A DNA stretch of 63,923 nucleotides, the filler included, from Sluysia triapertura (Eukaryota): the NCBI GenBank assembly GCA_046118255.1. It is 5 parts of 5 records of this genome, joined end to end, with 100 filler letters (N's around TTAATTAATTAA, not from the genome) between each part and the next. Parts side by side here need not be neighbours in the genome. Positions count along the whole stretch, not along the records: positions 11,781 to 23,946 come from JBJNIA010133289.1; 4 more parts are not named here. One strand, given 5' to 3'. The notes beneath the pieces were generated by a model. It searched no databases. It worked only from the letters and a program-made list of their open reading frames with translations, and was not told where the DNA came from. Shown one piece after another: positions 1 to 63,923 of this stretch (within the stretch, counting starts at the first letter, position 1; every line of letters starts with the position of its first letter). The position numbers were made by a program, and so were the translations under genes.

Positions 1-1109
1 TATATATATATATATAAGATTTCGATAATAAAAAATCGAAAAATAATTCACTATAAGTAATTCGATGTTAACTAGATTAATCCTTTATTATATGATAGTT
101 TTCTTTTAATTTTATATATTTATTTTGTATTTGATGTTTTATTAAATTACTTCATTGTAATATATACTTTGGTGTTTGATCATTATCTGCAATTGGATAA
201 ATAAAGTATAGACTAAACCCGATACTTCATACATAATAATTAACAAAATTAATGATTCATTTTAATTCAGAATTTAAACTCGGTCAGTTTGAACCTAACA
301 AACAAACAAACCCTAAAGCTGATTAACTAAGAAATACATTTCAAAAGACCATCAGAATAAAAGTATAGAGATGTAGTATCCCTTACTTGGATTCACACAA
401 TTATAAATACTATTCTCAAAAGGTTTATCTATAATCTTGTGATTTATATCCTTACAGAAGTCACAGTTACAGGTTCTAGTCAAATATCTACGAACAAGGT
501 CTTCAATCAATGCTTGTTAATTAAAATATTCGTCAAATAAAGGTTTTATTTAAACAATTTACTTAGCTTAATTCTTTAAGATGTAAGTCTATTTATGAGG
601 AAAATGATTTCAAAATTGATTATTTACTCGAATTAGATTATCTTATTTTTTATACTTAATTTGTGATCACTCTTAAATAGATATCTAACTCTAAATTTTA
701 TAAGCACTTATTAAGCACAATTAATTTTATGAATAATAATCTTTAAATAAACAAATAATTGATAACAATCAAATTAACAGATATACCTTTAATTCAGTGA
801 AGATGAGGTTATAAAATTGAATCTTGTTCATATCATTTCTATGAGTTCTTACCATTACATAAAATTGAAGTAAATTATACAAATTACTTTAAATTTCAAA
901 TTAATTTTTTAACTTTTGAATTAAAATCACTGGACTTAATTTTTAAAAGAATTTATGTATAGATAATTTCTTAATGAATTATTACTAAGTAAATGGAAAA
1001 ACTAAAATAATAAACAATTGATATATTGAACACTACTTTTACCTTTTATAAACTATTAGACATATAAAGACATTGAGTAAAAATAAAATACTAACAAAAG
1101 CATATTTAG

Positions 1110-1300
1110 TAGGGCTGCGGAATTTAAAGATTAATTAATCGATTATTCGTTAATTTATTTTAACTATTAATCAGATTCAAATTCAGTCTTTAGCCCATCT
1201 TGATAAATGTATGAAAGTCCAGGAAACAAAAGTAATAACACCAAAATGGCGACAGAGAAGAAGCAATTACGAAAACATTTTGGATTTAAATTATTGGCTG
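1110..1300 (+). mobile_element. Possible degenerate hAT transposon left end with BED-finger-like remnant
   Basis: TAGGGCTG terminus followed by GATTAATTAATCGATTA subterminal motifs; ORF 1207 contains RKHFGF, similar to the W-x-H-F start of BED fingers. No matching right end seen. Confidence 0.3.
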
Positions 1301-2259
1301 ACTGTAATATCAAAATGCTGACAACGTTTATTGTGTTCAGATTTTATCTTAAAACAATTATAAATTTTATGCTCACTAGGTTCGCCTATAATCTAAGTTT
1401 TATATCCCAGGGAAGACTTAGTTATAGGTAAGTCAAAAGTTTCTACGAAAAGTGTTCCTTATGTCTTAGACGGAGGGTCTTTAATTACACTTACTAAGTT
1501 TGGTGTGAACTTCTAAAATTATTTTTAACTTAACTTTTACTTCAAAACAAAATAACAAACAACTGATACGTATTGTATCCTACGAAATTCTATTACCAAA
1601 ATTATAAATACAAACTGGGTGTTAATTGACAAGTACAATAAAAACAATGATAATAATAATAAATAATTTAAACAAATTTAGGATTTCTCCTAATTTTCAA
1701 TGCAATAGATTTTAAAAAATGATTTTGACCCAGGTGAATACTTGGGTTTATAAAAGTTTATTAAGATTTTAGAGTGGATTTTAATACAGTTTATCACTGT
1801 ATAAAACTTAACATAAATAGCTTACAATTATATGAAAACAAATCCTCCGATAGCAAAATTCCAAATATTAACTAATATCCTTTCCAATAAAATGTGATCC
1901 TTGTGGTCAATTATTTTCAATATTTTCTCCAACAAAATTTAATCCAAATCCGTGCGTTTCGTTCGTTTAACCAAATTATTTCTTGATTATCTTTTCCAAC
2001 AAAATACGATCCAAATTCGTTAACCAAATTATTTTCGATTAATTCGTTTTTTGATTTCTCCACCTCCAAATATGATTCCTCAAACGTTACACCGGCTTCA
2101 AAGATTTTTAAAAAGAATTATGAATATTGTTAGAATTTTCCGCTATTTATGTAAGTTTTTGTTCAAGATAATAGATAATAATTATTTTAAATGTAAATGT
2201 GTAATTGAAGATAAATATTTATTTGCTAACTAAATTAATCATAAAAATTACATAGTTGT

Positions 2260-2460
2260 TTTTATCTAAATTAAATTAGTAATTGTTAAAAATTATCTAC
2301 AAAATTACAAAAATTATGTCTACAAATTTAGTTAAAATTATCACAAAAATTATATCTACAAATTTAATTGAAAAATTATCTACAAAATTATAAAGTTCAT
2401 AACTAATTAAAAAAATTATGTCTACAAAATATCTGTTATCTGTCTACAAAAATATCTACA
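2260..2460. repeat. Degenerate short tandem repeat (AAAATTAT[GT]CTAC-like units)
   Basis: Several imperfect copies of aaaattatctacaaa / aaaattatgtctacaaa. Confidence 0.6.
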
Positions 2461-2508
2461 CATGCAAGTATTATAGCAAGTAGTTTATTAAATATAAATT
2501 TTCCATTA

Positions 2509-3560
2509 ATGAATAAGTCAGTTTATCTTAAATTGTTTGTGCAATTTTTTCTCCAAACGATACCATTTCTATATACTGTATCTGAAAAACCGATTAGTAA
2601 TAGTCTCGTTATGCCGACTCCGCTACTTATTTTTAACGTTGTTTATGTTTTAATTTCATTGTTTTATTTTAACTCAAAATCATGCAACAATGACAAAACC
2701 ACGAAAATGATATGATTAGACTAAAATATTACAAGCATCCACCAATAGTAACAGTTCGTACTCGTTCTTTGATTATGTTCAGAGGTTGTAGTTATGTTGC
2801 AGCTGTTGCTTTAATTATAGTCAAAGATATGGATATATTTCGAATGAAGTTCTTTAATGAAGTCCATTAAACATATGGTACAGGTTTAATGGATACGGGT
2901 CTTGATAATTTTGTAATATTTATGGGTATATTTGGATCTAGTCGTCATTGGATTAGTAACAGAAGTATTCACAATAAAATGAAAGCAATGTTTTGCACAA
3001 TATATTCTTCTGTATTTTTACTGATAATTGGTTTTATTTATCAAACTATTCAAATAATTTTTGTTAATTAACAAAGAGAATTTTACGCATGGACTTTTAA
3101 CATATTTTATGTAATTTCCATTGTAAAGTTATCGGGTAATTTTATAAAATTGTTTTGTTTCAATATCATACCCTTTTGGTTCATATGTATATTTATCGGT
3201 GTTATTTTCGAAATTATTTTAACGGTTTTTGAGGTTAAGAGTAGTATAAAAACTTATAATAACCAAAAAGTTATGAATTTTTTTGAATCAAATGTGGAGT
3301 TGATTTTTTTGATTATTGGTTTGCACACGTTGTATTTTATGGGAGCTTCTATTGATCAATTTATTTTTAAAACATGTTCAAGATGTTCAGAAACAAAGAT
3401 GAAACCGACGTACCAAATGGCTTTGTCGATATTTTTTATTTCGTTTTTATTATCTCTTATATACTCACTTAATCAACATTATAATATAATAGAACCATCG
3501 TAGTGGAAACTGTGTAATTTATCTTATGATTGCATTTTTTCTGTACGATTGTAGAAATTA
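2509..3560 (+). pseudogene. PIGW: PIG-W/GWT1-like GPI inositol acyltransferase pseudogene (multi-pass membrane; stops and frameshifts)
   Basis: Collinear motifs across frames: LIMFRGCSYVAAVALIIVKDMDIF..*TYGTGLMDTG (cf. PIG-W AILAVDF..F..YGTGAMDFGVG), EFYAWTFNIFYV (cf. EYGVHWNFFFT), FFESNVELIFLIIGLHTLYFMG (cf. NANREGIISTLGY), EPS*WKLCNLSY (cf. SRRxANLxY). Confidence 0.55.
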
Positions 3561-6500
3561 ATGAATACAAAATATATGATACAAATTTCAATAGTTCAGC
3601 GGAAATAGAAATGGAACCTAGAAATAGCAAATTATTTCTTTTTGAGACCACCCAATAAAAATGAAGTCGTTTGTGGCTGTAATTGTGCAGTGCGGCTTCT
3701 TGATGTAATGTTCGGGTGCTGTCTTGTTTGGAGGATGTTCTTTGCAGTACAGCTAATTTTATTAATTTTGTTTATACTCGTTCTTCACTTGTTATATTTT
3801 ACTTCTAATAAAATATCACACTTTGTTATTGTTTTAGATTTGTTAATTTTTACAGGCCTTAAGCCTATTTTGTTAAGAATCATCAAATTAAAGTTAAATT
3901 GTTTTTACTTAATTAATGTTTTAAATTTTCGTAATAAAAGATTTAAAAAATATAAAAATAATCATCATTTTAATAAAATAATTTATTTATCGCCCTCCAC
4001 ATTATTATTTTTTTATTATTATTCAATGAAAGATTGTCATAAAGCATTTAATATGAAATATGAAAAAGTTATCGACTTTTTGGAATTAGTAATAAAAACT
4101 TTAACTCGTAAATATTTATTGGACAATTAAAATAGAATTATGAATAAAATAATTTGGAGTTATGTAGAAGTGATTGCGATTCAGATTTAGCTTGTATAGG
4201 TATTGGTTATACATATAAATATGATGGTATATGTGCTGTGGCTTTGATACTTTTATTTCAAATTTGGAATCTCAATATATTCTTTAAAATATCACAATTA
4301 TATTACGAAAATTCTTTTATAATATATAAATAAATCAATTATTCTTTTAATAATAAAATGTCTTAAATATATAATTTCATTAACAACTTCAAAGTTATAA
4401 AATTACTACCAGAGGTGACACACTTAAATAAAATGTTGACGCTTATTAACAACTAAAAAGAAAATTAAAAAAGCAAAATACTAATCATTTTTGATCACCC
4501 TAATATTTATTTTAGTTGTCGAAGAATAAGCTTCAATTTCACCGTTTTCTACAAATGAATAGACCTAGCGTCCTTAAAGCTAAAAAGTCTTTAATTCCTT
4601 GTTTTTGTGTTCTGTTTTCTGCAAAAAATATGACTGCTTATAAAGTCCTTTAACAATAATTTTGGAGGTTGGAAGTTGGACAAGGCGGAAATTACAGTAT
4701 TCTTTTTGGTCGGTCACGAGCCTACCAATTTTAGTGATTAAATACCAATAGTAATTTCAGCATATGTCCAATTTCATTATCTTTTGTAATTACCCAAAGA
4801 TAATGGGATTTATGATAAACAATTTCCTTATCTTTTCAGCATAATCAAATTAAAATTTAATATCATTATTATATAGCCATTCTATCAAAAATCCAATTTA
4901 TTAACTTAAATTAAGGATAAAATCAATGAAATAGTAAATTTATTTTTCATATATATCTTTTGCATAATACATTGTTCATCAACCTTACGTCGTAAGTCAA
5001 GTTTAATAACAGATATGAATAGGTATCTTTATAAGCATTAATTTAATATATACTCTACATATACTTGAACATCGGAATATATGTAACTTTAATTTTAAAT
5101 TGTAATAGCTAATTTTTACATTATCTACGTCGACTTTATCATTAAGAATACTACTAAAACTCATCATCATACACTAAATTTAATATTATTTTATCACGAG
5201 CACATACTTCTTATTAAGTTATCAAATTAAACTAATTTTATTTAAGTTAATTAACAAATTTAATTTAATACTTTAACAAATAAAACATTATAAATGGTTA
5301 TTTCTTCATGCTTTTTATTCTTTTGTCTTGATTCTAATTTTTGATACACTTATTTTGTTATTACAATTCATCATAATGCTTTATCTTAATTCCTCAATGA
5401 CGCTTAATAAACCTTATGTTTCTTCTTATCCTTCACTAATCATAGCAGGTCCGTTAAAAATAAAACTATGGAAATTATTGCGATCATGTATGAAAATAGA
5501 ATAGACACATTTTGTTTAATATAAACTTATATCAAAGATTATGAAATATTAATTCATTAAATTTGATTGTCTTGATTAAATAAAAATACTTCGAATTAAT
5601 TAAAGAAATTAAATCTTTATATGAAAACATTTACTAAATCTAGAAAGGAACTTAAGGTTCGAGTGCAAAATAAAATCAAAAATAGAAATTTTCATATATT
5701 GGAAAAAGGCGTATGCCACTAAAAATTAAATAAACATATAATCCAGACATGATAGGGATACATAAACAGGCTAGAACCTTCATTCGTAGACATAATGTAA
5801 ATATAGTTTCATACAAAAAGACCTAAAAAAACAACAAACTCAAAGAAATTATAGCTACTTCGAGATGATACATAAAATATAAATCTTCATTAATGAATCG
5901 ATCCGACATTGAGGTTTCAATGCCTACTAAGAATTTTCCAAAACATCCCATTCCTGTTGGTGGATAAATTGTTTGCAAACATACCTCCAAAGCTGGCATA
6001 TTAGTAAATTAAGCTGATGTGGCGTGGAATACAAAAAACCATATTTCTAAACCATTTTCAAAATGTCTGGTAGAGCTAGTACAGCTTCAGAGCTTAGATT
6101 GATCTCAGATTCTACCGACTTAATCTCGTTGTTCCTTTGAAAAAGGTGTTTAGCGTACTTGTTCGATTGGGTATTTCCCGTGCTTAATACACAGAATATA
6201 TTTTTAAACCTAGAACTTATTTAAACAAAAAGTAAGGTTTTAAATAAGTAAAATAAATTCGAAATCATATTTTGGAAAAATTTTGAACGTTGATATTGTA
6301 TGCGTTTGTGTCTTCTTAAATTTTTTATACTTAAACATTATATTCTAAATTTACAAAATAATCATCACCAAAAAATTCACGAATAATAACATTATCAAAT
6401 TAACGTTTTTGAATTTGAGCAATTTTCGTATCATATTCCTAAGCAACTTTAGATTTTACCTTCTCATCATCAGGAATAGTTATTTCAAATTCTTTATCAA

Positions 6501-7482
6501 ATTCAAATTTTATTTTAGGAATTTTAATAATACCTTATTTGCACTTCATTTTAGCCAACTTTAACAAAAGTTGATCTGTTAAAAGCAATACATATTTACA
6601 ACTAAATCGAGGGCGACATATTGAAGATGCTTCAAATCGTTCTGAGATTCGAGTATGAACACCTGAATGTATTTTTGCACTTGGACACTAATAAAAAGTG
6701 TCTCTTAGAATATATAGTGTTTGCTTTCAGTGTGTGTATTTAGACAAAGTCTTTATCTAGAATATTGAGAATATTGGTACAAGGATGAGAAAATGATAAA
6801 AATGACAAAGAAAAATAAAAAAGGAATAAATTAATAAGGATTTCTTATGGCAAAGACGAAGAAACGAACTACGATGTTGGTAACTTAGAATTAGAGTCAA
6901 CTGGTTGATGTTAATAAATTTGATATAAATAAGTTTATATTAAAATTTGTAGATTGTGATTTGTGATTTGTGTATTGAGTTTTGTGTAAAGAAGTGACAA
7001 TGTGTAAAGTGAATTTTGAGTATATTGTGAATAATGACGCATGTGATTATTGTTTGTGCAGATACGTGATATTATTTATTGTGCAGACATAATTGTTCGT
7101 ATTGTTATTTTAATATTGATTATTTATTATTAATAATTTGTGTAATATTATTGATTATTTATTGTTTTCGATTTTTAAAATTATTTTAATACTTGTGGAT
7201 TATTATAATTGTTAATATCTGTGGAAATAAATTAACGTAAGTACTTATTAATTTATAAAAGTATTTATTAATTCATAAAATAATAGTTCTAAATAATTAA
7301 AATAGTTCTAAATTATTCTATTTTTTCATTTTTATTTTAATTGGCTTCAAGGCTACTACAAAGCATATATAAAAACATGAAAAAATTTATACGAGGCACA
7401 ATAAAAAAAGAGTTTCAAAAATTTCAACAGTGCTTTGCTGATTTAAAACTTATATACTTTCTCTCTGTTAGACTTCGTAAAA

Positions 7483-7554
7483 TGGACTGACCAGGAATCG
7501 AACACAGGACCCTCGCTGCAAAGTTCGACTGCTCTACCACTGAGCTATCAGTCC
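7483..7554 (-). pseudogene. tRNA-like sequence / tRNA pseudogene with disrupted anticodon arm
   Basis: Minus strand: GGACTGA TA GCTC AGTGGTA GAGC A GTCGAACTTTGCAGCGA GGGTC CTGTG TTCGATT CCTGG TCAGTCC A. Perfect 7-bp acceptor stem, intact D-arm and A/B boxes; anticodon and T stems mispaired, so identity is uncertain (Ala-TGC or Cys-like). Confidence 0.7.
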
Positions 7555-9183
7555 CCTCTAACAGTTTTATTTTATTATTGTCAATTTTAGCAAATGGCAC
7601 TTTAAGCCTTTTTACCCCAACATCTCCGTTTGGGATCATAATCTTCAACATCTGTTCTCAAGGAACAACTACAAATTGAAAATTCCTTTTTATTTAAATT
7701 GAGTAATTTAAAACACGTTAGTTTATTTTTGTAAGGTTTTGATACTTGTAAGTATCGTACGCAAAATCCACTAAAAATCTTTTTTAAAGTTAAATGGAAC
7801 CTTATAACGGTTTCTACGCAAAATCAATTTAAAATTTATTGTAAAATAAAGAATTAACTTCAGTAGTTAATCTACGTTACAATTTTATTCCTTAAATTAT
7901 AATTATTGAATTTTTGTATAATTTTGATTAATATACATTAGTGTAAAAAGGTTTTGTTATTTTTGTATAATAAATAATTTACATAGTTTCAAAATCAAAA
8001 AATCACACGTATATCGAAAGCTTTATCAGAAGTTAATTCTGATAACATAAAATATTTATTACAAATCCTTTTCATAGGATTCACGAAAACTATTCTTTCA
8101 GTCAATACTTGAATTTATTCTTTAAAATAGCTCCAGAATTTAACTTAACTTTACTAAGCATTTAGGCACGCATTTAATCTTTAACTTTTTTGATTGCAAA
8201 AACCCAACGGCTAACCCTAACTGGTAAACCTAGTACGTTGGTGTCTCACGTTAAGATCTCTCTTTATTCTTTTATACTCTAACAATATCTTTTGTGCTGT
8301 TACTGTAATAAAGTTATTGTTTGTAGTTGGAACATGTGAAAAATAGAACATAATTAAACTGCGAAAATGAAGAAAAGTGTTCAATTGATTCTATTGAGAA
8401 CTATTTTTTGTCAAAACTATGAGATAATAAAAATAGATTTAACTATATTTAAAAATTATAAAAAGTTTTATTACATAAAATACATTGTTAGTTTTTGAAT
8501 TTGTTTAATTTTGATTTTTTAAAAGTGTATTTGTTAAGGTAATTTTAAGCTTTATAGTGTTAAAATATTTTTCTAAAATTATGATTTGTTTAACTATATT
8601 AATTTAACTACTTTAATTTTCAATTATCATTGTGCATTTTTTATATTAATTTATTTTTGTTTGAAAGTTAGTAAAATATTATGAGTTCTCTTCAGTATAA
8701 TGAAAATTACAACAATGAAGTTCTGAATCCGAATGCATTTATTCTGAATGTCCCAGTTTTAATAATATGCTGTATTTTTATACTTTACTTTACTATAAAA
8801 TTTAGGTTTTGCTGCGTTTGCATTTATTGCATGTATTATTTTTATAACAGTGTCAGTATTTTATTGGAAAAAACAGCAAGAACACAATAAAACAGATAAA
8901 CTAAATTATTATGAAAGTAATATTAAAAATTCTTATGTTGCATATCAAATGACTATATAATTTAACAGATCTCGTTTTTGATATTTTCTATTTTTATATT
9001 TATCTAATATGATGGTTTTATGTGTAGCTCAAAAATAGTTGAAGTACACTTAATACGGGGATTTATTTTTTAAAATGTGTGAATTATTATGGCTCCATAT
9101 TGCATTTATGCTTTATTTAGTATATTGAAGTTTAAGTATACATAATATGTTAAATCAAATTAATATGTATTAAAACATGAACT

Positions 9184-10419
9184 CTAAGCATGTAACCTAT
9201 TTTCGCATTGTTCTGAAAATGTTTTATATAGCATTTTCATTATACCATTTGCTAATTCACAACCACCAGAAGCTTCAATTAATTTAATAATAAACATGAT
9301 GTCATGTTTTAAAATTTCTTTTTGGAAGCGTTTACGTATGTTTTCATCAATTAATTCTCCGTCACCTTCTATCATTTTTCTAACAGTGTTTGATTTGAAA
9401 CCAATAATGAATTGGAAATAATATTTTATTAAACTCATACAGTTTATGACTATACCAAAATTGCACAATATCCATAAAGTACCGAAAATATACGAATTTA
9501 TAACATTCCATGACAAAATGCATTGTCCAATGTAAACTTGCTCATAGCCCATCACTCTTGGCCAGCGGCATAAAGTAACTACGGGAAATACATGTTCATC
9601 GTTTCTCATAAAAGCTGATACTACAGTATTCCAATTTAAACCAAAACTTTTTGACATAATTACTAATTGCAAACCAAGGCATACTACAAACAAAATTTTG
9701 ACCATTACGTACGATCGAAATAATTTTGAATGTGATTCACTTTTGACATTGAATATTCTTTGTACAAATGAAATTATCTTATTTTTGTCTTTAGAAAATT
9801 CCTGTTTCGTTATTGTAGCAAACTTGAAAAGAATGTCAGACATTCTTTTAGCTACATTACGTTTACTACTTTCGTCTTTATTTCGTACTTCAATTGCAGC
9901 GTTATTAAATGCTTCTAAATCAATTTCGGACATTTTCTTTGAACAATAATCCCACAAAATAATTGGTACATATAATATTAATGTCATACTAGGTATAATA
10001 AAAATTAACCATTGATAGTAATCTGGAAAAAGAAATTAATGAATAAATCATTTTTAAAATTGACATTTAATATTTAAAAACTTATTAAACTTACTGATTC
10101 CTTTTGTTTTCCAAGCTAATTCCCATTCTTCATTAGTTGTTGGCAGCTTTTGCTTATGTAAATTATACGTACCGGATACCCAACAATTTGCTGAAAATGT
10201 TTTACCAAAATTTATAGCATCTGATTGTATTAAACTATAACAATTCATTGGATCTGTGAAACTATGACCAAAAATGGAACCAGCTGTTAATGTTGCAAAC
10301 AGAACAAATAAGAATATATTATAAAAATCAGACCAGTCGTGCATACGCACATCATTTGTTTGAAATGTTTTTCGAATAGCGTTTATAAATTCGTTAATTG
10401 ACATTTTGTGTATTACCAT
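9184..10419 (-). CDS. inx: Innexin (gap-junction protein), 2 exons: 10419-10095 and 10022-9184, about 387 aa
   Basis: A GT-AG intron at 10094-10023 joins the two ORFs in frame and creates the innexin signature NYYQW. First loop PMNC..NCWVSGTY, second loop FPVVTLC..GQCILSWNVINSYIF, four hydrophobic segments. Confidence 0.93.
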
Positions 10420-11490
10420 TAAATTATACCTTTTTTATATTATTTGTTTTGCGTCATTTCCGTATTAAAAGTATTTCCTAATTTTTTGTCAATTTATAAA
10501 ACATTATAAGTCACTTTAAATCCAATTTTATTTGTTTAAATCATCCGGAAAGGGATTTCTGTGTCAGGCATTTTTAAGTGATCTAGCAAGACACGCGTTT
10601 CTGATAGTCATCTAAATTTAGCTTTGCTTCTAGGAAACTAGTAATTGTTTCTAATAGTGCGATTTGAGTGGTTAGTACGACCTTGTTAGGTTTTAGAGTG
10701 TTGTGTTGGTTTATTTACATTTCAGAGAACGATAATATTTTGTTAACTACAAACTATGGGAACGATAAATTATTAAAAAAATAAAGAAAATGTAATTTGT
10801 TGTACATGAATATATTTCAATTTGTATTGGTGATATTTTATTTAAGATATATCCCAAAGAAGAGGGCTCAGAAACCATGAATAAAATAGTAAAATATTGA
10901 CTGAGTAAAAGAGTAAATATTGAGCCTATCTTAGAAACGAATCTTTCGTACAGTCATATTTCGTTAACTTTTGAAAAAACTGTAAATTTAGGGTTAACAT
11001 ATTGTCAGAATGGAATAAGAGTTCCGTGGAATGAATTTTGCAACTTGGTGTTGAGTCGTCTTTATTTATAGCGACAAAGACTATGTTCTTGTGAATTTTA
11101 GAATTTTTATTATATTGATATTGTTCTAGTAACTTATATTCAATAATATTTATCTTTGGAATTAAAACTTAGAGTAACATTACGAACATAGTTAACATAG
11201 ATAGTTTCATTAGTTTGTATAAGTAGTTCACATTGGATAACCTTTAAGATATAGGCTAGAGTTTATTTCAACTTCAATACCTAGTAGTCAGAGTTTCTTT
11301 TAACTCCTATTAAGTGAAGTTTCAATAATTTATAAAATTTGTATTTTATCTTTATTATTAAGCTTTACAAGACCAAAAAGATCTGATTTTATTGACCTTA
11401 TATAATAATAAAAAGACTATTTTTTGAATATTAAATAGTAATTAAACAAATCAAATTTGTAATAAAGATAATCCGATATATAAGATTTAT

Positions 11491-11680
11491 TTAACCCTTT
11501 CAGCCCCGAATTTTTTTCCTTAAGATATATGGTGATTTATTGTCTTTATATTGGGTTGAGGAATAATTCATGAGCGTTTTTTTTCAAATTTATTTTAAAC
11601 AACAAAACTACAACGATTTAATCAATAATATACTCTCCGTTGTTGTTTACAACTTCCTCCCATCGTTCAATAAGTTTTTC
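11491..11680 (+). mobile_element. Possible piggyBac-type terminus, cut off by an assembly gap
   Basis: TTAA followed by CCCTTTCAGCCCCG; the other end is not visible. Confidence 0.3.
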
Positions 11681-11789
11681 NNNNNNNNNNNNNNNNNNNN
11701 NNNNNNNNNNNNNNNNNNNNNNNNTTAATTAATTAANNNNNNNNNNNNNNNNNNNNNNNNNNNNNNNNNNNNNNNNNNNNATATATATA

Positions 11790-11991
11790 TATATTGATCC
11801 AGAATATCAAAATGTCCATGTATTATGCCATTCATATGTATTGGTGCTCGTTCCACATTATAGATTTTTGTTTGCAGTGGATCCACGAAAACAATTTCCC
11901 ACGTATTAGCTCCCGTGTCAATAACAGATCGAATCCATCTATTATTAAAGCGTACATTTTGAAAAATGTGTATGTATTCCAGTTGAGACAT
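11790..11991 (-). pseudogene. Retropepsin-like aspartic protease fragment
   Basis: VRFNNRWIRSVIDTGANT fits the V-x-x-N-G-x-x-h-x-x-h-h-D-T-G-A pattern; runs into a gap. Confidence 0.5.
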
Positions 11992-12199
11992 TCATCATCA
12001 TTTTTACTTGTTTATCTATTAATGACTGAACTGAAGGCGGTTTATCACGATCCTTCATTTTTGGTTTAACTTTTAAAATTGACTTGTTAATTGTTCGGTT
12101 TCTTAATTTATATTCGTCGTTTCGTACATCAGTTCATATGTTTTTGAATCTAATTTAGTGTCAGTAATAAATTAGTGTCAGTAATTTTCATCACTTCCT

Positions 12200-13110
12200 A
12201 TGTAATTTTGGTGATTGTCAACGTTTAGTTAATTGGTATTTAATGAGTACTTCATCACCAATTTGAAAATTATGTTGCTTAGTTTTTTTATCGTATGCAT
12301 TTTTATATAAATCCTGAGAAAATTTCATCTGTAAGCCAGCGCGTTTTCATGCATCTGGTAGCCTTTCATGCATTACTGTTGCATATTCTGGTGTTTCCCA
12401 GCATTGTGATATTGGTGGTATCCAATTCAAATCTACTGGCACATTTGAATGACGTCCATACATTAAATAAAATTGAATAAAATTTGTAGCTGGATGCACC
12501 GAACTTCTATAAGCGAACAGACATGTTGCGCTATATTGATCCCAGTCTGACTGTTTATCATTAACATATGATTGTAACATGTTTATTAATGTTCTGTTAA
12601 ATCGTTCAACTAGTCCATCAGTTTGCAGATGATACGGTGATATCTAGATTCTAAGTATGTCAAATGTTTTCGCTACGTATTTAATTACATCACTAGTAAA
12701 ATTGGTACCTTGATCTGTTAATAATTTTCTTGGTGTGCCATATCTATAAATTATTTTTTCTACGATTATTTGTGCGACAGTTTCAGTTTTTTGATTTGGC
12801 ATCGTATATACGTCGGGCCACTTAGTTAAATAATCAACAAATAAAATAATATATTTATTTCCGTTAATAGTTTCTGGCAGTGGCTCAATTACGTCCATTG
12901 CTGTAAATTCCATTCATGACAATGATAGAGACATAGGTTTTAATGTCACTCTTGCCTTAATTCCTGTGTTCTTTCTTCTACAACATATTGAACAATTCTT
13001 ACACCAATTTTTAATGTTTTCTTCTAGATCTTTCCAATAGTATTTACCTTTTACTGTGGGTAGTGTTTTTCTCTTAGACAGATGTCCACCTAACTGCCCG
13101 TCAATTGCCT
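12200..13110 (-). pseudogene. Gypsy integrase (zinc finger, DDE core, C-terminal region), frameshifted
   Basis: GGHLSKRKT..YYWKDLEENIKNWCKNCSIC; AMDVIEPLPETINGNKYIILFVDYLTKW; LLTDQGTNFTS; YHLQTDGLVERFNRTL; DWDQY..LFAYRSSVH; YDKKTKQHNFQIGDEVLI. Confidence 0.95.
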
Positions 13111-13239
13111 GACTTTCATTTAATGTTCTTTCGCTAATGAATATATAATAAAAGCGGTCTCTTTATACTCTCTTTGATGTTTAATGATTTCCTTAGTGTC
13201 CTGTACTTTATGTGATATTGACATAATTTGTTTAAAATT

Positions 13240-13560
13240 AATATTTCCTTTATCATCTGCATTTGTTAAGCGTGACATACAGTCAGCGCCATTATTTTGT
13301 GAGCCTGGTATATAAATTACTTTTAAATTGAGTTCTGCTAATTTGTTAAAACACCTATTTAATCTACTAACCATATCCCTATGATTGTACATATGTGTTA
13401 TGGTTTGTCGTCTGTATATAAATAAACTTTTTGTCGTAATAGGTATTGCCTACATAGTTTCATGAATGATCTATAGCCAAACATTCTCTTTCTATTGTAG
13501 AATAATTCATTTCAGCTTTATTTGACCGTCAGCGGGCATATCCAACAACTGCTTCCAAAT
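13240..13560 (-). pseudogene. C-terminal half of Gypsy RNase H
   Basis: VVGYAR*RSNKAEMNYSTIERECLAI...TDDKP...SRLNRCFNKLAELNLKVIYIPGSQNNGADCMSRL. Confidence 0.9.
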
Positions 13561-13564
13561 TATT

Positions 13565-14490
13565 TTACATATATATTACATGTGGTGGTGGTGACGTTGG
13601 AGTAAAAGGATACAGTCCTCTTTTTTTGGCTTTCTTTAGTTACTTGATTTTCAATAAATCTTTGAATTTCTATGATTTCTTCATTTCTATTATTTTGTAT
13701 CGATTATAAAGCAATATTTTCTATTTGTTGCCTTTCTTCTGCGTGTTGTCTCTCTTTTCGTAATGCATTTATCTGTGAATTTGCATGATGGTGTAAAAGG
13801 TATTACGCTAGAAACTGATTATTAATTTCCAGGTTAATCCTGAAATTTTGTAAATTCCGACTACCAAAAATGCTTGAAAAATTATCCGTGATATTACTTT
13901 AATTATTATATACATTCCTATTAGTCCAGAAAACGCTTGTCCTAGTGTTATAAATTTCCCCCATATGTGCTTCAACGTGTCTTGTGCGTCTTTTTTAAAG
14001 TGATCAGGTCCCAATAGTAATTCCAAGTTTACTTATCCATTCTTTTCGACAGTTGCTTTGTCTGCAATTTCGGTTAATATTTTTGGGAATAATATTTCTC
14101 GCCAAGCCGCTTGAATGTCATCATTCTTATAAATGCCGGAATTAGGTATATTTTTCGTAGCTAAAAATTTTAATTTTCCCTTAAGTTCGGTCAATCCTAT
14201 AATTTCTGGAGTTTTCACCTGACTCCTCTGTGGTAATGATATCCACAAATTGTCATCTGTTCTATATTCGGTGCCATGACATTAGAACAATGCATTAATT
14301 TTGGTTTAACCTTATCGTTCGGAAAAATTACTCTTGTTACTGGTTCTAAGTATGTTTCTATTTTACCGTAGAGTATATGTAATTCGTTTGTGCACTCTTT
14401 AGTTGACCTTAATTGTACTTATAATTTTTTTACATTTATATGTGTATAGTACTTCTCACATTAATCGAGCAAATACTCCTTCGATTGTTG
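13565..14490 (-). pseudogene. env: Envelope glycoprotein, chuvirus G / gB-like (class III fusogen), C-terminal half
   Basis: EGVFARLM*EVLYTYKCK..VQLRSTKECTNELHI..YLEPVTRV..C..WISLP..NSGIYKNDD..EILFP..WGKFITLGQAFSGLIGMYIIIKVI (TM)..GLTWKLI follows the motif order of chuvirus-type glycoproteins (GEV..C, ECYNELPV, GIY, IMFP, W..F..FG..SAG..G). Confidence 0.8.
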
Positions 14491-14528
14491 TATTGTTTTT
14501 TCAGCTCCTCTGTTTTCTGATTTTCTTT

Positions 14529-14888
14529 TCCTTTAATTATATTTCGCCAACCTCCTTGTTCTTCTACCCATAATTTAGTTTTCTTATTAACAACATCTCT
14601 AACCTCATCTATTTGTTATTTGTAACCATTCTTTCCTCGTTACATTGGCATATAACGTATGCTAAAATTATTTTAAATTTTTCTTTATCTATCCCCTTAC
14701 TAGTTTGCTTATTTATCATCAACTTATATTTTTCACCATCTATAAAATCGCTAATATCTTTGTCTTTATATCTATCTTCAAATTGTCTTACTAACTTATT
14801 TATATACTAACTTATTTACTAACTTCTTATATTTATTAAAATTAGTAAACTTATCATATAAAAATGCATAAATCACTCTTTTAGTGTC
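14529..14888 (-). pseudogene. Bcl-2-like domain, frameshifted
   Basis: Reconstructed DTKRVIYAFLYDKF (BH4-like), LVNKLVRQFEDRY (BH3-like), YKLMINKQTSKGIDKEKFKIILAYVICQC (BH1 position, no NWGR), TKLWVEEQGGWRNII (BH2; WVEEQGGW at 14570-14547), in correct order and compact spacing. Confidence 0.6.
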
Positions 14889-14972
14889 TATTCGATTTCA
14901 TCATCGTTTTCGCAACCTATTTTTGATAAATAAATAGTATTTCTCACAATAGGTGTAGACATTTTATCATTT

Positions 14973-15612
14973 TCAGCTCTTCTTGGACCACCAGGTTTCC
15001 TTATCAATAGTTTCAACATGCTGATTCTTATTAACATTTAATATATAATCAGTAATTTTGTCATTTTCAACATTAATTCTTGCTTCATCATCAATATTAA
15101 TTACTTGTATGTCATCATCTTCCATTAACTGTTTTAACAACGTATGTGGGGACTCATTAATTTTTCCATTTATTTCATCTTTAATATCATCATTAATTAG
15201 ATTCTTATGTACAATTACTGCCTTTATCATTTCATTATGATCACCTAACGGGTAACCGTAGTCAATTAAAAATTCTCTAGGTTCTAAATACATGTAGTTT
15301 CACATCTACTACTGTCGGGTTATTTAACTTAAGTATTTCTATTACATATTCTGCTACTATTGTAACAAGTAATTCCATTAATACGTTTACTAATTCTTCA
15401 AGTAATACATTAATTTTCATTAAAGTTTCAGGTTGCTCTGGCTTGTAAACTAAACCTGTTTTTCTTAACAATTGTCTCGCTTTAAAACTATGTGGGTTAT
15501 CTGCCTGACTTAAATAACGTAAACACGACCTAATATTTTGTCTATTAAACAAATCTAAATTTATCTTAGAAATTATATCCAAATTTTTATCGGTATTTTT
15601 ACCTTCAGTCAA
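14973..15612 (-). pseudogene. Unknown retroelement ORF of about 210 aa, split by one frameshift
   Basis: Overlapping ORFs 15612-15277 and 15293-14973 with protein-like composition; no motif recognised. Confidence 0.5.
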
Positions 15613-15699
15613 ATCTGAGAGAAATTAAGCCCTTAAATGTTGGTTCTATTGTACTACAATCATGAATTGGTTTTTCTTATTCAGTACCCGAAATAATTA

Positions 15700-17200
15700 T
15701 TGGCTCAGTATCTGAGAGTGTGTCATTAATTGATTCCTCCTCTGAATCAGAAAAACAATCAATGTCACTTATTGTTACTATTGATTTCTCAACCACTATC
15801 CTTCGCCTATTTTCTTACAACTGTTTCAGCATATTTTCTTTCTTCTTCTAGTTGTTGAGCACTTTTAATTATCTTTGATTTTCGCTGCTTTTCCTCTAAT
15901 TGTGCCTCTTTTTTCCTTTTACCTTTCTTTTCTTTTTTCTTTCTTTCTTATTCTCATTATTATCTATCTTTGCCCTAAGAAATTCTCTTAACATCTCTTA
16001 TTCTTCATTCGTTAATCTTCTTGGATGTCTGTCATACTCTTCATCATAGTTACAATTTATTTGTCCTTCATTTCTATCCTTATTAAATCTTACTCTTCTT
16101 CGTGAAGCTTGTCTGGCATTCTATTTAACTCTTGCGTAAAAGTATTTGATCTTAACTTACTACATTTTCGGGCATAGTGTCCATGCCTTCCACAATTATG
16201 ACAAACTGTATTTCCTTCTATATTTGTTCTTGTTTTATAATTATTTTCGTTTGGTCATGCAGGACTCTTATTTCTTATAGAAAAATTATTATTATTGTTA
16301 GATTTCTTGTTGAGCAACCTTGGTAATGGCGTTGTTCATATTCTCTTGAGCTTGTATTATTCGGTTGTATTTTCTTAAATCCTCCATTGTTTCTATCAAT
16401 ATTAATATAATTTCTTCCTACATTATTTCTCTGTGTGAAAATATTCGAATTTCCTCGAAAATTATTACTGTTGCCACTATTATTGTCATTATTACTACTA
16501 AAACTATTATCTTCAAAAGAACTCATATACATACGCTTAGGGAATTCATTAGAATTATTTCCTATATAACCTATCATCTATATAACTTATATTATTTCTT
16601 CTTTCATTTCTCGTACGTTCAATGTTTTTTAATTTTTTAACTATAACCATAAATGGTAAATCGTCAATTAAACTTACATAAATTTGTAATTCGGACTTAG
16701 CCCATTTTTAAACTTATCTATTAATAATGTTGATTCCTTTCTACTCTCTGAAATTTTAGCTCTGGACGCTAAACTTTTAAGTGCACAGGCAAATTCATAA
16801 ATTATTTCCTGAGGTTTCTGTATCCTTATATTAAGCATCTTTGATAATATTTACCTATATCTTCTATAGCTATTTCCTCAGTAAAAACATTAACAAATAT
16901 ATTCCAATGGTGTTTATATTCTTCTCTTATTTCTTTATAAGTCTATATTGCTGCACCAGTTAAATAATATTGAATCCTCTTAATTTTATCTATTGCCTAT
17001 CCATTTGCTTCAGCTATGCTATCAATTTCAAAAAAAATCACAAAGATTTTCCTCGGCTCCATTAAACTTGCGCATTTCGGGAAGTAATACTATTGGCTTA
17101 ATGTTCTGAGTCAGTTGAGACATAGTCTCAAATTCTTCAAATGGAACTGGTGAGTTACTTCTTAAAGTTCTCTTAAATTTCTTAGTTTTTTCTTTATTAT
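15700..17200 (-). pseudogene. gag: gag with CCHC zinc knuckle and charged/low-complexity tail
   Basis: MRKFNGAEENLCDFFEIDSIAEANG capsid-like start; Asn-rich linker; CHNCGRHGHYARKC (CX2CX4HX4C) at 16203-16162; K/E/R-rich segment downstream. Confidence 0.85.
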
Positions 17201-18220
17201 TATTATTACTATCTATTTTTAAAACTTAAACGTTAATGTCTATCAATAAAATTCAACGTAAACAAAAATCAAATTCAACTTAATGTAAACTTAAATAATA
17301 AACTTATCAAGTAATCAAGTAATCTCAAACAATAAAAATTACTTTGTAAACATGAAAATATTAAACTTTGCTTCTTGAACTAAAAAAATTATCTTATTTT
17401 CTAAAAATTGCTTTCTTTTCTAAAATATTATTTTCTTTCCTGAAATCTTGTCTTGTTAAAAATTTATTCTGTTTTCTTCATCTAAAATCTCAACTATTTA
17501 TATTAATTAAATCGTGGCCATTTTGAATCTTACTTGTATTATTCAAATTGATTAGAATAAACGATATTTACAAAAATATTGAAATTGTTATATTAAAATT
17601 AAATAAAAATTCTTAAAATTAATGTTTATTTTTTTAAATTTATTTTTTAGGTTAAAATTTGTATTTTGTTAAAATTAAAAATTCAAAAATAGTTAAATTA
17701 ACATTCTATTAAAATTTATTTTATTTTGTTATATAATAAAAATAATTAATTTAATAAAATAAGATATACAATAATTTAATAAAATAAAATATACAAAATT
17801 TTATATACACAAATCAAATCGCATAAATTAAATAATCAAATTTTGCCTCACCAGTATGCAAACATAAAAATGTAAAACCAAAAGAGTGACTTGTAACATT
17901 TATTAGCAGAATAATGAATATGTTAAACATTCTTGCAAAACAAGATGACGAATTGCAGTATATGACTATTAACAATGGTGATTAAAAAATGGCGGATTTA
18001 TGATTTAACTGCAGCTATTTGTATAAGACAACAGCCAATCATTTTATCCAATCTCACTACTGGCTGAAATGGTTTCTTTTTTTTATTCTATTAATATAGA
18101 TTGTTTTTTGCATTTGTGAACAATTAAAGTATATTGATTTATGATAGTTTTTAGCTTAATCATAAACCCTTAGTAAATTATACATTAATGCTGAAATTTA
18201 GTAATATACTGTTTGGATAT

Positions 18221-18360
18221 AGGCCTAAGGTGTCATGATGGTAGTAGTGACATAATAAAATAAAATTGCTAGAATGGGGCTGATAGCGCAGCGAGAGGTC
18301 CCGGGTTCGATCCCAGGTCTAACAATACGATAAATAAATAAAGATTTAGATCACCAAAAA
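18221..18360 (+). repeat. Second, internally deleted copy of the tRNA-like repeat at 7.43-7.61 kb
   Basis: GGGGCTGATAGC..GCAGCGAGAGGTCCCGGGTTCGATCCC with shared 5' flank (TGAC-ATAATAAAATAAAA-T-G-TAGA) and 3' GTCTAACA. Confidence 0.7.
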
Positions 18361-21300
18361 TTGATATAAAATGTTAAAGCAATTTTTGTAGAATTAAAAT
18401 AAGATCCTCAATCTGAGGTTAAGTAATTCAGCAAGTAGATTTAGAAAGTAAATAGTTACATTACACACTTAAATCGTTTACTTATAGTTACAGGTACTCC
18501 CACTCTAGGTCATAATTAGTATACTGTAACCGGGCCGTGCTAAAAATTTATTTAGCCATAGGTTAACAATGAAGAATACCACAGAAATATCAAAAAACAT
18601 TTAAATAATGATTTCATATTTTGTCATTTCAAAACCGAGCATGTGACTTTTAATGGATTCATGTAATAATTATTTGTACAGTTTTTTTGCGAAAGCATTT
18701 GTGAAATGAGGTAGCCATTTATATGATTACGAAATCAATCAGCAAAATATATATATTGTTTCATTGATGAGAATATATGTTTTACCTAAGTGAACAACTG
18801 GTCCCTACTTTGTCTTTGCAATCTCGTTGTAATAGAAACTAAGTATTTTCTCCAATAAAACAAATGATTTTGCATACATTATACATATTTTTGATTATAT
18901 ATTGCTTTTACCTGCAATTATAAATATTCTGAAATCAAAAAGCAAATAAATTGAGATTTAGAAGGTGATTTTGAAAACGAATGAATTAAAAATTAGTTAA
19001 ACTATTCACATCATACCAAAACCTTTATTATTTTATTATTTATATTACTATTATTATTCATATCCAAATAAAATCCACGTAAAAAAATGCCAAGATGTAT
19101 CATGTCAAAAATATCAAACGAATTTATATTCTTAATCTTGATTAAATAACTGTAGTTTTTAAAAATATATTTTATAACACTGATTCATTTCTTTGTTATT
19201 GGGTTAAAAAATGCAAAAATTTGAAAAAGCACTTTACTCATATCTGAGTAGATTTACAAAACAATCTTTTTATATTATATTTTTAATAAATGAAAATGGT
19301 AGCTTAAAATTATAATTATTTATAATATTCTTTCAACGGTATTATAAATATAGTTAGAAATTATAAATTATGATTAGAAATTAACAAAAACATAAAATAA
19401 AATTAGTAAATCAATTTAAAATAAAACAAAATTGAATGGAAATGTCAATATCGAAAAATTTTTAAAATCATTTCTTTTATAACAGTGCTAGTGAAACGAA
19501 ATATGTATGTGAAAATTAAGTGCAGTAGTAAAAGTGAAATCAGCGAGTAATTTTTTTGTGGAAAAGGAGTTCCTAATTAATGATGATTGATTGGAGTTGC
19601 TGTTAATTATAAATTGGATGATATGATAGTAATTATTTAATTAAAAGTGTACAATATGTAGTTGTATGCGAAAATTTTTTTCAACAAATAATAAATTTTA
19701 CAATAATTTTAATAAACAAAAATGTTTTTTTTAATTTTTTGGCATTAATTTTATAATTTTTATTACCCTTTTTTTATGGATTTACTTTGAAATTCCAAAT
19801 TTAACCTTTTTATGCGAGCTTGTGTCATCTTTAACGTTTTATTATGTCGTTTTTTTGGTATAATAATAGTTCAACTAAATCCAAAGATTGTTAGCTTAAT
19901 AACTAACTCATTACTAACTTTACGTATGTTAATGAATTTCTAGAGCCAATATCCTATTTGATAAAAACAATTATTGTACCGATTCATTGAAATTTATGAT
20001 TTTCTGAGAAGTTTATTTATGAAATGTGAAAATTTATTAATAATAATAATAATATATTAATTTATATTGCCCTCATATCTACCGTGAAAGTACTCAAAAG
20101 CGCTTAAGGTAAATCATTCACCATAATATTTCTGAAACAGGAAGAACTTTGCTTTTTTCTTAAATATTTCATAATCTTCCAGCGATTTGACATTCTCTGG
20201 TATCTGGTTGTATATTTTTGAGATTACTTTAAAACACATTATAATTAAAAAGGAATTTTTTTATTAGCTTCTTTAGTTCAGTATTATTCCTTTTATATAT
20301 ACATATTGTATTCATTTCTTTTAATACCTTTAACCACCTTGTTACCTTCTACCACAAAGTTAACATTATCTTAATAAAATAGAAAAATAACCATTTAATA
20401 GCACAATAATAAAAGATTGTGTAAGAATAAAGACATAACAGAAAGAATATTATTCAATACGAAAGAGAAAGTTTGTGTTAATTTTTGTAATTTTATTTAT
20501 ATTTACATTATTATTAACATTATTTAATTTTATTCATCTATTACAAATATCATTATTAAAATTAATTTTATCATCATTATTATTACCTATTGTAATCATT
20601 ACTTTGACACCATTTTTATTATCATTAGTTACCATTTTTCACTTAGTAACAAAATTTTATGTCATTATCTGTCATCAGTAGACAGCTTAATTTAACGTAT
20701 TGTGTTTACTGTCTATTGATGACAGACACTCACTGAATCGTATGCATATCGTATTTTATGGTGTAATTTTTGATTGGTCACCCAATCAATTTTGATATTG
20801 GCATTACAAAAACTAAAAATTAACATAACATTAAAAAACAGAATTTCAAATTAAAAAAGAATTACTCGACTCACTTTTACAAATATTAGAAAACTTAATG
20901 CTTACTTTACTGAATCCATTTTATTCACTAATATATAAAATGATCGGTAATTCATTGTTAATTATGGTTTTAGAGTATCACCGAAAATTATAAACTTTAT
21001 GAATTGTGAAATTAATGAAATCTATGTTAGATTAGTACAAGAAGTTTATCTGTACGATTTTATCCACCTCAGTCGAAAGAATTTACCATGGTTTGTAAAA
21101 GTCATACCATCAGGTTTAAATCATATTTGTTTTTTAAAATACAAAATGATAAAGAAAGATAAAAGTATAGATAGATTAATTGTAACAGTTTATGGTCAAG
21201 TTATAGAAATACCTATTAATATATTTCCAATTAGTTATTACAAATATGATAGACCTTGTTACAGTTGTCATGACAAATAAAGTAGTAACATTAAGGACAG

Positions 21301-24179
21301 ACTTGTCGAATGGAAGATCAAAAACTGGCCGTTTTAAGTTTTTCTATAATGGTAGCAAATCCTTACACATAAATCTACAGAAGATAAACATTAAAAGATG
21401 GCTCTTTGTCTATAAAAGACAACCCAAACTGGCGAATGTTCCAGATATGGCAAGAATTGTAGATACTACCACGGATTTTACGAATTCAAATATATTCTTA
21501 GTTATCCAGCAAATATCAATGATTATTACGATAGAATGAAGTATCTCTTATCAACCTTTAGAATCAAACTAGACATGCAAAATTCGTGTATTAGTTATTC
21601 TAATATTATCAATGATAAATGTACTAACGTCAAATAAGATCAAGTGATAAAAGATGGGACAGAAGTAATTTTATATTTTGTTTCGAGTTACGTTGATTCA
21701 ACTCAATTTTTATACTTATATTTTTTAATTGAAACTTATGAATACATGATGTGGTTTCAGAAATTGTTAAAACAATGTTTAAGTAAATTTAATTCTTATA
21801 TAAACATAATTAAAATAAATAGTTTTAATTGTTATTTTCATTTTTTCTTATATTCTGAAATATTTAAATTAAATTTAGTAATAAAGCTTTTAATGAAACG
21901 TAATTTCAATATTAATTTTCAATTTTTGATAACATTTTTTAACAAAAGTAAATTAATTTTATTAATAAAGAGTTTCAATGTGAAATTTATTATAAAAATT
22001 ACCAAAACAAATACCAAAATAGCACAATGTATCCAGAAGTTCGAAGTAGTGAAAAGACAGTTGTCATTCACAAGAAAGCAGACAGAGAGAGAATATCTTG
22101 ATTTATTTAATCTTTTCCATCACTACTTGATATATTACTATGATCATAAAACTACCAAGATGAAATTTATAAATTCTTTCATTATGAACGTTTCGAATAA
22201 TGCATAGTTTATATTTTAAATTATACAGGAATTTGCAGGAAAACGTCAAATCACTGAAAGATTACGAAACATTTAAGAAGACAACGTTCTTTCTATTTCA
22301 GAATGATGCACATAACGTCTCTTTGAGTTCTTATTTTATAATAGATATTACCTTTAAATAAATTAATTTATTATTATTATTGATACTACACAAAAATGAA
22401 AAATTGCTTTTAATAACAAAATCGGTACTTCCTTTAGATTCTATTTGTAATTTTAGTAATAAAAAGAAAATAGAATTAATTAATATAAAATAAAATTAAT
22501 AAAAATTAAAATAAGTGGAATAAACTTAAAATAATAAAAATATTGTACTTACAATAAGAAGTATTATGTATTATTAAATTATATAATAATAAAATATTTA
22601 GTTTGTAAAAAAAATTTACTCGAGGAAATAATAAATTTTAAATTATTTTTTAAATTAAATTATGTTGATATTGTATGTGAATAAAGATTTATTAAACGTA
22701 ACTGACTGAAGTAGCGCATAAAATTAGCATTGTCTATAAATTATTATTTTCTATTATTAATAAATTATATTTTAATTTTTTAAAATTATTTTATTCTACA
22801 TTTTATTATAAATTTTATTTTACTAACTAAATTATTTTGTAAATTTATGTAACTTATTTATAAAATTACACTTAAAAATTTTAAAGTTATAATAAAAATA
22901 TTTGTTAAAATATTTTAAAATCATTACTTCCTGTTTTCTTAAATTAAATGAACTTTTAAGTAAAAAAGTAATAAAATTTCGAAACAAAGTGCTTTAATGT
23001 GATATTCAGTTCAATTAACAATTAATAATTTTGTTTTAACATATTTATTCCAATTAAATTATGTTTCAGAGCTCAAAAAATGAATGACTTGACTCAAATC
23101 TAGGGTTTTCACGCTATTTGATCAGCCTAACTAGCTTTTTATTATCATTTTTTAATTTTCACTCTATTTCAATAATAACTAAATAATAATGCTTTAAAAT
23201 TTGACTTGTGTGGTGGCCAACCAACATTTTGGAATTTTTATTTTAACAAAATATATTAAAATCACACTTCAGAACATCTCACAATTTGTAATACCATCAA
23301 ACAATCTAACTTGAAATTTTATATCATCCAAATCATACCCAACATTGAAAATCATCAAAGAATTATTTTTAAAAATTAATTGAAATATTTTAAATTTAAT
23401 TCAACACAATTCGCATAAAATCACATTCCATTACACTTTAACTATTTTACATCTAAACCTTTGTACATTTTATTTCTTATACTCTCTCTAAATTTTAGAG
23501 TGAGATATTAATATTAAATAATATTTAATGAGATATTTTGAAGATAATTTAGACAATTCAATATAAAAATTTTAAAATTTGGTTTGCATTAAGGGCTTGT
23601 TACTAACGTTTGATTTTGATTTTATACTTAATTTTGAAGATGTAATTTTAATTAATAAACTTGTTAGATAGATTTGCGTTTCATCAATAAGTGAATGTCT
23701 GTGTAGCACACTTGCGGTCGTATGTAAGATTAAATCAAAGATCGTCAGTACTCTATCGAGTTTGGTTAAATGTTTAAGCTTATTTATTTTAAAAGTTTAA
23801 TAAAGTTTGTTAATTTCGTTGTTATCGTAAAATGCTTTCGTAAATATAGTAAAACTTGGTTCAAACTTATTGTAAGAATGTATATAATTTTTATTTATAT
23901 TTTTAAATTTTTGAAATTTTTAATTGTTAAAAAATTTATAATAATANNNNNNNNNNNNNNNNNNNNNNNNNNNNNNNNNNNNNNNNNNNNTTAATTAATT
24001 AANNNNNNNNNNNNNNNNNNNNNNNNNNNNNNNNNNNNNNNNNNNNTTTTCTCTTTCATTATTCTTATTTCAACGAAGTTTATAATACTTCATCTGTTAC
24101 TTCTCATCAATTCTTTCTTCATTTGTAATTCTATATATATTCTTTACTCGTCTCTTAATCTAAAGTTGGGCAATCCCAA

Positions 24180-24180
<1 letters not shown>

Positions 24181-24236
<56 letters not shown>
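24181..24236. repeat. (ATT)n microsatellite
   Basis: Perfect trinucleotide run. Confidence 0.95.
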
Positions 24237-26639
24237 GAAAATAATTAATGAATTTTATTGACTTTTATCGTGATGAAGTGTACTTTTCGGTAACTAGGTG
24301 CTTAATTCTATTTTAATTCATTTTAGTAACAAATTTATAACAAGTATATATAGAAATAAATACTAATTTTAACTAAAATAAAAAATTGCCAAAAACTTCT
24401 TATTAGTTTTAACAACTAAAATGTAAAAATCCATTAAATGGCGACAATTCTCTCAGCAAGCAACTTACGTTTGCAATGGTCAATTTTCCGTTTAAAATTA
24501 GCAACTCTATTTTATTTTCAATTGTAAGTAAATAAAAATATGATAATTTTTGTTTTAGTAATATTATTTTAATCGAAATTATTGTTTTTTATCCAAATCT
24601 ATTTCAATAATGAAAAGATATTATATTCTACGAAAATGTAATCTATATATTTCTGGGTGATCAAAAATTTTACATATTTAAACACATATTTAGAACATTC
24701 TGTCATTCGAATGACTTACCTATGCAAATATTCATCTAAATTGTTTTTTATTGCTTAAAATATTATTGATGCAACTGGATAATTATTATGTTTCATTTTC
24801 TTATGTTCCAAACTGAGTTCATTAGAAATAAATTTTAGCATAATGTATATTGAGTAAATATTTCTCTTAATTAAATTAAAATTTTTAATTGAAATAAATG
24901 TTATTTCCAAAGACCGCTGTAATATTAAAACAAGATATTGAAATATTCAATAGCACAAATAGTTCAAAATTTATTTAATTGTCACTTATAAAGTGCTTAT
25001 TTAATATTACAATAATTTGAATTGTTTTATAAGTTCCATACTTTTTAAAATTTATCAAGTTTTATAAAAAAGCATATTTTTATCATTATGATGATGTTCA
25101 CATGTGTTCTAAATTAAGGATTCATTCGATTATTATCCCCTAAAGATAAACCAAAAGCCAAGATAATATATTTATGGAAAATAGCTACTATGGCATGTAA
25201 ATAAAGAAAATTAGATGTTATTAAAATTTATGGGATGCATTGTCCGCCTTAAAACTCCAAAATATTGAACTAATACAATAAACTAGACACTAATAAATTA
25301 ATATTAGGAGAAATTGGAAATGTAGATGTAGGGAAATCACATCGAAATATCCATACTTCATCACATAAAAACATTTCACATATACAAAGATCATTAAACA
25401 AACTACTAAACTCATTCAAAAATCAAACATAACCATTGTATATAATAATCATGAACTACAGCTATTGTTATTATAATTCAAATCGTATTAAACAATATAT
25501 ATAATAATTATAGTCATTATTGTTGTATAATATGATTAGCAAATAATAATCTTTATAATAACTTTTGTAATAAATTTCATAGTAGCAGCACCAACATCAT
25601 TATTCTAAATTGTACAATAATTACGTTGTTCTTATCATTATTATTTCTTTTATCCTTATTATCAATCTTTCTTCTTATCCTTTCAACTTCTCCAGTTTAT
25701 GTATTTATATATATTTATGTATATATTTATTTACGTGTTGATCTACTTATGATTATAATTCAACAATTGATTTATTCAAAATGGATTTTGTTCGTAATAA
25801 CAACGATTGCGACATGAATGCGCTTTTACCACTTAATCGCTTATATTTTAATTTTACAATAGCACAAAATATCTTATCAATGACAATTATTGTTCATTGT
25901 TTACAACATGGAACACAGCCAGATTTATGCTATTTCAAAGTTATCAAATAGTTAATAAACTGCAATCTGCAAATAATCATGTAAACACCACAAGTTGTAC
26001 AATATTGGTTTGTGATGAATTTTATGGTAAAGAATTAAATAAAATTACTAATGAAATGCAGAATTCTAATCAGCTAATATTGATACCATGCACTGAAAAC
26101 AAATTTGCTAAAATTTATATCATTAGAGCGAGACTTGCAAAAATATCTTATCACAGCAATTAAAACAATTGAGCTGCAAATCAAGATCATTATGTATAAA
26201 TGTATTTCTAGTATTACCAAACTATCCAACATCTCTACTATAATTCTAAATAGTAGTATTGAAATGAAATCCAAGTCAAATTTCTGTCACGCTTGTTTAT
26301 CAATAAACTCTTATTATTATATTAATTTACCAGTGGCAAATATGAGTTTATTAACTTCAATTTATAATAAAGAGGCTAGTCTTAAGAAGATAGAATATTT
26401 AGATATATTTGAAAACATGCTCATTCTTCAAAGTGCTTTTCAAAAGCTCTAAATTATGGATATTCTAATTTTAATAAGCAAATGAATTTAACAATTTTGA
26501 AGGCATATTTCGTAATGCATCTTTCAATTATTCTTACGTATTTGATTATAATAATATATTTATTTGTCAATTCAATCAATGTTTTAAAAAAGAAATTGGC
26601 AGTATAAGTTCAAACGGGAAAATTCGGTTTCCTAAACTT

Positions 26640-26800
26640 AATGTTATTTCAATTTATTACATTTTTGTAATGCAACAACCGATGAACAATTATAGTGGCT
26701 TTTGTGTAGATTTACTAGAAGAAATAAGCAAAATTGCTGGGTTCAAATACATTTTAAAAATATTTTCTGCTTCAAAACCATATTGGACAACCGGATTTAT
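26640..26800 (+). pseudogene. Ionotropic glutamate receptor S1 ligand-binding fragment
   Basis: FVMQQPMNNYSGFCVDLLEEISKIAGFKYILKI matches the iGluR Y-x-G-[FY]-C-[IV]-D-L-L-x-E-I...GF-x-Y motif; no pore or S2 exons seen downstream. Confidence 0.7.
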
Positions 26801-26895
26801 TTATACATTATCTAAAATAAATTGAAATAAAATTATTTTGATTTAAAAAAATCAATTTTTTGTACGTACTCATGGTAAAACTTAGACAACCAAAA

Positions 26896-27220
26896 ATGCT
26901 AAGTAATTTAATGCTAATATCGTTAATTATTGCTTTATGTATACAATGTAAAATGCCTGCTGAATGTGTCATACGTAAAATTTACAATGCACTATCTAAA
27001 CCGGTTAGTGTCACTACCATCTCTAATTGTGCCAGTTGTTGGAAGTGGCCCATTGAATATCGTATTAACAGAATTTGTTCTGATGTAAAATGTTCTCAAA
27101 TCTCATCACTTAGAGAGTATTCTACTGTCGAATGTTCAAAAAATTTAGAAAATATGAAGCTTTTGAATGCAGCTATGTTTTTAATCGAAGATTATATTCA
27201 TAATTATAACTGTAGTGGTG
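26896..27220 (+). CDS. Putative small secreted cysteine-rich protein (possibly Ly6/three-finger-like)
   Basis: Signal-peptide-like MLSNLMLISLIIALCIQC, then CASCWK..INRICSDVKC..VEC; possible splice donor GTAAGT near 27220. Confidence 0.35.
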
Positions 27221-27517
27221 TAAGTGTTTTGTGTCTTTTTGTTATATTTTATTATATTAATAAAAGGTTAAATTTCATCGTTTTTGTTAAATTGTTATTC
27301 TGTAAAGGCTTTAAGCCTAATTTATTAGTTAAAAAATTATTACAGTTTTGAAATTAATTGTTAGTTTTTTTTCAAAGATTTTAAACTTTGTAAACATAAT
27401 TTTAAAATTAGATAAAAATAATTTTTATTTATTAATTGCAAACCTTTCAAAGCGCCTCACACAGATAAATTAGAACTTATATATCAATGAAGAGTATAGG
27501 TATTATTAAAGAAGTGT

Positions 27518-27521
<4 letters not shown>

Positions 27522-27561
<40 letters not shown>
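27522..27561. repeat. (AAT)n microsatellite
   Basis: Perfect trinucleotide run. Confidence 0.95.
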
Positions 27562-30500
27562 TTAGATTATTGAATTAACTATACATAGTGAAGCGGAGTT
27601 ATTTAAACGCATTTAACTGCAACTGCAGTCTTACTTTTGTTATTTGTTTTATCATTAAAATTATTATATGAAACTATATTTTCATTCGATTTTCGAATAT
27701 TATCAGTATAAGTAACTCCATTAATTCATGCAGCATTGTTCATATTCTTTTCATAATTTGTTGCCAATTTACTTAAATTATTTAATTTAATTTCACTTTT
27801 TAAGGCAATCGAGCATTTTATTTAGTTACTGTTTATTTTATCTTTTAAAATTTCGGATATTATAACTCCAGAATGTTTTAATTCAATTAATCTTTTCGAG
27901 AGCTTTCTTACTCTTCGTTCGAAGACTTCAAATCTTTTGTCACTTTCTGTCGTAAACCACTCAAGGCACTATTGATAATCATTTAGAAAATTTAAGAGTT
28001 AAGGCCTTTTAAGAAATCTGTACTTTACTTGTATCACTCTCAAGGATTATACATTACTGAATAAAATATTTTTCGAATTTATACTTCACAAGTTCATTGA
28101 GGAGAATAGGATATAAAAAGAATTTCTAACTACAATCTCATATAATTTTTTCCAGAATAAAACATTGTGCTTAAAATTAATTGTAATTTATGTAATTTGT
28201 CATTAAATTTACTTCTGGAAAACAATTATATCGTTAACATTAATCTGTTTATAAAATGCAGTTAGAAACATTTGATTTAAAAAATCAATAACTCATAAGT
28301 CACAAAATCATAGAAACAATAAATAAGAGATTTTTAAGATATCACAAAATATTTATTTTTTATCATGGAACTCATTCGCGAAACTATAATTAATTTTTGA
28401 CTAAAAATTAAATAAGTAACACACAAATTAATAAACGAATTATAACACTATTGAAAAATTCAAAAAATGCATATTTATAAAACTCCATTAAATTTTAAAT
28501 CTATATAATAATACAATACAAACTAACTTTTTTCATAAACATGTTTTCCACTTAATCTTCGTGATTTTCGAACCTTTTCTGATTTTGTATCGATAATTTT
28601 TCTGTAAAATAAACTTAAATTAAATCGAAACTAAATATGCAGTGGTGAACTGGAAAAATATTTCTGTTTTATATAAATGAAAAAATAAAATTAATGTTGA
28701 ATGATAATTTATCAAAATTCGGTTTTGTTTTATATTGAACTTTTAGTTAAATTCAGATTGTTGATTTTGTCTAGCGCTGTGAATATAAGATTTCTTTTTT
28801 ATTAAATTGCATGCACAAAGTTTTAAAAGTACATTTACTGCCTTTAGACATTAAAAGCAACATTAGATTTAAAATTCTAGAAATGGCAGTTTTCAATATT
28901 GATAACATTTCACTGCATCAAATCAAAGTACCACTAAAATTTATGCCATTTATATTGTATGTATCAACATTATATGAAAATGCCAAATGATCAAGTCTTT
29001 AGGAATTATGACCCAGATACGAATGATCGTTCATGAAAATGAGAATTCAATGATTTTCCAACAGTTGAATATGTACCTAAAGAAAATTAGTAATACAAAA
29101 AAACTCTCAGTTGATTCATCAAAGTATTTGACGATTATATAGTATCGAATCTAAATGACTTGGTTAAAGAATGTATAAATTAATATAATAATATATAAAT
29201 TGTATCAATGAAGCATTAGGCTTACAGAAGTATCTTCAGAAAACTCGATCATATTAGTATTGTCAATGCAAATGCTTGTAAAAAATTTCATGTCCGAAGA
29301 CATTATCACCCTAAAAGTTCTTGGCCATACAAATAAACTATTTGCTTTTGATGACGAAAGCAAGAACCTATTGCTAAATTTTGTCGTCCAGAAAACGAAA
29401 ACAAGAAGTACGATCGACGCTTGGTTTTTCCAACGACTTCTTTATTAAATGAAAAAGAATTTGCACTGCGATTTAGGCTCTTCTCAGACTGGTCAAGCAC
29501 AAAACTTAATATGCATTGGAACAAAAAATTATAATGGTAGTAGCTCGTTTAAAAATAAAATACAAAAGCGACAGTGGAGTTGTTGGATTTGTGAATTGAT
29601 AAGGGAATTTTGTACTACTATGATCCGTCATGTATGTCTAGAATTTCATATCTTTGAATAAATGTATTGTTATATATAGTGATTTATCTGAATGTCAATT
29701 GGCAATGTAGATGTTCCAATTTATAACAAGCCTATGTGCAAAATCAAGCAAACAAAACAGCTGCATTATCAATATTGCACAAATAATAAAAATATTAATA
29801 AATATTTGGCTCTAATGATCGTGACAGAAATACTGCAAATGATACAAATTTATAATGATATTCTTGATGACGAAATGTAGATCCAAGTAAAAAATTGTTT
29901 TATTCAAAAAGTTTAATTTATATCCATAAAAAATTAGTAAAAGATGTTAGTTTTGGTAATAAACACATATGAAAAATGTTAAATGAAGACCATTAAATGA
30001 TATTAAAATTGATTAAACCGAAAAAAAATGAGATTTATAATCAAATGGAAGCAACTTATAGGCACATTTCCATTGGCAAGATGGTTATATCCGATATTTA
30101 AAACGATTATTAAATTTTCTTTGTTTGTGCTTATGAATCAAAGTGCAAGAGAAATCGAAATAGTTATTAAACAGACTTTAAAATGAATATACGTGTAAAA
30201 GTATTTAATTTTACATAATAGTAAACATAGCATATGTAAACAAATTTTAGATGTACTGGAGATATACTGACGAGGCACTACTTAGAAAACATGAATTTAG
30301 TAAGACAAACTTTGCTAAATTAGAAGCTGTTGTAAAATTTATGTAAAAGAGAATTTGAAAAATATTAATAAATTCGACAATAAATCAATATTATTTTGAG
30401 TCACTGATATTATACTAGATAAAAGGTAAGTACGAAATCATTTTCTGAACTGATAATTAGAAGATTATTAATGACAAGAGAAAGCTGTCAAAATATGACT

Positions 30501-31808
30501 TAATTGTTTCTGGAACCAATAATAAAGCAGATGAACTAAACAGATTTCCTCTGAAGTTAAAATATAAAATTTAACTTAGAAACTCAAAAAACTATATATG
30601 AATCACTCAAGAATCAAATGTGGAATTTTTATGCAATAGCCGAAATATAAATATTGCTGATTCGTACATAAAGTGAATGATAATTCGATGGAAATATAGT
30701 AGTAATAACGTAAATAATAAATAGTACAGATGATCAATTGATACAAACTTTAATAAAACATATTTAACGAACATAGATAATGACCCTTCCCGATTTGCTA
30801 TTTGAAAAAGGATTAAAATGAGCATTAAAAAGATATATGCAATATTTCAAAGTCTATTTTCTGAACGAAGGTCGCCATAAGACAATTAGAGTACAATTTC
30901 AAAATCTTGTGTAATTGAAAAGTTTTAATATTTCGTGAAATAAGTAAACCCAATTCTATTAAAATTATACAACATAACCATAGAATTATTAAACGAATAT
31001 TGATAATGAAGAAGCAAGTTGACTGTATATCACACCGCCGTAAAGTAAATTCACATTTATTCTATAGGTTTCGCAAAAATTTAAATAAATAGATCAATAG
31101 TTATTATCAATTTTAATTCTCAAATTAACTAAATGTGTAAAGCAGTGGCTTAAACGAAATATACAATCAAATCAGCGTAAAAAAGAAATTTTACGCACGA
31201 GAAATCCAACATAATCAATATACCGAAAACCTGGATACTTAGAAAATCGCTAACGAATCTGATGGGAATGTTGTTTAATGATTTATTAACTATATTTGTA
31301 TTTGTTTAAATATGATTTCCGAATTTGATTTTATTTATTTACTAAATTATGCACAAAAATTAATTAATTTTACATTAATTAAGATTTTGCATAGCATGCG
31401 CAATAAGTTAATAAATGAAAAATCTTAAGAATGAACAAAATTCAGTTAATATTTGAGGGACAAAGAAATAAAAATTAAATTTTAGATTGTACAAAATCAT
31501 GCTAATAATATTACTGGGTTATAAACAAATTAAACTTTAACTCAAAGAGTATACATTTTATTTTGTTTATGTTTCTTCAAAAACCAAAATCATAATGTAC
31601 TTCTTGTAATCAGTTTCGTCGATTTGAGTCAAGAAAATATTGACATTCAAGCTAATAATTATAAAATGTGTATGTTTACTTTTCTACATGTAACCCGTTT
31701 TGTGCAGAATTTTTCTCCAGATATAAATTATATCATATAAGTGTAAAGTTAATGTCCACAATTGTTAATGAACACACTATGTATATATAATAAATAAATA
31801 ATAATTTT

Positions 31809-32257
31809 TTACTCTTTTTTTATTAACTTTTTTGGAATAGAAGGGTAGATATAACAAGAACTATTGTCTAAATTTCGTTTACTGGACTTTTGATCACCAT
31901 TATAACCATTAGTAGAGTTAACATTGGAATGATTATTTCTGTTTAAATTAAGAGATGGCGGAGAAAATAATGCAGATGTAGACGTTGCTATTCCTGCTGG
32001 TATAGTAGATAGTGATGATGTTGAAAGTGGAGAATTTGATGATTTGATACAAGGAGTAGTCGGAACACGATTTTTATTAGGAGTTGAGGATATAGAAGAT
32101 GTTTCACTAGTACATGTTAAATTAGATAGTATTTGTTCATCTGTCATTGAATTTGTTGAATTTGCTGTTTTGGAGACACTGTTTAAAGATGAATATTTAA
32201 TTTGGTCCACATTTATCATGGAATTAGACTTTTTGGATTCTTTCAATTTGTAATTTC
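31809..32257 (-). CDS. Ser/Thr/Asn-rich exon, probably the 3' part of the AF10-like gene
   Basis: 145-codon open frame after a TTTAG acceptor, same strand and composition as AF10 exon 5. The phase does not join exon 5 directly, so an exon may be missing. Confidence 0.55.
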
Positions 32258-33626
32258 TAAAATTACGATCAAATTATACCACTCATTTACGCACGGCATA
32301 TGCCTTGTTTCAAATTATTTGGTAACCGTTAATATTTTTAAAATAGAAATAATTTTTGTTTAACGATGAATGAAACATTTGAATAGGTACTTAAATTATT
32401 AGATTGAAATATTTCAGAATAAGTGTTAACAATGACATCAGAGCATGACAAAATTAAAGACTAAAATTTTATCATTTTACGAATTTATATTAAAACGCAA
32501 AGAAAGCTATTATGAATTATTTTTAAAATTGTTAATCATTATGGAGTATGGGTCAAAAAGATTTATATTATAATCAAAGTTTAAGTAATATAGATTAAAA
32601 TATTTAAGCAACCAGTAAATTTATCTGAAATAGTACAAATTTTAAATTTCGTTCGAATGCAAAAAATCAAGAGATCTCAATTTTATAGGACTTATTGTCA
32701 AAAAATCTATTTTGGACTAATAAAAATGTTGCTGCTTGAATTAGTTGTGGAATTTTAAAATTGGTAATGGCAACAATAAAATCCCAAACTCAAAAGAATT
32801 GAATGAAATTTTATTTCAAATGTTTTATTTAGAAATGAATAAAGCACAATGTAACTCGAAGTTCGATGTTGAATTGAATATCATGTCTAAAACATTCTCA
32901 ATATTTGAAACAAGGTACATTATATTTTTATAGAACATCATATTTCATCGACTTTTATTTATATTCAAATAATTTCATAAAAAATTATATATTTAAAAAC
33001 CTAATAATGTTTCAAAATATGACACTTATGAGAAATAATTTCTTTCGTGAAATTGTTAACAAAAAGATATTAATAGAATGTTATAATAATATGTGGTATT
33101 CGTGTTTAAATTCATGTACACTAATTTGTATTTGTATGTTTAACGGATATTCGAAAAAACAAATCTTCGTCTTCGTCAGCACAATAAATAGCACAAGCTC
33201 CAAATTTACCAATAAGCTCCTATAAAATGAAGAAAAACTAGGGCTAAGAATGATACATTATAAATATATACAAATAAGTGCTACATGACTTGTATAACAA
33301 AAGAAACCGACAAAAGTTAAGCGTATTTAATTTGTTGCTAGACTTACAAAGATGTATATTCGCTTAGTAGGTAATGTAAAAACTAATAAATTAAATTGCA
33401 CGGAAAGATATGAAAGCAAAAAAGAAATGGTTCCAATAACAAAAATCTAATAAATGAAGTTCAATATACGACTAAAGATAAATATCGAATCTATCAAAAC
33501 CTAATAATTATTTGTAATCAAAAAAGGAAATTTTCATAACCACACAAAAAACATTTTATTAAACATTCCAAACTAACTTATCATTTTCTCTACCAACTAT
33601 GTTCTCATACTTTATAGGTACCGTAC

Positions 33627-34602
33627 CTGCACTGATTTCTGGTGCGGATTGTTCCTCATTTGAATTCGTAGAAGTTGCAGTATCGAACGATAAATTGTTT
33701 TTATTTGTAGACGATGAAGTTGATATGTTTAAGCTAGTTTTACTACTATAACTATCATCATGAGTACCTTTATCGGTTTCTGAAATTTCCGAAGCAGTTG
33801 TGGGAATACAATCTTCATCACTTTTTTCTAGTTGTGGTGGGGTTTGCCTGAGTTTTTGTTTTTCATATTTCCCTGGTGTTTGCAGCGAACTTGAAAGACG
33901 AATTGTAAAATCTCTATGCCTCTAAAATATCGTAATGATAATTTATAATTTTTACAGTTTTGTGCTTATGCATTGAGCAATATGCAATATAGCGAACTCC
34001 TTCTTTAGATGAAACAGTCTGAGTTAATAACCCTTGTGTTTGTGCACATGTAACGTGAAACATAACTTTGCAACCTGGTTTAACACATTGAATACATGCC
34101 CCTATTGAAGCTCGATCTTGACGATTATTTTTTTCGCAGAGACTACATACCTATGTATTTTAATAGAAAATTAAGATTCAATTTTACTTTATTTAATTTA
34201 TCAGTTGAAATTTTATCAATTGATATAGTTTCCAATCTTTCTTGATCTAAAAACTCAACACCTGGTATGAAAAGTGCACATATAATGTGACACCACCCAC
34301 CCTTATTTGTATGCTTCAAGGCACCTTCTCTTGATGGACATAATTCGCACCTCTAAAAAAATTGATTAATGAAATATAACGTACAACTCTGGCAGATCTT
34401 TCCTGTGATATACATTTTTGACAAAACCACGCACCATCTGGTATTTGTTGAATACCATAACAATCTAATATGTTAATTTAAGTAAAGTAATTAAACTTTT
34501 ATGAACACTTGTATTACAACTTCTTCCATCACAATTTATAATTGGATTATTGTCAAATGGTTCTTCTTTTAAACACACACAACAGCAAAGGTTGTCTCTC
34601 AT
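33627..34602 (-). CDS. MLLT10: AF10/AF17 (MLLT10/MLLT6, Alhambra, ZFP-1)-like PZP protein; exons 34602-34497, 34464-34385, 34352-34188, 34150-33956, 33921-33627
   Basis: Spliced translation MRDNLCCCVCLKEEPFDNNPIINCDGRSCNTSVHKNCYGIQQIPDGAWFCQKCISQERSARVRCELCPSREGALKHTNKGGWCHIICALFIP..GACIQCVKPGCKVMFHVTCAQ; SQERxARVRCELCP is characteristic of AF10. GT-AG introns of 32, 32, 37 and 34 bp keep the frame. Confidence 0.92.
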
Positions 34603-35609
34603 ATTATGGAAAACAAATGAAAATGAATTATATTTATAAATGACGTGGTGAAATAATGTAATTCAAGTATATCAAGTATTCATTTTAATAATTATTTTTA
34701 ATGCGAAACAAATAAACTAATTATAGATATTTTTATGACTCATGATAATAATATTAAAAAAATACAATAATTTGCTATTTTCAAAACGAACATTTAAAAT
34801 ATAAAAAAATAAAACATGATCATTGCTTTTAAATATATTAAATTATTAAACTTATATATTTTTAAAATAATTAAAAAATGTATCTTTAAATAATTTATGT
34901 AAAACAAAGTTTAAATTTTTAAACAAAAATTTTAGTATTTTAAATTGTGAATATATTAATTGAGAATGCACTAATAAATTTAACTATTAAATTTACATAA
35001 TACAAAACAAAACTAATTATTATTTAAATAATATTTACAGTACTTTTATATTTAGTGTAGGACAAATTCTTATCATGAGAATTCTTTCAGTAACAAAATT
35101 ATTTCGAAACATTTTTATCATAATTTTTATTTTCACTAAAATTTAGTTTTGTAATCTTAATTTTAACTGCTGCACATATTGGAGAAGAAAATAATATTTC
35201 AATTTACATCACATTTTTAACTCTCTGAAGCGTATAAGTTTTACTACACTTTTATAAATTGTAATAATTCATTGACTATCGTGTAAAAGTAAATAGTGTT
35301 ATTAAAATACTTATTTAGTTATTTAAATTTTTAATTTTACTTTCATTATTATATTTATATAAAATTTATATTTTAAATTTAATACAAGAATAACTAAATA
35401 TATTTGACAACATTTAAAACTAAGTGCAAGTAAAAGAGACCTAACTTACAAAATATCTAAGGAGTCGGTTCACCTAATATATACGATTTATACAACTGTT
35501 GGAGACGTATTATTAGAATTTAATGTTTATATTTAATAAAGACTTTAAAACTTTCTTTACAGGTTGTTAGTCAACTTCTTAATAATGTAATAATTATATT
35601 TTATAATTA

Positions 35610-35860
35610 TGCGACCCGTATTAAGGTGTTGCTTTAAAACAACTTTTTTATGAATTTAGAAATTACCCGACCCTTCTTAAGGTGTTGCTTTAAGAAATTA
35701 AATGTTAAAGGAAATTAATCAACAAAATTTAACTCACTAATGTTTAAAAATACTTATGTAATATCGATAATGATTTTAAAATGTGAGATTCAACCTCAGT
35801 TGATCGTAATATAAATTTAGTGTAAAATTGCGCAACTCTTATTAAGATGTTGCATAAAAA
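35610..35860. repeat. Three spaced copies of a ~26-bp motif (CGACCC..TTAAGGTGTTGCTTTAA)
   Basis: Copies near 35612, 35668 and 35832; probably transposon subterminal repeats. Confidence 0.55.
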
Positions 35861-37529
35861 TGAAAATTATTTTTAGTAGATTTTAAGATTCCCTGTAATG
35901 GCGAATCTAATACTTATAAAAATGAAATTACTTGTGCATGGACAAAAATGATTTTTTGATAAAACAATTCTTCTGAAGTTTCCAAATTATTTGTTCTACA
36001 AAATCCTCTTTAAATTATTGCCTCCAAATCTAAATTATTGTTTCCCAAGATTTGTCTAAATTATTGTTTCTCAAATCTCGTCTAAAAATTGTGTATTTTA
36101 AAATTTTTTAACCTATTCTAATTTTTAAGCATCCATCTTGCTTTCTTTCATTTTAGAAAATTAATTAATTAAAACAAAAACTTTTATTTTAATTATCTAA
36201 ATTTTATTTTATTTTCTTTAATATTTGAATTTAATAATTTTATGAAAATTTATCTATTTAATTTTCTAAGTTTTTTATTTTATTTTTAAATTTTCTTTAA
36301 TTTTTGAATTTAATAATTAATAATTTTTTGAATTAAATTATAATTAATAATTTAATTAATTATAATAGAAATAATATTTAAAATTAATAATATTTACAAA
36401 ATATTATAAAATACTAAAATAAAATGATAACACTTCATAACATGCTTAAAAAATATAAAAATATAAATAACTTTGACAATTTGTTTCCCTCAAGTAACAC
36501 ATCTCATTAATGAACATTCTTTATACTATGATAAATCAATTAATATTTTCTTTCATATTCATTTTTGAATCCATATTTTGTAAGTTTAATTTCGCGTCTA
36601 ACAACATCGTAGTTGTTGAAAGTTATAAATTTTGATTTTTCTTTATTGATTTGCAAATATTTATTCTCAAACCATTTTATCAATTCAGTTGTGTTATTTT
36701 AACCGAATACATTTGCACGAATGTTTGCATATCTTTTAAATAAAATTTCTCTTTTTCAGATCTTGCAACTTCTGATAAAGCCTAATAAAAAACGTAGACC
36801 AAGTAAGAACTCTATACTTTATAAATGCTTATTTATGATGATCCAACTTTAGACAAATAATCTATAACATTAACTTAATCATTAAACATAAATTTACTTT
36901 TCATTCTTCAAACAAATATAAATCTTTTAAATTAGAATTTATTTTTTGGAGAAGTGCTAAAAAATAAATAAGTCACAAAACCGCGGATTAAACAAAAATT
37001 TTAAATGTCAAAATAAAAAAGAATTTAAAATAATTAACTCTAGCTTAAAATTAAATAAGATTTTCACATTTTTATTATCGTAGCTATATTATGCGGAAAA
37101 ATTAAGGTTTATCAATTATCAATGTTTATGCAATTATTATAATATTAAAATGGATTAGCATTTTGTATTTTAATTCATCGATTAAGACCATATTGGATTA
37201 AATATTACAGTTTATATGCAGAAAGCAAATATTATAACAATTTTCAAGTTTTAAAATTCAGATGCAAAAGATATGAATGGTAAAAAATGCAAAATTACAT
37301 TTTTCAGAGTTTTATAAAATGATTCTATAAGACAGACAGATATTAATTGTTTTCATGATACTTATTATGAGTACCTGTAAAATCGACCTGTAAATCGAAA
37401 TTTCAAAGTGTTTTTGTTAGATAGTTAAGTTACAAAAATAATCCTTATCATCGTAACTGTCAATTTAAGCGCATGTATAATTTTGAAAATTTATCTCGAT
37501 TTATTGACGTAATTGGTAATCATTTAAAT

Positions 37530-37736
37530 CACGGTTTCTCAACCGTTGGGTCTCGGACTCGCTGCTTAATATAGATAATATAATATATTATAATATAAAT
37601 TTAAACTACATACAAAAAATTAATTTATACAATCAAAACGCTAATTAGCGCCAATAGTATGTAATAAAAAATTGGGTCGCAGAACAATCTGAAAAAATTT
37701 TATTGGATATCGACATAAAAATGTTGAGAAACGATG
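37530..37736. mobile_element. hAT (Charlie-like) MITE, 207 bp
   Basis: Terminal inverted repeats CACGGTTTCTCAAC / GTTGAGAAACGATG, flanked by the 8-bp duplication ATTTAAAT. Confidence 0.8.
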
Positions 37737-38703
37737 ATTTAAATTATTGTGACAATTTCAAACTAAACATGAATAAAAATATTTAAAAATATCTTGACAA
37801 ATTTAAAAAATGGAAATAATTATGATGAAATTAAAGAATATATTATAAAGAATATATACATAGGTTAGGAAATTTTATTTATTAGCAAGCAGATTTTTTC
37901 AGAAAATTCAGACTCAAAAGCTAATTATTCATCTTTAGAATATTTAGATGAACCGGAAACATTAATTTTAGTTTTTTTAAAGATAGAGATTATTAATGAT
38001 AGTAGTAAGGCAATAGTTAGTGTTATATGCCTAGTGTTTCAACCACGCACTATAATCTCATTGTCGCTCTTATACATAAATTCATACAAAGTCAAAAATT
38101 CAAAGTCATACATAATTTAATAACCGTTAATAACCGTTAGAAATACCAGCAATTGTACACCAAATTATATTATATCAAATAAACGTCATACATTATTAAT
38201 TCATCACACTCAACACAATTCATGAATTATAAAACTTCAAACCACAAAATCTTAACATAAAATAAAATCAATTAGATCAAATATGTTAATATTATGCATT
38301 TATCATTGTTTTTTTACTTTTTGCTGAAGTACCAACCTTCAAGGCATAACACGTTTAGCACAATTTCAAGTATTGAACAATCAGGACCCCAAATTCCACG
38401 TAATAAACGAATATTTTTGTTAAAAAATACGTTTTTATTAAAATTAAGTATTAGTTAAGAATTATATATTAATTAAAATTGTATAGATTAATCAAAAATT
38501 ATAAATTAATTAAAAAATTGTTTGAATGCGTGACCACTTCCTTACTACAATTATATTATTTTTCTTTTATTATTTTTATCATAATTTCTTTTTAATTTTA
38601 ATTCTATTTTTACTTTTAATTTTTAATATTAAAAAGTTGTAAAAATTAATTTTATTATTATATATTTTATCATTATAATTTTGTCTTCTAAAAATAGTCA
38701 AAC

Positions 38704-39300
38704 ATGCAGTGTATTTCTCAGACGATACATATTCACAATGAGACTTTAATTTCAAATATAATGGGTTTTCTTATGCAAGTTTTAAAGAGATTTAGAATAG
38801 ATTACGACGTTGACAGAGATGAAACATTTCTCATAATGGAATCTGTGAAGGATTCTGGAGGAATTCAAAATATTATTAAAGATATCAGTAATTTTGAAAA
38901 ATGTTCTCAACCAGATAGAGGAATGTTTTGATGTACGTTAAATAATCAAGTTGAATGCAGCAAATTGCTCAATCTGCAAGATAATTTAAAACGTAATGAA
39001 CGTTATAAAAGTGTATTACTTACTGAATTTCCATGTTTCTTTTTTCAAAATTTTCAGATAAAGAGTTATAGAGCAAAATGTCTAAAGTCCGTTGCACATA
39101 TCACAACAATTGTGAAACGTGTAACCGCACCTGCAACACTAAGCACATCATGTAACATTAAATTAATTAATCTTAATAAGATTCCTATGTCGGTAGCAGT
39201 ACTACCTTTAAAAAATGAAACACAAAGATTAGTTAAAATTATAAATTTGAATTCACATGAATTAAAGATTAAAAGAGTATGTTCTTGTGATATTTTGTAA
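38704..39300 (+). CDS. Putative spliced gene ending in C-x-C (possibly a divergent cystine-knot/TGF-beta-like ligand)
   Basis: Two ORFs with a TTTTCAG acceptor near 39057; last exon SYRAKC..SC..LNKIPMSVAVL..LVKIINL..KIKRVCSCDIL*. The cysteine set is incomplete. Confidence 0.3.
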
Positions 39301-41478
39301 GAAAAGATTAGTATTTTAATGACACAAGCTTTTGGATGGTTCTTGGTGCCAGCCAGAAGACACGATACGGTTATATTTATTTAGAGTCGTTTAAATTATT
39401 GAGTTTTAGTATAGATGAGTCTAATAGTATCGAAGATTTGGTAACTAGGTTGTTCATGAGGCAAGAAAATCGTTCGGAAAATAGATATATTGTGACACCG
39501 GAAACATCGCTCATTGCCGAAACTCGATTTTCAATTTTCTTACATAATCAAATGAACATTGCTTGTTATTTTATATATTATTTTCGTTTAATTATTGTTA
39601 TTTTGACAATAATATAATATATAAGGACTTCCTATGCTTTTCTTGTTCAATTTATGTATCCACTTTAATAAAAATGAGTGTTTTAAAAGTTTATAAATTT
39701 AATAATGGTCATCATAAATTAATGTTTTGTATCCTAATTAATAAAGTACTAAACATAAAAATTTAAATACAAAAACATTAAAATATGGCCAGATAAGATA
39801 AATTAAAACATTTTAGTGTTAAATTTAATGCGGCATTTATGTATTAAGAAATTAACTAATTAATTTTGGATTTTCTAAGAAATCTGGATATGACAATAAT
39901 ATTAAGCATCTTTTATTTAAAAATGACTTTAACTATTTTATTGTATTACTTGAGAAGCACGCTTTTTGGAAATTTTAAAGTGAATATAATACCTATTATA
40001 TAACTATTACTAAAATTATTACTACTAAAAATGATTATTCTGACTTAAGTTCACTTTTTAATTTTTAACTTGTCTTTTCTTATTTTTTCCGTATATAGCT
40101 TATATTCTGAATGTTTTTCATAATGGAGTTTTAAATTATATTCTTTCAAAACATTTATAGTCTGTTTTCAAATTAAACATGAAGCTTTGTCTTTTAGATC
40201 TATAAAAAAGTAATATAACTTTCATCTTGGTTGAAACATTCTGTGCTCGTCTTGCATTAATTTTTTAAAATTATTTTTATTTTCTGAAAAATAAAAATAA
40301 AAAACATTGTTTTATTTACATGCAATATAAATGCCTTTAGAAATTAAATACATAATCAAGATTTTATACAACAATCTATGATTAATCCAATTTTCTAAAT
40401 ATTTTATTTAATTGTACGTGTTTTGAAACACTGACACTGTGATTTTTCACGTATTTTGCTACATTTTGAATATTACCTATCTGATTTTTTACTCCAATTT
40501 GAATGCTTTCTAATTTAATTAATACTTGCGGTCAATTATTTGATGAGTTTTAATAAATTAGGAAAATAATACCTGAAATATGCAACTGAGAAGAAACTGT
40601 CAAAAAACGATCTACTTTATCGATGTTACCGACAACATGAACCAAAAGGGGCGCGCAAATGCCATTGGCGGTACATTCAAATACTTAAAAATAGTTTAAA
40701 TTAAAATTTCAATCTAATCCTAAAATAAAATTATTTTAAACATTGTTATCAATCCTCTGGCTGTATCTCAAGCTCTTCTGGGGCGCGTGTTTGATACGAC
40801 TGTCATAAATAATTAATAAAGCCTGAATAACTTTCACAATTAAATTATTTTTTGTAGTAAAAGCTCATCTTTTCTTAATTTTTAAATTATATAATAAATA
40901 AAAAGCAATTTGAAGTATAAATTTAAATTATTTATATTATTATGCATTATTTATTTAACAGAAAACTAATATGTATGGAATTATAGTATATTTACATTAA
41001 GTTTTTCTGTGTATATTCTTTACATATTTATATTTTGTGTATTAAGAAATATATCTGCATGTATTTATATAATTATTTATTTTATAACTTGGTTAAAGTA
41101 AAATAATCAATTAATTTATTTTATTTTAATTAATTAATTACTTAATTTTAATAATTTACATTTAATTTTTAATACATATGACATAATAAAATTATGTTAA
41201 CAAACAATTACAGCATGAAAGATAAAAATGTTCTAGCGGTAAATCTTGTTTGGACACACGTGCTATAAAATACAACACAAATTATATTAAAATTTAAAAG
41301 CACATAATTAGATTAATTTTAAATTTATTGATTTAGGATATATTTGTCGAATTAAATGTTGAAACTTAATTTTTTTCGTTTTTAAAGAGTCAGACAAATT
41401 AAACCACATTTTTTAAAGTTTATTCAGTAATTATTTTCATATTTTTTCAATTTTAGTGATTCATTAATTAATCTAGAG

Positions 41479-41555
41479 CAGTGATTCTCAGCCTTTTTTT
41501 TGTTGCGGCACTATTTTAAAGATTTCAAAATTTGGCGGCACAGTTTAAAAATTAT
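41479..41555 (+). mobile_element. hAT-Charlie terminus, cut off by a gap
   Basis: ATCTAGAG target site followed by CAGTGATTCTCAGCC and repeated GCGGCAC motifs. Confidence 0.65.
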
Positions 41556-41654
41556 NNNNNNNNNNNNNNNNNNNNNNNNNNNNNNNNNNNNNNNNNNNNT
41601 TAATTAATTAANNNNNNNNNNNNNNNNNNNNNNNNNNNNNNNNNNNNNNNNNNN

Positions 41655-41729
41655 NGGGTTTGTCGCAATTTTATTATCGCGTTATACGAAATCGCGTAAT
41701 TGGGGGTCGCGTTATACGGGGTCCGACTG
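41655..41729 (-). mobile_element. Tc1/mariner-pogo type terminus, cut off by a gap
   Basis: Reverse strand reads TA CAGTCGGACCCCGTATAACGCG with a repeated CGCGTTATACG motif. Confidence 0.65.
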
Positions 41730-44700
41730 TAGTTGTATTTTTTCCTATCGTAGTTTTATATGGTAAGTTTCTCTTTACAGTTAACTTATTTTTATGAGTA
41801 GAATGGTATTTAATTTTCATCTATAATATATATTAATATTTAATCGATTAATTTTTTTGCTGTTTTGTATTTTTGTTGGCATTTAATTCATTTCCATGAT
41901 TTTTTTATCGTTTTTCTGTCACTGCTGTTATGTCCGCACTCTTTCACCTGATAATTATGTATGACAAGATCAAATATCTTTCTTGCATTATATTTTTAAT
42001 TTTGTTCGCTTTTTTAATTTTACGAATTTATTAAATTACTAAAATATTTTAGATGTTTATTAGATTTTATTTTATGAGACCATTTAAAAAAAATAATAAA
42101 ATTAAAATATGTGAGTAATTCTAAAATAATGCAAAATTATTTATTCAAATCTTACAACGGATAAATCTAAAACAAAGTATCTGAAAAAACTTTAAAAAAT
42201 AAACAAAAATGAGAAAAAAAGGCCATATTTATATTGTAAAATTTAATAAATGAAAATGCTTTTTTCTAATAATATAATATGCGTTGTACCTATCTTTATT
42301 TGACTCACGTGTAAATTTTATTTTAATCTTCAACTCTTAATTCTTATGAGATTATCAAATTCAACAGCTTTAAATTTTTCTTCCCTAATATTTTTCTATG
42401 TTCAAAAAGGATAAAATGAATTCTATTTTATTATTTTATAATATGTTAAATCTAGCGAGTTCTATATTTGTCTGTGCTGTTCGAGATGGAAGTGCTTAAT
42501 TAGAGATAGTTACAATTCTTATTGTCTGTAAATTATACTCATCAAATCCGTTTCTACTCAATAATAAATTAAATGAACAAGATCAAAAAATCTATTTATA
42601 TTTTGTTTGTTACTTCAATAAATGTACCAATAAACAAACATATAAACTTAAAAACTCACTTTGATCAATTATTTTATTCAAATTATAATTAAATTAATTT
42701 ATTTAATTTAACACGTTAAAATTTATAATCTGTACAAAATTTAAATAATTTAACTTAAATGATCACAACGATAATGGCGCATAAATATCTCTCACGATCA
42801 GTATTCTAACAAAACCTAATCAGTTTAATAAATAATATATTGTAATTATGTTAACAAAACTTATTACTCATTAAGGACTTAGGTCCGGAATTGATTCATT
42901 AAGTTCAAAAAGTTTGTGACTATAATTAGGCCTAAGACCTGCTATTGAAAAATAGATAAACTCATTTATTATGCAGACTAAGAAACTTTACAAATAATAA
43001 AAGGGAAAACATCAAAAGTTTCAAAATTGACCTGTTGCATCAGTTAATGCATATAAAACATCCATGCGTTTTGAGGCGAAACCAATACCAAACTTTGTAG
43101 CTTCTACTGTACATTTGAAATGATAATTGTTGGCATAAAATATAAGTCCAGTCTCAAGTTGATTTTCAAATGCATCCATTGTAATGGCGGCTTCCAATTC
43201 GTATATCAGAAGAAGCAGCAGTGCAAGCAAGAACACCAAAGGCGAAAATTTGTAACATACTTCACACTGTTTGAACACTCATTGATAGAGGAAAACCATT
43301 TCCACCAAAATTGTATCCGCCCATTAAATCCAAAATGTTATAGGAATCGCATAACCATTGCACTGGCTTATAGCTAGTATAGATTCTGGCACTCTGCCAT
43401 TACAATATCTACAATATCAACATGAATCCACTGATAAAGAATTACTATGTGGTGATTGTTTAAATAAACGTTATAAATAAATAAATAATTTGTTGAGTTT
43501 ATTTTAATTATTGAATTGAAAGTAGTAACACTAAAGGAAAGTTTCGTAAGATAGAATATTTTAAAGCGTTTCCATTCCCGAACATCGGAACGAGTATTCG
43601 AACTCAGACTCCTAGAAAGAACAAGTAAGCATTAATTGAGTAGTAAGACAATAGAGTTTAGGTTATTACTGATATTAGCATAAAGATATTGAGGAGTATC
43701 AATTATTGTAAGAGTACGTTAATCCAAAGAAACATTTAATCATTAAACATAGTAAAATTTTTCAGATTTTATTATCTTTCAGCATGCAAGATTCAACCTT
43801 TCAACAAACATTTTAATGATATTTTTTAAACTATTAGTTTATTGATGAAATTCAATAATATTCTCAACATCCTAACATTCCTTTTATAATCTAAACATTT
43901 CTAATACATTTTAAGCTATTCTCTAACATTCAATCCATTTTTACATTTTTATTTTTCCATCGTTCAATATTATAGGATTTTAATTTTAAATCTGAGTATG
44001 AATTTTATGTTGCTTAGAGTTACAATATTATAGAACAAAAATAATTGTTATATAGAAGAAATAATCATAATCATAAAATACAGAGATAATGATTAAACAC
44101 TTGAAATCTAATATAAAATTAGCCATGAAATAGAAATAACTATAGAATGAAATTAAAAAATTAATTGGACATATTATAGTAACTATAAAATAAGTGATAT
44201 TTTTGTTGTGAAAAATACTTTATTAATAATTTTTGGCAAGAGAACATTTCTATTAATTTGGAAATTGTGCCTAGTCAAATAAGAATAGCAGTTATTTCAA
44301 GTTCAAATAAATTAACAGAATACTTATTAATACTTGATTCATTGCGTTCAAAATAGTTATTTATGAATTTAGTTTTTAATCGTCTAGATTAGAAAGTAGT
44401 AAAGGGATATTTATAATTATATGATCTATTATGGTATGTTAGATATCTAATATAAATTATTATTATATCTAATATTATTAATATAAATTATTAGTTATTT
44501 ATCAAACTAATAAACTTAATGCAAAATAGTTGGATAATGTTTTCACTCATTCTAGTGAATAACGATAAACTTTTGGAAGATTTCATAAATAACAATCGAT
44601 TCTAAATTTAAATTTAATAATTATAAATTATTTATTAAATTAGGATTCTTTAGATTTTTTTAGAAGTGAAATTGTATTTTTCATTTTGTAATTTATCATT

Positions 44701-47700
44701 TTACAAAGGAAATTAAAATTAAAGTTGACTAATGAAATTTTTCCTTTCATCTCTTCTACTGAGACAAGTTGAGGATTAACCTCTACGAAATTAATTATAA
44801 TGAGTTTGATTGATTTTCATTATAAAGACGAATATGGCTGCTGTGGTTTTCTTAACTCTTAATCTGCGGTAAAATAAAATTGAGCAGGGTCCGACTGCAC
44901 TATACTAAAATTTGACAATAACAAATCGCTTTACTCTTAAATTTCTATAATGTCTTATGTGTTGGTTTCGAGGGTCTGAATTTCTTAAACTCATATTATC
45001 AATTACTGAATAGATGCTTTTTTTGCAATATTAAAATAACAGATTTCAGTGCTGTACAAATAATTTATCGACACACAGAAAATAATAAAAATCCATAGAC
45101 AAAATTCTAATAGATAAAGAGTAAACTAAAATTGAGATAATAAAAGCAGATTTTATAATTAAAACTTTAGTTTTTTCAATAAACAAATATTTTAAAAATG
45201 ATTTTAAACCCTCATTAAATCGGGATCAAAATTCAATTAAAAAGATTTTTCGTGGATTTAAAATTTTAACTCAGAGAGTTAATTATATTAATAGAAATAA
45301 CTAACCAATAAAGTGGAATAAAGTGAATAACTTGTGGCAAGATATATTTTGTTGCTAAAATTACTGCTTCCGAATAAAGATTTTTAATTTGTAATTTTGT
45401 GAGTTTTGTGATGCAGCTGCAGCAATATGTATTAGCCAGCAGCTAATCAGAATCAAATAGAATTCTCTAAGATATTAGAAAATTCTTTTTCTTTTTTAGA
45501 GAATGTTATTTTCTTTTGTCGAAAATTACTTTATTTTCTGTTTTTTAGGATTTTAAAGTGGTGTAATGACATCATAACATAACTTCCCAGTTCAAAAGAA
45601 TTTGTCTTCAAATTTTAATGGATTTTAAAGAGAAAATGAAGATTTAGTGATAAAACATATACCTAAGTATACATCTAAATACAAATTATTATTATTATGT
45701 AATCACAACTTTACTATGATAATCATTATAAATATTAAATTATTGTGAAAAAAATTTGCCACAATGAAATAAGTCCAGTTCGATACTATCATTAGGGCAA
45801 AATCATTCTGCATCTGATATATCCAGGTCGATGTCAGGAGAATGCGAAGTTGAGTTATTGTTGTATTGATCAGAGGAAGGTAACTGAATATCACACGGAT
45901 GAAAAGGAAGAGAAAGGGTGAAATTATCCTGACAATCTGGATCTGTGTTGCTGAAATGATCCAAATCAGTGGCGTGCAGAATCAGAACGAGTACGAGAAG
46001 AAATTGGAGGAAGTGAAAAAAGAGGGATAGTTGTAGGTACACTCTGAGGAAGAAAAACCGGATCGTGGTTTCTTAAATCAAATAACAGAATGGAGTTTTT
46101 TAATAGTTCCAAACAAGAAAATTTAGATGGCAACGGATAAAGGAGCTTCATCACCTGTCTTGCTCGTATGAAAGGATCGGGAGATGAAAAGACAAAATTA
46201 GTGTTGGTAAGATTCACTTCTCTTGACCAACCGTAGGGAATATTCAGTGTCTTTAAAATAAGATCATGGTAAAAAGAAACCAGGAATTTATCAGAGACCC
46301 GATATCCTTAGCGGAATTCTTATAGAAATTTTTATGACAGGACATAAAGTATAGTTGTAATATTTGATGCCTATCATTAATGTCTAAGACATGGTGGAAA
46401 GATTCAAAAATGAGCTTTGTTTCGTCGAAAATGTGTAAAACTGGAATGTGTAAACCTAAGCATTCCTTCCATGCGTCGTAGTAAAGCGAAACGAATAATG
46501 TTAACTGGATAACTTAAAAATAAGGTATGCCTTTCTAATGGGTTGTTTTAACGGAGTTGTTTTCCATTTTAGTAGCCAGCATTGGACTTCTAATTAGTAC
46601 TGATAAATCGTAAAATTCAAAAGGTCTAGTCCTTATCCTATGATTTTGAATTTATATGGATATTGCTTTAACTATGAATTTCATAATAATCGTGATATGA
46701 AATAATTTATTTTTAAATAGATCGTTACAAATAATGATCCTGTGTTTTTGGTGATTTATCAAAGACTCAGCAAATCTACACCAACTATCTAAGCAACATT
46801 CTAATTGACATTAAGTATGTTGCCTTTTAACTTAATTATGTTGTAAATTTTGCTCTGCTCTTATATTGACTTATAGTTTTTCTCCCTGGTAAGGAAACAC
46901 TTTATAATGTTTATTTACGAAATGTTGTAAAGAACGTGATCAGATATACATGATAAGCTGGTAAAGTTGAGCGTAGATGCCCCAGTTGATCTTTTATTAT
47001 ATATAGTATGTTCGTGTAGCGGTGGTGAAGTTGATGATGGATCTAGCAGCGATGTAAAGTCAAAATGGTAAGGAACTTAATACTGGTCATTAGCCGCATC
47101 AGTATGAAAATTGGCAGAGTTGCATAAATTTTGAAGTATACATGTGAATGTTGAAGTAATTATTACTTCTAAGATAAATATTGTAAATACCACCAAAATT
47201 ATCAAAAATGGGTGATTTTTTAGAGTTTCAGTAATGTTGTTATCCTTTTGCGTATAAATAAAAAACATTCTTGTTCTGTTTATAATTCATTCATGTCATT
47301 CTCGAATTCAGTTACTACTGACTATTTAATATCATTAAATTTATACATTTAGATCTTAATTTGAAAAATTTGCAAGCATTTTTCTGGTGAATATCTATTG
47401 CTATCATGAAGTAATTTTATACTTCATGATATAATTAGGATATTTAAAAGAATTTAACATTTATTTAAATAGTTCTGTTACAATGAATCAGTTTGTTACC
47501 ACAATCTGATATCCTTAGAATTGAGAAATGACATGATTTAATAAGCTTTTTGTTTATTTTGTGTATTTTTGTTTTTATTTTTCAACTTTATCTTTCTATA
47601 GGCGAAATTTTTAATATAAATGTAAATTAACTGAAATCAATACTATTAACTTGAACTGTTCTTGTCATTCGCCTTTATTCATTAATAAATTTGAATTTTC

Positions 47701-47846
47701 ATGATTAATAAATTAAATGATAGAGGTTAAATCGTACTTGGTTTTATTGTAATGGTGAACTCTACAAATTATAATTTATTTTTATTTTGAAATATTTCCA
47801 ATTATTATTGAATAATTCTAAATAATTTATTATTTCTATAATTTAG

Positions 47847-48264
47847 ATTATTGAAATAGTAACTGTATTGAGCAACTTCACTGTTAGCAGTGGTAATCAG
47901 TCTTGTGAAGCCTCAAGCGGTATAAAGAGGCACTATTCAGCTTTAGATTCTAATCAGAATTTTCCAAATAGAAGTCCTTCAGCCAACAAGATTAGAGCAG
48001 TAAATCCATGGGGTTAATATATTTTTGTAAACATTGCATTGATTAAATTTTTATGATAGTATCAAGATTTCCAAATCCTTCAAATTCGAGTATTATTAAT
48101 AACAGAACGCCATGGATGAGGCCTGCAAACAGTGATAGATTTTCGAATAGAAGATTAAATTCATATACTCCACGAGGACAAGTTAAATCAAATCCTTATC
48201 GACCACCTAATTTTCAAAATCAAATGTCTTCTGGAGAACAAGGTAATCAATGTACTACTACTAC

Positions 48265-48308
<44 letters not shown>

Positions 48309-49099
48309 TATAGTTCACATACGCATATTTATTTTTGTATATGTATAAAATTGTAAGAAATTAAATATCCATTTATTTGTAATTGTTTTTAAATCCAAAT
48401 AAGTGATATTCGCTGCATCTTGTTTCTGAAACAGAATATAAGGCGTCTAAAAAATTAATCAGGCAATTTTTAGAAAGTTTATAAATTGAAATTTGAACTA
48501 AAACTTCAATTTCCGATTTAACCAAAAAGGAAATAAGATTTTAGTTGGATAATACAGAATTTTTATACAGAAGATGAAATACTATATCTATTATGACTGT
48601 GTACTTAGTAACCTAAAGGCATGAAAAGAATTTGTTATTAAAGATGATTTGGTTAATTATTAATTATCACTTAATAATTATTAAATAGTTATTTTAATAT
48701 CGTAATCTTATTTTAGTTAATTATATTGAAGAATCAAATGAAATATATGAAAATACAGAAACTTGTGAAATCACAAAAGAATCTTTTAACAAATCATCTA
48801 GTTCCTTATCTAGTGGTCGTAATAGCAATCCATATGGTGCGCAATCTAGAAACTTCGATAGCAACCCATATGATGCACAATCTAGAAACTTCAATAGCAA
48901 TCCATATGATGCACAATCTAGAAACTTCAATAGCAATCCATACGATGCACAATCTAGAAACTTCAATAACAACCCATATGGTATATCATCATCTAGGAAT
49001 TATAACAACCCATATAGTACATTGCCTAGTGTATATAATAATGAAGATAATAACAGTAACAAACAATATAGTTACAATAATAACCGATATACTGGTTAG
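47847..49099 (+). CDS. 3' exons (47847-48012, 48060-48242, 48717-49099) of a low-complexity Asn/Ser/Tyr-rich protein; 5' end not located
   Basis: GT-AG junctions are phase-compatible; the spliced frame is open to TAG at 49097-49099 and includes (NSNPYDAQSRNF)n. Confidence 0.7.
48821..49018 (+). repeat. 36-bp coding tandem repeat, about 5.5 copies
   Basis: AATAGCAATCCATATGATGCACAATCTAGAAACTTC units. Confidence 0.9.
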
Positions 49100-52000
49100 C
49101 TTTTTGATATTTTTTAGCTATTCTAATTCACTTAGGAAGAATTTTTACAATTTAAAGCTTGACTTATTAAAAAGTATTAAGTTTACAACTAATGTAGGAG
49201 TATTTTTAAGGCTAAATGTTTGGAAAGTGTCCCTATTTTCTTCTAAGGCAGTTTCCAAAAAGCTAAATTATTTATTTGAAATAGAACATGTTAAGTGTGT
49301 GATAAAATGCTTGTTTTATTTTACCTTCCGCTACAGTGTAAAATAATATAATATAATGAAAATGTTTTTTTTCTCGTCATTTGATTTTTAATTTAAGAAT
49401 TTAAATGGAAGATTGAAGTAGAAATTACTATCAGAAAGTACTTTATAAAATATTTTAAGGATTAGTACATAATCATGTAACGAGAATACGACAGAATTAT
49501 TATTGATTTATACCTTTTTCGCATGCTTATCATGTTTTATTGAATTGTATCTCAATCTCAGGCACAAAATCTACAGTATAATTAAGAAAGAAACCGACTT
49601 GAGTTCAGTTTCAATATTTATATATCTTACCAGATTAATTAAAGATCTTACAACATTTATAGCATATTTTATGTTGATCAATAAGGGACTAAAGCTAAAC
49701 TTGCATAGTTTCTTTATATTAGTTTTCGTCATTTGATTAGAATCGACAATTTTCAAATAATAAATTGTCAGATGTGTGATTTTATCATTAGTATTGAATT
49801 AGGGAAGATCTAACCTATAAAAATGAAAATAATAATAGAGTAATACATTAATGCATACTACATAAAAATTCAGGACGTTAAAACAATTTTCATGTAACAC
49901 ATTACTAGAAAATAATGAAATTTACACTCTGGTCCATTGAACCAGACTGGTAGGCGGAGGTTAAATATATTTATATTATTTACAATTATCATCTGCTAAA
50001 TCAAGTTTTTCTCCAACACCAATTACGTCAATGATATTATCGATAATTCTACTATTTAAATGAGTTTTGATTCATGAATATTATCACTTAAGGACTTAAT
50101 AAATGACTCTTGCAACGTTGCGGTATTTTCTTTTAATCTTTATAAATCTTTGATTGATGAATAAGTTATAAGTAATTGTCTTTAGCAATTAATGGAATTG
50201 GTAAAACGGTGTAAATATGTTGTACTTATATTGTAATTGATTTTAATATTTAAGTGCGGAATTCGTGATCGTAAGAACTATAGCGTGTGGAAGTTAGCTG
50301 TTTTATGCGTGAGTAGCAGTAATAGTTTGAACCACCGCAGGCTCTTATTATTTCTAACATTTGATTTGAACTACAAAATATCATTAATTTTCATAATCCA
50401 AACAGCTTTTACTAACTTTAGTTGTAAATTGTGCGCTCTGAAAAATTTGCATCCATTTTTAATAAATATAGGAATCATTAAAGAACACAGATTTAGTGTT
50501 TTATTGTATAAAAATATTTTGTTTTCAATTTAGGAAAACCGTTGGGTTTAAGTGAACAAAGGATATCAAGATGGCTTTAATGAAATCAACTTTTTCTATA
50601 AATTGCTAGATTTTTTTCTTAGGCTTAAGAATAAAAATAATTCTAACGAAAAGAGGTTTTTATCGCATATAATGTTTTAAATCGTCACATGATTCATTAG
50701 AAGCTTTTCCTAACAATTTAATTTGAGTTGAGTCTGATGCGCTGAGGTTTTTAGAACCTATTTATATTCAATATTTTGCTATGGTTCTTTGATTAAATAA
50801 AACTAGATTCCTTAGAAAATTAAAGAATTTTAGTGATTTATAGTTATTTACTTAGGTTCTGAACTAAATAGAACCGATAATAATCAATTAAAAGTTTACT
50901 TTGATTCCTTATTAATTGGAATCAATAAAAGAGAAATTTACTTCGGTTTCTTAATTAAATGGAACCGTAAAATCTTTTAACAATTAAACTTTTTACAATT
51001 AACAATAATTTACCAGAAAATGTCAAATTATTGGAAGATTATGAAATATTTAAGAAAAAGGCAAAATATTATTGTGAATGATTTATCTTAAGACTTTTGA
51101 GTACTTACGCTGTAGATATGAGCGCAATATAAATTAATATATAATTAATATAATTATTATTAATTATAATACACTTAACTGACCAAAAATTTATTAAATA
51201 ACTGACAAAATAGGTAAGCACATGCTAAAATTAAAAGGAAAACAAATATATAAAATATATGATAATGATTTTGTCAGATTTTATGTTAGAAAATTAAATT
51301 TCGCTCAGCTGTCACTTTAAAAGATAGCAAATGTGTTATGAGAAGTTTTAGTGGATTTTACTTAGCAAGTTTTTTTAAATACTTGCTTGAAAACTTAGAA
51401 AAAAGGAACAAACGATATTTTTAACCGAAAACTTGTAGAATGTAAAATTATTTCTTCAATAAAGACTATTCTTCTAGAGTGCGATATTTTTAACCAAATC
51501 GATAGGTTGTAAAATCCTTGTCCAAGAAAAAGCTGCCAGGTAAAAAATTTGTGCCAGGATTTATAATCAACATTTTGTTGCAGTTTAATTTTAAGATCTG
51601 GTATTTATATTATAGTTTGACCTTGAAGGTCTAAACTCAAAACAAAAATAAATTAGTATAATTTTTATAATATGAACATTTGCATTTCTAATTATAATTT
51701 ATTAAAAATTTTTTTAGTTAAAATGATTTATTAAAATTAAATACTTAATCATTAAATTTAAAATAGTTAAATAATCAATAAATTTTATACGAATTATTAT
51801 TTCTAATTACACATGACCAATTATTTTGTGTTTGTAACAGAAAATTTTGTGTTCATAGCAGTACGTGCGTATTATAACAAAATGATTTAGATCATTACTT
51901 GTTTATTCATATGAAATCATTAGATTGTATATTTATTAAGGTAATTATTCGATTCATTATTCATTAATTTCATTATACTTAAGAAATTAAACTAATTTTC

Positions 52001-54544
52001 ATTCGAAATACTTTTTATGCATCTAATTCATATATAAATATTTGTGATTTTGTAATTATGTAATTTTAGGATATCCATCACATTCTGGTATTTGAAATCT
52101 GGGGTAGTGTGTTTATAATGTTCAGTGACTGTAATATTTGTCCAATCATCTTTTGAATATATAAAATTGTTATTTTATAATTACTACGAGTTATATATGT
52201 ATTGAAACGAGTACATTAAAGTAGAGATAAAATAATAAATATCTAAGAAAAGGAAAATAGGTATGAGAATGTATAATTAATTTAATTTATAAAATACAAT
52301 AATTTATTTGCAACACACGAATTATTTAGAATTAGTTTATTTTTATGTACATGAATGAATACACGTATGCAATAAAGAATGGAGTGTTAGATGCCTCTTA
52401 TGAAATTATTAGATGTTAATTTTATTAATAATTCTTGTGCGCAACAAACATTAATTTTTAACCAACAAAATAAAAAAGCAACTGGTAATTCCTTAATTTT
52501 TGCTAATGAAACTGTTTCATCAAAGACATTAAATTATTCAAATTCGAATATAAGAGAAATAACTATGGTATTTTTGTCATCTATTGAGTTGAAAATACTA
52601 TAAAAAAATATTCAATGGACAAATAAAATAGAATTTAATTATGATTATTTAACTTAAGAAAATAAAAAAGTTGAAATTTCTAAAATGTCAAACCTTATTA
52701 CAAAAACGAGGAAATAGTATGAACAAATATTATCCAAATATTAGTAAAGTAAAGTGTGTAGAAATTAGCTTATACTCAGATTAAGTTACTAAACAAATTG
52801 ATAGTATGAAGTAGAATAATAAGTCGCAATTTTTCCTCATAGGGTTTCATCTTTAGTAATGGAGTTTAAATAAAGTGAATATTGAAATGTACAAATGCAT
52901 AAATATCTTTTAAACAGGAATTATTTAAACAAATAATAATTCAAATATTTTTAAACTTGTGTTTAAAAAATTTTTAAGTCTTATAATACCTTAAAGGCCT
53001 TTAGATCATTGAAGTGTTTTGTAAACTCTTAAGCATTTGAGAATTACTAGAATACAATCTGTGTAAATAATTGTGAAGTTATTAATTGTAGTGGTAAACC
53101 TCATAAGTTAAGATTAAAACAAACCTTCTTAAAACAACAATACTCACAACAACATCTTTCAAACATAAACATCCAACAATAAATTAATCCATATCTTAAC
53201 ATTCCCAACTCAATAAACTCTTACANNNNNNNNNNNNNNNNNNNNNNNNNNNNNNNNNNNNNNNNNNNNTTAATTAATTAANNNNNNNNNNNNNNNNNNN
53301 NNNNNNNNNNNNNNNNNNNNNNNNNATGAAATGCAAGATTGATACTATTCCCGAAAATAATAATAATAAGTAAAACATTTGATAAATTACTACTAATTTT
53401 TAAATAAGTTATTTATATTTATATATATTCTCATCTTTAATTTAATTAATCAATACAATCGTTGCTTAGATATATACATACATTTCCAATAAAAAATGTA
53501 ATTTGTCTATAATTTTCCAGTACGATACATTTTTTATATAAATCAATATGTAAAATAATTAAAATATTAAAATTTGTATTTTGTTATAAATCAATTAAGC
53601 AAAATTAATTTATTTACCTTGTGCTATAAAAATATTATTTAACTGTACAGTATTTAGTTTTTTACCTTTGTCATTTAATATTGGCAGAGTTATTTTTCAA
53701 AGTGAAAACTTTCAAGAGAAAAAGCACATACTTTGGCAGTAATTCTACCTTATTTGTAAATCTGGTTCCGAGAAAAATTTATGCAAATTTAATTCACTCT
53801 AAATATATTCAAATTTGGATCGAATTTCTTTACTTTGAATATTTAGTAAATAAAATGCAAACTTTTTTTATAAAATACTTATTTTTGTCAAAGAATAATT
53901 AAGTGATACCAAACATTTGCCGACGCTCATCAAAATGCTGATGTTCCTCAGAATATTTTTTGGGAATATCTAATTTAATACCTACAAAATGTAGTTTTAA
54001 GAATATATTTTGTCTTTTTTGATAATTTAATATTTCAATAAATTGATATTTTAATCAATTAATAAATCAATTCGTAACAGTTCATAAATTAAGATTTTAT
54101 TTCTGTTTTTTGTGATTTAATATTTAAACAATTAATTAAAAATACATTTTGTAATCGTTTTATTTTTAAAACTAAAGATACATTTTGTCACAATTTAATT
54201 AAATAATTATGTAGTAATTTATAAAGTCTAATAAAGTTTATTCTAATGGTAATAGTAAATCTTTAATCTATAATAAATTTAATTAAAATAGTAATAAATT
54301 TGTTTTAATTGTAAAAAATGCGTAGTAATAAATTTGTAATAAATATATCTAATAAAAATATAATAATAAAATGCGGATAAAATGCATCGCTGATTAATAC
54401 GTAAATTGAAAAAAAGCAATAAAGACTCAAAAAGAAAAATTTTGAGTCAAAATAATGTTAGCCTGCAGTCACATTGATTTACAACAGGATTACGCGAATT
54501 TTTAGGCCAGTTCAATTTAGTGACAAAACAATAATTCAGTTTTA

Positions 54545-55860
54545 ATTGACTTCAGCATTATTGGGCACTGAAGATTGTCCTGAATCAAGATGAAATAGAG
54601 TCAAAATAAAACTTATAAGAGTATTAAATGTTTATCAAGAAAAAATTTTAGTTACAACATTGGTTAGAGAATGTTTAGTAAAAATGTCTGTAGTTATTTT
54701 GTATTGCGGACATCACAGTCACTCTTCGATAATTGATATATCAAATGCATTAAAACCATTTAAGATATTACCAAACAATTGCCGTGACGCTTTCCAAACT
54801 GGATATATTAGTTTAAACGAAGGAGACAAATTAAGGATTAAAAATAATGAGAAAATAATTTATAACGTCAGAACCGCTGGTAATTTATTAATATATGGTA
54901 CTTATGAAAGAGGTTTAATAGAATATGAATGAAAAATTTACCATAACGTTGTAGCTCAAGAAACCTATGTAGTAAGTTTAAAATCTTTTAACGAAAGTTT
55001 TAATTTAGAAAAAGGTACTATGATGTCTATACCATTTTGAAAAAGTGATCAAACAAGTTGTGATACCGGTGAATCTATTTTGATATACGAATTGGAAAAT
55101 TATCAGTGTCAATTAATATTTTTGAAACAAATTAAATTTCGGGATTCATGTATCAAAATGAAGATGAATTGGCAATAGAATAAATAAATAAAAACAAATT
55201 TATAACGATAATATAGATATACCGGAAAGAAAAAGACTTAATGAAATGGAAACTTCGGCAATTTTAATGGCAAATAAAGAAGAAGAGGGACTAATATTTA
55301 TATCAAAAAGTCAGTAATCAGATCTGGGCAAAAGATTACAGAAACAAATTACCAAGAGATGTATTTTACCGAAAAACCAATACTTCAAGCCAAGAAAGGA
55401 ATAGATACAAAAAATTTACAATTAAATACATATTTTAACAATATAATTGATTTTTATTTCATTTAGGACTTAGGTCATTAGAAAACGTTTACCAGCTATG
55501 ATAGCTAGAGATTGTCAATTAAATAAAGAAATACTAAGAACTAAATTAACCCAGATATAGTAGTACCATTACTTCCATTGATGGTGAAGTTTTATATACA
55601 TACAAATGTAGAAAAGTAGAAGTACAAATAAGACAAGAAAGCGAATGTACTAATGAATTAGCAGTAATATACAATAATCAAAATACTTATTTAGAACCAG
55701 TTAATAGAATCATTATGCCAACTAATAAACTTAAACCAAAAACTTTACACTGTCCTAATGAAATATCTCCCGAATACAAAATTGATGATATCTTTACCAC
55801 ATAGAATCCAAGTTAAAACTCCAGAATGATTCACCTCTAACTATCTTAAAACCTAACTTG
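54545..55860 (+). pseudogene. env: Second chuvirus G / gB-like envelope glycoprotein pseudogene (ectodomain)
   Basis: LLGTEDCP..RECLVKMSVVILYCGHHSHSSII (cf. chuvirus-type YCGMHSH)..CRDAFQTG..GEVLYTYKCRKVEVQIRQESECTNELAVIY..YLEPVNRII..LKPKTLHC; directly alignable with 14.2-14.5 kb. Confidence 0.8.
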
Positions 55861-58413
55861 ATCCCAAACATTCTAAAGTGTGAGAAAATGAAATAAAATG
55901 AAAAGACACAATGTAATGCGAAGGAACAACGACAGTTAAATGAAAGATGTATCGTTTGTGGTTTTTGCTTCATAGTATGATAACGAATTTCTTTAAAGTT
56001 ATTTAAAATTTATTTGAAAATTGTGTAATGGTTGTGGTTATAAGTGAAATGGAAAGTGTTAAACATAATTTATTGAAATTTATTGAAATTTTGTAAATTG
56101 AAAACAAGTTCTATGCATTAGATTTAAGTTTGAAATACTTGTTGCAAAGGTTAAAGTTGTTTTAATTTTAAATGATGATTGCGAAATAAATCTTAGTGTA
56201 TTGTAATATTGTTACTGGTAAGTGTTACTATGAATATGTATATGTGAAGTGTAATTTAATTGGTGTAGTTGGTTGGAGGTTTTGATGTAGATGGTATATG
56301 TTTCGAAAAATGTTTGTAAGAGTTGTTCGACAAAAATATTATTTTTTTAGGGTTTATGAAGGTTTCTTTTATGGTTGTAATTTGTTTGTTGAAATATTTA
56401 ATGTATGAATGTAGTGAAGTGTTTGGGATAAAATGTGGAAGCCTGTTATGCGATAGGTGGTTGAGATATTAGTTGATTTGTTGGTGTTTATGATGATGTA
56501 TTTGTAGAATAAAGGTATGGCTGTTGAGAAAATTGTATTTTAATGAAATTAGATTTATGATTGTTGTATTTAAGTTTAAGTTATTGATGTTGACCACTAC
56601 AGGAGTAGTGCGCTAGAACTTGATGAAATATTTATAGACTTGTTCAATAATAGTAGAAATAGTTTTATTAGGAACGGTAGCAGATCCAGTATATTGATTG
56701 GCTAACAATTAATTTATATAGCAATTGTTGAATTAGGAGACAATAATGTGTTAACAGAAAAATCTGAGTGGTTGCATTTAATGAAACAAGCTCTTACTGT
56801 ATAGATATTACAAGCACTGTCAATATGAAACGTTTTCTAAAAAAATAGTAATTAAAGAAAATATTTAAAATAAGAATAACCTTGGATTCAGCGATCAATC
56901 CCTTTCGTCATCAGAAAGTATTTCCTTCTAAAAGGTCGGAGAAGGTGAGTCATGACAGAATTATAATCGATGTAAAAAAAACTCTGATGCTATCAATGTG
57001 AAAATGGTACATTTATAGTATAAAATGTTTAGTGATGGTTGTTTAGACCTTTTGAAACAAATCTTGTTCAAGATGATTGAAATATATCAAATAAACTTCA
57101 AATTTCTTGATCGAGTGTATTTCGGAGTTTGAAAGTGCTAGGAATTACTAATAAGTGTCATGCGTAAATATAATTCAATTTAGATAAAAATCAAAGAAAA
57201 ATAAAATTTAGATATAATATAATAATACAAGATTTTTAAAAGGATTATATATAAAAGGATATATTATTGTAACAAAAATGGAAAAGTAATGATTTGGTAC
57301 ATACATTGTCGGTGGAATTTTGATTCCTGGTTATGGGTTATCAGTCTATCATAACTGTATTGTAAAATATGGTAAACTTAAAGCTTTTTTTGAACTTTAA
57401 TTTTTTTCTAAATTGATTTTATACGTGATTTAACTCTCAATATTATAAAAAGAAATTCAAGTATAGTTTGTTTCAGCTCCGGAAAGTAAAACAACTTACT
57501 AATTTTTTAAAATCAAAATGATGTTTTCAAAATGGCTGATATCCAGACACTAATTAACATCAATTAAAATTATCGTAAATTGCAAGAATAAAAAAATAGA
57601 ATTGTGCTTTTATAATCGCAAGATACTACTTCGCATTCAATCAGTGTTTTCAAAGTGTGTACGAAATTATTTTATTAATTTAAAATAAAATTATTATTTC
57701 TACTTTACTTACTTTATTGAGTAAGTAATTTTTATGAAATTTTTTAAAATTAAAGTTATTAGTAAGTAGATGATATTTAGTAAATAATTGTTTATTTTTT
57801 AATAATATTATGGTTTTATGATTATATTTCTTCAAACGGGGTTATGAAGCGAACCTAACAGTATAAATTCCATAAAAGTTGTGAATCTGAAATATTATTT
57901 GAAATCCATTAAGTTATTTAATCCGAATCTAAAAAAATCGCGAAAATATTAAACAGTTTCTTCCAATCTGCTGAAGGTGCGCTCCATTAGAAATTGAAAT
58001 GGCTTAATTTTTAAAAAGGGAGAAAAAATTGTGGTTTAAAACAATAATCAATTGAAGATTTTATTTAGAAATTAAAAATCGAAAACCGTTCTTCAATAGC
58101 TCATTCGGGATTCAAAAAGGTATTGGGCTACTTTTGAAATTTTTTTGTATAATGTTACTTTTATTTGCTAACCACAAAGTGTTCTGTTTTTGAGTTTTCA
58201 CTACTAGTGTAATATTTTGTGCTCTAAAATATGATACATTCAGATACTTTAACACTTCGTTTTATTAACTTTATGAAGCCCAATTTTTCATGAAAAAACA
58301 AGAAGGGATTTTCTAATATTTCATCAAAAAATTATGTTTCCGAGTTCGAACGTGTTATATTACTTAAAAAGTTAAATAATATAATTAGAATGATTTGCTT
58401 TGTTCATTTTTAG

Positions 58414-58796
58414 GTATTGATGTAATGTGGACAGGTCCTAAAGTCATTTCTAAAAGTATTTCAGAATCCAGTATTGAAGAATTGTTTCTGGTTCTTCAGC
58501 GTTATCCTGTTATCTGGGATAATCTTCATGCTAACGATTATGATCAAAAGCGTCTCTTTCTGGGTCCTTATTGTGGACGAAGTGGTAGTTTGTTAAATAA
58601 ACTTCGTGGAGTGATGACAAATCCAAACTGTGAATTTGAAGCTAATTTTATTCCTGTTTACACAATGGCACATTGGTTTAACAGTAATTTGAAATGCATT
58701 GATAAACAAGACGAATCCAATAAGGAACAAAATGAATATGATCCAAAAAAAGCACTGGATTCTGCAATTCAATCATGGATGAATCATTTGTATAAG
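58414..58796 (+). CDS. OGA: O-GlcNAcase (GH84) internal exon
   Basis: [54 protein letters not shown], bounded by a TTTTTAG acceptor and an AAG|GTTAGT donor. Confidence 0.93.
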
Positions 58797-60203
58797 GTTA
58801 GTTGTGGAAAAACACAATTTAATTAAATTTATAATACATTGAATTAATTTGAGGTATGCTTATGAACTTGTTTGTAAATCTGTTAGTACATTCGAATTTT
58901 TAGTTTTCTATGTTTAATTTGTTTATCTTAACAATTTTTTCTATAAATTTATTTATTATTTTTGTTTTTTAATTTTTAACATTTGATGAGTTAAAAACCG
59001 ACTTAGGGCCTGTGTAAAATTCAATGGGCAAGTTAATTTAATAAAAACAAAACATAATAAATTAACAAAATATCATCAGTCATACTTTTGACAACACCTG
59101 AGTAAAAAAGAGTTGTTAAAATGTTTGCTATCTTCATTATTAATAAATTATGCAAAAAATCCCATATTAATCGATATAATGGACTAATATCCGAAGTTAT
59201 TCTTTCGATTAATTTTAGGATTTTGTAACTGACTTAGGGCCAGTTTAAAAATTAATCAAATTTAAGTCAGATATTATAATTCGTTTTGCTGAGAGTTATT
59301 CAAATTATTAAGATATTTTTTCTAAATGCTGTCAATGTATTTGTAATTTAAACTGCAGTCAACTAATTCGGAGATGGGTCAATTAATTCAAATTGTGACG
59401 AGTAACAATCTGTAAATTCGTATGCTAACTTATATGATCATTTGTGTCTAAATTTCAACTGTGTAAATACTTGAGACAAATTAATTTTATTCTTTATTTA
59501 TACTAAATTCGCTATTGAAAGCCATTTTATTTATCTTTAATTTATTAAAACAAACTTTTCCGGAATTTTCTTTTTTATTTATATAATTTTAATATAGTTT
59601 TAATTATAATTTTTAAATATAATAATTTACAATTTTTAATAACTTTTATAATAAAATAAATACATAATAATAAAATGTATGTGCAATTTTCCTAATTAAA
59701 TAATAAAATAAAATGTCGAATATTAATGTTAACTAGCACTTACAAATGAAAAAGTGTTGAAGAATTTTGCGAAGTGGTCGTTTAGAATAGAAATAAACAT
59801 TATGCGACTCGAATAATAATTAAATTTTAATAATTTTGTTTTTGTTTGTTTAAAAATAAGTACATAGGTTCTCTAACGTGTTTATCTATGTATCTTTTTG
59901 CTGATGTTAGTTCTGAATTCTTCTCTGATATTAGAGATGGAAGTGTGAATGTAATAATAATAATTTCAGGTTTCAATCGAATATATTCAATAGTACCTGT
60001 AATTTTAATTTACGAAATTACCACAAATTTCAAAGCAAAAACAAAACTCAAGTTGTTAAATTATATTATATAACAGAATCAAATTTGTTACACACGTTAA
60101 ATAATTTATAAAAAGGAAGCATACGAGTAAGTAAATGATTTTTGTTTGATTTGTGTCTAATTTCTATTAATTTCACTAAAGTTGGTCGATTTTATTTTAC
60201 ATA

Positions 60204-60711
60204 CTATCTTTGTTCAAAAATGATTGTCTCATTTGACATTTGCTGCTAACTTAACAATATGTAAGATGATAATAAGTCATTTGGTTATGAACAATAGTAT
60301 CATAAAATAATTGTTCAGTTTATAATAATTTTATAAATAACTAGCAATTTCTGAAATTTGAAATATATATATATATATTGGTTGTGTACCAAAATAACCC
60401 GTTGCTATTTTCTTTTCGGTTCAAATAACTTTAAATCATAGAAATCAAATGCTCTGGAGTAAAGTGAAGAGGACAGAAATGACATCATGCAAACACTTTT
60501 GATGCGGCCTAAAAAATAGAAAGTTGCCAAAAGGAACAATTAATATACAATTTGGAAGCAATTGAAACTGCTCGAGCTGTATTACGAGATATGTAACAAT
60601 ATAATTTGTAATAAAATATATTCATAAATAAAAAAGTTGTCTAAAGCGAAATTGATGTTAATGTGTATTGTATATAAAACTAACGAGACAATCATTTTTG
60701 AACGGAGGTAG
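60204..60711. mobile_element. Tc1/mariner-type MITE with Stowaway-like terminal repeats and TA target duplication
   Basis: TA|CTATCTTTGTTCAAAAATGATTGTCTC ... GAGACAATCATTTTTGAACGGAGGTAG|TA, an imperfect ~27-bp inverted repeat. Confidence 0.75.
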
Positions 60712-61496
60712 TATTAATTTTTAAAGTTTTGCATATCGTACTTATTTTAGACTTGTGTATATATATTAACAAAAATTCCCTTTCAATATGTAATTGTATG
60801 AACACCAAAGTATGTTGAATTTTAAAATTGTATTCCAGTATAATCGATTAATAAACTATTGTAATGAAAAATGTGTTGTTTGAGACGACATGTGCATTAA
60901 AATTCAAAATTTGAAATTTGTTTCGCATTAGAAATTTTTTCTGTTTTATTATGATTAATACTGTTTTTAATACACCTCTTTTAATCTTTTATTAATTTTA
61001 TTTCTATATTTCTTATTTTGGACATTAATACAATGAAAATCACTTATGAAGTATTGTCAAAGTTTCATTTTTGTATTTATTCTATCATCATAACAGACAA
61101 CTTATTTTATTTTTATATAACTTAAATGATATTTCATGCAACATTTAGAAATCAGTAGCTATTNNNNNNNNNNNNNNNNNNNNNNNNNNNNNNNNNNNNN
61201 NNNNNNNNNNNNNNNNNNNNNNNNNNNNNNNNNNNNNNNNNNNNNNNNNNNNNNNNNNNNNNNNNNNNNNNNNNNNNNNNNNNNNNNNNNNNNNNNNNNN
61301 NNNNNNNNNNNNNNNNNNNNNNNNNNNNNNNNNNNNNNNNNNNNNNNNNNNNNNNNNNNNNNNNNNNNNNNNNNNNNNNNAATACTTTATTTATACTTGG
61401 ATTTTCAATTAAAATTAATTATAATTAATTTAGAAACTTTCGTTTTATGATACATCGAATTAAATAAATTTAATTTAATTTATTTGTATTTATTTT

Positions 61497-61967
61497 TCAT
61501 AATTTACAAAATGACCGAGAGACAAACATCGCAATACTTTTATTTATTTTGAATACAAAGATTATATTAAAATTAAAAGTTATACAGTCATTTATGATGT
61601 TAAATGAACTGTTTGCATTTGGACGCTTAATAACTTTCTCCGACTGTGGATTCCTTAAATAAAAAAAATCAAAATTATATAGTTGTTTATTATAAAAAAT
61701 GAAAATTACTTCTGATTCAAATTCGTCTATAGAACTAATAAGTTCAGTAGCACCTAAGAAATCAGCATGATTTTTGTTAAATGTCAAATTATCTTTAACT
61801 TTACCAGCTTGAATAATCTTCACTAACTTATTCAGACGTTCTAAGTGACCATTAATAATGTTTTGTTTAGCATCAATATAGTGTATTTCTTGGACGTTAT
61901 GGTAAAAATAAAAAGATTGACCAAATTTACAACAAATTTGAACGAACATTGGGCTGTTCGAAAACAT
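61497..61967 (-). CDS. Exon(s) of an unidentified gene or pseudogene
   Basis: 156-codon frame with protein-like composition and a probable short intron (GTAATT near 61709 to TTTAAG near 61654); no motif recognised. Confidence 0.35.
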   Translation of the reverse strand: MFSNSPMFVQICCKFGQSFYFYHNVQEIHYIDAKQNIINGHLERLNKLVKIIQAGKVKDNLTFNKNHADFLGATELISSIDEFESEVIFIFYNKQLYNFDFFYLRNPQSEKVIKRPNANSSFNIINDCITFNFNIIFVFKINKSIAMFVSRSFCKL

Positions 61968-63923
61968 TTATACTTGATTTGAAGAGACATTGATTGATGA
62001 TGTAATTGTTGTAAGAGTATGATTGTTTACGACTTCAATTCGTTAAAAAGATAGTAGTTGAATATAGTATGTTGAATACATGTTGAATAATCTGTAATAG
62101 TTTTACTGTCAAGCAGATCAACATTATATGAATCAGAATGAGACGGAACTATGCTCAATGTTGTATATTTATCTGGTCTTCGTTAAGGTAACTAGGAATA
62201 CTCGTAAACATTGTGAATTATGTAAAACAAATTCATGTCTTAAAAATATTAATACAGTAACATTCTTCAAACTTTATTAACTTATAATTATCACTCTTTA
62301 ATCGATCTTTAACTTTTTAGTATCAATTGGATTCGATAGACATTTACTAAAAATAATTGAGATTGTTTTATTATAAGCAAAGTTATTTCTTATTCGATAA
62401 GGTAATTCACTTACAGTATATTTTCTATTAATTTTGATAAATTCAACAATGTATTGTCGCTGATAATGTATGCTTATCTAACTTTTAATTGTTCTTATGT
62501 TGACAAGAATGAATATGAAATAAAATCTTTTTGAACTTGATTATGAATCTCTCTCAAACCACTCCAAAAATAGGCAATACATTTAATCGATATTCTAATT
62601 CAGTTTTAGGGTAACAAACTTTCACATATATATTTGAACAAGGTTTAATGTTATAATTGAAAACGAATTGACATTTTTGAAATCTGTAAGATTATTAATT
62701 TAACGTTGTTAAATGATGATGATGATGACTTTAGTTGATTATTAATAAGACGTATCAATTCAATGAACTCTTTACGTTAATCGGAATTTTTAGCTAATTG
62801 AACCAAAATTTGTCTAATAATATTATATAAATTCTTTTCTCTAAAATTTGAGTATTTTTTACTTTTTAGTGCCCCAAAAATTATTTAAACGCGACAATTT
62901 TTAACTCTTTTCCAAATAAATTTTTGTACTAGTTAAATTGTGTAAAAATTGTGAATGAGTTAAATTATTTTTATCTTTTGCTGTGTGCTATGTACAAAAT
63001 CAATAGTAATTGGACGTCCAATAAAGCGAGCAATGGCAATGTAAAAATAATAATATTGATTTGACGTCTAAGGAGATTAGATGCTTGGAAATGTATATGA
63101 TAAGAAAACACACCAATGCAAAGTATTGATTAAATGACTATCGGTAATGACAGTGGATGTGTACAAATTGAAAAACTGTCATTACTGATAGTGTAAATAG
63201 AATACGGAAGAAGGTGATAGNNNNNNNNNNNNNNNNNNNNNNNNNNNNNNNNNNNNNNNNNNNNNNNNNNNNNNNNNNNNNNNNNNNNNNNNNNNNNNNN
63301 NNNNNNNNNNNNNNNNNNNNNNNNNNNNNNNNNNNNNNNNNNNNNNNNNNNNNNNTTTCGTAAGCTGAACTTTTCTTTTCTTTCTTAACCTAATCTCATA
63401 ATATAATACAAAAGTAATAAAAATAGTTAAAATACTAATAATTGTAATAAAATAAATAAATAAAATAATATAATAAATTATATTAAATGCATAAATTAAA
63501 TGAAATCTTTCTTCTTTATGAAATCTTTATTTTCTTCGAACATATAAAATAAAAGAAATTTTATTTCAATTAAAATGTTTAGAATGGTTTTAAAGTGTGA
63601 GTTTAATGATTTTCGGATATGTTGATGATTAAGTGTGAAAGGAATGAGAACTTGAAATGTTTTGGATTCATTTTTGATACGTTTATCTTTGATAATTTAA
63701 AATGTAATGGTGATTCGAATGTTGTGTTAAAATATTCGAATTATGAGTTAAAATATTTTGAATGAAATTTAAATGTACATTAATGATTTTGAATTTAAGT
63801 ATGATTTTGATGTTATAAAGTTGTAAATTTAAAATGTTTTGAAATGTAAATGGTTTTAATGGATTTAAGAAAATTAGAATGTAAAATGTAAGAAATTATG
63901 ATGTTTCATTTGAAGTAGTAGTT

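Follow-up and report, generated by a model that had tools for sequence, protein, structure and literature searches.

The env-bearing locus in the window (the whole 63,923-nt stretch of Sluysia triapertura DNA analysed here) is very probably a single decayed Ty3/gypsy-type GAG-ENV-POL insertion of Burro-like design that has been internally deleted, and its env-before-pol arrangement is, judged from the domain order of its relatives, the native order of the element's family. Profile matches, all on the minus strand, bear out the order from gag to integrase proposed in an earlier note. The locus runs from gag with a zinc knuckle through an accessory region, a Bcl-2-like remnant and the C-terminal half of env to a C-terminal RNase H part and integrase, after which comes a possible protease-like stub. 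That note had placed the domains within 12200..17200, but the element continues past 12200 to the assembly gap at 11780. Reading frames are broken throughout the window copy by stops, frameshifts and two deletions. The features are as follows.

17842..17858, minus strand: candidate LTR end (CA) and PBS-like TGGTGA, weak
16680..17180, minus strand: gag capsid-like region, interrupted by stops and frameshifts (relatives' gag profile; upper end set by eye)
16156..16206, minus strand: CCHC zinc knuckle (PF00098, E 0.0023)
15219..15600, minus strand: accessory region, possibly a helical and ubiquitin-like module, weak (relatives' profile, non-significant)
14500..14910, minus strand: Bcl-2-like remnant, spread over frames (relatives' domain profile)
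14483..14500, minus strand: putative deletion junction 1, from the Bcl-2-like linker to mid-env (landmark distances)
13733..14482, minus strand: chuvirus/gB-type (class III) env, C-terminal half and membrane-spanning region (PF24664, E 1.9e-18)
13565..13732, minus strand: post-env linker and deletion junction 2 (landmark distances, read-derived contig)
13255..13564, minus strand: RNase H, C-terminal part (PF17917 and RNase H profile)
12197..13162, minus strand: Ty3/gypsy integrase with zinc-binding, core and C-terminal parts and four in-frame stops (Pfam, relatives)
11782..11970, minus strand: possible post-integrase aspartic-protease-like stub (E 0.033, relatives' profile)
54522..55830, plus strand: another env remnant from this family, distinct from the first and keeping the N-terminal half (PF24664)

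The gag profile built from relatives matches the capsid-like region at 17038-16835 (E 4.3e-6) and 16850-16680 (E 6.2e-7). The one zinc knuckle detected in the window copy scores under Pfam's cut-off for zf-CCHC and corresponds to the knuckles of relatives L002, P0127 and P0180. Between this knuckle and env lies an accessory stretch of about 1.6 kb, whose match to the relatives' profile of a helical and ubiquitin-like module, the best obtained, is non-significant (E 0.12-0.4); direct BLASTP of the accessory region against L002 does not support a ubiquitin-like module. The module of L002 itself sits between gag and the Bcl-2-like domain and matches PF00240 ubiquitin (E 0.0047). At the candidate LTR end, CA-n-TGGTGA occurs at 17858-17848 and the same start is found upstream of the L003 ORF, the pattern being derived from the window site itself and too short to exceed chance. 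No LTR-sized repeat is present in the window, and a search for LTRs in relatives L001 and L003 found none.

The Bcl-2-like domain named in the earlier note holds for its last helix (14618-14517, with a GGW motif), which matches the relatives' domain profile (E 2-3e-5; hhalign E 2.4e-6) and puts a Bcl-2-like domain immediately before env. The middle part, though collinear with relatives, is weakly matched (E 0.13), and Pfam gives no Bcl-2 match on the window itself, so that one helix, with a weakly matched remainder, suggests the assignment here. The homologous domain of L002 is predicted to adopt the Bcl-2 fold (five-sequence model, pLDDT 79.6): Foldseek returns Bcl-2-family rows throughout (prob 1.00), and superposition on Hydra Bcl-2-4 gives Z 12.9 and rmsd 2.9 over 134 aligned positions. 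This model supersedes a first one built from three sequences (pLDDT 51), for which Foldseek rows were non-significant. An ESM Atlas search with the Bcl-2-like part of P0177 returned only a 0.77 cluster.

The window env covers positions 367-616 of the 653 in PF24664, and a search for env relatives gave 93 matches. A stop codon lies at 13567-13565 and RNase H homology starts at 13564. The earlier note thus gave the positions of this abutment correctly, but the stop is not a natural env terminator, because env of intact relatives continues in frame into a protease. RNase H matches positions 28-82 of 105 in PF17917 just under the cut-off (E 4e-5) and covers positions 59-159 of 165 in the relatives' own profile. 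The integrase carries Integrase_H2C2 (E 5.6e-11) and rve (E 2.8e-9) domains, is 50-57% identical to env-before-pol polyproteins and groups with polyproteins carrying Ty3/gypsy-type domain annotation. At 11970-11905, a VIDTGA stub is the window's best match to a profile of the post-integrase protease-like domains of seven relatives, with no Pfam protease match on the stub. The assembly gap at 11681-11780 cuts this stub, and the 3′ end of the element runs into the gap. The second env remnant matches PF24664 positions 36-192 and 370-470 (N-half profile E 3e-56) and shares 68% nucleotide identity with 14204-14468. As the earlier note had stated, RT is missing: an RT profile from eight relatives, run over the entire window, finds no trace of it (best E 1.3).

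The earlier note had offered a gag-accessory-env-pol lineage as one alternative, and the relatives bear it out. In all 11 distinct proteins with both env and pol domains, each a single ORF, env comes first, a count that was drawn from 381 proteins of at least 300 aa after setting aside 32 near-identical cluster members and that sees in-frame env fusions only, such that a separate downstream env ORF would escape it. The comparison of domain order proposed in that note gave env after pol in none (0/11). Among the closest integrases (51-57%) are six long polyproteins with a near-complete PF24664 domain ahead of protease, RT, RNase H and integrase. The DNA of L001 and L003 was also inspected. L001, a metagenome locus, encodes Bcl-2-like, env, proteases, RT, RNase H and integrase within a single frame of 3426 aa and lacks an env farther downstream, and L002 runs from gag through knuckle, ubiquitin-like and Bcl-2-like domains to env. 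The single ORFs of relatives span 2,700-4,000 aa, and two clade members, P0009 and P0124, have ankyrins after their integrase. In the integrase tree the window falls inside a 23-row clade (support 98/97) that includes eight env-first rows; in the env tree it sits among those relatives again (SH-aLRT 84, unstarred). IMG/VR holds no env relative, and its pol relatives are distant only (26-30%, 10 loci), without env or Bcl-2 matches.

Landmark distances are far longer in relatives than in the window, in agreement with the earlier reading of the two abrupt junctions as deletions. From GGW to GEVLY, 3/3 measurable relatives have 409-444 aa and the window about 33 codons; deletion 1 is accordingly estimated to have taken about 375-410 codons (about 1.1-1.2 kb), corresponding to the env N-terminal half. 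From TWKL to the RNase H landmark, six relatives have 732-1372 aa and the window 98 codons, from which deletion 2 is estimated at about 630-1270 codons (about 2-4 kb), comprising the protease(s), RT and the start of RNase H. These distances leave out P0172 and L003, where the pattern falls at the wrong place, and P0126, P0175 and P0177, where a landmark is missing. Protease and RT are present in the window's closest relatives, and the missing RT is decay of the window copy, not a feature of its design.

The other origin considered in the earlier note was a fusion of tandem or nested elements by deletions. In such a chimera, an env lying 3′ in one gag-pol-env element would have been joined to pol from a second one. 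This is very unlikely: env follows pol in no relative counted, the relatives are collinear, and gag and the Bcl-2-like domain precede env just as in L001 and L002. The locus reads as one element, not a fusion, because the integrase tree and the env tree set it among a shared group of relatives. Inter-copy recombination is made possible by the many diverged copies in the host (6,279 contigs, most less than 95% alike); a recombinant of two same-family copies would leave the order unchanged.

That the junctions were created by misassembly of collapsed repeats is extremely unlikely, even with a high-copy family, an assembly of short-read character that has a gap at 11681-11780, and a junction 1 that is not bridged among the eight contig pieces listed. 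A separately assembled read-derived contig crosses junction 2 from 13486 to 13923 without a difference at depth 22 (its source, run X1, may be the window's own sample), and family order and orientation are preserved at both junctions. Other exact read-derived contigs have depths of 9-22. With junction 2 real in reads, and with the element keeping its gag end, a candidate primer site and the end of integrase, the doubly deleted form might instead represent a non-autonomous subfamily copied in trans by intact helpers. This too is quite unlikely, since the spanning contig has single-locus depth and the second env remnant in the window keeps its env N-terminal half; the summed depth at 13582, only 128 versus thousands nearby, points weakly the same way, equally low values occurring elsewhere.

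In the single-insertion reading, the intact design would be one long polyprotein, running from gag through accessory domains, including a Bcl-2-like fold, to a gB/chuvirus-type fusogen and protease(s), and continuing with RT, RNase H and integrase before a closing tail. In intact members, signal peptidase and protease would cut env free of the polyprotein, enveloped particles may form, and the Bcl-2-like domain might damp host apoptosis. The window copy itself is most likely an inert fossil: it lacks RT, has half an env and carries stops in its integrase, and therefore cannot make its own machinery. It has the capsid-like gag with CCHC knuckle and the RNase H ahead of a gypsy-type integrase typical of Ty3/gypsy elements, and a gB/chuvirus-type env between gag and pol as in gB-type GAG-ENV-POL elements; it lacks a protease and RT located after gag and before RNase H, as well as uninterrupted gag, env and pol frames. 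Because RT is absent, the locus is classed among defective derivatives rather than autonomous Ty3/gypsy members.

The env-before-pol architecture seen here is real and already published, not new; the order that the earlier note called unusual has been described in planarian Burro (PMC6431247) and in three phyla (PMC13524379). It is possible, though doubtful, that the host lies outside the flatworms and that the locus and its intact relatives mark a wide and active clade of single-polyprotein elements of Burro type that extends well beyond planarians. If so, enveloped retroelements with their own apoptosis regulator would occur across invertebrate phyla, the clade combining Bcl-2-like and ubiquitin-like domains with multiple protease-like domains, an env of gB type that precedes pol, and membrane-anchored post-integrase tails; a non-flatworm host would be a modest range extension of the Bcl-2-bearing type. 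An O-GlcNAcase exon used to place the host drew 1,105 matches, the best 120 of which scatter across numerous animal groups at about 46-65% identity and include no close named relative. The locus itself is an ordinary fossil whose worth is as a pointer, linking an AT-rich invertebrate host to an intact Burro-like polyprotein clade in public metagenomes. The predicted fold lends structural support to a BCL2-like domain annotated in Burro by sequence so far, and the compact natural relatives (2,700-4,000 aa) suit study of in-frame env processing and of the Bcl-2-like role.

Among known systems, chuvirus-glycoprotein-bearing BEL/Pao elements were reportedly found in mosquitoes by Dezordi et al. 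in 2020 (PMC7642597). They share the env family (PF24664-type) with the locus but belong to a different retrotransposon superfamily, the window integrase grouping with Ty3/gypsy-type polyproteins.

GAG-ENV-POL errantiviruses with HSV/gB-type env are described from Nematoda, Bryozoa and Platyhelminthes (Chary and Hayashi 2026, PMC13524379), a study that covers intact elements only, has no occurrence of Bcl-2 or Burro in its main text and cites Sacco et al. 2022 for gB-type GAG-ENV-POL elements. Like these, the locus combines a Ty3/gypsy pol with a gB/chuvirus-type env placed between gag and pol; unlike them, the window copy is defective. By eye, the S. mediterranea env row in the supplement of that study shares the motifs VYQESD, TPVLMS and TNY with the window's relatives.

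A close description is that of the giant gypsy-like Burro/GYPSM1 elements of planarians, given as gag-Ubl-BCL2-env-pol (Arkhipova and Yushenova 2019, PMC6431247). There, one giant ORF of about 4,900-5,100 aa carries gag, env and pol, with a mononegavirus-like env in frame between the other two and a BCL2-like domain immediately before it, and includes MATH, BIR and ankyrin domains; decaying Burro fragments are noted in Dugesia japonica. Compared with Burro as so described, the window copy has a short accessory region and one knuckle, is deleted and broken, and, decayed and truncated as it is, gives no Pfam match to MATH, BIR or ankyrin. The locus is classed as Burro-like, not as Burro, the likeness being drawn from the published description: as in Burro, a gag with CCHC knuckle is followed by an accessory stretch, a BCL2-like domain just before env, and an env that lies between gag and pol.

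The window is AT-rich animal DNA (~24% GC), and between the gap at 11780 and ~17200 the pieces named in the earlier note, from gag through the 'unknown ORF', Bcl-2-like domain, env C-half and RNase H C-half to integrase, are present on its minus strand. Scans with Pfam (run on single frames, with stops replaced by X) and with profiles made from relatives give the following features of the element.

17038-16680, minus strand: gag (relatives' profiles)
Element, minus strand: zf-CCHC (Pfam, E 0.0023)
Element, minus strand: env, PF24664 Monjiviricetes fusion glycoprotein, profile positions 367-616 of 653 (Pfam, E 1.9e-18)
Element, minus strand: RNase H, profile positions 28-82 of 105 (Pfam, E 4e-5)
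Element, minus strand: Integrase_H2C2 and rve (Pfam)
11970-11905, past the previously drawn lower limit of 12200: protease-like stub (weak, E 0.033)

The stub weakly resembles the post-integrase protease-like domain of five relative proteins (P0007, P0009, P0010, P0014 and P0122). The env N-half is absent from the element at 11780-17200 by a profile built from relatives, and reverse transcriptase (RT), already reported as missing, is found nowhere in the window by the relatives' profile (best E 1.3). The env stop said to abut RNase H is present at 13567-13565, with RNase H homology from 13564. Every frame of the element is broken, with 4 stops in the integrase frame alone. The 'unknown ORF' may, from its sequence, correspond to the helical and ubiquitin-like module of the relatives, the match being not significant.

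An integrase search retrieved a distinct group at 52-59% identity; general gypsy elements reach ~40%. In a set of 52 long proteins (1,650-5,250 aa), six of the nine best integrase matches contain a near-complete PF24664, and all six place env ahead of protease, RT, RNase H and integrase in a single frame. Both P0128 and the more distant P0131 start with gag. An env search of 1.84 billion representatives gave 93 matches, topped by long polyproteins; protease follows env in 9 of 11 scanned env matches, and P0174 shows a weak Bcl-2 match (E 0.00096) immediately ahead of env. When 381 fetched proteins of at least 300 aa were scanned, including ~120 unrelated host-enzyme matches, env came first in all 11 distinct proteins matching both env and pol, a count that excludes 32 near-identical cluster members and detects in-frame fusions only. 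In several clade members the aspartic-protease-like domains number two or three, and some of these lie after integrase.

Three relatives were available as DNA loci. L001 encodes in a single frame a Bcl-2-like domain, env, three protease-like domains, RT, RNase H and integrase; its downstream ORFs contain no env, and instead encode an exonuclease-like protein (10617-12107, plus strand; RNase_T, E 1.4e-5), possibly an accessory gene of the element, followed by a coiled coil. L002 reads gag, knuckle, ubiquitin-like and Bcl-2-like domains, an in-frame stop and then env; the stop (3058-3060), which separates the gag-Bcl-2-like ORF from the env leader and through which P0168 reads, is either a mutation or a programmed read-through site. 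L003 has gag, env, protease, RT, RNase H and integrase, without Bcl-2. Long unannotated tails follow integrase in P0003, P0006, P0008, P0011 and L001. They combine a hydrophobic leader with beta-rich repeats and a membrane segment at the C-terminus, features that point to a second surface protein within the polyprotein; in P0006 and L001 a region of this type also lies ahead of pol.

The earlier note had left a choice between an unusual gene order and fused elements. The window's integrase falls inside a clade of 23 rows (support 98/97), 8 of them env-first, and its env joins the integrase's relatives (unstarred support); P0128 and P0172 stand apart from it in both trees. The spacing from GGW (Bcl-2-like) to GEVLY (env) is ~33 codons in the window versus 409-444 aa in three relatives, and the membrane region of env is separated from the RNase H landmark by 98 codons versus 732-1,372 aa in six. 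The element is therefore missing ~1.1-1.2 kb and ~2-4 kb, respectively, in agreement with the two deletions previously proposed. Judged by these sequence comparisons, the pieces belong to one element carrying two deletions. A second env remnant (54522-55830, plus strand) keeps the N-half and is 68% identical to the element's env over their overlap, with no adjoining gag, Bcl-2-like or pol signal by Pfam and profiles.

The public sequencing run X1 contains 64% of sampled words and may be the very sample from which the window derives. One X1 piece covers 13486-13923 with 0 differences and a depth of 22, comparable to that of the remaining exact pieces (8 listed of 6,542 aligned); it crosses the env-RNase H junction, which thus exists in reads. 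The Bcl-2-like to env junction at 14490 is crossed by none of those 8. The 6,279 X1 contigs that align to the window are mostly <95% alike, which suggests that the family is large and diverged in the host, summed X1 depth being no copy number.

The relatives' Bcl-2-like domain matches Bcl-xL by sequence profile (E ~0.001), and the clear match of the window's remnant to that domain is confined to the last helix. The L002 domain, modelled from five sequences (pLDDT 79.6), retrieved Bcl-2-family chains in all listed Foldseek rows (prob 0.98-1.00, best E 0.0056). It aligns with Hydra Bcl-2-4 at Z 12.9 (rmsd 2.9, 134 aligned), and ranks 1-33 are all Bcl-2-fold chains ahead of the first unrelated row (Z 6.2), the tool cautioning that helical folds may reach such Z from arrangement alone.

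Beyond the observed order, homology, deletions and decay, the way intact relatives are built, together with what is generally known of Ty3/gypsy elements, suggests how such elements would work. In intact members, the element's protease would cut the single polyprotein; env, which carries a hydrophobic leader and a membrane anchor of its own, would pass into the secretory pathway; and the Bcl-2-like domain would most likely bind BH3 proteins, protecting the host cell. The window copy cannot be autonomous because it lacks RT and half of env.

Elsewhere, 18221-18320, lying shortly upstream of the element, is tRNA-like and 78% identical over 72 nt to 7483-7609, where ARAGORN calls a tRNA that lacks a clear anticodon; the two are probably a SINE-like repeat. 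Further features are listed below; the gaps with their spacer are assembly artefacts rather than sequence features, and the three host genes are of use in placing the host.

9184-10434, minus strand: divergent innexin, host gene (Pfam domain at 9184-10035)
26478-26825, plus strand: glutamate-receptor-like exon, host gene (by eye)
58389-58826, plus strand: O-GlcNAcase exon, host gene
48785-49000: 36-nt tandem repeat within a 133-aa frame
11681-11780, 23947-24046, 41556-41655 and 53226-53325: 100-base gaps with a TTAATTAATTAA spacer mid-gap

The feature singled out in the earlier note is thus real and was correctly read; its architecture, however, is already in print as the Burro-like GAG-ENV-POL arrangement, and the locus is a defective copy. 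Chary and Hayashi 2026 (PMC13524379) describe GAG-ENV-POL elements with gB-type env from Nematoda, Bryozoa and Platyhelminthes and credit Sacco et al. 2022 for the nematode elements. If the host lies outside flatworms, a Bcl-2-bearing member would widen the known range of the Burro-like design. Compared with GAG-ENV-POL elements of this design, known from the planarian Burro/GYPSM1 elements, the locus is a decayed derivative of a type that would work alike, and we describe it as Burro-like rather than assigning it to Burro proper.

Follow-up and report, generated by a model that had tools for sequence, protein, structure and literature searches.

A probable Bcl-2-like domain in a dead, internally deleted gag-env-pol Gypsy element that probably belongs to the planarian Burro type

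Can a short and broken stretch of minus-strand coding sequence, lying between the gag and env genes of a Gypsy-type retroelement, be assigned to the Bcl-2 family, and would such a domain be a new acquisition for an element of this kind? A preliminary description of the locus had proposed both, and we followed it up in the window, i.e., the whole stretch of 63,923 nucleotides that was analyzed. We hold with good confidence that the segment represents a likely Bcl-2-like domain in a dead, internally deleted, and repeated gag-env-pol Gypsy element, itself likely of the planarian Burro type. Sequence features of the window indicate that the element likely comes from a planarian flatworm.

The segment and its resemblance to the Bcl-2 family

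The preliminary description had read a peptide from the minus strand after the repair of two frameshifts, and we found this peptide in place, distributed over three stop-free pieces between 14,439 and 14,897 (pieces A to C; Table 1). Piece B is read in a different frame from that common to pieces A and C, so that the segment contains two frame breaks, and an exact 14-nt repeat sits at the first of them; the preliminary description had put one frameshift down to a short duplication. Piece A has no ATG and has stops directly upstream; given that it is preceded by a further piece in another frame, a third frame break is probably present. The segment is likely to have been one domain within a long polyprotein and not the stand-alone cargo gene that had been envisaged.

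A read-through of pieces B and C (a mutated copy, read in parts, with an X inserted at the frame break) recovered the Bcl-2 family (PF00452) as its sole match among 24,736 Pfam families (E = 0.14; 13.1 bits versus a cutoff, the gathering score, of 31.4). The match aligns residues 51 to 86 of the read-through with profile positions 65 to 100, i.e., the expected C-terminal third, and PF00452 was matched by none of the 59 other pieces of the window. The pattern W-x4-GGW in piece C, which we take to be that of the BH2 motif of the Bcl-2 family, occurs nowhere else in the six frames of the whole window. When the window was shuffled 200 times, a BH2-like pattern turned up in none of the shuffles, a control that is weakened by the pattern having been composed with the sequence already in view. 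By this pattern and by its weak match to the C-terminal third of the profile, the segment resembles the Bcl-2 family, viral Bcl-2 proteins included, from which it differs in its sub-cutoff score and in having neither NWGR nor a BH4 match. NWGR is the BH1 motif of the family, and its absence, pointed out earlier, holds for piece B.

In Pfam, the read-through of pieces A and B matched DUF325 and Tfb2_C and neither Bcl-2 nor BH4; searched separately, pieces A, B, and C gave no Bcl-2 match, and piece A alone gave no BH4 match. PDB sequence searches with pieces B and C and the read-throughs returned no Bcl-2 protein, and a homologue search with piece B yielded 13 candidates, none of them at E up to 1. 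Piece B recovered only short unnamed phage clusters of low recognition in the Atlas and nothing in a metagenome scan, and the scans of IMG/VR were likewise without a match. Two matches among 1.84 billion representatives, to an fn3-repeat protein and a tandem-repeat protein, both highly repetitive, were judged to be due to chance.

These comparisons weakly indicate a Bcl-2 identity. The Bcl-2-like cargo suggested earlier is probably a correct reading; for the Bcl-2 fold itself the segment is a candidate, with a Pfam score that lies below the cutoff. A rival reading takes the segment to be a real polyprotein domain of the element family with a fold other than that of Bcl-2, in which case the BH2-like motif would be coincidental. 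The sub-threshold score, the missing BH4 and NWGR, and the lack of any PDB or database homologue all speak for it, as do weak matches of similar size, to unrelated families at E up to 0.15, in 9 of the 32 stop-free pieces covered by the Pfam scan of the element region. We nevertheless consider it quite improbable, since the sole match is to the very family that had been named beforehand and falls on the expected part of the profile and since the position agrees with the published site of the Burro BCL2 motif (PMC6431247, in its available part).

Anatomy of the host element

On the minus strand throughout, the features run in the order gag (with CCHC), charged linker, ORF-X, Bcl-2-like segment, env, RNase H tail, and integrase (Table 1), and the composition is uniform from 11.8 to 17.2 kb, the segment included. 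This domain order bears out the initial proposal in that the element is of the Gypsy type, carries env, and has a likely Bcl-2-like domain placed between its gag and env.

Table 1. Positions in the window of the features of the element and of the second env copy
Feature	Positions	Strand	Basis and remarks
Decayed gag-like region	16,558-17,225	-	Four stop-free pieces in three frames; lies upstream of the zinc knuckle, and summed contig depth is high
Single CCHC zinc knuckle of gag	16,093-16,254	-	PF00098, E 4.9e-5, 23.7 bits, cutoff 20.8
Charged and acidic linker pieces	15,680-16,120	-	Sequence; no Pfam family better than E 0.2
ORF-X	14,976-15,624	-	Two pieces, 115 aa and 108 aa; repeated in the run
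Piece ahead of Bcl-2-like segment	14,891-15,037	-	Frame differs from that of piece A
Bcl-2-like piece A	14,799-14,897	-	33 aa, DTKRVIYAFLYDKF...; BH4-like by the comparison made in the preliminary description
Bcl-2-like piece B	14,612-14,806	-	65 aa, ...LVRQFEDRY...KEKFKIILAYVICQC...; BH3-like to central-helix region by eye
Bcl-2-like piece C	14,439-14,615 (listed part 14,529-14,615)	-	59 aa, ...KLWVEEQGGWRNII...; BH2-like W-x4-GGW at 14,570
env, C-terminal part, gB/chuvirus type	13,560-14,523	-	PF24664 in three pieces; begins mid-gene at ~14,480-14,520
RNase H tail and Gypsy-type integrase (H2C2, rve, C-terminal part)	12,221-13,560	-	Pfam; RNase H by eye
Second env fragment, N-terminal two-thirds	54,460-55,826	+	PF24664 positions 62-441; decayed, gB/chuvirus type

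The upstream gag-like region is one that we infer, as its pieces have no Pfam gag match. ORF-X found no relative in Pfam, in the homologue search, or in the Atlas; its single-sequence model is all-helical at low confidence (pLDDT 52.6) and had no Foldseek match at E up to 0.001. In env, pieces between 13,811 and 14,418 match the Monjiviricetes fusion glycoprotein (PF24664; E = 1.2e-7) over profile positions 388 to 588 of 653; the first ~370 of these 653 positions are missing, and the gene starts midway, directly after the segment. The stretch from ~13,560 to 13,120, read by eye from its motifs, is presumably an RNase H tail, and it is followed by an integrase with matches to Integrase_H2C2 (PF17921; E = 3.1e-13) and rve (PF00665; E = 1.2e-10) at 12,647 to 13,162. 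The element bears the marks of Ty3/gypsy, namely, a gag with CCHC and an RNase H tail followed by an integrase (H2C2 and rve), and also that of the GAG-ENV-POL errantiviruses, a gB-type env between the CCHC knuckle and the integrase. None of the 32 pieces matched RT, and PR-RT is missing from its expected place; no LTR pair was found within the window, in which a gap at 11,681 to 11,780 limits the 3' side. A stop-free minus-strand piece downstream of the integrase (11,800 to 11,991), which adjoins this assembly gap, has no protease match in Pfam; we take its DTGA motif to be protease-like, and the piece is possibly a displaced or nested fragment.

The relic spans ~5 kb (12.2 to 17.2 kb) and shows numerous breaks along with two or more deletions. 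A zero-difference contig, from a run that may be of the source sample, spans the env/RNase H junction (13,486 to 13,923), which is thus not a scaffolding join. A second env copy (Table 1), beside which no gag or pol was seen, shares 68% identity over 267 nt with 14,204 to 14,468, and the DNA likeness of the 14-kb env to it begins at ~14,523 to 14,500; hence, at least ~1 kb of env is missing, which makes the boundary between the segment and env a deletion junction. With env following at that junction, no membrane anchor is visible in the segment. A homologue search with the second env piece gave no match, and a strongly G/T-skewed stretch (56,000 to 56,600) directly follows this fragment. The possibility that the segment is itself diverged env was rejected, as ordinary env sequence occupies that place in the second copy. 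Compared with the upstream part of that copy, the segment scored 87 (mean of 59.8 and maximum of 87.5 in 100 shuffles), and, this score being close to the shuffle maximum, the rejection rests mainly on the protein comparison.

The element is a dead, internally deleted Ty3/gypsy copy in which every ORF is broken and both env and pol are truncated, and this copy cannot make a Bcl-2-like protein. The suggestion of an infectious element with a functional modulator of cell death is therefore unsupported as far as this copy is concerned.

Repetition of the segment in the genome

From one sequencing run, possibly of the source sample, 7,852 contigs were aligned on 11,810 to 19,009, of which 6,736 were <95% alike. 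Summed contig depth over the segment reached 56,127 and 12,844 in its two bins, with a depth of 14 to 22 for the contigs of this copy itself and of 8.4 for the flank at 18,770 to 19,009; the summed values come from a single run and do not equal copy numbers. Variant sites in the segment at 14,594, 14,599, 14,606, and 14,717 were represented by 55, 43, 28, and 15 contigs, respectively. Given so many diverged sister contigs (15 to 55 variant contigs per listed site), the segment is repeated, as the preliminary description would have it, and is not a one-off chance insertion at a single locus. Single contigs link 14,611/14,824, 14,944/15,108, 15,291/15,386, 15,739/15,815, 15,868/16,057, and 16,077/16,164 (among the joints listed, 15 of 191); no sister contig among these listed joints extends from the segment as far as env. 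Depth falls to 1,124 at 14,930 to 15,169 and to 486 at 16,370 to 16,609. A metagenome scan with the integrase recovered 11 loci with 33 to 78% identity over short stretches, none of which match the env, ORF-X, or Bcl-2-like pieces.

These data bear on the idea of a chance patchwork, in which a retrocopy of a host Bcl-2 gene, or else some repeat of unrelated origin, would have come to lie between fragments of different elements. Such an origin would sit well with the abrupt transitions from the segment to env and from env to RNase H, the lack of an LTR pair, the two depth dips, and the isolated DTG piece, protease-like, that lies past the integrase; but the confinement to one strand, the uniform composition throughout, the many variant contigs over the segment, the collinear links to the upstream pieces, and an order that agrees with published architecture (available parts of PMC13524379 and PMC6431247) make it very unlikely.

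Elsewhere in the window, a tRNA-like repeat, likely a tRNA-derived SINE, is present at 7,483 to 7,609 and 18,221 to 18,330; the two sites match at 78%, depth in the run is raised over the repeat, and the ARAGORN call carries an undefined anticodon.

Relation to Burro, possible roles, and surroundings

The arrangement described here has already been published. The Burro/GYPSM1 elements of planarians are LTR retrotransposons of giant size and gypsy-like type (Jurka 2007 and Grohme 2018, via PMC6431247), and the available part of PMC6431247 describes a BCL2-like motif in the same position in Burro-2, -3, and -4, credited to Grohme 2018, so that the cargo is not the novelty for which it had first been taken. 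According to the same account, Burro ORF1 (4,873 to 5,140 aa) comprises gag, two or three CCHC knuckles, and BIR, ankyrin, MATH, and SUMO-like domains; env, which has matches to mononegavirus fusion proteins, lies in frame between BCL2 and the protease; and Dugesia japonica contains decaying, frameshifted Burro fragments (PMC6431247).

Like Burro, as known from published descriptions, the present element combines a gag with CCHC, a likely BCL2-like motif upstream of env, an env before pol that matches fusion proteins of the mononegavirus type, and apparent abundance in the genome. The place of the motif upstream of env fits the Burro type, its putative Bcl-2 identity being that suggested by PF00452 at E = 0.14. 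Unlike Burro, which exceeds 30 kb and has LTRs and one in-frame polyprotein, it is a ~5-kb relic without LTRs; it has one CCHC knuckle as opposed to two or three; and ~750 codons lead from the start of gag to the Bcl-2-like segment as opposed to the 4,873 to 5,140 aa of Burro ORF1. No match to the BIR, RING, ankyrin, MATH, SUMO-like, or dUTPase domains of Burro was found among the 32 pieces, for which deletion or decay may be responsible.

The GAG-ENV-POL order with a gB-type env is known from Platyhelminthes, Nematoda, and Bryozoa, in elements that are not monophyletic, and six Schmidtea elements, Smed_errantivirus_1-6, are listed in Platyhelminthes group C1a (PMC13524379); the available part of that source has no mention of Bcl-2 or Burro. 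Our element shares the gene order and env class of group C1a but differs from these intact copies (PMC13524379, same part) in being dead. The second env copy, and not the 14-kb env, additionally has env motifs in common with the C1a errantiviruses. VYQE, AFQT, and TGES are all present in it, and among the rows listed from the env alignment in the accessible portion of PMC13524379, those with VYQE (5/5) and TGES (3/3) are from Schmidtea, as are 2 of the 4 with AFQT, the other two being aphid rows with the motif at another position. These matches to Schmidtea rows and the AT-rich composition of the window, which fits the >70% A/T of Schmidtea (excerpted text of PMC11410931), make it very unlikely that the host is not a planarian and that a nematode or bryozoan gag-env-pol lineage, of the non-monophyletic kinds noted in PMC13524379, captured Bcl-2 independently.

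Burro1, a planarian Gypsy element with an apoptosis-regulator domain, as the present element also likely is, is reported to be expanded in Geoplanidae and Dugesiidae; its B-IAP (RING and BIR) has an anti-apoptotic function, and stem cells of planarians are reportedly protected by this IAP cargo (Lee 2026 Dev Cell, via the available part of PMC13465017). Unlike the Bcl-2-like domain, B-IAP is of the IAP class, acts on caspases, and has a reported function; our literature search found no functional test of the Burro Bcl-2-like domain. The copy in the window is likely a new dead member of the known Burro kind, and with it a further genome joins the known range of this little-studied arrangement, in which one Gypsy element has both env and a Bcl-2-like domain. 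A dead copy alone adds little; it would carry more weight if intact sisters formed a compact family with Bcl-2 and without IAP.

If the segment is a Burro-type Bcl-2-like domain, as we prefer, an intact relative would, going by the Burro architecture, make one long polyprotein that is cut by the element's own protease. By analogy with Bcl-2 biology, the freed domain might bind host pro-death proteins of the Bcl-2 family, which could damp mitochondrial apoptosis in the cells expressing the element, and it may act together with the IAP-type cargo that Burro1 is reported to carry. The missing NWGR would also be compatible with a decoy or other role.

A tentative and rather doubtful extension is that the copy belongs to a compact, very abundant Burro-related family that combines the Bcl-2-like domain with a helical domain of the ORF-X type and is devoid of IAP, ankyrin, and MATH. 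The span of ~750 codons from gag to Bcl-2 would, with a full env and pol, give a coding region estimated at ~8.5 kb, which may come close to that of Smed_errantivirus_1-4, provided that 3-kb extensions are included in the 14.5 to 14.9 kb listed for them (PMC13524379, available part); it is this proximity that makes the case for a compact family. Were such a family to exist, Bcl-2 would be the core cargo against cell death in the gag-env-pol retroviruses of planarians, and possibly the older one, and it could be tested apart from the IAP module.

As to the surroundings, a host innexin gene lies on the minus strand at 9,184 to 10,434 (PF00876; E = 1.2e-25), ~1.3 kb past the 3' end of the element in window coordinates and across the 11,681 to 11,780 gap. 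Pfam matches mark further host exons for GWT1 (3,072 to 3,503), a glutamate-receptor ligand-binding domain (26,478 to 26,825), and NAGidase (58,389 to 58,826), and a 36-nt tandem repeat in five copies is located within an open frame at 48,785 to 49,000.
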